IMG/VR virus record: IMGVR_UViG_3300045988_129036 | Location: 1 to 36,189 of that record | DNA: 36,189 bases | Source: a virus | Strand: one strand, 5' to 3' | Shown: positions 1 through 36,189 of the stretch, in pieces | Position numbering within the stretch: position 1 is the stretch's first letter | Layout: the number at the start of each line of letters is the position of its first letter | Position numbers and translations under genes: made by a program | Notes under the pieces: generated by a model | The model's database searches: none | What the model was told of the DNA's origin: nothing | Seen by the model: only the letters and a program-made list of their open reading frames with translations

Positions 1-56
1 TGCAGGGGGGGGTAGGTACATTTTGCAGGGGGGGGTAGGTACATTTTGCAGGGGGA
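1..56. repeat. Left-terminal tandem repeat, unit TAGGTACATTTTGCAGGGGGGGG (23 bp), about 2.4 copies. Identical to the right terminus.
   Basis: Direct reading: tgcaG8 taggtacatttt gcaG8 taggtacatttt gcaG5. The same string closes the window. Confidence 0.9.
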
Positions 57-110
57 AATAGAAGTTAAATAAATAGAAGAATCTAAATCGAAGAATCTAA
101 ATCGAAGACG
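56..110. repeat. AT-rich island carrying tandem 14-bp repeat AAGAATCTAAATCG x2 (77-104) and AAATAGAAG x2.
   Basis: Direct reading. Composition contrasts sharply with the >60% GC surroundings. Sits between the G8 repeat array and the initiator-like gene. Confidence 0.8.
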
Positions 111-213
111 CGCGCGGGGCGCGGCGTGTGAGATTGCGGGCTACCCCCCCCCGGTGCTATCCTGAAAACACCAAACCCACCCCTTGCTAAAAATCACGAA
201 AGGACAACCACCC

Positions 214-1146
214 ATGAGCATTACCGCGATCATGGCAGCAGGCTACGTTACCCACACCCCTACCGGCGAGCAGATGAAGCCGTCCAGCCTCTCAACGTTG
301 AAGGCTCTCGCTTTCTGCACCGGCGAACATTCCAATTCGTGCTACCCGTCCGTGCGCACCTTGCAGGAGATGACAGGGCACAGTGTCCGAACGATTCGCG
401 CGGCCTTGAACGACTTGGAAGAGATGGGTTTTATCACCCGCGCCGCCCGTGCTGGTACTTCCACCGTCTACGCTCTCCAGATTGATGTGATGCGAGCGCA
501 CCACCGCCGCCGCCGCTGGACTGAAACCCGTGACACTGGAAACCCGTACGCAGGCGACCATAACGCCGTAACCGTAGTAGATGAAATCCCCGTTGAGGAA
601 CAGTCGGTAAATGTCAAGCGCATCAACTTTGCAGAAGCCCCTGTAGAGACGGTAGAGGAAACCCCCGCGCCCATACCCGCTGTACCCGCACCGGTACAAG
701 CAGAACTAATCCCCGCCCCGGTCAAGAAGAAGACCAAGAAGGGCGACACTACCCCCGCGCTTGATGAAGCGTTCAACGAGTTCTACAAGCACGCGTACCC
801 GCGCAAGATGGAGCCGTTGAAGGCGCGCCGCGCGTTTGAGAAGGCTGTGAAGAACGGCGCAGACCCGCGCGACATTATCGAAGGCGCGCGCCGTTTCGCC
901 GCCGCTACCGCAACCAAGGGTAAAACCTATATCCCCTACCCGGCTTCGTGGCTAAACGCGGGCGGCTGGATGAACGAGGCGGGCGATATTGCCCCGGTAG
1001 AACCTACCCCCTGGCAGAAGAAGACAGCGCGTCTTGTGCAGTCTATGCAAGCCGCCGCCGTGGTGAATAACGCGCCCGCGCTAACCGGCGTAGCACCCGC
1101 TACCGCTCCCGCCGCTCCCCTGGCTATCGAGCCCGGTTACGTCTAA
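214..1146 (+). CDS. HTH (winged-helix) replication initiator / replisome-organizer-like protein.
   Basis: ATG 214 follows the SD cgaaaggac. N-terminal HTH motif SVRTLQEMTGHSVRTIRAALNDLEEMGFI. C-terminal motif FNEFYKHAYPRK...YPASWLNAGGWMNE, typical of phage Rep/DnaD-like C-terminal domains. The ORF track gives 184 (TTG) as an alternative start. Confidence 0.55.
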   Translation: MSITAIMAAGYVTHTPTGEQMKPSSLSTLKALAFCTGEHSNSCYPSVRTLQEMTGHSVRTIRAALNDLEEMGFITRAARAGTSTVYALQIDVMRAHHRRRRWTETRDTGNPYAGDHNAVTVVDEIPVEEQSVNVKRINFAEAPVETVEETPAPIPAVPAPVQAELIPAPVKKKTKKGDTTPALDEAFNEFYKHAYPRKMEPLKARRAFEKAVKNGADPRDIIEGARRFAAATATKGKTYIPYPASWLNAGGWMNEAGDIAPVEPTPWQKKTARLVQSMQAAAVVNNAPALTGVAPATAPAAPLAIEPGYV

Positions 1147-1157
1147 GGAGCGGCGAC

Positions 1158-1622
1158 ATGAACAAGCAAGAATGTGCAACGTTCTACGCACAGGCGGCAA
1201 AGGTTGATAGCCGCCTCCCTGATCGTGAATTTGACGAGTTCGACGCGTGGGAAATGCTTCTAGCCGATATTCCCCCCAAGTTCGCGCCTATGATTTTCCG
1301 CGAGATTTACCGGCGTGTTCAGGTTCAGCAGCTACAGCCGGGGCATATTGTTGAGGCATGGGAAACCGTGCGTAAGGCGGTGAACGCCGCTATTGCCCGG
1401 TGCCTGTCTTTCGAGAAGCGCACGCGCGAGCTGGACGTGTCAGACCATGAAGATGCCACGAAATTTAACGAGATTGTGGAAGCGCATAACGCGGCTGTGG
1501 ATTCGCTACCGGGTGAGGTAGCGGCGGCCAATGGGTTTAGCCGCAAGGAGCCGGTGCCTGTACCGGGTGAGCGTGTACCCGCGCCCGCCCCGGCGTGGTT
1601 TAAGTCACTGCAAAAAAGTTAG
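1158..1622 (+). CDS. Hypothetical protein, likely co-transcribed with the initiator.
   Basis: ORF of 154 aa lying 12 nt after the upstream stop, in the same orientation. Confidence 0.55.
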   Translation: MNKQECATFYAQAAKVDSRLPDREFDEFDAWEMLLADIPPKFAPMIFREIYRRVQVQQLQPGHIVEAWETVRKAVNAAIARCLSFEKRTRELDVSDHEDATKFNEIVEAHNAAVDSLPGEVAAANGFSRKEPVPVPGERVPAPAPAWFKSLQKS

Positions 1623-1687
1623 GTTCTGGCTTGCGCCGGGCTTCTAAGTAGGTTTATACTATAAATGTAAGGCAATGAAGACCTTAC
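1623..1687 (+). promoter_or_regulatory. Early promoter cassette copy 1: -35 TTGCGC (about 1631-1636), -10 TATACT (1655-1660), leader hairpin GTAAGG/CCTTAC (1667-1687).
   Basis: Near-identical to the sequences at 3711, 6050, 7903 and 35866 (inverted). Sigma70-like spacing of 18 nt. Confidence 0.7.
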
Positions 1688-1715
1688 GAAAGACCCAAAC
1701 CGAAAGGAAACCGAA

Positions 1716-2126
1716 ATGTTCGGCATCACCCGCAACCCCGCAAACGAGAAGTACCTCACCGCAGACCTGGGCGGCGACACCACCGCCGTAAAGCTTCTGG
1801 TACAGCCCGATTACATCGCCGGCACTCATTACGTCATGATTGACCACAAGAGTGCTATGAAGCTTGCAAACCCCAAGAAGCCCGGTAAGTGGATTCAGGA
1901 ACTCCGACAGGGACTACGACAGCACAACGGCGCGGCTCAGCTCTGGAGCACCACACCCGAACCCGGTAAGGGTGCGCTAGTCACCGCATGGAAGACCGAG
2001 GATTCAATTAACTATCTCGACCTTGCTAACGTCATTCGCGCTATCGAAGACCGAGCACCGGATAGCCACAAGGCTAACGCCGCTATCCTCCGTGACCTTG
2101 AACGTGAAGTTTTAAAGAACTTCTAA
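1716..2126 (+). CDS. Hypothetical early protein, first gene of cassette 1.
   Basis: ATG preceded by cgaaaggaaaccgaa. 136 aa. Confidence 0.7.
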   Translation: MFGITRNPANEKYLTADLGGDTTAVKLLVQPDYIAGTHYVMIDHKSAMKLANPKKPGKWIQELRQGLRQHNGAAQLWSTTPEPGKGALVTAWKTEDSINYLDLANVIRAIEDRAPDSHKANAAILRDLEREVLKNF

Positions 2127-2150
2127 CCCGCCGGTAACCGGCAAACCAAA

Positions 2151-2174
2151 GCCCCGCCCGGTGATGGGCGGGGC
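2151..2174 (+). terminator. GC-rich hairpin CCCCGCCC-ggtgat-GGGCGGGG with no U tract.
   Basis: 8-bp GC stem 25 nt after the stop of 1716..2126. Same class as the hairpins at 6340 and 8206. Confidence 0.4.
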
Positions 2175-2195
2175 AACCACCACCGAAAGAAGGAC

Positions 2196-2408
2196 ATGAT
2201 GAAGAACCTCATCACCCGCTACCCGCGAACCATCGGGTACGCCGTAATAGCAGCACTACAGCTAACCGCATTTTTCGCGGCCATGCTGAATAACCGGCTA
2301 GACCCGGCGCACATCTCAAACGTGCTTCTCTCTGTAATCGTCGTTTGCTGTGGCTTTGAAATTGACATGCTCAAGCTTGAGAAGAAGGATACCCGCCGTG
2401 AAGATTAA
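2196..2408 (+). CDS. Small membrane protein (2 predicted TM).
   Basis: Hydrophobic stretches AVIAALQLTAFFAAML and VLLSVIVVCCGF. SD gaaagaagga. Confidence 0.5.
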   Translation: MMKNLITRYPRTIGYAVIAALQLTAFFAAMLNNRLDPAHISNVLLSVIVVCCGFEIDMLKLEKKDTRRED

Positions 2409-3312
2409 CACTCTCATGCGCCGCGCGACCCCCGCGCCCGCCCCCGGCTCCGACGAATGGAAGCGCAAGATTACCGCCTCCAAGGTGGCATCTGTGGTCT
2501 GTAAAAGCCCGTGGACTTCCAGGTTTGCGCTACATGCTGAGATGACCGGCCGCTACGAGGCAGACCCGATTAACCCGGCGGTATTGGAAGCCGGTAATAT
2601 TCTGGAACCGGCGGTAGCGGATTGGTTTCAGCTGCACAACCCCGACGTAGAAGTGCGTGAGTGCAAGAAGCGCAACACTCCCGTATGGTGGGTCGCGCGC
2701 GATAGTGAAGACTTTGCCGCCACTCCCGATCGTATCCTAGTCGATAAAGCGACGGGTGAGGTCACCGCGCTACTGGAAATCAAGACCGCGCGCGTCGCCT
2801 CCGAATGGGGCGAAGAAGGTACCGACGAAATCCCTGAGCACTACCGACTACAGGCGCTTTGGCAGATGAAATGTACCGGCGTAAAGACCGTGATTTTTGC
2901 TGTGCTACATGCCGGGCTGAGGTTCGCTACCTACCGCGTGGACTGGAACCGCTACACGGTGGCAAAGCTTACGGCGGCGGCAACCGATTTTATGGACGCG
3001 GTGCGCACCGGACGCACACCCGATTACAAGGAAGAGCCGGGCGCGTTCTCCACCTACGAAGTGCTCCGCTATTATTTCCCTGAGTGCAACGGTGAAGCCG
3101 TTATGTTGAGTGATGATCTGGTCTACCGTACCCGCCGCGCTAAGCGCCTAAAGCGATTGGCCGCGCGTGCTGAGGATATCGTCAAGAATGAGCTAACCGC
3201 TGTAATGGGGAACGCGAGCGCTGGCGTTGATTACGCGAACCGCACCGTAGCGCGCCGTTCACAGCGAAAGACCCCCAAGGGTTTTAGCCGCTCGTGGGTG
3301 ACTATGGTCTAG
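2398..3312 (+). CDS. YqaJ-like viral recombination exonuclease (PD-(D/E)XK).
   Basis: GTG 2398 follows the SD aaggat. Motifs ITASKVASVV, LEIKTAR, EHYRLQALWQM match the YqaJ/lambda-exo family. Overlaps the upstream gene by 11 nt. Confidence 0.65.
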   Translation: MKINTLMRRATPAPAPGSDEWKRKITASKVASVVCKSPWTSRFALHAEMTGRYEADPINPAVLEAGNILEPAVADWFQLHNPDVEVRECKKRNTPVWWVARDSEDFAATPDRILVDKATGEVTALLEIKTARVASEWGEEGTDEIPEHYRLQALWQMKCTGVKTVIFAVLHAGLRFATYRVDWNRYTVAKLTAAATDFMDAVRTGRTPDYKEEPGAFSTYEVLRYYFPECNGEAVMLSDDLVYRTRRAKRLKRLAARAEDIVKNELTAVMGNASAGVDYANRTVARRSQRKTPKGFSRSWVTMV

Positions 3313-3318
3313 GGGTGT

Positions 3319-3678
3319 GTGATGATTGACTGGATCAATGAAATTTCATACACCGGGTTTTTCGCCTGGTTGGTAGCAGCTGTACACCCGCTAATTATGG
3401 TTACCGCCGTGTGTGCTCTTACCGGCGCGGTAGCGCATCTTTTGGCGCAGCGAATTGTGAAGGCACCGGCTGAGGATAGGGCGGGGCGACATCTAGCCTT
3501 GTGCTTAGGTTTCCCGTTCTGGCTTATCGCATGGAGCTACACCACGTATGCGTGTTTCAAGGCTCACGGCGTGAATGATGGTGAGCCGATAGTATCGGTT
3601 ATGGCTGTATGCGTTCCCCTGTATTTCTGGTTGTTTATCTATTGGTCTAACCGGGTGTTCGCTAAGCTGGAAGATTGA
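3319..3678 (+). CDS. Integral membrane protein (3-4 TM).
   Basis: Strongly hydrophobic segments FFAWLVAAVHPLIMVTAVCALTGAV, FPFWLIAWSYTTYACF, AVCVPLYFWLFIYW. Confidence 0.6.
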   Translation: MMIDWINEISYTGFFAWLVAAVHPLIMVTAVCALTGAVAHLLAQRIVKAPAEDRAGRHLALCLGFPFWLIAWSYTTYACFKAHGVNDGEPIVSVMAVCVPLYFWLFIYWSNRVFAKLED

Positions 3679-3710
3679 TAAGTGACCCGTTTCACTAGAT
3701 TTTCTTTAGC

Positions 3711-3789
3711 CCTGGCTTGTTTTTCTCTCACAGATAGGTTTATACTATAAATGTAAGGAAGAACAAAGACACCAAGTCGGAAACCTTAC
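3711..3789 (+). promoter_or_regulatory. Early promoter cassette copy 2: CTGGCTTG -35, -10 TATACT (3740-3745), leader hairpin GTAAGG(3752)-25 nt loop-CCTTAC(3789).
   Basis: Same core AGGTTTATACTATAAATGTAAGG as the other copies. Confidence 0.7.
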
Positions 3790-3816
3790 AGACCCAAACC
3801 GAAAGGACACAGAATC

Positions 3817-4188
3817 ATGGAACTCACCGCTAAGGACTTCACCGCACAGCTGGCCGCAAAGGGCTACACCCCCGGCATTGACTTCGACGTCGATAACGGC
3901 GACGAACCGAACACCGTGAAGCTCACCGGCGCGATCACTTTCAACGGCGCAGATGGTTTTGTGGACTTCCGCAACGCAGAGGAATACTACAACATCACTT
4001 GTGAAGAGTATGAAGACCTCGCAATGTTCACTAAGACCTACGCACTGGCTGAACAGCAGATCGAGGAAATCGAGACCGGCGGCGAACCCGGCAACGAAGA
4101 ACAAGAAGAAAAGTTCTTCGACGCGTGGCGCGCAGCACTCGACGGTATCGGTATCGACCTGAACGACATCAAGGTTTCCAGCCGATAA
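3817..4188 (+). CDS. Highly acidic 123-aa protein. Candidate DNA-mimic / anti-restriction or other anti-defence protein.
   Basis: About 28 D/E against about 9 K/R. First and only gene of promoter cassette 2. SD ccgaaaggacac. Confidence 0.7.
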   Translation: MELTAKDFTAQLAAKGYTPGIDFDVDNGDEPNTVKLTGAITFNGADGFVDFRNAEEYYNITCEEYEDLAMFTKTYALAEQQIEEIETGGEPGNEEQEEKFFDAWRAALDGIGIDLNDIKVSSR

Positions 4189-4211
4189 GCACCGCACACA
4201 TTACCGATAGA

Positions 4212-4255
4212 CCCGCCGGGCGGCGGTACCTCCGAATACCCGCCGCCGCCCGGCT
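4212..4255 (+). terminator. GC hairpin GCCGGGCGGCGG ... CCGCCGCCCGGC with no U tract.
   Basis: 12-bp stem 25 nt after the stop of the acidic gene. Confidence 0.4.
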
Positions 4256-4283
4256 CACACCACCACCGAAAGGAACCTACACC

Positions 4284-5102
4284 GTGAGCACTGAAATTCA
4301 GCAATTCACAGGCACCGCCTTAGCGGTTAAGAACGATTTTGTAGACCCAATCAAGAACGCGATTACCGGCGCGCTACCGCTATTCATGCGTGAAGACTCC
4401 GACGCATGGATTAGGGGCGCAATTCTGGAGGTTAGCAAGACTCCGCAGCTTGTCCAGTACGCCAAAAACAATTTTCCAGCATTTGCGGGCACGCTAACCC
4501 GTGTCGCCGCGCTGGGTTTACCGCTCAACCGTGACATGGTGTACGTGCTCCCCTTTGCATCGAAACAGGGGATGCAGGCCAACGTTATCATGGGTTGGCG
4601 CGGTGAGCTTGAACTCATTTATCGCGCGGGCAACGTCGAGACCGTCCACCATGAAGAAATCTTTGAGAATGACCGGTACGAATGGAGGGACGGCGCCCCC
4701 CGCCTTATCGCTCCCGCACCCGAGGGACAGCGCGGCAAAATCAAGTATGCCGTAGCGTGGGCTGTGCTAAAGTCAGGAAAGACTAGCCAATACGCGGTTG
4801 TAGCGGCCGACCGAATCGCCGCCGCAAAGAAAGCATCACGCGGCTCTAGCTCACCGTCCAGCCCGTGGGTACAACACGAGGTAGCAATGTGGCGCAAAAC
4901 GGCAATTCATGAGCTGGCTAATTTCGTTGATTCGAGTGTGGAGGAATGCCGCCCGGAACGCCTGGAAGCCATGAAGACCCGCGCCGCCCTCGCTTTGGAC
5001 GTGGAGCGCGAAAAGACCGCGCGCCTGGCAGAGGAAAACCGCGCTATGGAACTCAAGATTAAGCTACTGGAACTGGAAGCAAACAAGAAGGAAGAGGCAT
5101 AA
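4284..5102 (+). CDS. recT: RecT-family single-strand annealing protein.
   Basis: GTG 4284 follows the SD cgaaaggaac. Motif VYVLPFASKQG...NVIMGWRGELELIYRAG resembles the RecT core. C-terminal coiled coil. Pairs with the YqaJ-like exonuclease. Confidence 0.65.
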   Translation: MSTEIQQFTGTALAVKNDFVDPIKNAITGALPLFMREDSDAWIRGAILEVSKTPQLVQYAKNNFPAFAGTLTRVAALGLPLNRDMVYVLPFASKQGMQANVIMGWRGELELIYRAGNVETVHHEEIFENDRYEWRDGAPRLIAPAPEGQRGKIKYAVAWAVLKSGKTSQYAVVAADRIAAAKKASRGSSSPSSPWVQHEVAMWRKTAIHELANFVDSSVEECRPERLEAMKTRAALALDVEREKTARLAEENRAMELKIKLLELEANKKEEA

Positions 5103-5104
5103 AG

Positions 5105-5416
5105 ATGACCCTAAACGCAACCCGTACACACTACATTAACGATTGCAATTACTCACATATTCGCTGGCGCGGCTTCGTAAAGCGCCTAGCCCTCCGTGCA
5201 GCATCTCTAGCAGATTCGCGCGGCGTGCTGAATGTTGGGCGTGACAAGTTTTTTAAGGACGTGCTAGGCGACGAGTACAACCCCCGCTATGTCTCGCATA
5301 TCATTACTGACTGTAACCGCATCGAACATGTCAGCTTTGCGACCATTGGCCATAGCGCGAGCGCGCGGCTAGTAATTGTGTTTGATGACGAGAAGATTAA
5401 GGCAAAGAAGGGTTAG
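5105..5416 (+). CDS. Hypothetical protein.
   Basis: ORF of 103 aa tightly packed between recT and ssb. Confidence 0.5.
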   Translation: MTLNATRTHYINDCNYSHIRWRGFVKRLALRAASLADSRGVLNVGRDKFFKDVLGDEYNPRYVSHIITDCNRIEHVSFATIGHSASARLVIVFDDEKIKAKKG

Positions 5417-5419
5417 GAC

Positions 5420-5968
5420 ATGTCTTCTACCGTAACCGTACTAGGAAACATTGGCGCAGGCGCAGAGCTCCGCGAAACCGCAAACGGCACCCCGTACCTG
5501 ACTTTCACCGTTGCAGATTCGCGCTCTAAATGGGACGCTAACGCGGGTAAGTTCGTAACGCTAAACACCACGTGGCGACGTGTAACCACCTTTAAGGGGC
5601 TGGATTACCTACCCGATCAGCTCATCAAGGGCGCGACCGTGTACGTATCCGGTAGCGAGGAATTGCGCACATGGGACAAGGAAGACGGGACGAAGGGTTA
5701 CAGTCTGGATGTTATCGCGCACGTGGTGAAGGTTGCATCAAAGCCTACCGATAGCGGGGCACCCGCTCAGGTTCAGACTAACCCGGTTGCCGCGTACCCG
5801 GCGGGCACCGCCGCCCCGGTTCAGCAGCAGGGATACGCACAGCAGGCCGCGCCGGTACAGGGTGGCTATGCGCAACAGCCCGCCGGTTCGCCGCCGGCCG
5901 GTTACCACGCCGCCGCTAATGCTTCGAGCGGATGGGGTGGGTACGATAGCGGCGCAACCCCGTTCTAG
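5420..5968 (+). CDS. ssb: Single-stranded DNA-binding protein (OB fold, Gly/Gln-rich tail, C-terminal D-x-x-x-P-F).
   Basis: N-terminus VTVLGNIGAGAELRETANGTPYLTFTVADSR...W.RVT.F. C-terminus ...GYDSGATPF. Confidence 0.8.
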   Translation: MSSTVTVLGNIGAGAELRETANGTPYLTFTVADSRSKWDANAGKFVTLNTTWRRVTTFKGLDYLPDQLIKGATVYVSGSEELRTWDKEDGTKGYSLDVIAHVVKVASKPTDSGAPAQVQTNPVAAYPAGTAAPVQQQGYAQQAAPVQGGYAQQPAGSPPAGYHAAANASSGWGGYDSGATPF

Positions 5969-6049
5969 ACCCTAGCCCGCTAACCCCCGGTGATTTTTTC
6001 GCCGAGGGTTTCGCCTTGTCTAGGGCGCGAAAAAAATTTAGAAAAATCT

Positions 6050-6117
6050 TTGATTCTGGCTTGCTTTCCACCCCACACAAGGTTTATACTATAAATGTAA
6101 GGCAATGAAGACCTTAT
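6050..6117 (+). promoter_or_regulatory. Early promoter cassette copy 3: A/T-rich UP-like region 6036-6055, -35 TTGCTT (6061-6066), -10 TATACT (6085-6090), leader hairpin 6097-6117.
   Basis: 55 bp identical to copy 4. Confidence 0.75.
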
Positions 6118-6144
6118 AAAAGACCCAAACCGAAAGGAACCCCA

Positions 6145-6324
6145 ATGCTGGAGTACTACGAAATTCAGGAATACGTTACCGAGGTTGCAGAAGGTAACTA
6201 CCCGTTCCGAGTAATCGACGCAGTAACCGCCGACATTTTCGAGCGAGGTATAGCCGTCGAGATGGAAGACCTCAAGGCATACCCGCGAACCCGTGAACTC
6301 CTCAAGATTCACAACGCGGCCTAA
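6145..6324 (+). CDS. 59-aa acidic protein, paralogue of 8010..8189. Absent from the ORF track because it is under 60 aa.
   Basis: ATG 6145 follows ccgaaaggaacccca. Starts MLEYYEIQEY, against MLAQYEILES in the paralogue. Confidence 0.6.
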   Translation: MLEYYEIQEYVTEVAEGNYPFRVIDAVTADIFERGIAVEMEDLKAYPRTRELLKIHNAA

Positions 6325-6339
6325 CAATCAACCAACTAA

Positions 6340-6363
6340 GCCCCGCCCCTCACCGGGCGGGGC
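6340..6363 (+). terminator. GC hairpin GCCCCGCCC-ctcacc-GGGCGGGGC with no U tract.
   Basis: Lies 16 nt after the stop of the 59-aa gene. Confidence 0.4.
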
Positions 6364-6377
6364 ACCCCTAGCAAATC

Positions 6378-6785
6378 ATGGCAAATCAGTTTTGCAAATC
6401 AGAAACATGCTCACAGTGCGGTAACCCCTGGGAAAAACCCGATCTAGTCAATTGCCGCCGGTGCAAACAGCGCGAACTCAAACGCGCCCGCACCCGCCGC
6501 AAAAAGGCAGAGAAAGCGGATGAGCTAGAGCGTAAGCGCAAAAATAAGGAATGGGCCGCAACGCATTGCTATATTTGCGGTGCGCTTATGGACAATCCAG
6601 ACCCTAAGTGCTACCGGTGCCGCGAACGCATGAAGCGCCGCGAAAAATGGCTAGAACGCCGCGCCGAACGCATGAAACCGAACGACCTTAACAACCTAGA
6701 AGGTGTTCGCAAGTTTTTGCAGGCGCGCCGCCGCCGCCTCAACCAGAACCCGAACTACCCCCCCCTAGAAGGAATCGACATATGA
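6378..6785 (+). CDS. Basic double zinc-ribbon protein (four CxxC pairs), putative nucleic-acid-binding regulator.
   Basis: CSQC...CRRC and CYIC...CYRC. Very K/R-rich. Confidence 0.55.
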   Translation: MANQFCKSETCSQCGNPWEKPDLVNCRRCKQRELKRARTRRKKAEKADELERKRKNKEWAATHCYICGALMDNPDPKCYRCRERMKRREKWLERRAERMKPNDLNNLEGVRKFLQARRRRLNQNPNYPPLEGIDI

Positions 6786-6997
6786 AAGACCCCATCACCG
6801 GGCGACCGCTAACCATCACCGCCGCCGCGCTCGCAACCGTACCGACCGGTTTTTTTCTCGCCGCGCTCATCACCGGCGGCGGCGTGAATATCGGCAGCTC
6901 TATTCTCACCCTCGCTACGTGGTGGCTAGGCGTCGCAATCGTCGCTATCTTTGAATCCAACCCGCGCCCCGCGCGAACCAACCGAGAGGAACACTAA
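6782..6997 (+). CDS. Small membrane protein.
   Basis: Hydrophobic 71-aa ORF. ATGA overlap with the upstream gene. Confidence 0.45.
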   Translation: MKDPITGRPLTITAAALATVPTGFFLAALITGGGVNIGSSILTLATWWLGVAIVAIFESNPRPARTNREEH

Positions 6998-6999
6998 CC

Positions 7000-7638
7000 A
7001 TGCAGATTATCGAACGGGAAAAATACAAGGCACCCGCCCGGCTCTGGCACATTATCACTACCGAGGCGGTAGACAAGCGGCGCACCACGGCTATTATTTT
7101 TGCTGACACCCCGGCGGAAATCTACATTTCGCTTGTCGCCGCTGCTGAAATCGCCGGTGTGAGTGAAACCGGCGTACGTGACTATCTCAAGAAGCGCGGC
7201 GCACGGCCTAAGCTTTTCACCGTCCCGGCTAACGTCAATCGCACCGGACAGGCGCGAAAAATGGCGTTTATCGACCCGCTTATCATGTTCCATATTCTGC
7301 TAGCGGTAGACCCGCGCGAACAGAGTGTTAGGGGCTGGTTCCATGACCTCGTGAACTTTAACGGCGACGAAATCCCCAAATTTTGGGGCATGACGAATGT
7401 TCGAGAGGCGGCGATTATCGAAGATAAGGCGCGCGAAATAGAACTACTGGAAATTCCAGACCTTACCCCGCCCGCCCGCGTCGAGTTTGACGCTACCGGC
7501 GGCATCGAGCAGCTGAACCGCATCATCTCAGACCTAAACGCCCCGTACCATGTACGAGTGAAGGCATTGCAGATTCAGCATGAGGTGAATCAGCTCGCTA
7601 ATACCGTAGACAAGCTGTACGTAGGAAAGGACGCATAA
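7000..7638 (+). CDS. Hypothetical protein with a central HTH-like segment.
   Basis: SD gagaggaac. IYISLVAAAEIAGVSETGVRDYLKKRG resembles an HTH. Confidence 0.5.
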   Translation: MQIIEREKYKAPARLWHIITTEAVDKRRTTAIIFADTPAEIYISLVAAAEIAGVSETGVRDYLKKRGARPKLFTVPANVNRTGQARKMAFIDPLIMFHILLAVDPREQSVRGWFHDLVNFNGDEIPKFWGMTNVREAAIIEDKAREIELLEIPDLTPPARVEFDATGGIEQLNRIISDLNAPYHVRVKALQIQHEVNQLANTVDKLYVGKDA

Positions 7639-7639
7639 A

Positions 7640-7879
7640 ATGCGTATGACTCGACAGGTCATCAAGCTCTCAAGCTACCGCTATACCATGACTTTTAACA
7701 TCGAGTTTGATTACGACGTACCGGGTGACCGGCGCGAAAAGCTAGGCGCGGCGTTGCGGTCTATTATCGGTCTGCACGACCTGAATTATAAGAGCAGTCA
7801 GGCGATTAAGAAGACGGGTAGCGGTGAATCCGCGCGTGAGGTCTGGAGCTATGAGGTGGTGGAGACTGAGGATATTTAG
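7640..7879 (+). CDS. Hypothetical protein.
   Basis: ORF of 79 aa, 1 nt after the upstream stop. Confidence 0.5.
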   Translation: MRMTRQVIKLSSYRYTMTFNIEFDYDVPGDRREKLGAALRSIIGLHDLNYKSSQAIKKTGSGESAREVWSYEVVETEDI

Positions 7880-7902
7880 CCGAAAAATTTTCTAAAATTT
7901 CT

Positions 7903-7983
7903 TGGTTTCTGGCTTGCTTTCCACCCCACACAAGGTTTATACTATAAATGTAAGGAAAACAAAGGAACCACCGGAAACCTTAC
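7903..7983 (+). promoter_or_regulatory. Early promoter cassette copy 4: -35 TTGCTT (7914-7919), -10 TATACT (7938-7943), leader hairpin 7950-7983.
   Basis: Identical core to copy 3, with an A/T-rich upstream region. Confidence 0.75.
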
Positions 7984-8009
7984 AAACCCAAACCGAAAGG
8001 AGCCCGCAA

Positions 8010-8189
8010 ATGCTGGCACAGTACGAAATCCTCGAATCCCTCACCACCGCAGCACACGGCGAAATCGAACCCGCCGTTTTGGAAGCCGCGGCAACCGAAA
8101 TCTGGGAAAACAACGACTTCGAGACTATGGCCGACTTCGAGGCCTACACCGAAACCTGGGAAATCGTCGCAAAGCACGACGCTAAGTAA
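8010..8189 (+). CDS. 59-aa very acidic protein (paralogue of 6145..6324). Candidate anti-defence protein.
   Basis: ATG 8010 follows ccgaaaggagcc. About 15 D/E against 2 K. The ORF track gives a longer 7902 start, which is unlikely because it spans the promoter. Confidence 0.65.
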   Translation: MLAQYEILESLTTAAHGEIEPAVLEAAATEIWENNDFETMADFEAYTETWEIVAKHDAK

Positions 8190-8205
8190 CCCCTAACCAC
8201 ATAAC

Positions 8206-8234
8206 GCCCCGCCCGGCTAACCACCGGGCGGGGC
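8206..8234 (+). terminator. GC hairpin GCCCCGCCCGG-ctaacca-CCGGGCGGGGC with no U tract.
   Basis: 11-bp stem 17 nt after the stop. Confidence 0.45.
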
Positions 8235-8267
8235 ACCAAACCCCAAACCCGAAAGGAACAACACGAA

Positions 8268-8666
8268 ATGGCAATCTCTTACGCAGAGGCCAAAATCTGG
8301 AATGATGAACACCTCCCGATCTTGAACCGTATCGGTATCGTAACGGGCGTACGAGATGCCCCGTACAACAACCCCGGCGGTGCATCTGTCGAAATTGTCT
8401 ACACGGTACACGGCAGGATTAAGCGCGCGGCTGATCTAATGTCAAACGACCATAGCGAATTTGCCCTAGCCGTCGCCGAACGTCTGAAAGAATTTGCGGG
8501 TATCGGCGGCAAATACGAGCAGCAGGCCGCCGCCGTAATCAACGCCCTAACCGAACTCGACCGCGTACACCGCATTACCGAACTAGAGCATGAGGCAGAA
8601 GAGCACGAGCGCGCCGCTAGCAAGGCGTACAAGAAGATTAAGGCTCTCATCTCATTCAAGCCATAA
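8268..8666 (+). CDS. Hypothetical protein.
   Basis: SD cgaaaggaac. 132 aa. Confidence 0.6.
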   Translation: MAISYAEAKIWNDEHLPILNRIGIVTGVRDAPYNNPGGASVEIVYTVHGRIKRAADLMSNDHSEFALAVAERLKEFAGIGGKYEQQAAAVINALTELDRVHRITELEHEAEEHERAASKAYKKIKALISFKP

Positions 8667-8680
8667 CCAAGGAACAGAAC

Positions 8681-9160
8681 ATGCTAGAGGAAATCCTAAA
8701 CGCGTTCGACCCGCCCGCGTTCTTCACCACCGCCCCGCTCTGGACAGTATTCACGCTACCCGGCGCAGCAATGGGCATATTCACCACGATTAGCGCACTA
8801 GTGATAATGTGCCTAGTCTACCCATACAAGGACGCAGACCCCGATTACGAGTTTAGAGGCGTACTAGCCTGTGTAATCGCAGGTATAGGCGGCGCCCTGG
8901 TCTTCGTAACCGACATTATCGCCCTGGTCATGTTCTGGGACGGCGCGTTACACCCGGCGCTCACCGCTCACGGCGTAAACGGCAATAGCGCCCGTATCCT
9001 ATCCGACATGATCGCGATCATCACTAATACGGCGGCTTTTGCTGCACCCATCGCCGTGTGCGTAGAAATTTTTCGAGCTTTGGTGCGTCGAGAAGACCGC
9101 CGCGTTACCCGCCGTAGGTACCTGGAAGCCCGCGCCTTGGAGCGTGCAACCCGTGACTAA
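8681..9160 (+). CDS. Integral membrane protein (about 4 TM).
   Basis: SD aaggaac. Long hydrophobic helices. Confidence 0.55.
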   Translation: MLEEILNAFDPPAFFTTAPLWTVFTLPGAAMGIFTTISALVIMCLVYPYKDADPDYEFRGVLACVIAGIGGALVFVTDIIALVMFWDGALHPALTAHGVNGNSARILSDMIAIITNTAAFAAPIAVCVEIFRALVRREDRRVTRRRYLEARALERATRD

Positions 9161-9335
9161 ACGCCGTGACCGCAACCGCAAAGCGCGCTACCGTAAACGG
9201 GTCTACCGCTTCTACTGGAGCGACGCAGAAGAACACGCCGTTACGCGCATCATCGCCGCGCGAATCCTACGAGCGACCCAAACCGAGAGAGAGGAAACAC
9301 ACCATGAAACGCTACGAGCGCGAGGTGTTCGCTAA
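9153..9335 (+). CDS. Possible small, highly basic protein.
   Basis: Fills a 140-nt gap. KRRDRNRKARYRKRVYRFYW. Start uncertain (GTG 9144 or 9153). Confidence 0.25.
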   Translation: MTKRRDRNRKARYRKRVYRFYWSDAEEHAVTRIIAARILRATQTEREETHHETLRARGVR

Positions 9336-9750
9336 CGTACCCATCATGAGTACATACAACCAGTACACCGATAAAAACGACTTCCCGAACCACGGAATAA
9401 TTTACAGGGCACTACCCGACCAACTCATACGCGCCGCTTTCATGCTCACATGGAAAGCCGGGGCAAGCTGGAAAGAAGACCGCAACCGGACGATTCGAGA
9501 CGCACTAGCGGCTATCGACACAGCTAAAGCGGTGTACCCGTCCATGCGCATTAAGAAACCGCTAGCAAGTCAAGATGAGCAGCTGGATTATTTGCTAATG
9601 ATCGTAGAAGGCATCAATAACGCAGGCGACTTCAAGAGCAAGCACCAATACGGCGCATTGAAAGCTATTCTGTCCGCACAGAAGACCGGCGACATTGCCC
9701 ACCTGGGCGTTGCAGGCATGAACCTGTACGGCTGGGCAGGCGAACAATAA
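9304..9750 (+). CDS. Hypothetical protein.
   Basis: ATG 9304 follows gagagaggaaacac. The N-terminal extension from 9166 is low-complexity and unlikely. Confidence 0.6.
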   Translation: MKRYEREVFANVPIMSTYNQYTDKNDFPNHGIIYRALPDQLIRAAFMLTWKAGASWKEDRNRTIRDALAAIDTAKAVYPSMRIKKPLASQDEQLDYLLMIVEGINNAGDFKSKHQYGALKAILSAQKTGDIAHLGVAGMNLYGWAGEQ

Positions 9751-9775
9751 CCACCACCGAAAGGAACACCGAATC

Positions 9776-9871
9776 ATGCTAGGCACCATTTGCGAACGGT
9801 GCGGGGAACCGACCTACAACTACACGCCCGAATGCTTCGACTGCATGATGCGGGACAGTTGGACACCCTAA
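9776..9871 (+). CDS. 31-aa zinc-ribbon mini-protein (CxxC-x10-CxxC).
   Basis: ATG follows cgaaaggaacaccgaatc. MLGTICERCGEPTYNYTPECFDCMMRDSWTP. Not in the ORF track. Confidence 0.4.
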   Translation: MLGTICERCGEPTYNYTPECFDCMMRDSWTP

Positions 9872-9887
9872 CGAAAGGAACAACACC

Positions 9888-10235
9888 ATGAGCAAGATCA
9901 ATTACCACGCACAAACTTTCAGCCTTGACGCTCTCGACCTAGACCCCATCGAGAAGAACATCATCAAGAGCACCCTAAGCGGCTTGTATGGCGAGGATAC
10001 GCACTACACCGTATGGAAGCTCGCTAACGCCTGGTCTGTCTGTTTCATGCAGGACGGCGCATCAGACCTCGCAATCAACGAACACCTGGATGAGCCGGGC
10101 GACGCATGGCTAATTACCCGCGCTACTGACGAATCTAAGGCGCTGCACTTCTTCTATCTTGAAGACTCGACAGGTGAAGAATGGCTCAGGGGCGGCAAAG
10201 TCTATTTCTTCCGACGCAAGCGCACCAATGACTAG
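9888..10235 (+). CDS. Hypothetical protein.
   Basis: SD cgaaaggaacaacacc. 115 aa. Confidence 0.6.
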   Translation: MSKINYHAQTFSLDALDLDPIEKNIIKSTLSGLYGEDTHYTVWKLANAWSVCFMQDGASDLAINEHLDEPGDAWLITRATDESKALHFFYLEDSTGEEWLRGGKVYFFRRKRTND

Positions 10236-10458
10236 CGCCGTTTGCGCTCGCTGTGGATGCCCCGCCTCCGAGTACACGGCATCATGCAGGGCGTGCTATA
10301 TGCGCCGCCGGTACCGTGCCAGGGCACCGCAGAAACCCGCCGCTACCCGGCAACCCGTCTACACCGGGCGCGTTGCCGGGCGGGTACCCGCCCTAAACAA
10401 CCTAATCCCGAACAGTAAGGCCCCCAATGACCGAATATTCGCGCACCAAACTCTATGA
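10228..10458 (+). CDS. Putative zinc-ribbon protein (CARCGC...CRAC).
   Basis: ATG overlaps the upstream stop (ATGACTAG). Two CxxC pairs. Confidence 0.35.
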   Translation: MTSAVCARCGCPASEYTASCRACYMRRRYRARAPQKPAATRQPVYTGRVAGRVPALNNLIPNSKAPNDRIFAHQTL

Positions 10459-10636
10459 GCACCTTGACGCACTCCGCACAACCCTAGAAGAAGCCGTAGA
10501 CGCAGGCGATATCTACGAGACCCCCGCCCGTGCGCTCTGTGCTCAACTCTGGGAAATTGAGGAACACGCAAAGCTCAAAGAGCGCCTAACCGCCGCTTAC
10601 CACAAGCCCCGCAACCGCTGGAAAGGAAACCGATAA
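10427..10636 (+). CDS. Hypothetical protein.
   Basis: ORF of 69 aa. ATGA overlap with the downstream gene. Confidence 0.45.
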   Translation: MTEYSRTKLYEHLDALRTTLEEAVDAGDIYETPARALCAQLWEIEEHAKLKERLTAAYHKPRNRWKGNR

Positions 10637-11313
10637 TGACCGACAAGAAGACCGAAAAGGTAGTGTACGAGAACCCCGACGGGGAAATCTTCGACGTAGA
10701 CGGCGCGTTCAAGCGACACCCCGCAATCGCCCCCGGTAAAGCAAACATTGATTTGTGGGTGAAAGCAGAGCGACACAACGGGCTTTACTTCGAGCTTAGG
10801 CTCAGCTCTGGAACAATGGCCCGCCTTGTCCAGATCCTCAACGCCGCCCCGGTGGACGGCAACCCGCTAAACGCAATCGTGAACCTGTGGGGTGACACCA
10901 CCGTCTCCGAATGCGAACGAGAAGACATCTTGCATTTCCTCTCAGAGAATGGGTATGATGCCACGCTGGAAAACATCGCCGCCGGATACCTCTACACGGT
11001 AGATAACAAGCAGCCGCTAGAAATTGACGTAGTGGCCGACGAACGCAAGGAATACGCCGTAGCCCGCGTTCTCTCTAAGGTGATTAAAACCACCGTCGAT
11101 ACTGGCACCGGATATAACGGACTATCCTACGTTGCGCTACGAATCCCCGGTGAAAACGTGGTAATCGAGACCTTCAAGAACGAGCTAGGCGAACCCGCCG
11201 TTACTCTCACCATGAGCCTAAAATCCCTGAGCTACGTGACCGAGCTACTCATCGCCGGGCGGCTCGCGACTGAGGTAGCAGACGCACAAAAGAAGAAGCC
11301 ATTCAATGACTGA
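10636..11313 (+). CDS. Hypothetical protein.
   Basis: SD ggaaaggaaacc. 225 aa. Confidence 0.65.
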   Translation: MTDKKTEKVVYENPDGEIFDVDGAFKRHPAIAPGKANIDLWVKAERHNGLYFELRLSSGTMARLVQILNAAPVDGNPLNAIVNLWGDTTVSECEREDILHFLSENGYDATLENIAAGYLYTVDNKQPLEIDVVADERKEYAVARVLSKVIKTTVDTGTGYNGLSYVALRIPGENVVIETFKNELGEPAVTLTMSLKSLSYVTELLIAGRLATEVADAQKKKPFND

Positions 11314-11593
11314 CATGACCGAACTACGCGCCCGGCTAACCGACGCAATAACCCGCGCCGCCCGCGCAGGGAAAACCGACCCGGCGCAAGAGCTGCACGA
11401 AGCAATTATGAACGGCTTCCCCGCCGCCCCGCTAACCGCCCTTGAGGTTACGACCAAGACCGAGGCGCTACCTCAAACCCGAGGAAAGCCAGAGATCATA
11501 ACATGGGTAACCATTACCGCAACCACAAGCGTCGCCGGCGCCTACTACCTAGCAGAACTCGCTAACCAACTCTCAGAGAAAGGCAACCAATGA
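11306..11593 (+). CDS. Hypothetical protein, tandem paralogue A.
   Basis: Shares ELH..I..FPA.P......T.......T.T.T..V.GAYY with the next ORF. Confidence 0.55.
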   Translation: MTDMTELRARLTDAITRAARAGKTDPAQELHEAIMNGFPAAPLTALEVTTKTEALPQTRGKPEIITWVTITATTSVAGAYYLAELANQLSEKGNQ

Positions 11594-11868
11594 TAACCGG
11601 TGAAGACAACGCCCGCGTCATAAAGAAACTCACAAACGAGCGCAACCCCCTAAACGAACTACACAGAACCCTAATCCAAGCTTTCCCCGCAACACCCGGC
11701 GACATAAGCATCACCGGGGAAACCACCGCATACCCCGGCAAAGACGGCAAAGCAGAAGTACACGATAACGTAACCGTAACCATAAACACCACCGTCACCG
11801 GCGCGTACTACATCGCAGACACACTATACGAACTACTCCGCAAAGCGCGGGAAACCCACAGCAAATAA
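11590..11868 (+). CDS. Hypothetical protein, tandem paralogue B.
   Basis: ATGA overlap with paralogue A. Conserved C-terminal TVTGAYYIA motif. Confidence 0.55.
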   Translation: MITGEDNARVIKKLTNERNPLNELHRTLIQAFPATPGDISITGETTAYPGKDGKAEVHDNVTVTINTTVTGAYYIADTLYELLRKARETHSK

Positions 11869-11959
11869 GCTATACTAGACACGTAACATTCATACCGAAT
11901 GAATACGGCGTTGTTTCGAGTGGATCCTAGAACCACGAAACCCACACAGGATATTCCAT

Positions 11960-11993
11960 AGCCCCGGCGACCGATAACGTAGGAGCCGGGGCT
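11960..11993 (+). other. 9-bp GC hairpin AGCCCCGGC ... GCCGGGGCT at the early/late boundary.
   Basis: Direct reading. Preceded by two smaller inverted repeats, one containing GGATCC. Confidence 0.4.
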
Positions 11994-12017
11994 AACCCTT
12001 ACCCAAGAAGTGAGGCC

Positions 12018-12326
12018 ATGACCAACAAGCGAGATTCAAGGTACCGCGCAGCACAACAGCGATTCAAACGCTACGCCGCCGCACATAACCTACCCTGTAA
12101 CATCTGTGGACACCCCATAGATTACGCATTACCGCACAACGACGAATGGGGTAGCGTGAACATGGACGCGTTCGAGCTAGACCACCTATTCGCCGTAGCA
12201 ACACACAAAGAACTAGAACTAGACCCGGCGAACTTCCGCGCTACACATGCAGGGTGCAACCGCGCCAAAGGCAACAACCGACAGACCGCTAAAGCCAATC
12301 CCAACACCCGCGCCTGGGTACGGTAA
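12018..12326 (+). CDS. HNH endonuclease.
   Basis: CNICGHPIDY...ELDHLF...HAGCNRAKGNN gives the H-N-H catalytic spacing with Cys ligands. Sits immediately upstream of the terminase genes. Confidence 0.75.
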   Translation: MTNKRDSRYRAAQQRFKRYAAAHNLPCNICGHPIDYALPHNDEWGSVNMDAFELDHLFAVATHKELELDPANFRATHAGCNRAKGNNRQTAKANPNTRAWVR

Positions 12327-12496
12327 ACTAGAAACCGAACAAGAACACCCCAATAGAACACACATGCCAAAAGGGGTAGGGGCGGTAAAAAAATAGAACA
12401 CACCTTCGACACCCAAACCTGGGCGCAGTGTCAATCTCCCCCCGCTGGAATTTACCGGGCATCGCGCGCGCGATTATACAACATGTAGAGGTCTTG

Positions 12497-12874
12497 ATGA
12501 ATATTTGGCGTATCGGCATGGTGAAGACCGTGCAAGAATCTATCACCGCCGCCGTGAACGACGGCATTATCAAAAATGCGGATAGCGCTAAATGTGCGCT
12601 CGCTTTGAAGTATGCCGCCGCGCTGGATGAAGCCTACGATTTGTACAATAGCGACGGCGGCGACTTTGACCTATTGCTAAAGACTCTGAATATTGCAGGC
12701 CCTAACCTCAATAAGGCTTTGGACTCGCTGGGTTGCGCCCCGTATTCGCGTAAGGACATGCAGGCGCAGGCGACCGAGACCGACCGACTGGCTGAGCTTG
12801 TCGAGCAGCGCGGCAAGGACGACCCCGCGCTAGTTGCCCGTATCATGGCAGAGATTGAAGGCACGGATGAGTAA
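12497..12874 (+). CDS. Putative terminase small subunit.
   Basis: Position between HNH and TerL. ATG 12497 follows agagg. About 125 aa and helical. The ORF track offers an alternative GTG at 12428. Confidence 0.4.
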   Translation: MNIWRIGMVKTVQESITAAVNDGIIKNADSAKCALALKYAAALDEAYDLYNSDGGDFDLLLKTLNIAGPNLNKALDSLGCAPYSRKDMQAQATETDRLAELVEQRGKDDPALVARIMAEIEGTDE

Positions 12875-14462
12875 AGACTATTCCAAGTTGAAGGGTAAGG
12901 CGGTGCCCCGGCTGTGGACGCGGCCGCTTCGTGAGCTTACCCCGCTAACTACGTTCGGTTTCGAGGCTATCCGCTTTGCAGAGAATGATTTAGGGTTGCA
13001 GTTGCACCCGTGGCAGAAATGGTTTCTACTCCATTCGCTAGAGCTGGAGCCGGGCTATACGACGGGTGACGATTACCCTAAGCTACGATATAAAACCGTG
13101 GTGCTTCTTGTGTCTCGACAGAACGGAAAGTCGTTCATTCTTAGCGCCCGGCTTCTCTGGCGTATGTTCCTATGGAAGCAACGCCCCGGTCTGGACGCGC
13201 CGCTAATCCTGGGCACGGCGCATAAGCTGTCTCTAGCTGAGGAGATTCTAGACGCGGCGCACCGTACCGTGTCCCTGTCTGAGATTCACGAGCGCCTGGT
13301 TCAGAAATCCAATGTGAACGGCAACAAGTTTTTCAAGCTAGATAATGGCGCGCGCTGGAAGTGCGAGGCGGCATCAGATGACGGCGGGCGCGGTCTGTCG
13401 GTAACTGACCTAGCGTTTGATGAGCTTCGTCAGCAAAAGGACTGGAGCGCATGGGCGGCTATGACCAATACGACTAACGCGATTTGGTCTAGCCAGGTTA
13501 TCGCCGTGTCTAATGCTGGCGAGGCTAAAAGCGAGGTGTTGCGCTCGCTTAGGTCTAAAGCTCTTGAGGAGATAGAGGCGCGGGCGGCGGCAGAGAAACG
13601 CGGTGAAGAGTACGCGCCGGTTGATGCCTCACTGGGACTCTTCGAGTGGAGCGCGCCGGATGATTGCGACATTTGGGATACCGCCGGGTGGTGCCAGGCT
13701 AACCCGTCCCTGGGTTACCCTAACGCGATTACGGGTGACATGCTCGCATCGAAGGCGGCGCTAGTCGGTGAACCCGGCGCGGGTCTACCGGAACACAAAT
13801 TCAGGACTGAGAATCTTTGCCAGTGGGTGAACGTCACGGCGGACTCGCTGTTCAGCTCCGAGGAATTGGAAGCGTGTCTAGACCCTGAATCTATGATCGC
13901 ACCGGATAGCCCGGTGTATCTTTCTGTGGACGTTTCGCGTGACCGCAAGATGACAAGCCTATCAATCGCTGGTTTTCGGGACGACGGCAAACCACACGTT
14001 GAGTTCGTGACTCAACGAGCCTTTACCGAGTGGGTACCGGAATTTTTGGCTAATGGGCTTGCGTTCAAGCCCGCCGCCGTGATTATGCAGGGGCGCGGCT
14101 GTGCTGCATCGTCGCTAATCCCGTTCATTGAACAGGCTGGTACGCCGGTTGTTCGGTGTGAGGGCGGCGACCTCCCCAATGCCTACGGCTTGTTCTATGA
14201 CCGGGTGATGGAGAAGTCGGTTTCTTGGATTGAGCAGGAAACCCTAATAGGCGCGCTCTCAGAGATTCGCACCAAATCGACCGGCGACGCATTTTTGTTC
14301 AATCGCGAAAAATCCCCGGTGGACATTGCCCCGGCGTGCGCCGCCGCTTTCGCCCTATGGGGTTTGCTGAACACGGTTGCAGGGGCGAAAAAAGAAAGTG
14401 CGTATAATGAAGCTGAAATGTGGTATAAGCAAGAAGAAGATGAAGGGGGTAAATGGTGGTAG
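12867..14462 (+). CDS. Terminase large subunit.
   Basis: ATG 12867 follows gaagg. Walker A-like VSRQNGKS. Size and position fit. Confidence 0.85.
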   Translation: MSKDYSKLKGKAVPRLWTRPLRELTPLTTFGFEAIRFAENDLGLQLHPWQKWFLLHSLELEPGYTTGDDYPKLRYKTVVLLVSRQNGKSFILSARLLWRMFLWKQRPGLDAPLILGTAHKLSLAEEILDAAHRTVSLSEIHERLVQKSNVNGNKFFKLDNGARWKCEAASDDGGRGLSVTDLAFDELRQQKDWSAWAAMTNTTNAIWSSQVIAVSNAGEAKSEVLRSLRSKALEEIEARAAAEKRGEEYAPVDASLGLFEWSAPDDCDIWDTAGWCQANPSLGYPNAITGDMLASKAALVGEPGAGLPEHKFRTENLCQWVNVTADSLFSSEELEACLDPESMIAPDSPVYLSVDVSRDRKMTSLSIAGFRDDGKPHVEFVTQRAFTEWVPEFLANGLAFKPAAVIMQGRGCAASSLIPFIEQAGTPVVRCEGGDLPNAYGLFYDRVMEKSVSWIEQETLIGALSEIRTKSTGDAFLFNREKSPVDIAPACAAAFALWGLLNTVAGAKKESAYNEAEMWYKQEEDEGGKWW

Positions 14463-15970
14463 CGCCTGGTATTAGTAATATCGGTCATATTATCGTTGAT
14501 GCTTTCCGCTCGCGTACCCCGCGTACGGCGGCGGCCTGGGACGGGCGACCGGTTGATATTTTCGTGAACGGCGGCGGCGGCTCTGATAATGTGTCGCCGC
14601 AAAACGCAAGCTATGAATCAATGTACCGGTATCAGCCGCACCTCCGAACCGCTATTGACTTCTTGGCTTCCAACATTGCGCAGCTCTCGATTCATTCGTT
14701 TAAGCGCGGCGGTGATGGTTCGCGCTCGCGTGAAACCGAGTCGCTGGCACACGCGCGCCTGTCGGTGAACCCGAACCGGTACATGACCGCCTATGAATTA
14801 ATCTACTCGCTGGTTGCTGATACGGCGCTGTACAACCGGGCGTATTGGTTTTTTGCACCCGGTGAAGATGGACGCACGGAAATTCACCCGTTCCCGGCGG
14901 GCTGGGTTTCCCCGGTTTTTGCGGACTTCTCGACGGTGGATTACTACTCCGTGAAGGTTCCCGGCGGTTCCGAGGAGCTGAAAATCTCCCCTGAAAATTG
15001 TGTAGCTTTCAACGGCTGGAGTCCGGGGCTAACGTCCCCGTCGTCACCGGTGGATTCTTTGCGCCTTGTGCTGGAAGAGAATTACCATTCGCGAAAATAT
15101 CGCGTTCAATTTTGGCGTAATCATGGCCGCGTGGGTACCTACCTTTCCCGCCCGGTGAACGCTCCCGATTGGGATAATACGGCGCGCCGCCGCTTCTACA
15201 GCATGTGGGAAGATTTCACGTCGGATACTGGCCCGCGTGCTGGTTCTACCCCACTTCTCGAAGACGGCATCGAAATTAAGAGCAATTCCTTTAAGAGCGC
15301 AGATGAGGAATGGGCAGACTCTGTGCGTCTGGGCTTGCAGACGGTGGCACAGGTCTATCAGATCCCGCCGGGCATGATTGGTGCAGACTCAACCGAGACA
15401 TACGGCGGCTTGAAAGAGCGTAACCGCATGTTGTTCAAGAACACGCTAGGCGCTCGCATTCGCTTTATCGAAGACCGCATCAATGCGTTTGTGCTCCCTA
15501 TCCTGGGCATTGATAACACGGAATTTTTCGTAGAGTTCAACACCGAAGGAATGCTACGCGGCGACTTCGAGACGCAGGCCGCTATCATGTCCACGGCGAC
15601 CGGGGGCGCGTGGATGACTCGCAATGAATCACGCGCGCTAATGAACCTACCGCCGCTTGACATGCCAGATGCTGATGAGCTGATTACCCCGCTAAATGTG
15701 GTAGTAGGTGGGCAGACCTCACCGCAAGACGGTGGCACCGCTTTTCAGGGCGGCGGCAAAAACCGAGCGGTCATTCTAAAATTCCTAGAGCGGTGCGACC
15801 GCATCAAGACCGCGCGCGGCATTGATGATATGCCCTGGGATAGGCTCACCCGTGAGCTGACTGATGACCTGGACGGTAACACAGAATTTGCTAAGGACAT
15901 TACCGACGTGCTCGCTAAGATGCAGGGCGGCGCTTTCGTGGACATGATTACCGCATTTGAGGAGAAATAG
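14453..15970 (+). CDS. Portal protein.
   Basis: About 500 aa directly after TerL with a 10-nt overlap. SD gaaggggg. Confidence 0.8.
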   Translation: MVVAPGISNIGHIIVDAFRSRTPRTAAAWDGRPVDIFVNGGGGSDNVSPQNASYESMYRYQPHLRTAIDFLASNIAQLSIHSFKRGGDGSRSRETESLAHARLSVNPNRYMTAYELIYSLVADTALYNRAYWFFAPGEDGRTEIHPFPAGWVSPVFADFSTVDYYSVKVPGGSEELKISPENCVAFNGWSPGLTSPSSPVDSLRLVLEENYHSRKYRVQFWRNHGRVGTYLSRPVNAPDWDNTARRRFYSMWEDFTSDTGPRAGSTPLLEDGIEIKSNSFKSADEEWADSVRLGLQTVAQVYQIPPGMIGADSTETYGGLKERNRMLFKNTLGARIRFIEDRINAFVLPILGIDNTEFFVEFNTEGMLRGDFETQAAIMSTATGGAWMTRNESRALMNLPPLDMPDADELITPLNVVVGGQTSPQDGGTAFQGGGKNRAVILKFLERCDRIKTARGIDDMPWDRLTRELTDDLDGNTEFAKDITDVLAKMQGGAFVDMITAFEEK

Positions 15971-15971
15971 A

Positions 15972-16712
15972 ATGACCATTCAGTTTAAGGACGCTACCGG
16001 ATTCAAAGAGACCGAGGACGGCAGCGGCATTTTTGAAGGCTACGCGTCGGTTTTCGGCAACGTCGATAGCTACGGTGACAAGGTGATGCCCGGTGCGTTC
16101 ACTAAGTCTCTGGCTAAGTCGTTCCCGAACGACGGTGCGGGTATCCCGTGTTATTGGAGTCACCGCATGGACGACCCGGAATTTATTCTAGGCAAGACGA
16201 TTAGCGCGGTTGAGGATGAGCACGGTCTCAAGGTTCGCGTGAGCCTGGATCTGGATAATCCCAAGGCGGCGGCGGCGTACCGTGCGTTGAAGGCGGGCGC
16301 GGTGAATCAAATGTCGTTCGCCTATGAGGTGGTTGATAGCCACTTCGTGCCTGAGAAGGGCGCGAAATTCGGCGGCGTGAACGAACTTCGAGAACTGAAT
16401 ATCTTTGAAGTCTCCGTAGTGCAGATTGGTGCGAACACCGCTACGAGCATCGACATGGTAAAATCGGCTATGAAGAACGACGATTCGGTTTCTGTTTCTA
16501 CCCCAGGCGCTATCGAGCGGCTGGAAGAAGCCGTAGAAATTCTTCGTAATATTATTGATTCCGCAAACTCTGATAGTAGCGGTGAGGAGCTGGATACGGC
16601 GGGTGACTCTGAGGAGCTGGAAACGGTCAAGGAGCAGACCCCCGCGCCGGTCAAGTCGCGCACGCTCTCAGATGAAGAGCGCGAATATTTCGAGAACATT
16701 TTCAAGAAGTAA
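15972..16712 (+). CDS. Prohead protease (HK97/S78-like).
   Basis: FEGYASVFGNVDSYGDKVMPGAFTKSL...H motif pattern. ATG 15972 follows gaggag. Confidence 0.75.
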   Translation: MTIQFKDATGFKETEDGSGIFEGYASVFGNVDSYGDKVMPGAFTKSLAKSFPNDGAGIPCYWSHRMDDPEFILGKTISAVEDEHGLKVRVSLDLDNPKAAAAYRALKAGAVNQMSFAYEVVDSHFVPEKGAKFGGVNELRELNIFEVSVVQIGANTATSIDMVKSAMKNDDSVSVSTPGAIERLEEAVEILRNIIDSANSDSSGEELDTAGDSEELETVKEQTPAPVKSRTLSDEEREYFENIFKK

Positions 16713-16722
16713 AGGAGTGGGT

Positions 16723-17964
16723 ATGTCTAAGACTATTCACGAGCGCCTGGCTGAGGTGCAGGAGAAGGGCGCGGCTATCCTGGATGCTGAGAAGCGCGGC
16801 GAGGATATCGACGTAGAAGAGCTGAACGCTCTCAAGTCTGAGGCCGTCGAGCTGAAGGCTAAGGCTGATTCAATCGAGGAAGCGAACACCCTGTTTAAGA
16901 GCATGGGCACCGCGCGCGAATCCGTGAAGGCGGCAGAGGTTGAGACCCCCGCCCCGGCTGGTTCGCTGGGTGAACAGGTTGCCGCCGCGTTCATGAAGTC
17001 CGGTACTCTTTCGGCTCTGGGTGCGCAGGTTCAGCACACCCGAGGAGAGTTCTACAGCTCTAAGGCACCGGGCGACCCCACTACCACCACTAACGCGGTT
17101 ACCGGTAACGGTCTGACCGTTGCGCTTACCGACGTAGACAAGAACGTCGTTAAGCCGTACATGCTCCCGTTCTCTATCTCTTCGTGGCTGTCGAGCGGTA
17201 CCCTGTCGGGTAACTCCCTGACTTATTTTGTCGCTAACGAGTGGACTTCTTCGAGTGGCCGCCCCGGCGTGGTTGGTGAGAACGGCAAGAAGCCCGGGGC
17301 GACCGCGCCCGCTTTCGAGACTAAGACCCTCCCGCTTCGCAAGATTGCGGGCTGGGTTGCACAGTCCGACGAAATGGCGGAAGATGCCGGTTTCCTGTCC
17401 TCGCTTATCAATGAGCAGCTTCTCGACGAGCTTAAGAAGGCAGAGGAAGAGCAGATTGTTTCTGGTACCGGTACCGGTAACGATTTGACCGGTATTCTCG
17501 CTACTCCGGGTATTTTCTCCGAGGCTGTAGCGACCACCGCCGCTAAGGACGTGCTGGAAAGCATGTACAAGGTTAAGACCAAGATTGAAGCGGCTTCCGG
17601 TATGTCGGTTGATGCGGTTATCGTGAATCCCGAGGATATCGCAGGTATTCGCCTGGCGACCGACTCCAACGGTCAGTATCTGTTTGGTGGCCCCGCGTAC
17701 GCACCGTATGGCAATGGCCCGTTTGTTGCAGACCTGAACGCGTTCGGTATGCCTATTTACGTGTCTAAGGCTGTACCGCCTAAGACCGTGCTGATCGGTA
17801 GCTCTAAGGGTGCTACCGTCTATCGCAAGGGCGGCGTACGCGTGGAAGTCTCTAACAATGTTAATGATGACTTCCTGTACAACCGCTTCCGCGTGCTGGC
17901 AGAAGAGCGTTTGCTGTTGGCTGTGAAGCAGCCGAAGGCGTTCGGCAAGCTCACCCTTAAGTAA
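16723..17964 (+). CDS. Major capsid protein, HK97 fold, with N-terminal coiled-coil delta domain.
   Basis: ATG 16723 follows aaggag. The N-terminal 110 aa are coiled-coil (scaffold-like). Position after the protease. Confidence 0.85.
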   Translation: MSKTIHERLAEVQEKGAAILDAEKRGEDIDVEELNALKSEAVELKAKADSIEEANTLFKSMGTARESVKAAEVETPAPAGSLGEQVAAAFMKSGTLSALGAQVQHTRGEFYSSKAPGDPTTTTNAVTGNGLTVALTDVDKNVVKPYMLPFSISSWLSSGTLSGNSLTYFVANEWTSSSGRPGVVGENGKKPGATAPAFETKTLPLRKIAGWVAQSDEMAEDAGFLSSLINEQLLDELKKAEEEQIVSGTGTGNDLTGILATPGIFSEAVATTAAKDVLESMYKVKTKIEAASGMSVDAVIVNPEDIAGIRLATDSNGQYLFGGPAYAPYGNGPFVADLNAFGMPIYVSKAVPPKTVLIGSSKGATVYRKGGVRVEVSNNVNDDFLYNRFRVLAEERLLLAVKQPKAFGKLTLK

Positions 17965-17994
17965 AACGATTATTCCTTTTGAGAGGGGGAAACA

Positions 17995-18498
17995 TTGCGT
18001 TATCCGTCGCTACACAATAATGTTCCGGTGAATCTTGATGAAGTCGCCGGGGAAATGGTGCGTGGCTATTGCGGTTGGCATGTTTCCCCCTCGCTGGATG
18101 AAACGTTTACGCTGGACGGCGCGGGCGGTAACCGGTTCCACCTCCCGAGTAACTACGTGGAGAACGTTTATTCTGTTTCGGTGGACGGCGTGCCAGTGAA
18201 CGGTTATTCGTTTTCAACGGATGGTTGGGTACAACTCCCGCAGGGCATGGTTACCCCTAAGAAGCCGGGCGCGGTTGTTGTGACCGTACGTCACGGCTGG
18301 GATTACGTCCCGGCGGTGCAGTCGGTTATCAAGAGCATTAGGCAGCGTTTGGAGATGGACTCTGGCAACGTCGTTTCACAGCGCGCCGGTACTCAGTACG
18401 TGGCGTATGGTTCGCGTGATGGTGAGTCCACCGGCGGCTATCTCTTGCAGACTGAACGCGCGGCGCTCGCGCCGTACAAGCTGGAGCAGGTGATCTAG
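17995..18498 (+). CDS. Head-tail connector / adaptor candidate.
   Basis: Gene order after MCP. TTG start follows gagagggggaaaca. Confidence 0.45.
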   Translation: MRYPSLHNNVPVNLDEVAGEMVRGYCGWHVSPSLDETFTLDGAGGNRFHLPSNYVENVYSVSVDGVPVNGYSFSTDGWVQLPQGMVTPKKPGAVVVTVRHGWDYVPAVQSVIKSIRQRLEMDSGNVVSQRAGTQYVAYGSRDGESTGGYLLQTERAALAPYKLEQVI

Positions 18499-18500
18499 CC

Positions 18501-18842
18501 ATGCTGTCGCTTGCACGGTATAGCACCCCGGCGGTGTTGATTCGCCGCCGCGCCGGTAAGGATTCGCGCGGCTTCCAGACGGTGACCGAGACACGCGAAA
18601 CCATCACGGCGTTTATGGACGCTCCGACCGTTTCCGAGGAGTCACCGGCTGGCAAGGCTGGCACACCGGACGTATTGGAGCACGTGCTCTATCTGGAGCC
18701 TGGCACACGGGTTAGCGCCCGTGACCGGGTGGAAATCGAAGGCTCATTCTTTGAGGTTATCGGTGTGGCACCTCCCATCAAGAACATTTTCACCGGGGCG
18801 GTCTTTCACACGGAATGTAAGGTTAGGCGAGTTGAAGCATGA
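18501..18842 (+). CDS. Head closure / head-tail joining protein candidate.
   Basis: Gene order. 113 aa. Confidence 0.45.
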   Translation: MLSLARYSTPAVLIRRRAGKDSRGFQTVTETRETITAFMDAPTVSEESPAGKAGTPDVLEHVLYLEPGTRVSARDRVEIEGSFFEVIGVAPPIKNIFTGAVFHTECKVRRVEA

Positions 18843-19093
18843 CACGCGACAAACTTGTTTTCAATGAGAAGGCGCTCCGTGCGCTTCGTAAAGACCCGGC
18901 GGTTATCCGTGACCTTGAGAAGCGGGCGCGGCGCATTGCAGCCGCCGCCGGTGGTGAAGCAATGGGCTACAAGGTCACGGTTTTGGAGCTTGAAGACCCG
19001 CGCGGCGCTGTCTCTGTCATGGCGACCGGACGCGCGGCAGCGCACAACCGGAAACATAATTCACTCATGAGGGCTATTGATGCTGGACGCTAA
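18839..19093 (+). CDS. Hypothetical head-tail protein.
   Basis: ATGA-coupled 84-aa ORF. Confidence 0.45.
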   Translation: MTRDKLVFNEKALRALRKDPAVIRDLEKRARRIAAAAGGEAMGYKVTVLELEDPRGAVSVMATGRAAAHNRKHNSLMRAIDAGR

Positions 19094-19499
19094 AATCTGG
19101 CGCGTTGATTCGCCGGTGACCGCGTGCTACGCCTATTTCTCAGGTCTGAATCTTAGCGCGACTATCGCCCGTGATGAGGAGCCGCCCGGCTGGGACGGCT
19201 CTACCCCGCTAGTGCTGATTCGGGACGGCGGCGGCAACCGGCAAGAGCTGAACCTCCGACATGGCCGCGTGACTATTGACGTTAGGCACCCTGAACCGGG
19301 CGGGGCATACGATTTAGCGGAAAAAATTCATGAGCTTTTTTGTCTCTGGGTTTTTACCGACGCGCCGGTTATTTTTGATCCGCATAATGTCGATTCGCCC
19401 GCCTATAATCCGTCCGATTCGCCCCGCGTACCGGCATATACTTTTACCGCTACAATTGCGGTAAAATCCGAGAATAAAATTAGCGCTAATAACATTTAG
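19077..19499 (+). CDS. Tail terminator / neck protein candidate.
   Basis: Gene order immediately upstream of the major tail protein. Confidence 0.4.
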   Translation: MMLDAKIWRVDSPVTACYAYFSGLNLSATIARDEEPPGWDGSTPLVLIRDGGGNRQELNLRHGRVTIDVRHPEPGGAYDLAEKIHELFCLWVFTDAPVIFDPHNVDSPAYNPSDSPRVPAYTFTATIAVKSENKISANNI

Positions 19500-19523
19500 T
19501 GCTTAAAGATTTGGAGATTAAAT

Positions 19524-20108
19524 ATGGCTCTTGATGCTACCTATGTTGCAAAGCCGATTAGCGTAACCGGCGGTATTAAGGTTGCCCCGCTGGACACCGC
19601 AACCCCTACTGATCCTACCTCTGTTCTGAACGCGGCTTTTAAGGAGCTGGGCTATGTCAATGAGGACGGTCTCAAGCTGTCTCATGACGCATCGGACGAT
19701 AAGGTTAAGGTCTGGGGCGGCGTTACTATCCGCACTATCCGCTCTGACTATTCCGCTACCATTACCGGTACTCTTCTTTCCACTCTCGACGTGAACGTTT
19801 TGAAGAATGTTTTTGGTGATTCTCAGGTTGCCGAAAAGTCCGGTTTTATCTCGATTAAGCATGACGCGACCGTTCCCCCGGAAAAGGTCTATGTTATCGA
19901 GACTAAGGACGCATCTAGCGGCGGCCGTAAGCGCTACATTGTGCCCAAGGGTCAGGTTTCGGTTTCCGGTGATGTGAATCTCTCTCACAAGGAGATTACC
20001 GGTTTTGAAATCACTATCGAGGCGCTGGCAGATAAGGACGGTGTTTGCTACTACGAGTTCATCGAGACCGCGCCCGCTAGCCCGGTTGCCGCTGTTGTAG
20101 GCGGCTAA
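19524..20108 (+). CDS. Major tail protein.
   Basis: About 190 aa with T-ending codon bias typical of high expression. Followed by a strong terminator. Position before the G/T chaperones. Confidence 0.7.
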   Translation: MALDATYVAKPISVTGGIKVAPLDTATPTDPTSVLNAAFKELGYVNEDGLKLSHDASDDKVKVWGGVTIRTIRSDYSATITGTLLSTLDVNVLKNVFGDSQVAEKSGFISIKHDATVPPEKVYVIETKDASSGGRKRYIVPKGQVSVSGDVNLSHKEITGFEITIEALADKDGVCYYEFIETAPASPVAAVVGG

Positions 20109-20122
20109 TCGTCTTTAGTTTT

Positions 20123-20180
20123 CCCCGCCCGCCCTTTTTTGTTCTGATTTTCGGGGCGGGCGCGGGGATACCCTTTTTTG
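20123..20180 (+). terminator. Intrinsic terminator: stem CCCCGCCCGCCC/GGGCGGGCGCGGGG followed by TTTTTT.
   Basis: Long GC stem plus a U tract 15 nt after the major-tail stop. Confidence 0.7.
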
Positions 20181-20214
20181 AAAATCAGACACTACAGATT
20201 GGAGAAAATCGAAC

Positions 20215-20538
20215 ATGGCAACTACTAAGAACCCCGCCGCTTCTCGCGCAGCACGTAACGCAGTCAAGGCTAAGAAGCGCGTACGCAAGCACGAAAAGAA
20301 GTACACCTTTAGCACTTTCGAGACTGATATCTTCGAGGGTGAGTTTAAGCTTCCTGTTATGCGACAGATGCCGCATACCTACGCCCTCGCCCTGAATAAC
20401 GGTGACTTTAGCGCGCTGTATTCCTGGCTGGAAGAAGTTGGGGTACCGTCTGAGGATATCGACGCTATTAAGTCGCTGGATAGCGAAGAATTCGAGGAAT
20501 TTTCTAAGGCATGGAATAACGGCGAACTGGGAAAGTAA
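20215..20538 (+). CDS. Tail assembly chaperone (gpG-like). Ends in the slippery heptamer G GGA AAG.
   Basis: Acidic 107 aa between the major tail protein and the tape measure. Last codons are ctg gga aag taa. Confidence 0.6.
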   Translation: MATTKNPAASRAARNAVKAKKRVRKHEKKYTFSTFETDIFEGEFKLPVMRQMPHTYALALNNGDFSALYSWLEEVGVPSEDIDAIKSLDSEEFEEFSKAWNNGELGK

Positions 20539-20603
20539 TAGCCTGTCTTAATTCTTTCTCCGAGCATGAAGACGAGGTACGCGCCCGGCTTCTAGAACTG
20601 GGT

Positions 20604-20924
20604 TTGAATTGGGACGGGAAAAGAACCGGTAAAAACAATTGGGCTAATATTCACGCGGCCATTAAAACCGCGCCGCCCGGCTCACCTCTGCATATTGCGC
20701 AGGATCCCGATAACTGGGTGTGGGGTTTGCCGTATTATGGCGAGCTTGTGAATATTTTTGACCTTTTGAGCATGGGCAACGCACAACGCACATTTGACCA
20801 AAAACAGGTCGATAAATGGACGCGCCGCCCGCGCCCCGGCGACATTAAGGATAATGAGGAAGTCATTACGGGCGACGTAATGACTATCGAAGAATACAAT
20901 AAGCTTTTTAATTCTGGGAATTAA
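20604..20924 (+). CDS. gpT-like ORF in the -1 frame relative to G. Probable C-terminal part of a G-T frameshift fusion.
   Basis: The ORF track places it in frame 0 where G is in frame 1. No ATG or GTG start. Poor RBS. Confidence 0.5.
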   Translation: MNWDGKRTGKNNWANIHAAIKTAPPGSPLHIAQDPDNWVWGLPYYGELVNIFDLLSMGNAQRTFDQKQVDKWTRRPRPGDIKDNEEVITGDVMTIEEYNKLFNSGN

Positions 20925-20947
20925 ATAGCGTATTTCATCTATGGAGG

Positions 20948-23900
20948 GTGGAAGTCTTGGCAGCAATCGAGCTAGCGACTAGTTATCTTACGCTTGCGGT
21001 GGAGACTTCCACCCTCTCAAAACAGGTTTCTAAGGCTCTTAGCGGTGTAGGCTCTATCGGTGCCCGCGCCGGTCGTGAGATTGGCGACGGCATGGCTAAG
21101 GGCTTCGAGCAGACTAAAAATATTGACGTTGAGGGTCTACGCGCGAAGGTTGAGAGTGCAGACCGCGCCCTAGCGCAGAGTGCGGACGTTATGGCACGCA
21201 AGCGCGCGGCCGCCGCGTCCACTATCAAGCAGGCGCAGGAAAGCGTTAGCGCGGCCATGTCTAAGACCGAGGCGGCTAATGCCCGCCTGGGTGCAGCTGA
21301 AAGCCGTCTTAGTGCGCTCCGTGCTAACGGTGGTAGTGCGGATGCTATCGCGCGTGCTGAGGCGGCGGTTCATAGCGCGCGTGCTAGTGTCTCGACGGCG
21401 ACTAGTGGGCAGATTGGTGCTGAACAGCGCCTTGTTAGCGCGCGTGAGAAGTACACGAGCATTTCGCGCGCGGCGGTCTCTCAGACTACGGCGCACGCTC
21501 AGGCTTTGCAGTCGGCTAAGGCTAATCTTAAGGACGCAGAGGCGGCGACCGGCGCGCTGGGTGGCGCGACCGAGCGCGCTACCGGGCGATTTGCCGGTTT
21601 CCGTAACGCTTTCTCCAAGTCGTTTAGCGGGCTTCGTGGCACCGTAGACAAGGAGATGCAGGCGGCGTTTAGCGGCGTGACCGCACAGGCAGAGCACGCC
21701 GGGCGTGAGAGCAGCGGCAAGTTTAAGAGCGCGTTTACGGGTACTATTGCCGCCGCCGGTGGTCTTTTTGCGGGCGTTGGTATTTTCAACGCGGGTAAGG
21801 ATGCGCTTTTCAAGGCGGGCGACCTGGAACAGTCCGTAGGTGCTGTGGACGCTGTGTTCAAGAATAGCGCGGATAAGATGCACGCGTACGCGGCCGCCGC
21901 GTCCGATACCGTGGGCATCTCCGAGAACGCCTATAACGAGCTGGCTAGTGTGCTTGGTGCAAGCTTGAAGAACGGCGGTACGTCGATTGACGAGCTAGGC
22001 GACAAGACTAACAGCCTTATCGGTCTGGGTGCCGACCTCGCGTCTCTGTACGGCGGCACTACGAAAGACGCGATTGATGCTATTTCGTCCGCTCTTCGTG
22101 GTGAAATGGATCCCATCGAGCGCTACGGTATTTCATTGAATGATGCCGCCTTGACCGCTAAGGGTCTTGAAATGGGTATCCAGAAGACCGGCGGCGCGTT
22201 TACGACTCAGCAGAAGCAGCTCATCACTCAAGCGCTGTTGTTCGAGCAGTCTAAGGATGCTCAGGGCAACTTTGCGAAGGAATCCGATACGTTCGCTCAT
22301 AAAATGCAGGTTGCTAACGCACGCCTGGAGGACATGAGTACCAAAATCGGCGGTGCCATTCTTCCGGTCGTCGTTAAAATTATGGACGTTTTCGGTAAGG
22401 CGCTTAGCCCAGTGCTGGATGAGGTGGGACGCGGGTTTACGGCGTTCGGCGCGGCCTGGAATGAATTTAATGGTGACATTACGAGCGCCGGTTTCCCCGG
22501 CTTTATGGAGGGCGCGGCATTTGTCGCGCGTAACCTCTGGGAAACGATTAAAAACGCTTTCCAGAATGGCATTATTCCGCTATTCCGTGACCATGTCATG
22601 CCTGTGCTGGATACCGTAGGTACGGCGTTCATGGACTTTTTCAAGGGCATTTACGGTTTTCAGGATTACGGCGAACCGGTCAGTGTTTTTAACCAAATCG
22701 GCGGCGCAATTCGCGATATCGGTAAATGGCTTATCGAAAACGTCGGTTTGTGGGCACCGTTTGCCGCCGGTATTACGGCAGCGTTCACCGCATGGAGCAC
22801 TTATCAAAAAACTATCACCCTGGTTAAGATTGCACAGGAGGCGCTAAACAAGGCATCGGCGGCATTTAGCAAGACTAACGTTATTCTGGTCGTTATCGGC
22901 TTGATTATCGGCGGTCTTGTCCTCGCATATAACAAAATCGGCTGGTTTAAAGATTTTGTAGACAGTGCTCTAAAGGTTATCGGTGACGTTTTTGTTTGGC
23001 TGTATGAAAATGCGGTAAAGCCCGCGTTTGAATGGATTGTCGAAGCAATTAAGGGCGTAATTGATTGGTGGAACACCTCATTTGTGCCCGCTTTCAATGA
23101 AGGCGTAAAAATTGTTGGCGACGTTTTCAACTGGCTGTATGAGAATGTTGTTAAGCCCGTATTTGAGGGCGTAAAGGGTGCTATTGAAGGCGTTGTTGAA
23201 TGGTGGAACAATTCGTTTGTTCCGGCGTTTGACGCGGGCGTTAAGGCTGTCGGTGCTGTTTTTGAATGGCTTTACAATAATGTTGTTCAGCCGGTTTGGA
23301 CGGCTATTAAAACCGTTATTGCGGTCGTTATTGCGGTTATTCTTACCATTTTTGATGGTTTGAAGGCTGTCGTTGAGAATGTTCTAGCACCTATTTTCAA
23401 GTGGCTGTATGAGAATATTATTATTCCGGTCTGGAATGGAATTAAGGACATTATTTCTGGTTTCCTGGACTGGTTTAATAACACTCTTGTTCCCGCCGTG
23501 AAAACCGTTATTGATATTCTGGGCAATATCTTTAATTGGCTCCGTGATAACGTCGTAACCCCCGTATGGAACGGCATTAAGGGCATTATTGATGGTGTCG
23601 TTCAGTGGTTCAATAACACGGTAGCGCCGCTATTCCAGACGGCATCTAATATCATTGGCGACATTTTCAATTGGCTGTGGAATAACGTTGTTAGCCCGGT
23701 GTGGGAAAACATTCGCCGTGGTATTGATATTGTCGTGCAGTGGTACAGCGGCGTTGTACAACCGCTTATTAAGTCGGTTACCGACGCTATCGGCTCCGTA
23801 TTCAAGTGGCTGTATGAGAATGTTGTTAATCCCGTCTGGGGTTCTATTCAGAATGTCATCAGGGCGTTTACAGACTATTTCAACGGGGTTATTTTCCCGG

Positions 23901-25438
23901 CGATTAAGGCGACTATTGACGCTATTTCGTCGGCGTTCCGCTGGCTGTTGGATAATGTGGTACGCCCGGTTTGGGACGGTATTCAGAGCGTTATTCGTGG
24001 CGTGTGGGAAAACGGCATTAAGCCCGTTTTCGACGCGCTAACTAATTTCGTTACCCGTACTATTCCCGACGCTTTCCGTAACGCGGTGGACGCTATCGGT
24101 AGGTTCTGGAACGGCATTGTTGATGTTGTGAAGAAGCCGGTTAAGTGGGTTTTGCAGACCGTCGTTAATGATGGTTTTATCCGTAACTTTAATAACCTTG
24201 CAGGCACTTTCAATATCGGTAAAATTCCTGAGATTAACCTCTCAGGTTGGGCAACCGGTGGTTACACCGGACGCGGCGGCAAGTACGAACCGGCGGGTAT
24301 CGTCCACCGTGACGAGTTCGTTATCCGCAAGGAAGCGCGGCAGCGTTTCGAGCGCGAGAATCCCGGCGTGCTGGATCACCTGAACCGCACGGGTGAGCTA
24401 CCGGCGGCCTCGCTGGTTGATGCTAGTGCCCCGCGCGTCGCTGAATCCTACGCCGCCCCGTTCGGTGTGCGTGATTCGTCGGTGCCCGGCTTCGATATTG
24501 GCGGCATGGTTGCAAGCGTCGTTAAGGCAGGCGTAGACACGGTGAACGCCGGTGTGAACGCGGTGCGTGAGCTTGCAGGTACCGCCGCCGGTAAGGTGCT
24601 GGACGTGGCTATCACCCCGGCTAAAAACCTCATCGCCGGTATCGCCGGTTTGTTCCCCGGTTACGCGGGTGACGTGGTGCGTGGCGGCGGCGACGCTATC
24701 CTAGACGGCGCTAAAAACTGGGTTGTCGAGAAGCTCAAGGGCAAGGACGAGCAAGGCAGGGACGCGGCAAGTGCGCACGCTGTGGCACCGTCCGGCGGCG
24801 GCGTGATGCGCTGGCGTGACACGGTTGTTCAGGCTCTTGGTATCGCTGGTCTACCCGCTACCGACGCTTATATCAATGCGTGGCTTTCGCAGATTCAGAG
24901 TGAATCTAACGGTGACCCGAACGTTACACAGAGCGGGTATATCGATATCAACACCATTACCGGCGATTTGGCTATGGGCCTTGTACAGGTCATCGGCGCG
25001 ACGTTCGCCGCGTTCCGTGACCCGTCGTTGCCTAATAACCGCCTAGACCCGCTGGCTAACCTGGTTGCCGGTATGCGCTACGCTACCGCCCGCTACGGTT
25101 TCGGTGGGCAGCTTGGCGTTATCGGTCATGGTCACGGCTACAGCGGCGGCGGTCTGGTGAATGGAAGCACCGCGTTTAAAAACGCGATTATTCCCTCTCT
25201 TTATGACCGAGGCGGTAAAATTAAGCAGGGCGTACAGGTGATTGACCATCGCCGGGCGACCCCTGATTACGTGCTCACTGATTCGCAGTGGAAGACCATG
25301 TATTCTATTGCGAATAATACCGCGTCGAGCACCACCAATAGCGGTATCACTATTGGCAACGTCTACGGCCTGGACGCTGTGGATGTGGCAGAGGAGATTA
25401 TGAAGCGGAAGCGTCGAGAGGAGCTACTGAGTGCTTGA
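20948..25438 (+). CDS. Tape measure protein (1496 aa). Has internal aromatic tandem repeats and a C-terminal SLT lytic transglycosylase domain.
   Basis: N-terminal coiled coil. About nine copies of the motif V.G.VF.WLYENVV.PVW.GIK. SLT motif LSQIQSESNGDPNV...AMGLVQV. Alternative TTG start at 20957. Confidence 0.9.
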   Translation: MEVLAAIELATSYLTLAVETSTLSKQVSKALSGVGSIGARAGREIGDGMAKGFEQTKNIDVEGLRAKVESADRALAQSADVMARKRAAAASTIKQAQESVSAAMSKTEAANARLGAAESRLSALRANGGSADAIARAEAAVHSARASVSTATSGQIGAEQRLVSAREKYTSISRAAVSQTTAHAQALQSAKANLKDAEAATGALGGATERATGRFAGFRNAFSKSFSGLRGTVDKEMQAAFSGVTAQAEHAGRESSGKFKSAFTGTIAAAGGLFAGVGIFNAGKDALFKAGDLEQSVGAVDAVFKNSADKMHAYAAAASDTVGISENAYNELASVLGASLKNGGTSIDELGDKTNSLIGLGADLASLYGGTTKDAIDAISSALRGEMDPIERYGISLNDAALTAKGLEMGIQKTGGAFTTQQKQLITQALLFEQSKDAQGNFAKESDTFAHKMQVANARLEDMSTKIGGAILPVVVKIMDVFGKALSPVLDEVGRGFTAFGAAWNEFNGDITSAGFPGFMEGAAFVARNLWETIKNAFQNGIIPLFRDHVMPVLDTVGTAFMDFFKGIYGFQDYGEPVSVFNQIGGAIRDIGKWLIENVGLWAPFAAGITAAFTAWSTYQKTITLVKIAQEALNKASAAFSKTNVILVVIGLIIGGLVLAYNKIGWFKDFVDSALKVIGDVFVWLYENAVKPAFEWIVEAIKGVIDWWNTSFVPAFNEGVKIVGDVFNWLYENVVKPVFEGVKGAIEGVVEWWNNSFVPAFDAGVKAVGAVFEWLYNNVVQPVWTAIKTVIAVVIAVILTIFDGLKAVVENVLAPIFKWLYENIIIPVWNGIKDIISGFLDWFNNTLVPAVKTVIDILGNIFNWLRDNVVTPVWNGIKGIIDGVVQWFNNTVAPLFQTASNIIGDIFNWLWNNVVSPVWENIRRGIDIVVQWYSGVVQPLIKSVTDAIGSVFKWLYENVVNPVWGSIQNVIRAFTDYFNGVIFPAIKATIDAISSAFRWLLDNVVRPVWDGIQSVIRGVWENGIKPVFDALTNFVTRTIPDAFRNAVDAIGRFWNGIVDVVKKPVKWVLQTVVNDGFIRNFNNLAGTFNIGKIPEINLSGWATGGYTGRGGKYEPAGIVHRDEFVIRKEARQRFERENPGVLDHLNRTGELPAASLVDASAPRVAESYAAPFGVRDSSVPGFDIGGMVASVVKAGVDTVNAGVNAVRELAGTAAGKVLDVAITPAKNLIAGIAGLFPGYAGDVVRGGGDAILDGAKNWVVEKLKGKDEQGRDAASAHAVAPSGGGVMRWRDTVVQALGIAGLPATDAYINAWLSQIQSESNGDPNVTQSGYIDINTITGDLAMGLVQVIGATFAAFRDPSLPNNRLDPLANLVAGMRYATARYGFGGQLGVIGHGHGYSGGGLVNGSTAFKNAIIPSLYDRGGKIKQGVQVIDHRRATPDYVLTDSQWKTMYSIANNTASSTTNSGITIGNVYGLDAVDVAEEIMKRKRREELLSA
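22960..24060 (+). repeat. Tandem coding repeats of about 114 bp within the TMP, about nine copies.
   Basis: Recurrent ttcaa(c/g)tggctgtatgagaatgttgt... DNA and FNWLYENVVKPV protein motifs. Confidence 0.7.
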
Positions 25439-26354
25439 TTTGCGTAAGCCCGCCCCTACGCTGTATTTGCACGCGGGCGGCCTGGATGGTGAGGTGTTCA
25501 ACTTCTCATCTGTCGCTACTACCGCGTTTACGGCGCTTGAGGGTCTAGACGGCTTCGGTATCCCTGAGCCTGACTGGAAGACAGTACAGCGGAACGACGG
25601 CGGCGGCTCTCACGTTCGCTCTGTCCATCTGAAAGAGCGTGAAATCTTTATCCCGCTCATGATTTGGGGTGAATCACAGGCGGAATGTATGGCTAATTGG
25701 GACGCTTTGGTTTCCGCTCTGAATCCCCGGGTAGGTGAATCTTCGGTTTTGGAGGTTCGCCGCCCGGGGCAGGCGCCCCGTTTTATTAACGTTGTTTACA
25801 AGTCCGGTTTAGGTGGTAATTATGGCTCTGATTTTCGAGGCTGGTACCGCAAGGTGGGGCTAACGCTAATTGCTCATGATCCGTATTTCTGGGAATCTGA
25901 CCAAATGATTAGCTGGAACGTTAAGGGCAATTACAAGCCGTTTATTAGCGGCGGCGAAATGGTGAAGACACACAAGTTTTTCCCCGTGATTCTGTCGCCG
26001 TCCGCGGTGAATGGCTCCCGTGAAATTACGATTAGCGGCGACGTTGAATCATTCCCTATCTGGCAGATTACCGGCGCGGTAACTGACGTTCGAGTGACGA
26101 ACAAAGAAACTGGCGAGTCGTTTAGTATCACGGGTACCATTGCCCCGGGTGAGACTATCACCGTTGATACTAGCGTGTTTGATATTTATTCACAGAATGA
26201 CCGTTCAGGTGCGCTCTGGGACAGGCTAACCGTTGATTCTAAGCTTTTCCGCTTGGGCACCGGGCGACACATCATCGAGGTTACCGGATCCGGTATGGAC
26301 GAGCGTTCAGAGATTTCTCTGATTTATAAGCCCCGCTACGTGAAGGGAATCTAG
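25431..26354 (+). CDS. Distal tail protein (Dit-like).
   Basis: About 300 aa immediately after the TMP, overlapping its end. Confidence 0.6.
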   Translation: MLDLRKPAPTLYLHAGGLDGEVFNFSSVATTAFTALEGLDGFGIPEPDWKTVQRNDGGGSHVRSVHLKEREIFIPLMIWGESQAECMANWDALVSALNPRVGESSVLEVRRPGQAPRFINVVYKSGLGGNYGSDFRGWYRKVGLTLIAHDPYFWESDQMISWNVKGNYKPFISGGEMVKTHKFFPVILSPSAVNGSREITISGDVESFPIWQITGAVTDVRVTNKETGESFSITGTIAPGETITVDTSVFDIYSQNDRSGALWDRLTVDSKLFRLGTGRHIIEVTGSGMDERSEISLIYKPRYVKGI

Positions 26355-26363
26355 GAAAAAAGA

Positions 26364-27467
26364 ATGTCCGTTCAGGTTTTGATGAGGGATGAGAATTACC
26401 GCCCGCGCGGTTTCCTCATCGCGTCCAAGGTCGAGATGATGCGCCGCCTAAATCGTCCCGATACGTTCATCGTGAACGTGTCAGCTGAATCAGCACAGCA
26501 GGCGACCCGTCTACGCGAAGGTTGGGGGCTTGTCGTGCAAGACGGCGATTTTAAGGTGTCCGGTGTAATTACACAATTCTTCCGCACAGCCAAAGATAAT
26601 AATCTTGAGGTTGAGGTGACGTGTACATCTGAACTGGTGTTCCTGGGTGACCGTTTGACGTATCCAGACCCGGCGCATGAGGAGACACAGCAGCAGGCCG
26701 CCCGCTGGAAGGAACGCGGCGCGTGCGAGACGGTCATTAAGAACCTGGTCACTAAGAATCTAGGTTCCGAGGCGCTGGAGTCCCGCCGCGTACCGGGCTT
26801 TGCGGTTGCGCCGTCTCAGGGGCGCGGGGGTGATGCCTCTGTGGACACGCGCCTTAAGAATCTTCTTGATGTGGTGGAGCCGTTGGCGACCGCCGGCGGG
26901 TTGCGAATGAGCGTTCAGTTTCAACCGGGCGCGCTAACATTCGACACGATCCCTACCCGTAACCTATCGCGCCGCGTGCGCCTATCCTGGGTTTCCGGTG
27001 AGGTTATCGGGTGGGAAATGACCGACCGCGCCCCTAGCGTTACCGCTGTTATTGTCGGTGGACAGGGCGAAGGCGTAGACCGACGGCTAGACTCTAGGCA
27101 GCGTCTCGACTCATGGCGGCGGCGCATCGAGATCTTTAAAGACCGTCGAGATACCGACGACGCGGGCTCGCTAGAGAAAACCGCAAATGAGGAGCTGGAT
27201 AAGGGCATCTCAGAGCGCATCATGAAGGTGACTGTACAGGAAAGCGAGACCCGAAAATTTGGTGTAGCGTTTGATGTTGGAGACACTATCACGCTTGACG
27301 TAGCACCAAATGTCACCCCTTATGATTCGCGCGTCGTAGAGGCTAAAATTATGTGGAGCGAGAATACGCGTACCGTCGAGCTAACCGCCGGTGCGCTTGA
27401 TTTGACGCTCTCACAGGAACGTATCGAGCGGTTGCGCCGTGAAATTGCGCAGCTGGCAACCGTCTAA
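26364..27467 (+). CDS. Tail-associated (Tal-like) baseplate protein.
   Basis: Gene order after Dit. 367 aa. Confidence 0.45.
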   Translation: MSVQVLMRDENYRPRGFLIASKVEMMRRLNRPDTFIVNVSAESAQQATRLREGWGLVVQDGDFKVSGVITQFFRTAKDNNLEVEVTCTSELVFLGDRLTYPDPAHEETQQQAARWKERGACETVIKNLVTKNLGSEALESRRVPGFAVAPSQGRGGDASVDTRLKNLLDVVEPLATAGGLRMSVQFQPGALTFDTIPTRNLSRRVRLSWVSGEVIGWEMTDRAPSVTAVIVGGQGEGVDRRLDSRQRLDSWRRRIEIFKDRRDTDDAGSLEKTANEELDKGISERIMKVTVQESETRKFGVAFDVGDTITLDVAPNVTPYDSRVVEAKIMWSENTRTVELTAGALDLTLSQERIERLRREIAQLATV

Positions 27468-27483
27468 GAAGGAGGGCGAAAAC

Positions 27484-28512
27484 ATGGCAGATGAACGCAT
27501 CATTACGGGCGTGCGCACCGTAGAAGAATCTTTCCCCGTAGTTAATAAGCCACTAACGGGCGAGCAGTGGAGTAGTGTTACTACGGCTTTCGGTAATGGC
27601 ACCATCGACGAAGGAACCGGCGATTACCGCGTAATCCTGGACAATGCATCTAATACGGTGTCGGTCGAGCCGCCCTCCCAAACGAGCTTTGTTCATGCTA
27701 CGGTTGGGGGATATTATCACCGCGTTTACGGGCGTGTTACGCTCCCGTGCCCTCCGGTAACCACCACCACCACCTATATTTTGGCTATCGTGCTAGACCC
27801 GCTCCGACAGGCAACCGAGCCGGTCAAGCTGGAGCTATTTAAGGCACCTATCACGTATTCCGGTGGACGTAAATATGTGGTGCTTGCTGAGATTACGCGC
27901 CGCCCGAATGAGCTTCTTTCACAGGCGACGGTGAAGATGAAGAAGCCGAGCATTGCCCCTACGATCACGGTTCAGGAAGTGGCCGGGCTACCGGACGCGA
28001 AAACGCAGCCTTTCGGAACTATGGCCTACGTGAATAGCGAACGTTCGCTTTATCGCCGTTCCGCTGTTGGTGGTTCCGGTGATGTGTGGGCGCGCGTTAT
28101 TGGTTCACGTCAGACCCCGGTTCTGGGTATGCCCGGCTGGTCTCTGGCACCTATTTCACCGAATAACGCGGGCATTATCACCACGCCTATTACCGAGGGC
28201 TTCTATTGCCAGTTCTCCGGTATTTTGCGCCGTGAGGCGTTCGATTACACGGTGGGCTGGGAAATGTCTAACCTGGGTGTGCTCATTCCTGAACCGCTCC
28301 GCACCAAGACGTACCGTGAAACTATTTTCCCGGCGTTCTGGAACACTAGGGCATCGGGTGTTTTCCCGTTGATCTGTCGTATTCAGTTCCGCACGGGTGA
28401 AATTCATGTGCGAGCAAATAACAGTACGCCTATCCCGTTCGAGCGCGGCGGTGAGCTGCATATCCCGGCGATTAGCTGGGTTGCGGACAAGTCGAATATC
28501 ATTGATTGGTGA
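27484..28512 (+). CDS. Minor tail protein.
   Basis: ATG 27484 follows gaaggaggg. 343 aa. Confidence 0.5.
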   Translation: MADERIITGVRTVEESFPVVNKPLTGEQWSSVTTAFGNGTIDEGTGDYRVILDNASNTVSVEPPSQTSFVHATVGGYYHRVYGRVTLPCPPVTTTTTYILAIVLDPLRQATEPVKLELFKAPITYSGGRKYVVLAEITRRPNELLSQATVKMKKPSIAPTITVQEVAGLPDAKTQPFGTMAYVNSERSLYRRSAVGGSGDVWARVIGSRQTPVLGMPGWSLAPISPNNAGIITTPITEGFYCQFSGILRREAFDYTVGWEMSNLGVLIPEPLRTKTYRETIFPAFWNTRASGVFPLICRIQFRTGEIHVRANNSTPIPFERGGELHIPAISWVADKSNIIDW

Positions 28513-28518
28513 TTGAGT

Positions 28519-28884
28519 ATGGCTAAGATTACGGCGCGGTTCAGTACGCCCGGCGGTAAGCCGTACCGGGGGCGCGTGATTTTTTCCCCGCTGGCAGATG
28601 TTATTTTGGGCGCGCGTGGCGACCGCGTAAACATTCTGGTTGGTGACTTCGAGGCACCGTTAGACTCTAGCGGGTACTTCTCGATTGACCTACCCCCCGG
28701 CCAGTACACAGTGCGGTTCAAGATTGATAATGCGGATAGTGGGCAGGTGGGAAAGATTCGGGACGTGCTAATCACGGTGAAGGGCGATTCTACCCTAGCG
28801 GATTTGATAGCGCCGCCCGCCGCGCCGCCCGCCGGGGCTATCCGAGTAAACGAGCAAGACCTAGAGCGAGGAGTGATCGCGTAA
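28519..28884 (+). CDS. Minor tail protein.
   Basis: ORF of 122 aa (ATG 28519, TTG 28513 alternative). Confidence 0.45.
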   Translation: MAKITARFSTPGGKPYRGRVIFSPLADVILGARGDRVNILVGDFEAPLDSSGYFSIDLPPGQYTVRFKIDNADSGQVGKIRDVLITVKGDSTLADLIAPPAAPPAGAIRVNEQDLERGVIA

Positions 28885-28885
28885 T

Positions 28886-30319
28886 ATGGCACGATATGGC
28901 GATATTGTCCTAGTGACGCTGGACGAGAATAACGAGCTGGAAGGCGACGCACTAAAGCACGTCGAGCGCGTAGCAGCAGAGGCCGCCGCTACCGCCGCCG
29001 CGTCTAAGCTGGACGCTACCGCGTTTGCGGATTATGTGGCGCAGGCGCAGGCGCGCGGGGTGACCGCTCCGGTGGAAAATCGTAGCGCGTCCCTGAACGC
29101 GGTGACTGAATTTAATGCAGATCCGACCGGTTCGGTGGATTCTACGGCGGCGATTAATCGCGCGATTCAGCAGGCGGCAGAGCGCGGCGGCGGTACGGTG
29201 TTCCTACCGGCTGGCACCTATAAGGTGAGCTACCCGTTTATTGAGCTTCTGGGCTCGGTGCATTTGCAGGGCGCGGGCCGTGAGTCCACCACTCTGTTTG
29301 TGAATACCGCTGTTCCGGTTCCGGTGAAGACGGCGGTTATCCACGCGGGCAATTATGACGAGCCGCGCCGTGGCACCGGAAATATCCTCATGGGTGTTAG
29401 CGACCTGTTCATCAAGTCTGAGTATCCGCTCCGTGAGCACACTAGCAATATTCCCGCTAATGTCGGTGGCATTGTTTTTCACACTGAGCTAGGGGTGAAT
29501 CCGCATGAACCGGACGGGGCGCACCGCATCGAGAACGTCATTATCTGGGACATGGCCTATGGCATCGCCTTGTTTGGGCTGGATGACCAAGCGTGCCAGG
29601 TGCGCAACGTGCGTGTGCGCCGTACCCGTGAATTTGGTGTGTGTGTCGGTAAGCCTTTGGAGCACCCGCGCGCTAAGGTGGACGGCAAGCGCGAGACCGG
29701 CGCGGGCGACAATATCCTAGACGCGGTGGACGTGTCCGGCGCGAATATTAGCGGCGAGGGGTTCGCCGGTATCGAGTGCTATACGACTAATACTACGTTT
29801 ACCGCGTGCAAGTCTTGGTACAACCGCCGTAGCAGTAGCGGCGTAGAGGGTGCTAAGGGTTCCATCTGGGATACCAAGGGCACCAATGCAGAGCACCCGC
29901 ACGCCCCTATCAAGAACGGCGCGGGCTTCTATGTCCACGGTGGACGCAATATTTTCACCGGCTGTACGGCGCAGGAGAACGGCGGCCACGGTTTCGCCCT
30001 GGTTGGTACCGCTAATCAGGTTGTCGGTTGCCGCGCCGCGTCGAGCTCATGGTGGGATACGTCCGGTAAGGCACCCAATAGCGCAGCTGATTTTTTCGTC
30101 GCAAACTGGGCATGGGGGCTAGCCATGACTGGCAACATTGCACAGTCCGAATACGGCGAGAAGACCGGCGCGCGCTACGGCTATTTCTTCGAGTCATGGG
30201 GACATGACATTATCGCCCGTGGTAATGCCGCTATTGCACAGCCTACCGCGCTAAAGGCGGGTAGTATGGGTAAGAACGTGATTATTGAAGTCAATCTGGA
30301 AACCGTGAAGGGGGCATAA
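28886..30319 (+). CDS. Tailspike / receptor-binding protein with pectate-lyase-like right-handed beta-helix (polysaccharide depolymerase).
   Basis: NRAIQQAAERGGGTVFLPAGTYKVSYPF is the canonical pectate_lyase_3 N-terminal signature. Repeated G..N.. beta-helix rungs. Confidence 0.65.
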   Translation: MARYGDIVLVTLDENNELEGDALKHVERVAAEAAATAAASKLDATAFADYVAQAQARGVTAPVENRSASLNAVTEFNADPTGSVDSTAAINRAIQQAAERGGGTVFLPAGTYKVSYPFIELLGSVHLQGAGRESTTLFVNTAVPVPVKTAVIHAGNYDEPRRGTGNILMGVSDLFIKSEYPLREHTSNIPANVGGIVFHTELGVNPHEPDGAHRIENVIIWDMAYGIALFGLDDQACQVRNVRVRRTREFGVCVGKPLEHPRAKVDGKRETGAGDNILDAVDVSGANISGEGFAGIECYTTNTTFTACKSWYNRRSSSGVEGAKGSIWDTKGTNAEHPHAPIKNGAGFYVHGGRNIFTGCTAQENGGHGFALVGTANQVVGCRAASSSWWDTSGKAPNSAADFFVANWAWGLAMTGNIAQSEYGEKTGARYGYFFESWGHDIIARGNAAIAQPTALKAGSMGKNVIIEVNLETVKGA

Positions 30320-30835
30320 ATGGCGTTGAGTTATGGCCGCGTTGTGGCTAAGTTTGCGACATTTCAGGATGGGCACACGCCCGTAGGTACCGTGGAATTT
30401 GTGCCGTCTGATTGGGTGACTGATAGCGGAATCATTCACAGCCCCGCGCCGGTTATCGGCTGGGTGCGTGAAGATGGGCAGCTCTACGGTTCCGAGAGGG
30501 CTTACGCCTCCGAGACCCCCGGCGTGAGGTTGCTTGTTTCCGACCCTAAGCACCCGGCGCGGTACACGGCAACCCCGCGCCTGTATGATCCGGTGACCGG
30601 CGCGGGTATTCCAGCCCGTGCGTTCGAGTTCGAGATTAGGGCAGGCGCTACCGGCGAGATGGTGGAAGACCCGAGCGGCGGCGTTCGCGTTATCTCGTCT
30701 AATGATGGTTTGTGGACTCTTGAGGTTCCGGCGGGCGCGTCTATCGTCGCCGTTGGTGATGGTCGATACGAGGCGCGCGGCCTATCTGTCGCCGCCGGTA
30801 ATGATGGTTCCTGGGTGATTGGAAAGGAAGGCTAA
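30320..30835 (+). CDS. Hypothetical tail protein.
   Basis: SD gaaggggg. 171 aa. Confidence 0.5.
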   Translation: MALSYGRVVAKFATFQDGHTPVGTVEFVPSDWVTDSGIIHSPAPVIGWVREDGQLYGSERAYASETPGVRLLVSDPKHPARYTATPRLYDPVTGAGIPARAFEFEIRAGATGEMVEDPSGGVRVISSNDGLWTLEVPAGASIVAVGDGRYEARGLSVAAGNDGSWVIGKEG

Positions 30836-30838
30836 ATC

Positions 30839-31159
30839 ATGGCACAGGCTGAAATCCGTGGCTTGCTAGAGGATGGGCGCGCCCCGTCCACACTGAAAGC
30901 TGAAATTCAGGAGATGATTACCGCCGCCGCCGGTGGTGGTGTCACCACTGAGGCAGTCGCTAAGGCTCTAGGCGTGGCTATCGTGCGCAGCACTACCCGC
31001 CCACCCGCTACCATGCACGGCGTACCGACTATCTGGGTAAACCCCGCGCTGGAAGGTGCGCTACAGCCGGTACCGACGTTCACACTCAAGGAGAACGGCG
31101 CTATTCTGGAGATTGAAACGCCTAACCCGGCGGGTGGTGCAATGAATGGCAACCTATGA
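30839..31159 (+). CDS. Hypothetical protein.
   Basis: SD ggaaaggaagg. 106 aa. Confidence 0.45.
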   Translation: MAQAEIRGLLEDGRAPSTLKAEIQEMITAAAGGGVTTEAVAKALGVAIVRSTTRPPATMHGVPTIWVNPALEGALQPVPTFTLKENGAILEIETPNPAGGAMNGNL

Positions 31160-32171
31160 GCTAGTCACTAGGGCGGGCGTTGAAGCTGAGGTAGCTAGGC
31201 AGACGGCACGATTTGAAACGCGAGAAAAGAACTTCGGGTTTAAACCGGGTGAGCATTATTATTCCCCGGTAACTTATACGTGGCCTGACTTTTATAATGG
31301 TGCTAATTCTAAGTGGGCTAAATTCCTTGAATTTGGCAACACTTTGGGTATTGTCATTCTGAACAGGTCTAGTGGTGATTGGCTTTCTAAGCGCCCTGAT
31401 GTTGATTTTGCGACTCAGGGTTCTATGGCTCTTAGCGCGGGTGCCCGGCGCGTGTCGTTCTATATTAAGACGCGACACGGCGCTATGTTCGAGGGTATGC
31501 CTGTTTCTTACAGGGATAAGATCGCGACGAATCTAAACGTTGATTTGTCGGCTATTATGCCTTTTACGGAAGATTTTATTATCGAGTCCGCACGGGCGGT
31601 TAAGAATGATTATCCTGGTATTCAGGTTAATATTTTTCTTGATGAAACTAACCCGTGGATTGAAATGGATTTGCAGAATAAAATCATTGAAGCTTACGTA
31701 AGGCTTTATAATCGGCTAAAGCGTGAGCTTGGTAATGATTGTTTGATTATTATCAATCCTGGTTCTAATACGCCGGCTTCTATGATGGCCGCGTGTGACG
31801 TGGTTCTGTCCTATGAATCGAACGCGGCGAAATATCTAGACCCTGGCACTCAGTGGATTCACCCTGAGCATTACAAGGGCTTCCCGTCGTGGCGTTTCTG
31901 GCATGTGATTCACGGTGCGACCCCTGAGAACATTGATGCCGTGTTCGCTAAGGCCGATAGCCTGGGTATTGGTCATCTTTACGTTACAGACCGCACATTC
32001 AAGGTTGGCGGCGGCTCTGAGGACGAACCGGAAGAAAACCCCTACGATAAGCCGCCCTCTCAGTGGGTAGAGAACCGCGTGAAGGCTTGGATTGGTGGCA
32101 CGTTGCCGTTTGAGCAGCGCCTATCAGCTTTGGAGGCAAAAATTAAGGAATTGGAGGCAAAGCATGTCTAA
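31146..32171 (+). CDS. Low-GC gene. Putative TIM-barrel glycoside-hydrolase-like (spherulin-4-like) tail-associated enzyme with a C-terminal coiled coil.
   Basis: Composition about 40-45% GC with T-ending codons against >60% in the flanks. The spherulin-4/glycosidase-like call rests on weak recalled resemblance and is not verified. Confidence 0.35.
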   Translation: MATYELVTRAGVEAEVARQTARFETREKNFGFKPGEHYYSPVTYTWPDFYNGANSKWAKFLEFGNTLGIVILNRSSGDWLSKRPDVDFATQGSMALSAGARRVSFYIKTRHGAMFEGMPVSYRDKIATNLNVDLSAIMPFTEDFIIESARAVKNDYPGIQVNIFLDETNPWIEMDLQNKIIEAYVRLYNRLKRELGNDCLIIINPGSNTPASMMAACDVVLSYESNAAKYLDPGTQWIHPEHYKGFPSWRFWHVIHGATPENIDAVFAKADSLGIGHLYVTDRTFKVGGGSEDEPEENPYDKPPSQWVENRVKAWIGGTLPFEQRLSALEAKIKELEAKHV

Positions 32172-32712
32172 TTTTCGTATCCCGACCCTGAACGCGGCGG
32201 GTGAGTTCACCGGCTCCGCTCTTGCGCACATTCAGAAGGTGGCGAGCGCGGCGGGCGGCGGCGGGGGCACCGCTACCGTTCGAGATACCGGGTGGCGGCG
32301 TGTTGATTCGCCTAATCTCGCTTCTGGTTCCGTGTTTTTCCGCCGTGTCGATAACCTTGTTTCTGTTACGGTTCGCGGCGGTTCTTGGGATACGGCTACT
32401 ATTAAGCCGTCGGCCTCGCGCGCACCTAACGGTAGTCCGTTCGGTGATCTGGGTTATCGTGCCCGCCTCGCGATTAACATTCTTCCTGGGTTCCGTGCGC
32501 TAACACCTGTTGTTGCGCCCGTGATGACTGACGACGGCGAGTCGGTGGGGATGCTGATTATGTCGAATCCGTCGGATGGCAACCGCCTGGCTTTCCGTGG
32601 CTTCCGTAACGGCCAGAAACAGGACGTAGCAAACACCTATTTGCGTTTCCCAATTCTGACATGGATTACGTCTGAGGATTGGCCGGCCGAGCTACCGGGC
32701 GAACCGGCTTAG
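32164..32712 (+). CDS. Hypothetical tail / fibre protein.
   Basis: ATG 32164. Gly-rich N-terminus. Confidence 0.5.
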   Translation: MSNFRIPTLNAAGEFTGSALAHIQKVASAAGGGGGTATVRDTGWRRVDSPNLASGSVFFRRVDNLVSVTVRGGSWDTATIKPSASRAPNGSPFGDLGYRARLAINILPGFRALTPVVAPVMTDDGESVGMLIMSNPSDGNRLAFRGFRNGQKQDVANTYLRFPILTWITSEDWPAELPGEPA

Positions 32713-32772
32713 CCCCCGTCTAGGGCGGGTGTATCATGAAAAAGAATATTCATTCTACAGAAAGAAACACCT

Positions 32773-33255
32773 ATGCCGCCTGATTTTTGGGCACATTTCA
32801 CAGAGAGTTTCTGGGTGATTCTGCAAGCTGGAACCGCCGCTACCGCCGCTACAGTAGCTAAGCGGTTCAAAGACTTTCAATCAGCCAAGAAACGAGAGAT
32901 AGCCGAGCGCCGCGCACAAGATGCCGTAATCCTAGCCAAGCTGGAAGCTCTCGCCAATCAGCAGAGCGACGTGAAGGCGCAGGTTAAAAATAGCCACGGG
33001 ACTAATCTACGCCATGATCTAGACGCGGCCATCAGAAACTCGAAAGAGGCGCGCGATAACTCGACGCAGGCGCTAAAGATTGTCGGGCAGATTAGGGACT
33101 CTTTGGAGTCGCTAACCGGTGATTTTCGAGAGTCAAAGCGTGAACACATTGATTTTCGCGAGCGCCATAATAGGAGTGCTGAGGATATTCAGGACTTGAA
33201 TAAGAGAGTGAACGCTCTTTTTTCAACCGTAAAGAAGGAGATTACCCATGAGTAA
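32773..33255 (+). CDS. Membrane-anchored coiled-coil protein (possible lysis accessory).
   Basis: N-terminal hydrophobic segment, then a long charged helix. ATGA overlap with the endolysin. Confidence 0.45.
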   Translation: MPPDFWAHFTESFWVILQAGTAATAATVAKRFKDFQSAKKREIAERRAQDAVILAKLEALANQQSDVKAQVKNSHGTNLRHDLDAAIRNSKEARDNSTQALKIVGQIRDSLESLTGDFRESKREHIDFRERHNRSAEDIQDLNKRVNALFSTVKKEITHE

Positions 33256-33841
33256 TTACGTGGACATTACCCACTGGAACGCCGCATCTTTCACGGCGGC
33301 AAGCCGCACCATTGACGATATCGACACTATCGTCATTCACCATTGGGGCGTTGACGGTCAGCGCTTTGATGACGTATGCCGATTCTTCCAGAACGGCCCC
33401 GGCACTTCCGCGCATTATGTTGTGGAAGCGGGTAAGTGTGCGCAGCTGGTCGAGCTTAAGGATATCGCGTGGCACGCTGGTGACTGGAACGCGAACGCCC
33501 GTTCTATTGGTATTGAGTGCCGCCCTGAGATGAGTGATGCGGACTTCGAGACCCTGGCTCACGTCATTGCTGATATTGAGACCTACTACAACAAGAGCTT
33601 CTACATTCACGGCCATAAGGATTATTTCAATACCGCGTGCCCTGGTCGTTATTACGATCAGCTGGATCACCTCATTGACCGTGTGAATGAGATTAAGGCT
33701 GGCATTGATAACGCCCCGGCTCCGCTGTCTCATGATGAGGTGGCCGAGAAGCGCGCCGCCTGGGAAAAGCTCATGAAGGAGCTGGAAGAGGCTAAGGCCG
33801 CCGGTGAAGAAGTCGGTAAGTGCCTGGCACAGGTAAACTAG
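33248..33841 (+). CDS. Endolysin, N-acetylmuramoyl-L-alanine amidase (amidase_2/PGRP fold).
   Basis: IVIHHWG...AHYVV...WHAGDWNANARSIGIE...HGHKDY...CPG gives the Zn ligands and catalytic pattern. SD aaggag. Confidence 0.85.
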   Translation: MSNYVDITHWNAASFTAASRTIDDIDTIVIHHWGVDGQRFDDVCRFFQNGPGTSAHYVVEAGKCAQLVELKDIAWHAGDWNANARSIGIECRPEMSDADFETLAHVIADIETYYNKSFYIHGHKDYFNTACPGRYYDQLDHLIDRVNEIKAGIDNAPAPLSHDEVAEKRAAWEKLMKELEEAKAAGEEVGKCLAQVN

Positions 33842-33872
33842 ACCGTTCGTTCTATTTTTTGGAGGTTGAATC

Positions 33873-34091
33873 ATGAATGAGACTCAGCGCAAGGCTATTT
33901 ACGCCTTTGTTACCGCCCTTATCCCCGTCGGTATCGTGTACGGTATCGTGACTCAGGAGCAGGCGGCGGTTATCGTGCCCGCTATCCTGGCTGGCCTGTC
34001 GCTTATCATGGCTTACGTGCATGTGCCCGCGCCGGGCGATAAGCAGCAGGACGCGCCGGTTACCGGTGATAGCGAGCGCGGCGGCCTGTAA
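33873..34091 (+). CDS. Holin (2 TM, charged C-terminus).
   Basis: 72 aa with two hydrophobic helices. Immediately downstream of the endolysin. SD ggagg. Confidence 0.65.
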   Translation: MNETQRKAIYAFVTALIPVGIVYGIVTQEQAAVIVPAILAGLSLIMAYVHVPAPGDKQQDAPVTGDSERGGL

Positions 34092-34190
34092 GCGTGCTAT
34101 AATGTCGGTGTTCCTTAAATTGTTCCAGTGATGGGATGTTGAGAGAATATCGGTGGAGTTGTCACACTGTCGGGTGTTGGCACAGAAGAA

Positions 34191-34230
34191 ATCCCCTAGC
34201 TTCGTGGTTGGTGCTAGGGGGTTTCTTTTT
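34191..34230 (+). terminator. Canonical intrinsic terminator CCCCTAGC-loop-GCTAGGGGG followed by TTTCTTTTT, at the convergence of the late operon and the leftward operon.
   Basis: Perfect 8-9 bp stem plus a U tract. The only classical U-tract terminator other than 20123 and 36030. Confidence 0.75.
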
Positions 34231-34238
34231 GCCCGGTG

Positions 34239-34496
34239 CTAGGTGAAGTTTTTCCGGTTAGCCTGTACTACGAATACGCGCGGCGTGAAGCCGTCGTATG
34301 CCGCAATGTAGCGGGGGTACCGGGTGCGACACAGCATCTCTACCATATCGCCGGTAAACTTCGTGGCAATGACACGGTACCGCGCGCCGGGCTCCGTCTC
34401 ATAGCTGGTTACCCATTTCGAGGCGGTGAAGCCCGGGTAGCGGGCGGCTATATCCCCGCCGTACTCATAGCCGCGTTCTTCGAGGTCTAGCGGCAT
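34239..34496 (-). CDS. Hypothetical protein, last gene of the leftward operon.
   Basis: TAATG coupling with the upstream gene. The + strand ORF over the same span was rejected. Confidence 0.5.
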   Translation of the reverse strand: MPLDLEERGYEYGGDIAARYPGFTASKWVTSYETEPGARYRVIATKFTGDMVEMLCRTRYPRYIAAYDGFTPRVFVVQANRKNFT

Positions 34497-34885
34497 TAGT
34501 ACGCCCCCCGTCCTAGCGCCTTTTCGAGCGTGTCGAGGTCTTCGAGCAGGCCGGGCAGCTTGTAACCCTTATTGAGCTGATATCCCAAATCAAGCAATTT
34601 CACGATTACGGTTATTTGCAGGCCGTGGGGGTTGTGCTGTGTTTTGCGGATGAATCGGGCGGCGGCTTCGAGCGCGCCGGGCGTAGCGGCGGGCGCACCC
34701 TCAAGGTGCAACTCTAGGCACCGGCGGGCTTTGCGGATATCCTCCGCGCCGCCCTTTTTCTTGCATCGCCAAACGTATTTTATGGCCGCTCCGAGGAAAT
34801 AGGGCGCTTCCATGATGAGCGGTTCGAGGGCTAACCCCTGAATCTTGCCATAGTGCGCCGGGTTGATCGGGTCGTTCACGGGCAT
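34496..34885 (-). CDS. DUF3310-like phage protein.
   Basis: NPAHYGKIQGLALEPLIMEA...FLGAAIKYVWRCKKKGGAEDIRKARRCLELHL matches the DUF3310 signature recalled from phage genomes. Confidence 0.5.
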   Translation of the reverse strand: MPVNDPINPAHYGKIQGLALEPLIMEAPYFLGAAIKYVWRCKKKGGAEDIRKARRCLELHLEGAPAATPGALEAAARFIRKTQHNPHGLQITVIVKLLDLGYQLNKGYKLPGLLEDLDTLEKALGRGAY

Positions 34886-35421
34886 TAGCGGGCTTCCTTT
34901 TCGAGTTCAAGAATGAGGGTACGGGCGTTTAGCGCCTTGAGCTGGATATAGGGCGGCTGGGTGGTATCGGTGAGAATTGCGGTGAGCCGGTCAATAGTTT
35001 CCGTGTACGGGCTTTCATGCTTGACCGGCGCAGGCTTTGCCTTAGCCGTCTTAGCGGGCTTTACCGGGGCGGGTGCCAGGTACGCGGCGGTGAGCATCTT
35101 TACGGTGCTATCTACCGCCTTACGCGCCTTGATACGCCCCGGCGCACGGGATGCCTTGAGAAATTCCAGCGCCTCCGCATAGGTGAAATGCCAGGCCGCG
35201 CTAGTAATCTTGATGCCCGCGCTACCTACGGCGTTAGGCGGGTAGTTAAACTTCTCGCCGGTGCCCGGATGATTCGCGAGGTACGAGTTTAGGGCTGCAC
35301 CGGGTGCCTTGATGCCCGCCGCTTGGAGCAGGGCAAACGCGCGAATCCAGATTATGCCGTCATCTTCGACGTAGAAGGTCACGGGCTTGTTGTTGATGGT
35401 TTCGTGGTGAAGACGGGGCAT
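34885..35421 (-). CDS. Bro-N-like / antirepressor-like DNA-binding protein.
   Basis: PVTFYVEDDGIIWIRAFALLQAAGIK..ALNSYLANHP resembles the Bro-N core. ATG at complement 35421. Confidence 0.4.
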   Translation of the reverse strand: MPRLHHETINNKPVTFYVEDDGIIWIRAFALLQAAGIKAPGAALNSYLANHPGTGEKFNYPPNAVGSAGIKITSAAWHFTYAEALEFLKASRAPGRIKARKAVDSTVKMLTAAYLAPAPVKPAKTAKAKPAPVKHESPYTETIDRLTAILTDTTQPPYIQLKALNARTLILELEKEAR

Positions 35422-35423
35422 GA

Positions 35424-35846
35424 TTAGCGCTTCCTTTCGTTGTAGATTTGGGTGAGGTGGATGTGCACGCCTGGGTTTTCGCCGTATTCCTTGACGGCTT
35501 CTAGCTTGTTGCATCGCGCGTCATCTTCGATAATGCCGCCGCTGGTCAAGGAGTCCATGACCGCGCGGGTGAGCTTGTCGATATCGGGTTTTACGGCGTG
35601 TATCGGGTCTAGCGTGCCTTGGTAGAGCGCGCCGCTCTTAGGCTCCGTGAATACGAATCGTAGTGATGCTTGGAACGCTCCGACGATTAGCGGCGCTCCG
35701 ACCGCCTGGCTGGTCTTGAGGTGGTGTTTTCGCATGGTCTCGCGCCACGGCTTAGTTCGTGGATTATCCTCAATGACGCGCTTTCCGTAAGTGCGTTTAG
35801 AGCCTTGTGGGGCGGGTACGCCGGGTATGAAGGTTTTGTAGTGCAT
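35424..35846 (-). CDS. rusA: RusA-family Holliday junction resolvase.
   Basis: KPDIDKLTRAVMDSLTSGGIIEDDARC matches the RusA catalytic DxDN..K...D...DD motif region. 140 aa. Confidence 0.7.
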   Translation of the reverse strand: MHYKTFIPGVPAPQGSKRTYGKRVIEDNPRTKPWRETMRKHHLKTSQAVGAPLIVGAFQASLRFVFTEPKSGALYQGTLDPIHAVKPDIDKLTRAVMDSLTSGGIIEDDARCNKLEAVKEYGENPGVHIHLTQIYNERKR

Positions 35847-35865
35847 CGGCTGGTTTTCCTTTCGA

Positions 35866-35905
35866 CATTTACACTATAAACCTAGATGCAAGGTGGGCAC
35901 AAGGT
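35866..35905 (-). promoter_or_regulatory. Fifth, inverted copy of the early promoter: CTTGTGC-16-AGGTTTATAGTGTAAATG. Drives the leftward RusA operon.
   Basis: The reverse complement aligns position-for-position with copies 1-4 but lacks the GTAAGG leader hairpin. Confidence 0.65.
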
Positions 35906-36029
35906 TAAACACTGTGAGTATAGTCACTCTTACAGAGTGAAGGGGCGCATCTCATATATGCTATAATTGACAGTATCGAGAGATAACTAAGCGGTTTTGT
36001 CCTCTTTTGTGAAGCTTTCGGGTTGGGTT

Positions 36030-36069
36030 AAATATCCCTCTAATCTACGGATTGGGGGGATATTTTTTT
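36030..36069 (+). terminator. Intrinsic terminator AAATATCCC-loop-GGGATATTT followed by TTTT, near the right terminus.
   Basis: 9-bp stem plus a U tract on the + strand. Nothing annotated upstream except a TGCTATAAT motif at 35959. Confidence 0.5.
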
Positions 36070-36123
36070 ACCCAAAAACACCCGCTACCCCCCCCTGTTT
36101 TAATACCCCTACCAAAATGTGCC

Positions 36124-36189
36124 TAGGTACATTTTGCAGGGGGGGGTAGGTACATTTTGCAGGGGGGGGTAGGTACATTTTGCAGGGGG
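36124..36189. repeat. Right-terminal tandem repeat, 23-bp unit x 2.9. The last 55 bp are identical to window positions 1-55.
   Basis: Direct reading. Confidence 0.9.

Follow-up and report, generated by a model that had tools for sequence, protein, structure and literature searches.

The array of 23-bp direct repeats that spans the junction of this viral contig is, judging by its anatomy and its conservation, probably the iteron cluster of a theta-type origin of phage replication. The ends of the contig, which cut through the array, are almost certainly an artefact of the assembler, and the array is internal to the genome. An earlier note on the same DNA had proposed an origin with iterons beside an initiator gene, and this proposal is supported by a canonical layout that is conserved in relatives and by an array type that tracks the N-terminal domain of Rep, the putative initiator. 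The region appears to be largely ordinary, an iteron-style origin of an abundant, uncultured actinophage lineage that was cut during assembly. It is mildly unusual that the iterons bear a homopolymer, that the spacer of the rep promoter bears another, and that a small transcript is conserved here. The region offers a concrete, testable candidate origin for a very common, uncultured phage group.

The window, i.e. the whole stretch of 36,189 nt that was analysed, begins and ends in the same repeat, as had been noticed. Once the ends are joined, ~446 bp of intergenic DNA separate the leftward RusA gene from the rightward rep gene (Table 1), and the elements of this region follow one another in the order CTAC8TG, inverted unit, direct units, AAATMGAAG (four copies), GC block, CTAC9, and rep start codon. 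The array contains at least three direct repeats within the ~17–23 bp range and the ~22-bp helical phase looked for in an origin, with a period of 23 bp in the window and a period of 22 bp, with four units, in two relatives (L019 and L020). The earlier note had placed inverted copies of the G-tract core on both sides of the array, and both are there: CTAC8TG and CTAC9 are exact reverse complements of CAG8TAG and G8TAG, respectively. A whole degenerate inverted unit, overlooked in that note, lies at 36106–36125, and its CCCCTACCAAAAT motif is kept across array types A–C. The repeat motif is indeed beyond chance. Specifically, the 13-mer CAG8TAG with at most two mismatches is found seven times (two of the matches being the overlap duplicate) against 0.86 expected, a count reached in 0 of 100 shuffles, and four of the five unique G or C runs of at least 8 nt are clustered within ~250 bp, with ~1.8 such runs expected genome-wide.

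The last direct unit is directly touched by the AT-rich block, with no spacer, in all array types. No other 50-nt stretch of the genome is as rich in A and T as positions 56–105 (22% GC), in agreement with the claim that the array abuts an AT-rich island and an initiator-like gene. The block contains four copies of AAATMGAAG spaced 14–15 nt apart, the genome total being five versus 0.44 expected, and it is conserved at 81–93% in relatives. An adjacent AT-rich candidate unwinding element with short repeats and an initiator gene in cis, both looked for in an origin, are therefore present by sequence.

Table 1. Features of the junction region and of the terminase region, and unit types of the array in related loci.
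Feature	Position	Strand	Remarks
Assembler overlap, k = 55	1–55	+	Duplicates 36135–36189; same as the 'exit' branching 55-mer in the simulation
AT-rich block, four 14–15 nt repeats (AAATAGAAG ×2, AAATCGAAG ×2)	56–111	+	Proposed DNA-unwinding element
GC-rich block CGCGCGCGGGGCGCGGCG	109–126	+	Nearly invariant among relatives
Predicted rep promoter	134–163	+	−35 TTGCGG (134–139), 18-nt spacer, extended −10 TGCTATCCT (155–163)
rep, putative replication initiator / 'replisome organizer'	214–1146	+	phrog_270 3e-29; HTH_36 3e-8
HNH endonuclease	12018–12326	+	Directly upstream of terS
Conserved intergenic region with AATAGAACACAC ×2 direct repeat	12327–12427	+	Between HNH and terS
terS (PF23931)	12428–12874	+	
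terL	12834–14462	+	
RusA-like resolvase	35424–35846	−	First gene of divergent leftward early operon; left limit of control region
Predicted small non-coding transcript, ~96 nt	35959–36069	+	Extended −10 TGCTATAAT (35959–35967); RNA ~35974–36069
Inverted unit core CTAC8TG	36085–36097	−	Between small-transcript terminator and array; C7–C9 in relatives
Degenerate inverted unit CCCCTACCAAAATGTGCCTA	36106–36125	−	Adjoins first direct unit; 79–80% complementary
Tandem array, 23-bp unit TAGGTACATTTTGCAG8 (TAGGTACATTTTGCAGGGGGGGG)	36124–36189	+	2.87 perfect copies; proposed iterons
Type A unit			TAGGTACATTTTGCAG8
Type B unit			TAGGGTTATTTTACTAG7
Type C unit			GGTAGGGGTAGGG-type; GGTAGGGG motifs in both orientations
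Type D unit			46 bp
Type E unit			TGCAAAAGTGCACCG8
Type F unit			GGGGGTCACCTGTTGCACCCCA; G5/C4 runs only

Positions 1–55 are an exact copy of 36135–36189, and the longest prefix of the window that equals a suffix is exactly 55 nt. Removal of the overlap leaves a circle of 36,134 bp, in which the array units end in G8, G8 and G5. The number 55 is the largest default k of SPAdes and metaSPAdes with short reads, and the contigs of relatives bear SPAdes-style 'NODE' names. We simulated the de Bruijn graph, with k = 55, of a circular genome carrying 3, 4, 5 or 8 perfect units. Because the graph of the 3-unit genome has no branching node at all, a break inside an array of three units would be a ~1-in-36,000 coincidence. 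The genomes with 4, 5 or 8 units each yield exactly two branching 55-mers, which are window positions 1–55 and 36124–36178, and the main (long) edge plus the short arc of the simulated graph gives 36,189 nt and matches the window base for base. Since the two branching 55-mers arise only with at least four units, the reads of the sample must run on past the third unit. The contig is almost certainly a circular path in the k = 55 graph that starts and stops at the 55-mer where the array loops the graph, and the window shows the shortest traversal (three units) plus the 55-nt overlap.

The three written units are a lower bound, because the assembler wrote the shortest traversal of a looped array, and the true copy number is probably at least four. 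The earlier estimate of about three units after circularisation thus stands for what was written, but this is the minimum of the assembler rather than the true number. Of the two interpretations that had been offered for the repeated ends, the circular junction is upheld, the overlap being a 55-nt assembler overlap that the simulation reproduces, and the terminal redundancy falls, the overlap having the length of the assembler's k and the array being internal in other contigs. The 55-nt overlap is neither a redundancy of the biological sequence nor a terminal redundancy of the virion; it is uninformative on virion ends, and it conceals the real number of repeats. Five related contigs (those of L001/L006, L002, L004, L010 and L035) also end inside the array. 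Three others, of ~34–36.5 kb (L003/L005, L012 and L056), contain an array of four units in their interior, and a G9 interrupts the perfect period in two of these three. The unit counts of relatives depend in part on the assembler, and one identical Rep protein is accompanied by four units in one assembly and by two units in an ENA scaffold and a Logan contig. The start points of related contigs are scattered over many positions. With a k = 55 overlap, internal arrays and scattered starts, the ends are not reproducible independently of assembly. The overlap resembles the direct terminal repeats that mark 'complete circular' viral contigs in that the same sequence stands at both ends, but it differs from them in having the length of the assembler's k (55) and in being located at the graph loop of a tandem repeat. 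A terminal repeat of k-mer length inside a tandem repeat should not be taken as a genome terminus, and the copy number in a contig broken at a tandem repeat should be read as a lower bound only.

To follow the region in relatives, we compared 20 related loci in which Rep is 64–97% identical. The layout is conserved in these loci while the sequence turns over. In the shared order, RusA on the minus strand is followed by a TGnTAnnnT promoter, ~90 nt, a hairpin with a T-run, and the array, which consists of an inverted unit and two to four direct units; the array is followed by four AT-rich repeats of 12–15 nt, the GC block, the promoter and rep. The unit sequences were sorted into at least six types, A–F (Table 1), all of which have two to four direct copies with a period of 22–23 bp (46 bp in type D) and touch the AT-rich block. 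Outside type A, the array segment is only 50–70% identical to that of the window, and the DNA between the array and rep is 81–93% identical (69% in type F). The identity of Rep residues 1–100 to the window is 88–100% in type A, 77% in type B, 66–72% in type C, 72% in type D, 54% in type E and 48% in type F, and that of the Rep C-domain is 86–95%, except in L011 (66%). The variation of orf2, RusA, orf209 and DUF3310 is independent of array type. The alignments show that the Rep N-domain diverges in step with the array type and that the C-domain and the neighbouring genes do not, which is the pattern expected of an N-domain that reads the repeats and a C-domain that interacts with conserved partners in the replisome. 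Linkage could contribute to this co-variation, the two loci being ~200 bp apart, though the stretch between them is conserved. The six array types, each paired with its Rep N-domain variants, make up a natural specificity-swap series.

The AF2 model of Rep consists of a confident N-terminal winged helix (~residues 1–100), a disordered linker (residues 101–181) and a helical C-domain. A Pfam search of Rep returns only HTH_36, GntR and HTH_24, all over residues 33–82, and the GntR match, at 24.1 bits, is under its 27-bit cut-off. In L006, which has type-A units, the Rep N-domain is nevertheless only 88% identical to that of the window and its wing is changed. Close homologues of Rep are named 'replisome organizer protein' in NCBI nr, an automatic annotation, and the 'O-like' families of PHROG match Rep weakly. 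Neither the Rep_3 (WH1–WH2) signature nor a two-winged-helix fold is found in Rep by Pfam or in the AF2 model. A Foldseek search of the AF2 model against the PDB returns generic winged helices only (E ≥ 0.05), and a search of the Rep sequence against PDB sequences finds nothing beyond generic winged helices. The linker contains a weak family of 17-nt repeats (76–82% identity), which mirrors a repeated E-I/T-P peptide, and it is indel-variable among relatives. No phage helicase, primase or polymerase was recognised in the scanned ORFs, nor was a P-like or DnaC-like loader; orf2 has no recognised function.

The anatomy of the region and of Rep suggests how the origin might work. The winged-helix N-domain of Rep would bind the direct repeats, which lie 22–23 bp, or about two helical turns, apart. 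The loading of Rep on the array would open the abutting AT-rich block with its four 14–15 nt repeats, and the conserved C-domain would recruit the host replisome. Furthermore, Rep could repress its own gene in the fashion of iteron plasmids, through the inverted core that lies between the −35 and −10 boxes of its promoter.

That core, CTAC9 (141–152), fills the 18-nt spacer of the predicted promoter, a more exact placement than the earlier note had given it. By sequence, an inverted partial iteron thus lies over the rep promoter; CTAC9 is the inverse of G8TAG, and the inverted partial unit is present in array types A–D and absent in types E and F. A simple consensus promoter scan does not call the rep promoter. 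The promoters of this region are of the extended −10 type with weak −35 boxes, and they were identified instead by conservation. Specifically, the TTGnnn and TAnnnT of the rep promoter are conserved in relatives although the length of the tract varies.

A second predicted promoter drives a small non-coding transcript that is directed toward the array and ends ~55 nt before it. The TGnTAnnnT of this promoter is conserved in all relatives. The terminator hairpin (36030–36065) overlaps a T7 run (36063–36069) and shows compensatory changes in 5 of 13 pairs, and the fold of the transcript has a z-score of −3.9. Consensus scans for promoters and terminators do not call these elements, the terminator loop being beyond the limits of the scan, and the assignment of the transcript rests on conservation and on the compensatory changes. 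The transcript has no Rfam match and no ORF, and Rfam matches at the junction are at chance level (E about 0.9). The predicted duplexes between the small RNA and the rep leader have a mean energy of −16.8 kcal/mol for cognate pairs versus −13.9 for non-cognate pairs, a result equalled in 35 of 20,000 permutations. The small transcript may pair with the ribosome-binding site of rep.

Slippage-prone tracts and a variable array had also been predicted, and between strains this is what we find. Among relatives, the tracts are G7–G10 in the units, C7–C9 in the left core, and C8–C10 or G12 (the latter in L007) in the rep promoter, the spacer of which measures 15–18 nt; the array has two to four units. 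Near-identical relatives differ by one C in the promoter tract (window/L056, L012/L054, L008/L009 and L014/L015/L016). A tract between −35 and −10 that is polymorphic in length among close relatives, as expected of a phase-variable promoter, is therefore at hand. Phase-variable promoters with a homopolymer in the spacer are known, for example those of Neisseria porA and opc. The rep promoter is like these in that a C8–C10 or G12 tract of varying length fills the −35/−10 spacer; it differs in that its variation is known from between-strain sequence and in that the extended −10 may relax the need for a fixed −35 spacing. At least one report describes homopolymer phase variation in Actinomycetota (PMC10334774). 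The CTAC9 tract is also part of an inverted copy of the core, and may therefore serve to bind a protein instead of acting as a switch. It seems to us improbable that the slippage-prone tracts of every iteron and of the rep promoter together make origin firing and Rep dosage stochastic, as a phage 'contingency locus' in hosts which probably have no MutS/MutL repair, and that the small transcript, as a trans-encoded RNA paired with the ribosome-binding site of rep, adds antisense control. If the tracts and the small RNA did modulate Rep, this would be an unusual control of phage replication; no datum here requires it.

Further features that bear on an origin were considered. The DnaA box TTGTCCACA, with at most one mismatch, occurs seven times genome-wide versus 5.2 expected and not near the array, a count based on a consensus that may not be that of the host. 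Both cumulative skews, GC and AT, change sign near the array (within ~100 nt) and again at 12.44–12.9 kb, and the bacterial skew convention would make the array look like a terminus. When only four-fold degenerate sites are considered, the coding-strand bias is common to both divergent early operons and differs from that of the late genes. Because this difference between early and late gene classes explains the pattern equally well, skew is not weighed for or against an origin, and skew extremes were dropped as positional evidence. An origin of the lambda type, inside the initiator gene, does not fit the array, which is intergenic. One inside rep is unlikely rather than impossible; the linker contains only the weak 17-nt family and is indel-variable.

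Several other functions could be proposed for the array. The repeats might be an operator, through which Rep or another early regulator would control the divergent early promoters (P_rep, the small-transcript promoter and that of the leftward RusA operon), with replication starting elsewhere, e.g. inside rep. This reading is possible, if unlikely. The array does lie within a 446-bp divergent control region with at least two predicted promoters, one inverted core is placed exactly inside the spacer of P_rep, the Rep N-domain resembles winged-helix regulators of the GntR, ArsR and MarR types, and the weak repeats of the rep linker are located where lambda-like origins lie. However, three to four head-to-tail repeats with two-turn spacing beside the most AT-rich repeat block of the genome have the layout of an origin and not the one usual for operators, the direct units overlap no predicted promoter, the indel-variable linker is a poor candidate for an origin, and a separate repressor was not found in the scanned ORFs. 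Distinctly improbable is a structural or fork-blocking element, in which a G-quadruplex, G/C stems or an arrest protein would make the array a replication terminus or barrier. Such an element would fit the cumulative GC skew peak and AT skew minimum near the array, the G runs on the plus strand in most array types, the presence of a G-quadruplex motif with long loops, and the single-strand DNA fold, in which the G tracts are paired with the C tracts on either side and the AT-rich block is looped out (z = −4.5). The skew, however, is explained by early-versus-late codon usage. The G-quadruplex that had been suggested for single-stranded DNA has gained no support. The only motif here is the one with long loops (15 nt), and several other places in the genome reach or surpass its G4Hunter score of 1.72 (25-nt windows with absolute scores of 1.6–2.0). 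Furthermore, type F has only G5/C4 runs, type C carries GGTAGGGG in both orientations, and we know of no precedent for a terminus that adjoins an initiator gene.

The idea that the array marks true virion ends, either as a terminal redundancy or as a pac/cos site recognised by terminase, is very improbable, even though the repeat stands at both the start and the end of the window and repeat clusters are typical of binding sites of the terminase small subunit. The overlap has the k-mer length of the assembler and is exactly reproduced by simulation, three other contigs have the array in their interior, and the starts of related contigs vary. In addition, the array does not lie beside the terminase genes: terS and terL are ~12 kb away, and with them the HNH gene and an HNH–terS intergenic region that has its own AATAGAACACAC repeats and is strongly conserved in ten relatives. 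Because this HNH–terS–terL region is so far off and has conserved repeats of its own, neither a pac or cos site nor a terminal redundancy is supported for the array, and the terminase recognition site that had been proposed at the array is not retained. An HNH gene immediately before terS and terL is typical of cos-type HK97-like packaging. TerL is ~40% identical to the TerL proteins of Arthrobacter, Microbacterium, Gordonia and Mycobacterium phages, and in its nearest cultured relative, that of Arthrobacter phage RcigaStruga, no further gene lies between HNH and the right physical end. The comparison points to physical ends at the HNH–terS–terL region, as a cos site, and not at the array. We give hardly any credence to a centromere-like site for the partition of a plasmid prophage. 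An array of tandem repeats beside a replication gene does resemble parS or parC arrays, but no ParA, ParB, ParM, integrase or repressor is found in any scanned ORF, no relative was found among 185,579 species genomes, and the genes are those of a lytic siphovirus. The partition-site and lysogeny readings were rejected on the grounds that no par, integrase or repressor genes were found.

The genome is that of a siphovirus-like actinobacteriophage. The phage is probably lytic; a search of the 185,579 species genomes for Rep relatives found none, and hence neither a prophage nor a host assignment. The host is probably a member of the Actinomycetota, with a Micrococcaceae-like bacterium as the best guess; Rothia and Kocuria, among the Micrococcaceae of mouth or skin, are candidates. 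The endolysin has matches of only 29–41%, scattered over Sinomonas, Streptomyces, Kocuria, Rothia and even Fructobacillus. A megablast search with 25 kb against 50,697 phage records gives no match, and a search of the whole window against Rfam at gathering thresholds gives nothing, with no tRNAs. More than 120 clusters of Rep proteins are known at ≥72% identity, mostly on contigs of 35–37 kb. The cultured Arthrobacter phages RedFox and Abidatro encode distant homologues of Rep; in both, rep overlaps the upstream RusA gene, and they are uninformative on the array because there is no intergenic region before rep.

The candidate origin can be compared with three kinds of known system. With SPP1 G38P it shares the name 'replisome organizer', given in nr to the close homologues of Rep. 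Replisome organizers of the G38P class bind direct repeats and recruit helicase. The oriL of SPP1 is located inside gene 38, and SPP1 has genes for a loader and a helicase of its own; neither an origin inside the initiator gene nor a phage-encoded loader or helicase is seen here.

The likeness to iteron plasmids (RK2 oriV/TrfA, pPS10, F/RepE and R6K/pi) is more extensive, in direct repeats ~22 bp apart, a GC-rich stretch beside the AT-rich element, an initiator gene that adjoins the origin, and an inverted, incomplete repeat at the initiator promoter. The initiators pi and RepE repress their own genes. The AT-rich unwinding element of four short repeats recalls RK2 oriV, which combines iterons with a DNA-unwinding element whose four 13-mers are required for the binding of TrfA to single-stranded DNA (PMC4980987). 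The phage region differs from iteron plasmids in that Rep shows no Rep_3 signature and is built of a single winged helix joined by a disordered ~80-residue linker to a helical C-domain, that there are no DnaA boxes near the array, that each repeat carries a G7–G10 homopolymer, and that the element as a whole is a phage of ~36 kb, probably lytic.

Lambda ori likewise has four iterons and an AT-rich tract, and the tract-proximal iterons suffice for unwinding (PMC7466680); here, too, about four iterons stand directly before the AT-rich tract. The lambda origin lies inside the O gene, whereas the array is ~160 bp upstream of rep and outside any ORF, and lambda has in P a loader of which no P-like or DnaC-like counterpart was recognised in this phage. 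In lambdoid O proteins, the N-terminal half varies with the iteron type, and the C-terminal half is conserved and mosaic. The initiator of the present phage group appears to follow the same pattern, with an N-terminal part that diverges with the type of the repeats and a C-terminal part that is conserved.

A putative small transcription unit lies just upstream of the array, the G-tract tandem repeats that span the contig junction. The unit contains a conserved extended −10 promoter, TGCTATAAT, with a hairpin and a T7 run ~96 nt downstream, and is directed toward the array, its 3′ end falling ~55 nt short of the repeats. Five of the 13 hairpin pairs show compensatory changes that preserve pairing among 10 relatives. 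Searches of the unit found neither an ORF nor an Rfam family. The unit's probable product is a small non-coding RNA.

UUGUCCU, the CU-rich central part of the putative small RNA, shows complementarity to the Shine-Dalgarno region (AGGACAA) of rep, the replication initiator gene, and the two sides of this match vary in step among relatives. Mean duplex energy is −16.8 kcal/mol for cognate pairs of small RNA and leader, compared with −13.9 kcal/mol for non-cognate pairs, and the cognate mean was reached in 35 of 20,000 permutations. When single duplexes are set against shuffled small RNAs, only one of the ten, that of the related locus L008, clearly stands out. The putative small RNA could exert antisense control on Rep translation.

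A further motif, ACACTGTGAGTATAGTCACTCTTACAGAGTG, is positioned 5′ of the small-RNA promoter and is kept in almost all relatives. The motif includes a palindrome (CACTCT-TAC-AGAGTG) and a TATAGT, and may act as an operator or as an additional promoter. In L020, a related locus, the whole module of motif, promoter and terminator is present twice, with the copies ~700 nt apart.

Coordinates of the sequence features in the window
Feature	Position	Strand	Description
Predicted rep promoter	134-163		TTGCGG-N18-TGCTATCCT
Possible pairing partners	small-RNA body ~35995-36010; rep leader 185-222		Complementarity
Repeats inside rep	576-715		Three weak 17-nt repeats, AGTAGATGAAATCCCCG-like
Fifth long homopolymer	6755-6767		CTAC8TA
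HNH-terS intergenic region	12327-12427		Candidate cos or terminase-binding region
Conserved upstream motif	35909-35939		ACACTGTGAGTATAGTCACTCTTACAGAGTG
Putative small non-coding RNA unit	35959-36069	+	Extended −10 promoter, hairpin, T7 run

The intergenic region between the HNH endonuclease gene and the terminase gene terS, which shows strong conservation in ten relatives, contains a direct repeat, AATAGAACACAC, with copies at 12352 and 12392. The G-rich patch between the copies varies by indels (GGGGTAGGGG versus G6-G9). In the related scaffold IMGVR_UViG_3300009952_000007, the stored part ends 83 nt beyond the HNH gene. Over the whole window, cumulative GC skew and AT skew both change sign at the array and again where HNH meets terS; GC skew has its extremes at 12443-12484 and 36059/140, AT skew at 47-49 and 12898. 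Codon usage divides early from late genes: at four-fold degenerate sites the coding strand of early genes, whichever strand they lie on, is C- and A-rich (GC skew ~ −0.27, AT skew ~ +0.2), and that of late genes is strongly T-rich, with an AT skew of −0.42.

A search of 185,579 species genomes revealed neither a cultured relative nor a prophage copy of this phage lineage. Public metagenomes contain the lineage very commonly, one HMP sample among them, and more than 120 Rep clusters were obtained at ≥72% identity, most of them on 35-37 kb contigs.

The repeats inside rep, 76-82% identical, fall where the disordered linker of Rep is encoded and correspond to a recurring E-I/T-P peptide. Among relatives, this linker carries indels. 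Elsewhere, the fifth long homopolymer, which matches the core of the proposed origin motif with one mismatch, is located in the 3′ end of ORF 6378-6785 and codes for N-Y-P-P-L. A one-base slip there would change the frame shortly 5′ of where the next ORF, which overlaps this one, begins.

In the predicted promoter of rep, a C9 tract is placed exactly within the spacer. The tract is C8, C9, C10 or G12 in close relatives, giving spacers of 15-18 nt. As predicted from the sequence, this promoter, with a variable tract in its spacer, has the layout of a phase-variable promoter.

Follow-up and report, generated by a model that had tools for sequence, protein, structure and literature searches.

Repeated promoter-leader cassettes as candidate heads of early operons in an uncultured actinobacteriophage

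A cassette repeated along one phage genome

Why would a phage carry the same promoter-like cassette ahead of four different small open reading frames (ORFs)? The window, that is, the whole stretch of 36,189 nucleotides analyzed here, is the complete ~36.1-kb genome of an uncultured, lytic-looking actinobacteriophage, whose host, itself uncultured, is, we infer, probably Rothia or another member of the Micrococcaceae. We found exactly four copies of the 23-mer AGGTTTATACTATAAATGTAAGG, all on the + strand (1650-1672, 3736-3758, 6080-6102, and 7933-7955), with 0 copies expected and 0 matches in 100 shuffles. Each copy lies in the same order of parts: CTGGCTTG(C/T), an 18-bp spacer, TATACT, a GTAAGG…CCTTA(C/T) hairpin, ACCCAAACCGAAAGGA, and a small ORF that is followed by a GC hairpin. 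The repeated cassette of the original prediction is thus real, and its starts at 1623, 3711, 6050, and 7903 match the upstream CTGGCTTG(C/T) blocks at 1626, 3712, 6056, and 7909. All four rightward cassettes have -35/-10 elements of the form TTGnnn-18-TATACT, and in all four an ATG follows 6-9 nt downstream of ACCCAAACCGAAAGGA.

1600..1715, + strand: P1 cassette with A-tract; core 1650-1672; -35 block CTGGCTTGC 1626-1634 (TTGCGC 1631-1636); -10 TATACT 1655-1660; leader hairpin 1667-1687; SD leader ACCCAAACCGAAAGGA 1693-1708
3690..3816, + strand: P2 cassette; core 3736-3758; -35 block CTGGCTTGT 3712-3720 (TTGTTT 3717-3722); -10 TATACT 3741-3746; leader hairpin with long loop 3753-3789; SD leader 3792-3807
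6028..6144, + strand: P3 cassette with phased A/T tracts; core 6080-6102; -35 block CTGGCTTGC 6056-6064 (TTGCTT 6061-6066); -10 TATACT 6085-6090; leader hairpin 6097-6117 (one G-U pair, from the 3' arm CCTTAT); SD leader 6123-6138
7881..8009, + strand: P4 cassette with A/T tracts; core 7933-7955; -35 block CTGGCTTGC 7909-7917 (TTGCTT 7914-7919); -10 TATACT 7938-7943; leader hairpin with long loop 7950-7983; SD leader 7986-8001
35847..35902, - strand: fifth promoter, leftward; TTGTGC 35902-35897; 18-bp spacer; TATAGT 35878-35873; core GGTTTATAGTGTAAATGT 35882-35865; SD CGAAAGGAAA 35864-35855 directly after the core, then the ATG of a RusA gene (35846)

A fifth copy had also been proposed. It exists, but it is diverged, faces leftward on the minus strand, and lacks the leader hairpin; if functional, it works without any hairpin. 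Copies 3 and 4 had been described as identical over about 55 bp including UP-like sequence: the exact identity spans 49 nt (6054-6102 and 7907-7955), from the -35 block through the 5' arm of the hairpin, whereas the A/T-rich sequence upstream is merely similar. This identity is seen in this genome and not in its relatives.

Conservation of promoter and leader in related phages

The cassette is found at matching positions in at least 11 related uncultured (oral) phages, and our comparison set comprised 41 unique rightward and 6 leftward copies from 11 genomes. The same four or five positions are occupied family-wide. Because these orthologous positions are fixed in all relatives and the spacers have diverged, the duplication is ancient, rather than a recent event in this genome.

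Across the 41 copies, GGCTTGC and the core are conserved, and the spacer varies in sequence but keeps its length (40/41). Variation in the -10 element is limited to positions -10 to -8 (TATACT, TACACT, TACGCT, TATAGT, TATGCT, and TACAAT), as expected of a TAnnnT element, so that the overall profile looks like that of a host sigma-A promoter. The core is unchanged even in L055, although the P2 protein there is only 68% identical. With moderate confidence, we favor a reading in which five family-conserved promoters for the host housekeeping sigma factor, four of them with a conserved 5'-UTR, stand at the start of this lytic phage's early operons for replication and recombination. Host RNA polymerase would bind the A/T-rich upstream tracts, the -35 TTGyyy within CTGGCTTGC, the 18-bp spacer, the -10 TAyrsT, and an AT-rich discriminator. 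Judging from the conservation pattern, transcription would start at or adjoining the G of GTAAGG; were the -10 element TATAAA(T) rather than TATACT, the 5' arm of the leader would go untranscribed.

From this start, the first 21-37 nt of the transcript are computed to fold as a hairpin with 0-2 unpaired 5' nucleotides. All 41 leaders have such a predicted hairpin, beginning at nt 1-2, even though their loops fall into four unrelated types, which are shuffled among cassette positions in relatives. The stems are 6-7 bp (-5 to -11 kcal/mol, predicted), inner stems contain paired extensions of GG/CC to GGG/CCC, and G-U variants occur. About 10 of the 41 have a bulge or mismatch, and individual folds improve only slightly on shuffled sequences (z -0.2 to -2.7). 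True compensatory covariation is lacking because the 5' arm GTAAGG never varies. A hairpin in this place may protect the message from 5'-end-dependent decay by RppH and RNase E/J, while the unstructured C/A-rich linker and the 7-nt SD (GAAAGGA), 6-9 nt ahead of the ATG, would give strong translation.

Could these elements serve something other than the host polymerase? GGTTTA and ATAAATGT are kept without change in 39-41 of the 41 copies, which exceeds the needs of a sigma-A promoter and could reflect a protein-binding site. It is conceivable, though unlikely, that the core palindrome TTTATA-C-TATAAA over the -10 element, the GTAAGG/CCTTAC repeat, or both bind a phage or host protein that switches all early operons on or off together, a role akin to that suggested for ESAS or stoperator-type repeats. 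All four rightward copies of the window, and several leftward ones, have the perfect palindrome, the motif is common to all five promoters and would permit coordinated control, and candidate DNA-binding proteins exist in the HTH-like 212-aa ORF (7000-7638) and the Arg-rich zinc-ribbon protein (6378-6785). However, the left half-site is broken in ~16 of 41 rightward copies (TTTACA, TTTACG, or TTTATG) and the right half never, and a symmetric operator would not be expected to vary on one side only. The arms of the inverted repeat lie a variable 5 to 25 nt apart, a range more easily accommodated by an RNA stem than by a dimeric DNA site, and the leftward copy does without the repeat; no protein of the genome could be assigned to a repressor, Cro, or integrase family. 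It is highly improbable that the promoters serve an RNA polymerase or sigma factor specific to the phage. The invariant 23-nt core does run from about -17 to +6 of the predicted start, similar to the span of a T7-type promoter, but the 36-kb genome yielded no gene for an RNA polymerase or sigma factor, its sole ORF >550 aa is the tape measure protein, and a TTG at a fixed 18 bp with TAnnnT variation fits host sigma-A.

Exchangeable first genes and the operons behind them

Behind each rightward leader lie a first-slot ORF, a GC hairpin, and, at P1 to P3, the distal genes listed here.

1716..2126, + strand: P1 first-slot ORF, 136 aa, no known family
2130-2142 and 2151-2174, + strand: P1 small hairpin and GC hairpin GCCCCGCCC-GGTGAT-GGGCGGGGC; no U-tract; the RBS of the next gene (2196) follows
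2196..3678, + strand: P1 distal genes: 70 aa; YqaJ-like exonuclease 2398-3312; 119 aa
3817..4188, + strand: P2 first-slot ORF, 123 aa, very acidic, net charge -19.5
4212..4253, + strand: P2 GC hairpin CCCGCCGGGCGGCGG...CCGCCGCCGCCCGG, 13 bp; no U-tract; kept upon ORF swap
4284..5968, + strand: P2 distal genes: RecT 4284-5102; 103-aa ORF; SSB 5420-5968
6145..6324, + strand: P3 first-slot ORF, 59 aa, acidic, paralog of 8010-8189
6340..6363, + strand: P3 GC hairpin GCCCCGCCC-CTCACC-GGGCGGGGC; no U-tract; missing where the slot ORF is missing
6378..7879, + strand: P3 distal genes: Arg-rich double zinc-ribbon protein 6378-6785 (basic, net charge +17.5); 71 aa; 212 aa with an HTH-like segment (7000-7638); 79 aa
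8010..8189, + strand: P4 first-slot ORF, 59 aa, acidic, net charge -12.3
8206..8234, + strand: P4 GC hairpin GCCCCGCCCGG-CTAACCA-CCGGGCGGGGC; no U-tract

Three of the four first-slot genes are small and very acidic, and comparison with relatives shows the gene next to the leader to be accessory: it is optional and can be exchanged. The cargo swapping of the original prediction is borne out: unrelated ORFs replace one another exactly from start codon to stop codon, and the flanking leader and hairpin are kept. An unrelated 120-aa ORF occupies the P1 slot in L016, an unrelated 91-aa ORF the P2 slot in L016 and L020, and an unrelated 66-aa ORF the P3 slot in L055. The ORF is missing from P3 in L018 and L020 and from P4 in L012, L014, and L019, and in such empty slots the promoter-leader is fused straight onto the next core gene. 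L019 lacks the entire P1 unit, with gene 2 joined to a cassette and then the P2 gene. The cassettes, being repeated, are substrates for homologous recombination and do recombine with one another, and the phage encodes its own exonuclease/RecT pair. The outcomes visible in the comparison are gene conversion, loop-type shuffling, whole-unit deletion, and precise ORF replacement. Mosaicism of the other early genes equals that of the first slot in the relatives compared.

A GC-only hairpin is present after each first ORF, as had been predicted. Stems are 9-13 bp; GCCCCGCCC...GGGCGGGGC is common to P1, P3, and P4, the P2 hairpin differs in sequence, and the P4 loop is reverse-complemented in L018 and L020. 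These hairpins are near-invariant, with one compensatory change in 24 copies, so that any RNA-level role is putative. The distal genes begin 15-34 nt beyond them, and no promoter-like sequence was found ahead of these genes, so the hairpins cannot be efficient terminators. As far as can be read from the DNA, each cassette is the only recognizable promoter of 4 to ~14 tightly packed genes. In the reading we favor, a very stable GC hairpin without a U-tract would terminate inefficiently and let transcription reach the essential distal genes; it is probably a 3' barrier or weak attenuator that would raise the first-slot message above the rest. Hairpins without U-tracts do not cause termination by mycobacterial RNA polymerase (PMC3993855).

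These features bear on two further explanations. That the locus consists of four self-contained, moron-like promoter-gene-terminator units, formed when one cassette was duplicated and its cargo swapped, had been the original view, and we now regard it as rather improbable. Morons of lambdoid and other temperate phages are promoter-gene-terminator units inserted between conserved genes. The modular order of promoter, leader, ORF, and hairpin is real, P3 and P4 are paralogs, as are the 59-aa ORFs in their slots, ORF swaps have occurred at P1, P2, and P3, and at P3 and P4 ORF and hairpin come and go together between the same flanks, as an optional moron would. However, the inserted unit lacks a promoter of its own, because the operon promoter is used, and it lacks a canonical terminator, although the genome has U-tract terminators elsewhere (34184-34232 and 36030-36069). 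The cassettes head multi-gene operons with essential-type genes downstream, the same promoter drives core genes when the slot is empty, the duplication is old, the phage looks lytic, and the GC content of the first-slot ORFs equals that of neighboring genes. The immediate-early timing once suggested for the cassette genes is plausible. A timing switch like that of lambda N/nut is very unlikely: the leader hairpin would recruit a phage antiterminator, and polymerase would first stop at the GC hairpins and later read through. The corollary, equally hard to credit, is that immediate-early expression covers the first-slot genes only, with the distal genes following later. The succession of promoter, leader hairpin, first gene, strong hairpin, and distal genes mirrors the lambda order PL-nutL-N-tL1, and the phage has an arginine-rich basic protein. 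Yet boxB is recognized by its loop sequence, whereas the loops here are of four unrelated types shuffled among positions, and the GC hairpins have no U-tracts. First-slot genes cannot encode the antiterminator because they are dispensable and swappable, the gene for the Arg-rich protein itself lies behind a hairpin in most genomes, and empty-slot operons have a leader hairpin with no GC hairpin downstream.

Comparison with known early-expression systems

Seen as promoters heading early operons, the cassettes are a new example of an already-known mode of phage early-expression organization. T7 and T3 have promoters A1-A3, then gene 0.3, then RNase III hairpins, and their first genes are non-homologous (ocr in T7, SAMase in T3); the SPO1 host-takeover module likewise has repeated strong early promoters for host polymerase and a variable first gene. 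Shared with these phages are several near-identical strong sigma-70-type promoters at the early genome end, a small first gene, acidic or for host takeover, that is non-homologous between relatives, and RNA hairpins between cistrons with transcription onward into distal early genes. Unlike theirs, the promoters here do not cluster but are spread out, with one to each operon, and the host is actinobacterial; the first genes of T7/T3 have named products, and the GC stems here are below the typical length of an RNase III site. Intercistronic stem-loops also set differential operon expression in malEFG (REP) and in the puf operon. As there, a stable hairpin without a U-tract follows the promoter-proximal cistron of a polycistronic unit; the differences are that the role proposed here is inferred and that the same hairpin is reused at three positions with an invertible loop.

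The leader resembles mRNA stabilizers with a 5'-terminal stem-loop or strong SD, namely the ompA and papA leaders, ermC, aprE, the phage SP82 stabilizer, and the T7 phi10 leader (PMC3997798), in combining a predicted hairpin 0-2 nt from the 5' end, a single-stranded region, and a strong SD nearby; unlike in those measured cases, the 5' end here is predicted and the stem is short. It also recalls the start-associated sequences (SAS) and extended SAS (ESAS) described from mycobacteriophages of Cluster K and Microbacterium phages of Cluster EF. SAS is a 13-mer (GGGATAGGAGCCC or GGGAAAGGACCCC) with 10-19 copies per genome, the arms of ESAS are imperfect, 17 bp long, and judged unsupportive of RNA pairing, and a promoter is not part of the definition (PMC3203893, PMC7302621). 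The cassettes and SAS/ESAS both have an actinophage-specific, over-conserved motif that includes the SD a few nt before the start codons of non-structural genes, with an inverted repeat of variable spacing upstream, and both are found with different gene families in different phages. The cassettes differ in having 4 copies, 6-7-bp arms computed to pair, and an explicit promoter.

An unrelated jumbo phage, which has 68-76% homologs of the acidic gene in the P2 slot, shows a similar arrangement. It has a repeated promoter of its own, TTGCAC-18-TACTAT, followed 7-8 nt on by a hairpin and then by a CA-rich linker and GAAAGG.

Anatomy and conservation of the putative promoter cassettes

The core sequence AGGTTTATACTATAAATGTAAGG occurs in four exact copies on the + strand of the window and in none of 100 shuffled sequences. 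At each of these loci, which we call P1 to P4, we found the same parts in the same order, and the repeated cassette that the original prediction placed at four loci is thus confirmed. Each copy begins with CTGGCTTG(C/T), whose TTG lies 18 bp ahead of TATACT, and continues with an inverted repeat, GTAAGG...CCTTA(C/T), that starts 7 nt past TATACT. ACCCAAACCGAAAGGA follows (four exact copies in the window and one with two mismatches), with an ATG after 6–9 nt, then a small ORF (136, 123, 59, or 59 aa) in what we term the first slot, and finally a GC-only hairpin. When the five copies of the promoter are aligned, this architecture holds in four; the fifth points leftward and has no hairpin. The −35/−10 layout is TTG(C/T)nn-18-TATACT in all four rightward copies.

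1650, + strand: core of P1; first-slot ORF 1716..2126, GC hairpin 2151-2174
3736, + strand: core of P2; first-slot ORF 3817..4188, GC hairpin 4212-4253
6080, + strand: core of P3; first-slot ORF 6145..6324, GC hairpin 6340-6363
7933, + strand: core of P4; first-slot ORF 8010..8189, GC hairpin 8206-8234
35882-35865, − strand: core GGTTTATAGTGTAAATGT of the fifth promoter, TTGTGC-18-TATAGT, followed directly by the SD and ATG of RusA

P3 and P4 are exactly the same over 49 nt (6054-6102 and 7907-7955) rather than the 55 bp or so claimed for them, and the A/T-rich stretch upstream, which had been counted into that identity, is similar but not identical. A divergent control region (35903-35970) adjoins the leftward promoter. 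A partial palindrome, CACTGTGAGTATAGTCACTCTTACAGAGTG, is conserved within it, and an extended −10 facing right, TGCTATAAT, lies at 35959-35967. Another sequence resembling an extended −10, TGCTATCCT, is located at about 158-166 and may serve genes 1 and 2.

We searched IMG/VR by exact pattern and by RecT and, with one contig from a larger assembly collection, obtained 11 related early regions, in which the cassettes occupy the same positions ahead of orthologous genes. They are therefore not recent duplicates that arose in this genome. In one of the relatives, L055, neither the core nor either hairpin arm has changed, though the P2 protein is just 68% identical. Together with the conserved positions, this argues that the cassettes are ancient, fixed in place, and subject to constraint or homogenization. 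A further IMG/VR search with GGCTTG-N16-18-GGTTTANNNTATAAAT, which allows a variant 5' arm, returned only the same family and two chance matches with a GC content of 42–46%. The L055 contig begins inside the P2 leader (1-12) and ends inside the P4 core (3720-3788), so assemblers break at these repeats, and contig ends at cassettes should not be taken for transcript ends.

A profile of 41 unique rightward copies consists of an A/T-rich upstream zone, a conserved GGCTTGC, an unconserved stretch of 15–16 nt whose length is fixed in 40 of the 41, and a near-invariant AGGTTTA-yrs-TATAAATGTAAGG. The putative −10 element reads TATACT, TACACT, TACGCT, TATAGT, TATGCT, or TACAAT, with changes only at −10 to −8; CATAGT and TGTACT are the two exceptions. 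Restriction of the variation to the three middle positions is as would be predicted for a TAnnnT element read by housekeeping sigma factor (sigma-70/sigma-A). T-12, A-11, and T-7 are the most constrained positions, and a TTGnnn −35 lies at a fixed distance within the 16–19 bp expected of this class. The proposal that the repeats are promoters thus stands as a prediction from this fixed TTG-18-TAnnnT spacing and the pattern of −10 variation. An E. coli-consensus promoter scanner calls none of the cassettes, because their −35 matches TTGACA at only three of six bases (TTG).

Two other explanations for the conserved core were considered. One is that these are promoters for a T7-type single-subunit or other phage-specific RNA polymerase, but no ORF or Pfam match for such an enzyme exists in the 36-kb genome, and we consider this reading extremely unlikely. 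A regulator-binding site acting at the DNA level is unlikely rather than implausible, as GGTTTA and ATAAATGT are conserved beyond what a promoter needs; its symmetric operator form is weakened by the half-sites of the palindrome, which vary asymmetrically. The cassettes are, in our reading, housekeeping-type early promoters joined to a 5'-UTR.

Leader hairpins and GC hairpins

The leader stem starts 7 nt past TATACT in 41/41 copies and, for a transcript beginning at the G of GTAAGG, a hairpin from nt 1–2 is predicted in every one of the 41 leaders, with the SD left unpaired. The loops are of four unrelated types: a short one (caaYgaaga-like) and three long ones that differ in their inner stem (GAC/GTC, GAGG/CCUC, or GG(G)/CC(C)). 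One inner stem is extended on both sides jointly, from GG/CC to GGG/CCC, and changes in the 3' arm (CCTTAT, TCTTAC) are compatible with G-U pairing. The 5' arm is invariant across copies, and true covariation of the stem is therefore absent. Single-sequence fold z-scores are modest (−0.2 to −2.7), and the stem is interrupted by a bulge or mismatch in roughly one copy in four.

Stem-loops at the 5' terminus and strong 5'-proximal SDs protect transcripts against RppH, RNase E, and RNase J (PMC3997798), and the predicted hairpin and SD of the leader would match the documented behavior of such 5'-stabilizers, whose stem begins within about 0–2 nt of the 5' end, provided that the transcript starts at the G. 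The cassettes would then combine this known design with a promoter, and they could serve as a compact expression part, promoter plus 5'-UTR, in Micrococcaceae-type hosts. Antitermination of the lambda N/nut type by the leader hairpin is very unlikely. Such a system would place a hairpin early in the transcript as seen here, but it calls for a conserved boxB recognition loop together with a boxA, and there was no Rfam match. The stem alone is conserved, the four unrelated loop types are shuffled among positions, and operons that have no slot gene retain the hairpin.

The leaders can also be compared with repeats of Cluster K and EF actinophages. SAS elements are 13 bp long (GGGATAGGAGCCC or GGGAAAGGACCCC), occur in 10–19 copies, and lie 3–8 bp from start codons, and ESAS are 17-bp imperfect inverted repeats with a 4–13-bp spacer immediately upstream of SAS, whose arms were judged non-pairing (PMC3203893, PMC7302621). 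The cassettes are analogous to SAS in position and SD content but differ in consensus and copy number; their arms, of 6–7 bp with a spacer of 5–25 nt, are unlike those of ESAS. The cassettes nevertheless offer a hypothesis for these long-unexplained actinophage repeats, namely that SAS/ESAS-like sequences may be elements of transcript leaders.

At the other end of the slot, GCCCCGCCC-loop-GGGCGGGGC is common to P1, P3, and P4 and is found nowhere else in the window, and P2 has a different stem, of 13 bp. Across 24 copies of the hairpin in relatives, pairing holds in 98.6% of cells, and there is a single compensatory change (G-C to T-A, in L018). The loop of P4 is the exact reverse complement of that in L018 and L020, and the loop of P3 that of L017 (for example, GGCTAACCACC versus GGTGGTTAGCC), by inversion through the stem arms; as the loop can be inverted between relatives, only the stem matters. 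The 9–13-bp stems are followed by ACCACC, CTCACA, CCCCTA, and CCAAAC, none of which is a T-tract, and a U-tract is absent from every copy in the window and in all relatives. They therefore have the hairpin of an intrinsic (Rho-independent) terminator but lack its U-tract, and hairpins without U-tracts do not terminate mycobacterial RNA polymerase (PMC3993855). Canonical terminators with long stems were located elsewhere in the genome by folding; an E. coli-consensus scanner misses both.

34184-34232: canonical terminator where the late and leftward operons converge, z = −4.3, followed by UUUCUUUUU
36030-36069: canonical terminator separating the iterons from the divergent promoter region, z = −6.1, followed by UUUUUUU

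The first of these also has an upstream A-tract and may work in both directions.

The RBS of the next gene lies 15–34 nt after each GC hairpin, and no promoter-like sequence was found between any GC hairpin and the next cassette. Therefore, transcription of the exonuclease, RecT, SSB, and ~14 post-P4 genes must pass through the GC hairpins. The most plausible role for these is that of leaky attenuators or 3' barriers, which would raise the level of the first-slot message. The units are thus not self-contained, contrary to the original prediction: their distal genes have no other promoter, and their hairpins have no U-tract.

The exchangeable first slot

Net charges of −19.5, −6.4, and −12.3 make three of the four first-slot proteins very acidic, and the two of 59 aa are paralogs (36% identity, E=3e-10). 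Sequence searches of these proteins against Pfam, PHROGs, and PDB gave no match. AlphaFold2 modeled the acidic 123-aa protein of P2 from a 23-sequence alignment with a pLDDT of only 66 and a pTM of 0.48, and a Foldseek search of this model against the PDB gave no match with E below 0.18; that it is a DNA mimic is pure speculation. The T7/T3 early region and the SPO1 host-takeover module also have repeated strong early promoters, a variable and highly expressed first gene, and intercistronic hairpins, and the cassettes resemble them functionally. By their promoter-proximal position, the small acidic slot proteins are likely made first and most abundantly, and they are good candidates for host-takeover or anti-defense factors.

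In relatives, the slots hold unrelated replacement proteins of 120 aa (P1), 91 aa (P2), and 66 aa (P3). Homology breaks exactly at the start codon and resumes right after the stop codon, with leader and hairpin retained. Slots can also be empty: the ORF and the GC hairpin are jointly missing at P3 in L018 and L020 and at P4 in L012 and L019, which leaves the leader joined directly to the next core gene. Loop types are distributed differently over P1–P4 among phages. The P3 and P4 spacers, identical in the window, differ in relatives, suggesting gene conversion. In L019 (IMGVR_UViG_3300045988_119263, 33.6 kb), the end of gene 2 joins a cassette and then the P2 gene at 1132-1705, and the whole P1 unit (first-slot ORF, 70-aa ORF, YqaJ exonuclease, and orf6) is missing from the locus. 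Recombination between cassettes seems to have deleted the unit, and by implication the phage can do without the exonuclease. Loop shuffling, gene conversion, unit deletion, and ORF replacement together support that the cassettes recombine with one another and that the cargo swapping first proposed is real. Repeated regulatory cassettes would thereby drive mosaicism in this recombinase-encoding phage. Such mosaicism is not peculiar to the slot, since variability is no lower in orf6, orf9, orf14, orf17, and orf18.

The comparison with morons, which the original prediction also drew, did not hold up. Slot genes are present or absent between genes adjacent in related phages, as morons are, but three other hallmarks are missing. 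The promoter is not dedicated to the slot gene: it stays with its leader in the slot-less operons and also serves as sole promoter of the distal genes. There is no factor-independent terminator of the unit's own. Nucleotide composition is not distinct, with GC of 0.52–0.55 and GC3 of 0.62–0.70 in the slot ORFs and 0.51–0.62 and 0.58–0.71 in their neighbors. The sequence comparisons instead describe a real, well-defined feature of this uncultured phage family, that is, conserved cassettes that pair a putative early promoter with a 5'-UTR and precede a slot for an exchangeable first gene.

Contigs of 165–292 kb were found to encode homologs of the acidic P2 protein with 68–76% identity. We rejected the possibility that these are host chromosomes; they are jumbo-phage-like, with a GC of 0.53, small ORFs without Pfam matches, and a Cas12f1-like TnpB.

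L043 (ERZ28634444 scaffold_4, 292 kb), L046 (282 kb), L053, and L054: jumbo-phage-like contigs with the acidic gene
L043 9540-9627, 10950-11027, and 3900-3992: examples of the jumbo promoter with hairpin

Homology to the window extends over the SD-to-ATG spacer (GAATCATG) and leaves out the hairpins on either side. The finding suggests that genes pass between very unlike phages, presumably with a common host. The jumbo contigs have a repeated promoter of their own, TTGCAC-18-TACTAT with a TGn extension (TTGCAC-18-TGgTACTAT), and in at least eight units a hairpin begins 7–8 nt past the −10, with a CA-rich linker and then GAAAGG after it. They reproduce the layout of the window cassettes from unrelated sequence, which independently supports the leader hairpin and suggests that this design is a property of the common host. 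A broader reading, which we regard as doubtful, is that the promoter-leader and the orientation-independent GC hairpin delimit an "expression slot" whose flanks would act as portable homology arms. Through these, co-infecting phages, including the ~290-kb jumbo phage with the same acidic gene, would trade highly expressed, plausibly counter-defense, early accessory genes, and the convergent +1 hairpin would reflect an undescribed, host-specific pressure of RNA surveillance or decay.

Genome and host

The ends of the window share 55 nt (1-55 and 36135-36189), which marks it as a complete genome of ~36.1 kb from a circular assembly. Early and recombination genes encode an HTH_36 initiator-like protein, YqaJ exonuclease, RecT, and SSB; further genes encode HNH, the small and large terminase, tail proteins, amidase, and holin, and a short leftward block carries RusA and DUF3310. 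We detected no integrase, repressor, sigma factor, RNA polymerase, tRNA, or Rfam family in the 36-kb window; the Rfam search had zero matches at gathering thresholds, and the tRNA search was likewise empty.

214-1146: HTH_36 initiator-like gene

Megablast of the first 12 kb against deposited phages gave no match, so that a close deposited relative is absent, and the nearest cultured relatives are Arthrobacter phages with a terminase identity of only ~40%. The related sequences come from HMP and oral metagenome assemblies. Endolysin relatives occur in genomes of Sinomonas, Kocuria, Rothia, Streptomyces, and Fructobacillus; as these matches reach only 29–41%, we can only infer the host, which could be a member of the Micrococcaceae such as Rothia. 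For such uncultured human-oral actinophages, the five promoters, predicted starts, leaders, and operon boundaries provide a testable regulatory map.

The 23-nt iteron TGCAGGGGGGGGTAGGTACATTT is repeated 3–4 times across the assembly junction (1-110 and 36112-36189), followed by AAATAGAAG and AATCTAAATCGAAG repeats. Since the iterons lie just upstream of the initiator-like gene, this region is likely the replication origin.

Strand composition switches between the early and late regions though the genes remain on the + strand. At 1-12000, GC skew is negative and AT skew strongly positive (up to +0.38), giving A/C-rich, G/U-poor mRNAs; at 13000-36000, GC skew is positive and AT skew slightly negative. 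A 150-nt non-coding gap (11869-12017) precedes the HNH and terminase genes and holds GCTATACTAGA, with a −10-like TATACT, and three successive hairpins (CATTCA..TGAATG-like, GTTTCG..CGAAAC, and AGCCCCGGC..GCCGGGGCT). A late promoter or leader is one possible reading, a link to packaging another. Immediately downstream of the P3 slot, 6378-6785 encodes an arginine-rich protein (net charge +17.5) with a double CxxC zinc-ribbon, and the P4 operon contains two more small zinc-ribbon ORFs (9777-9872 and 10234-10418); all three are possible nucleic-acid-binding regulators. Within the tape measure gene (20948-25438, 1496 aa), a 135-bp unit (45 aa) is repeated in frame seven times in tandem at 22971-23974, which is also the GC minimum of the genome.

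Follow-up and report, generated by a model that had tools for sequence, protein, structure and literature searches.

5' stem-loops as stabilisers of mRNA are textbook knowledge, and promoter-proximal RNA hairpins are also a feature of the early operons of phages lambda (nut, with its boxB hairpin) and HK022 (put), where stable hairpins lie downstream. Action through boxB needs a conserved loop together with boxA and the N protein, and put is a two-stem RNA of about 70 nt. The leaders of ompA and papA in Escherichia coli and of aprE in Bacillus subtilis have a short hairpin right at their 5' end and, behind it, a strong ribosome-binding site (RBS) that is accessible. RppH needs unpaired 5' nucleotides, and 5'-terminal stem-loops are established stabilisers, as set out in a review that cites Emory 1992, Bouvet 1992 and Hambraeus 2002 on this point (PMC3997798).

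Two further systems from phages resemble the locus described here. PeSLs (promoter-early stem-loops) are mobile regulatory cassettes of the T4-type phages RB49 and phi1 (PMC2839356), intergenic repeats of about 100 nt that combine an A/T-rich tract, a sigma-70-like early promoter, a stem-loop and a Shine-Dalgarno (SD) sequence. They precede small ORFans at the junctions of insertions, deletions or replacements between related phages, and provide homology patches for modular shuffling. Their stem-loops are G/C-rich, occupy varied positions, mostly between the -35 and -10 elements or over the -10, and act as terminators or attenuators of upstream transcription. In Cluster K mycobacteriophages, non-structural genes lie behind a conserved extended RBS block, the 13-bp SAS (GGGATAGGAGCCC, 3-8 bp before the start codon), and a subset of these sites, the ESAS, has an imperfect inverted repeat just upstream, with 17-bp repeats, a variable spacer of 4-13 bp and a better conserved left repeat (PMC3203893; PMC12699233).

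Genome context and cassette anatomy

The window, by which we mean the whole stretch of 36,189 nt analysed, is a complete phage genome, assembled as a circle, with a size of about 36 kb, a G+C content of 55% and an identical 23-bp tandem repeat closing both of its ends. It includes a siphovirus tail module, and its terminase shares 40% identity with Arthrobacter phages, the sole match among GenBank phages; megablast and blastn searches against the phage collection returned no DNA-level relatives among GenBank phages. Because the only named relatives of the endolysin (33248-33841, Amidase_2) are proteins of Rothia mucilaginosa (63% identity) and uncultured Rothia (57%), the host is probably Rothia (Micrococcaceae, Actinomycetota), and the phage is probably an uncultivated siphophage of that genus. 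No tRNA genes were found in the window, and Rfam gave no match for the whole window at the gathering score or for the cassettes at E<=5.

Four hairpins on the plus strand all sit in one type of cassette of about 100 nt. Its 5' half consists of an A/T-rich tract, the motif GGCTTGC, which holds the -35 element TTGCnn, an 18-bp spacer ending in AGGTT and the -10 element TATACT; its 3' half consists of an invariant ATAAAT, the hairpin, a variable linker of 1-8 nt, the block CCCAAACCGAAAGGA, which holds the SD, a further 5-9 nt and the ATG. The 24-nt block TAGGTTTATACTATAAATGTAAGG is present four times (at 1649, 3735, 6079 and 7932), and the linker and SD block CCCAAACCGAAAGGA occurs in four exact copies in the window, confined to the cassettes. 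In each cassette the 5' arm of the hairpin starts at the seventh base after the TAnnnT -10 box.

In cassette 1 the promoter (1631-1666) comprises a -35 TTGCGC (1631-1636), the 18-bp spacer, a -10 TATACT (1655-1660) and ATAAAT (1661-1666). The leader hairpin (1667-1687), GTAAGG-CAATGAAGA-CCTTAC, begins at the predicted transcription start, G1667, and belongs to the short loop class A described below; the block CCCAAACCGAAAGGA follows at 1694-1708, with the SD GAAAGGA at 1702-1708, and a 136-aa gene starts at the ATG at 1716. Cassette 2 is built likewise, with a promoter at 3717-3752 (-35 TTGTTT 3717-3722, 18-bp spacer, -10 TATACT 3741-3746, ATAAAT), a hairpin at 3753-3789 that has the GTAAGG/CCTTAC outer stem around an inner helix GAC-ACCAA-GTC (long class B), CCCAAACCGAAAGGA at 3793-3807 and a 123-aa gene from the ATG at 3817. 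The promoter of cassette 3 (6061-6096; -35 TTGCTT 6061-6066, 18-bp spacer, -10 TATACT 6085-6090, ATAAAT) leads into the hairpin GTAAGG-CAATGAAGA-CCTTAT (6097-6117; class A, with a terminal G.U pair), then CCCAAACCGAAAGGA at 6124-6138 and a 59-aa gene with its ATG at 6145. Cassette 4 has its promoter at 7914-7949 (-35 TTGCTT 7914-7919, 18-bp spacer, -10 TATACT 7938-7943, ATAAAT), a hairpin at 7950-7983 with the GTAAGG/CCTTAC outer stem and an inner helix GG-AACCA-CC (long class C), CCCAAACCGAAAGGA at 7987-8001 and the ATG of a paralogous 59-aa gene at 8011. A 49-nt block is identical in cassettes 3 and 4 (6054-6102 = 7907-7955), yet their hairpin interiors differ.

The pattern GTAAGG-N(4-34)-CCTTAC has three exact matches in the window (1667-1687, 3753-3789 and 7950-7983), all on the plus strand, where 0.04 would be expected by chance; none of 100 shuffled sequences reached three. 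The initial annotation had assigned this stem to all four cassettes, which is exact for cassettes 1, 2 and 4; cassette 3 ends in CCTTAT, and the foot of its stem is a G.U pair as RNA and a mismatch as DNA. Cassettes 1 and 3 do share a loop, as had been proposed, namely the 9-mer CAATGAAGA, the 10-mer given earlier having taken in the first C of the 3' arm. The longer loops attributed jointly to cassettes 2 and 4 are related and differ in both length and sequence (25 nt, AAGAACAAAGACACCAAGTCGGAAA, and 22 nt, AAAACAAAGGAACCACCGGAAA); each has its own inner helix of 2-3 bp (GAC/GUC and GG/CC), and in related phages they fall into separate classes. A division into two loop classes thus describes the window only, the wider family having at least four.

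The RNA folding suggested as a check reproduces the four hairpins as drawn, though weakly, at -4.2 to -5.9 kcal/mol and z-scores of -1.1 to -4.0. The hairpin of cassette 1 (-5.5 kcal/mol) has the z-score of -4.0 and that of cassette 3 folds at -4.2 kcal/mol; the two long-loop copies, with z-scores of only -1.1 and -1.6, are unremarkable on energy alone. We hold the hairpins to be real because of their repetition and conservation, not their energy. The SD is unpaired in the predicted leader fold. As the hairpin lies between a credible sigma-A-type promoter and an SD, it would be transcribed if the promoter assignment is right.

Downstream of the stem the plus strand reads GAAAGACCC or AGACCC, and the G/C-rich stem and U tract of an intrinsic terminator are both lacking; a loose terminator scan flags only the minus-strand copy of 1667-1687, because the A/T-rich promoter adjoins it. 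A generic sigma-70 scan misses the cassettes since the -35 TTGCnn scores only 3/6. Other readings of the promoter region were rejected: ATAAAT or TATAAA as an alternative -10 does not fit TAnnnT and lies 22-24 bp from the -35, and it is TATACT that varies at the 'n' positions. A 13-bp palindromic operator at the -10 (TTTATA-s-TATAAA) is broken by the frequent variants TACACT and TACAAT. A mini-ORF beginning at an ATG in the loop CAATGAAGA was likewise discarded, since relatives have CAACGAAGA or CAAAGAG there.

The window has a fifth promoter of this family, directed leftward (minus strand, 35857-35878), with a -10 TATAGT at 35878-35873, GTAAAT, a predicted start at G 35866 and the SD GAAAGGA at 35863-35857. 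It reads TATAGT GTAAAT GTCGAAAGGA, so that GT runs directly into the SD, with a RusA gene downstream. The absence of a hairpin here, noted in the initial annotation, was borne out, and the hairpin is missing from this short-leader promoter in all six genomes of relatives in which it was compared. Distinct regulation of the leftward promoter might follow from the missing hairpin.

Conservation in related phages

Relatives were sought by an exact-pattern scan of IMG/VR and by a second scan that was anchored on the promoter TATAAATG and the RBS block and was blind to the stem; more came from a RecT-based search and from look-ups of homologs of the 123-aa protein. The resulting set, the window plus twelve related metagenomic contigs (13 genomes or contigs), holds 43 distinct cassettes with 29 distinct hairpin sequences. 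A scan of a genome collection with the promoter and RBS anchors gave 62 matches in unrelated taxa, with no prophage among them, a number at chance level in 596 Gb; L017, L019 and L048 were set aside as low-GC chance matches.

The -10 hexamer is TATACT in 23 of the 43 cassettes, TACACT in eight, TATAGT in five and TACAAT in two, with others in the remainder; TAnnnT is kept in 41, and the -35 TTGCnn stays 18 bp upstream in the related cassettes. Variation of the -10 within TAnnnT in these 41, at a constant 18 bp from TTGCnn, identifies the block as a promoter and is the hallmark of a genuine sigma-A -10 box of Actinobacteria. Its 18-bp spacer and TTGnnn -35 fit the geometry of the sigma-A consensus of Corynebacterium glutamicum, and actinobacterial transcription starts lie 3-11 nt after the -10 (PMC3890552), a range that makes a start inside the 5' arm possible.

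The 5' arm is GTAAGG in 42 of the 43 cassettes and the 3' arm CCTTAC in 30. The variant 3' arms form a G.U pair in four cases (CCTTAT, GTCTTAC), lack one base in six (CCTAC), with a bulged A as the result, and carry a single mismatch in three, so that a bulge, mismatch or wobble weakens the stem in 13 cassettes. In the alignments, pairing is seen in 93.9% of the outer-stem cells of the short class and in 98.7% of those of the long class; shifting the partner by 1-3 columns lowers the share to 17-51%. The stems comprise 6-7 bp, are A/U-rich with three G-C pairs, and across the family the hairpins fold at -4.2 to -9.4 kcal/mol. The hairpin was never found away from the promoter cassette. Its arm sequence does not change even between genomes in which the neighbouring protein is only 68-74% identical, and the most divergent siphophage homolog of the 123-aa protein (68%) keeps the identical stem.

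In neither of the two alignments does any outer-stem pair change on both sides. More distant homologs of the 123-aa protein were examined for such covariation; those at or below 76% identity all belong to a jumbo phage and lack this cassette. Sense-strand G.U variants (four cassettes) are not clearly commoner than A.C mismatches (two), which would be G.U on the antisense strand. When the hairpins of the family are folded in both orientations, seven are more stable as the sense strand and 21 as the antisense strand; the difference averages 0.1 kcal/mol, and the comparison shows no strand asymmetry and gives no RNA-specific signal. As compensatory change is absent, conservation of the outer stem may reflect sequence-specific recognition, or concerted evolution among the cassettes, rather than pairing.

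Loop interiors and cassette shuffling

Between the arms lies an interior of 5-25 nt, for which at least four classes can be distinguished, unrelated to one another or rearranged. Short class A loops of 5-9 nt read AAAGA, AAAGGAA, AACGAAG or CAATGAAGA; each of the three long classes has its own inner helix, GAC-N5-GTC in B, GG/GGG-N5-CC/CCC in C and GAGG-N4-CCTC in D. Among the long classes the inner helix is rebuilt by compensation (GAC/GTC, GG/CC, GGG/CCC, GAGG/CCTC), with double compensatory changes at two of three pairs, while the inner loop varies (ACCAA, AGGGA, AGGAA, ATCGA). It is pairing and not loop sequence that is kept, though the sequence of the outer stem is invariant too. The proposal in the initial annotation that a conserved loop could be a binding site for a protein or an sRNA is not supported by these data: the loops are the least conserved part, differ within one genome and are shuffled among orthologous positions.

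Across genomes, the loop class follows neither the downstream gene nor the rest of the cassette. Genes beginning MELTAK are preceded by classes A, B, C and D, those beginning MLEYYE by A and D, and those beginning MLA.. by A, C and D; alternative first genes behind the cassettes include MSTTYR, MTNQYK, MGRTRF, MTPRPG and others. The class is also independent of the promoter spacer and of the linker after the stem. With loop class untied from gene and spacer, the cassettes must recombine.

This mobility raises the possibility that the cassette is foremost a recombination or linker module, a patch of homology for the phage RecT and YqaJ proteins that works in the manner of PeSLs and is kept uniform by gene conversion between copies, with the hairpin being incidental or acting at the DNA level as a single-stranded hairpin or cruciform. 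The free combination of loop class, spacer, linker and gene, exemplified by MELTAK behind all four classes, would be consistent with this, as would the identical 49-nt block in cassettes 3 and 4, the different ORFans behind cassettes in different genomes, the RecT and YqaJ exonuclease encoded within these very operons, the PeSL precedent (PMC2839356) and the absence of outer-stem covariation. A homology patch, however, need not be self-complementary, and the 3' arm is a conserved 6-nt island between variable segments and the exact complement of the 5' arm. Changes in the inner helices are compensatory, and a jumbo phage, described below, has hairpins in the corresponding position of an unrelated promoter family. 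Such a role is compatible with one for the RNA and does not exclude it; as the whole explanation we consider it rather unlikely.

In architecture and evolution, PeSL cassettes are the closest known system. The repeats of this phage have the same length and the same component parts, and precede different small ORFans where related phages differ by insertion, deletion or replacement, as PeSLs do. They differ in the stem, which is A/U-rich, always at the predicted +1 and without a U tract, in a siphophage of an actinobacterium; at 6-7 bp and -4 to -9 kcal/mol, with no U tract on the plus strand, it does not qualify as a terminator or attenuator of the PeSL kind.

The position directly upstream of a conserved extended RBS suggests another role, in which the hairpin, or SD-like AAGG(A) in its arm or loops, would position or recruit the 30S subunit beside CCCAAACCGAAAGGA, in the manner of SAS/ESAS or STAB-SD elements. 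The parallel with the SAS and ESAS of Cluster K phages (PMC3203893) is one of outline, both being inverted repeats with a variable spacer and a better conserved left arm, in front of the RBS of actinobacteriophage non-structural genes. Several loops read AAAGGAA or AAAGGAGG, and the 5' arm with the bases that follow (GTAAGGAAAAC) is similar to the genuine SD region in the leftward leader (GTCGAAAGGAAAACC). Yet SD-like loops are not universal, the class A loop of the window being CAATGAAGA; the distance from hairpin to SD varies (8-15 nt), the SD-like 5' arm is sequestered in the stem, and internal genes, like the leftward promoter, have this SD but no hairpin. The resemblance to ESAS is architectural only, since the cassettes have CCCAAACCGAAAGGA in place of the 13-bp GGGATAGGAGCCC and arms of 6-7 bp separated by 5-25 nt in place of 17-bp repeats, and ESAS are not tied to a promoter. 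ESAS itself has no established function (PMC12699233). An aid to translation initiation seems an improbable explanation of the hairpin.

Early operons and downstream GC hairpins

The cassettes head early operons. That of cassette 1 encodes a 136-aa protein of unknown function, a membrane protein and a YqaJ exonuclease; that of cassette 2 encodes a 123-aa unknown, RecT and SSB; and those of cassettes 3 and 4 begin with paralogous 59-aa acidic proteins, followed by more unknowns. After each first gene lies a second, GC-rich hairpin on the plus strand, at 2151-2174 in operon 1 (GCCCCGCCC-loop-GGGCGGGGC, with no plus-strand U tract), 4215-4254 in operon 2 (a 13-bp stem), 6340-6363 in operon 3 and 8206-8234 in operon 4. 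The segments that hold them fold at -23 to -35 kcal/mol and have no U tract on the plus strand, so they are not canonical terminators. With such a structure at the 3' side of each first gene, the first message would be bracketed by a 5' and a 3' hairpin.

This arrangement recalls nut and put, where a promoter-proximal RNA hairpin in an early operon is likewise followed by stable hairpins. A factor of the phage or the host might recognise the stem, as RNA or DNA, together with ATAAAT, and either switch the four early operons off later in infection or modify the polymerase for passage past the GC hairpins. Besides the very stable GC hairpins after all four first genes, the invariance of the arms next to a protein at 68-74% identity, which exceeds the needs of pairing alone, and the leftward promoter without a hairpin would agree with such an operator. 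The distance between the arms, at 5-25 nt, makes a dimeric double-stranded DNA operator unfit and a hairpin natural, and loops that differ within one genome argue against boxB-type loop recognition. Moreover, the GC hairpins lack the U tract of canonical terminators, at 21 nt the class A hairpin falls far short of the size of put RNA, and there is no Rfam match. The hairpins span 21-37 nt, and no boxA or N-like gene was found; among the early genes, Pfam and PHROGs recognised no RNA polymerase, repressor, integrase, antiterminator or RNA-binding protein. We regard a sequence-specific operator as improbable. A variant of this idea treats the invariant GUAAGG/CCUUAC stem, as distinct from any other hairpin, as a sequence-specific RNA operator common to all rightward early operons of the phage lineage, at which a phage or host factor would couple initiation to events at the U-less GC hairpin, with the interior tuning each operon. 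The outcome at the GC hairpin could be anti-pausing, anti-attenuation or timed shut-off, and the variant as a whole has only a slim chance of being correct.

A leader hairpin that may protect the 5' end

The reading that we favour, with about an even chance of being correct, is a 5'-terminal leader stem-loop that shields early mRNAs and is carried in a portable, PeSL-like promoter cassette. Host RNA polymerase with sigma-A would start at the G of GTAAGG, and the nascent RNA would immediately form a stem in which the 5'-triphosphate end is base-paired. Such a stem would block actinobacterial decay that depends on the 5' end, whether through an RppH-type Nudix pyrophosphohydrolase, the 5' sensor of RNase E or the 5' exonuclease activity of RNase J, and the shielded early messages would become long-lived. 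The rest of the leader, A/C-rich and predicted to be unstructured, would leave the strong SD GAAAGGA open, so that the whole cassette could act as a portable module for high expression. The first small gene would gain most, because a strong GC hairpin also closes its 3' side. The invariant blocks would also supply short stretches of homology, allowing phages to exchange cassettes, loop inserts and ORFs; a RecT/YqaJ system that needs only short homology would explain both the shuffled interiors and the variable ORFs behind them.

Our data show the repetition, position and conservation of the hairpin, the swapping of its interior and the shuffling of cassettes; we infer the transcription start, the folding in vivo and the stabilising effect. 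Protection of the 5' end is supported by a stem that is kept while its interior is replaced wholesale, and by the tie of the hairpin to promoters. It is weakened by the short, A/U-rich, low-energy stems, and by the prospect of a start inside the 5' arm, which would abolish the hairpin.

Compared with the ompA, papA and aprE leaders, the phage leader shares a short hairpin, here at the predicted extreme 5' end, ahead of an accessible strong RBS, and would likewise be expected to offer pyrophosphohydrolase, RNase E and RNase J no single-stranded 5' end (PMC3997798). Unlike those leaders, the phage hairpin belongs to a cassette repeated four times per genome, in which the stem is fixed and the interior interchangeable; its stems are also weaker, at 6-7 bp and A/U-rich. 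Overall, the hairpin is real and conserved and is most likely a 5' leader stem-loop in a mobile promoter cassette of uncharacterised, probable Rothia phages, and it leaves general principles unchanged.

Rothia is an abundant commensal of the mouth and airways, and almost no genetic tools exist for it. If protection of the 5' end is the right reading, the cassette would offer a compact and naturally modular expression unit for this genus, comprising an UP-like tract, promoter, 5' hairpin, unstructured leader and strong SD. It would also extend the use of a promoter and stem-loop cassette as a joint for shuffling from T4-type coliphages to actinobacteriophages, and suggest a hypothesis for the unexplained ESAS-type inverted repeats of mycobacteriophages.

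A parallel in a jumbo phage

Homologs of the 123-aa protein at 72-76% identity are encoded on ORFan-rich contigs of about 280-290 kb, and contigs of about 290 kb also carry endolysin homologs; these contigs probably represent a Rothia jumbo phage. Its promoter family is different, with TTGCA, a spacer and the extended -10 TGTGGTAnnAT. A stem of at least 6 bp nevertheless begins within 14 nt after the -10 in 15 of 22 promoters, compared with 24% of random positions (P = 2e-5), and these stems are unrelated in sequence. That an unrelated promoter family has hairpins in this position indicates that a hairpin at the transcript start recurs among phages of this host group as a design selected for its structure, and the parallel supports an RNA-structure reading of the hairpin in the window.

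This result bears on the null explanation, namely that the cassettes are recent copies of one another and their complementarity a frozen accident without function. The outer stem never covaries, the hairpins are weak and the test for strand asymmetry was null, all as such an accident would predict. But the arms have persisted through repeated divergence or replacement of what lies between and behind them, different sequences have been used to rebuild the inner helices, and a parallel design is significantly enriched in an unrelated promoter family; we therefore judge an absence of function to be very unlikely.

Between orthologous leaders of the jumbo phage, stems differ by compensatory or wobble changes, with GAGGGG/CCCCTC in one leader corresponding to GAGAG/CTCTC in another, GGTTAAG/CTTAGCC to GGCTAGG/CTTAGCC, and GATGTAGCG/TGTTACATC to GGTGTAGCG/CGTTACATT. 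In this phage 12 hairpins are more stable when folded in sense and 9 in antisense (P = 0.09), and the jumbo phage does use U-tract terminators.

Sequence exchange and hairpins in the early cassettes

Cassettes 3 and 4, two of the four early-promoter cassettes in the window, have promoter blocks that are identical over 49 nt (6054-6102 and 7907-7955). As this same promoter region differs between the orthologous cassettes of other genomes, the identity is evidence for within-genome gene conversion between cassettes. The first genes behind these two cassettes encode paralogous 59-aa acidic proteins (6145-6324, MLEYYEIQEY...; 8011-8189, MLAQYEILES...), neither of which matched any family; they may serve in host takeover or anti-defence.

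In all four cassettes the first gene is followed by a GC hairpin of high stability (2151-2174, 4215-4254, 6340-6363 and 8206-8234), and the stem GCCCCGCCC/GGGCGGGGC is common to three of them. All four lack a U tract when read on the coding strand; possible roles are as attenuators or as protective 3' structures bracketing the first message. The hairpin at 2151-2174 resembles a canonical terminator when read on the opposite strand. In a cassette-bearing relative (L013, contig 3300011982_000399), the first gene of the cassette preceding MFNLTANPAH is shortened to about 10 codons and runs directly into the GC hairpin, in what looks like a deletion via CCCCGCC microhomology between the 5' end of the gene and the hairpin arm.

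Genome ends and putative origin

The repeat regions of the window (1-55, 70-108 and 36124-36189) comprise a 23-bp tandem repeat, GGTAGGTACATTTTGCAGGGGGG, and an adjoining 14-bp repeat array (TAAATCGAAGAATC, 2.8 copies). The tandem repeat is identical at both window ends, which implies that the assembly is circular or overlapping. Both repeats resemble origin iterons and immediately precede the gene for the replication initiator (184-1146; HTH_36, phrog_270). At 35959-35967 on the + strand, TGCTATAAT resembles an extended -10 element directed rightward, towards these repeats and the initiator gene. Relatives retain it in the form TGnTAnnnT, and it is probably a sixth promoter that differs in type from the other five.

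Probable host and a putative jumbo phage

The only named relatives of the Amidase_2 endolysin (33248-33841) are proteins of Rothia mucilaginosa and an uncultured Rothia, suggesting that the host belongs to this genus; hardly any published work on Rothia phages was found in the literature searched. The late region encodes a pectate-lyase-like beta-helix protein (28886-30319) and a Spherulin4-like, glycoside-hydrolase-type protein (31146-32171), probably capsule or EPS depolymerases, a reading consistent with a mucoid host.

Six contigs of about 280-290 kb (L091, L095 and L097-L100), whose genes are nearly all ORFans, putatively belong to a jumbo phage that shares this host. They share with the window the 123-aa gene found behind cassette 2, at 72-76% identity, and contigs of about 290 kb likewise carry homologs of the window endolysin. 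The jumbo phage genes are individually promoted (TTGCA, spacer, TGTGGTAnnAT), with 5'-proximal hairpins and U-tract terminators, and a single TnpB/Cas12f-like gene is present on L091 (12442-14010).
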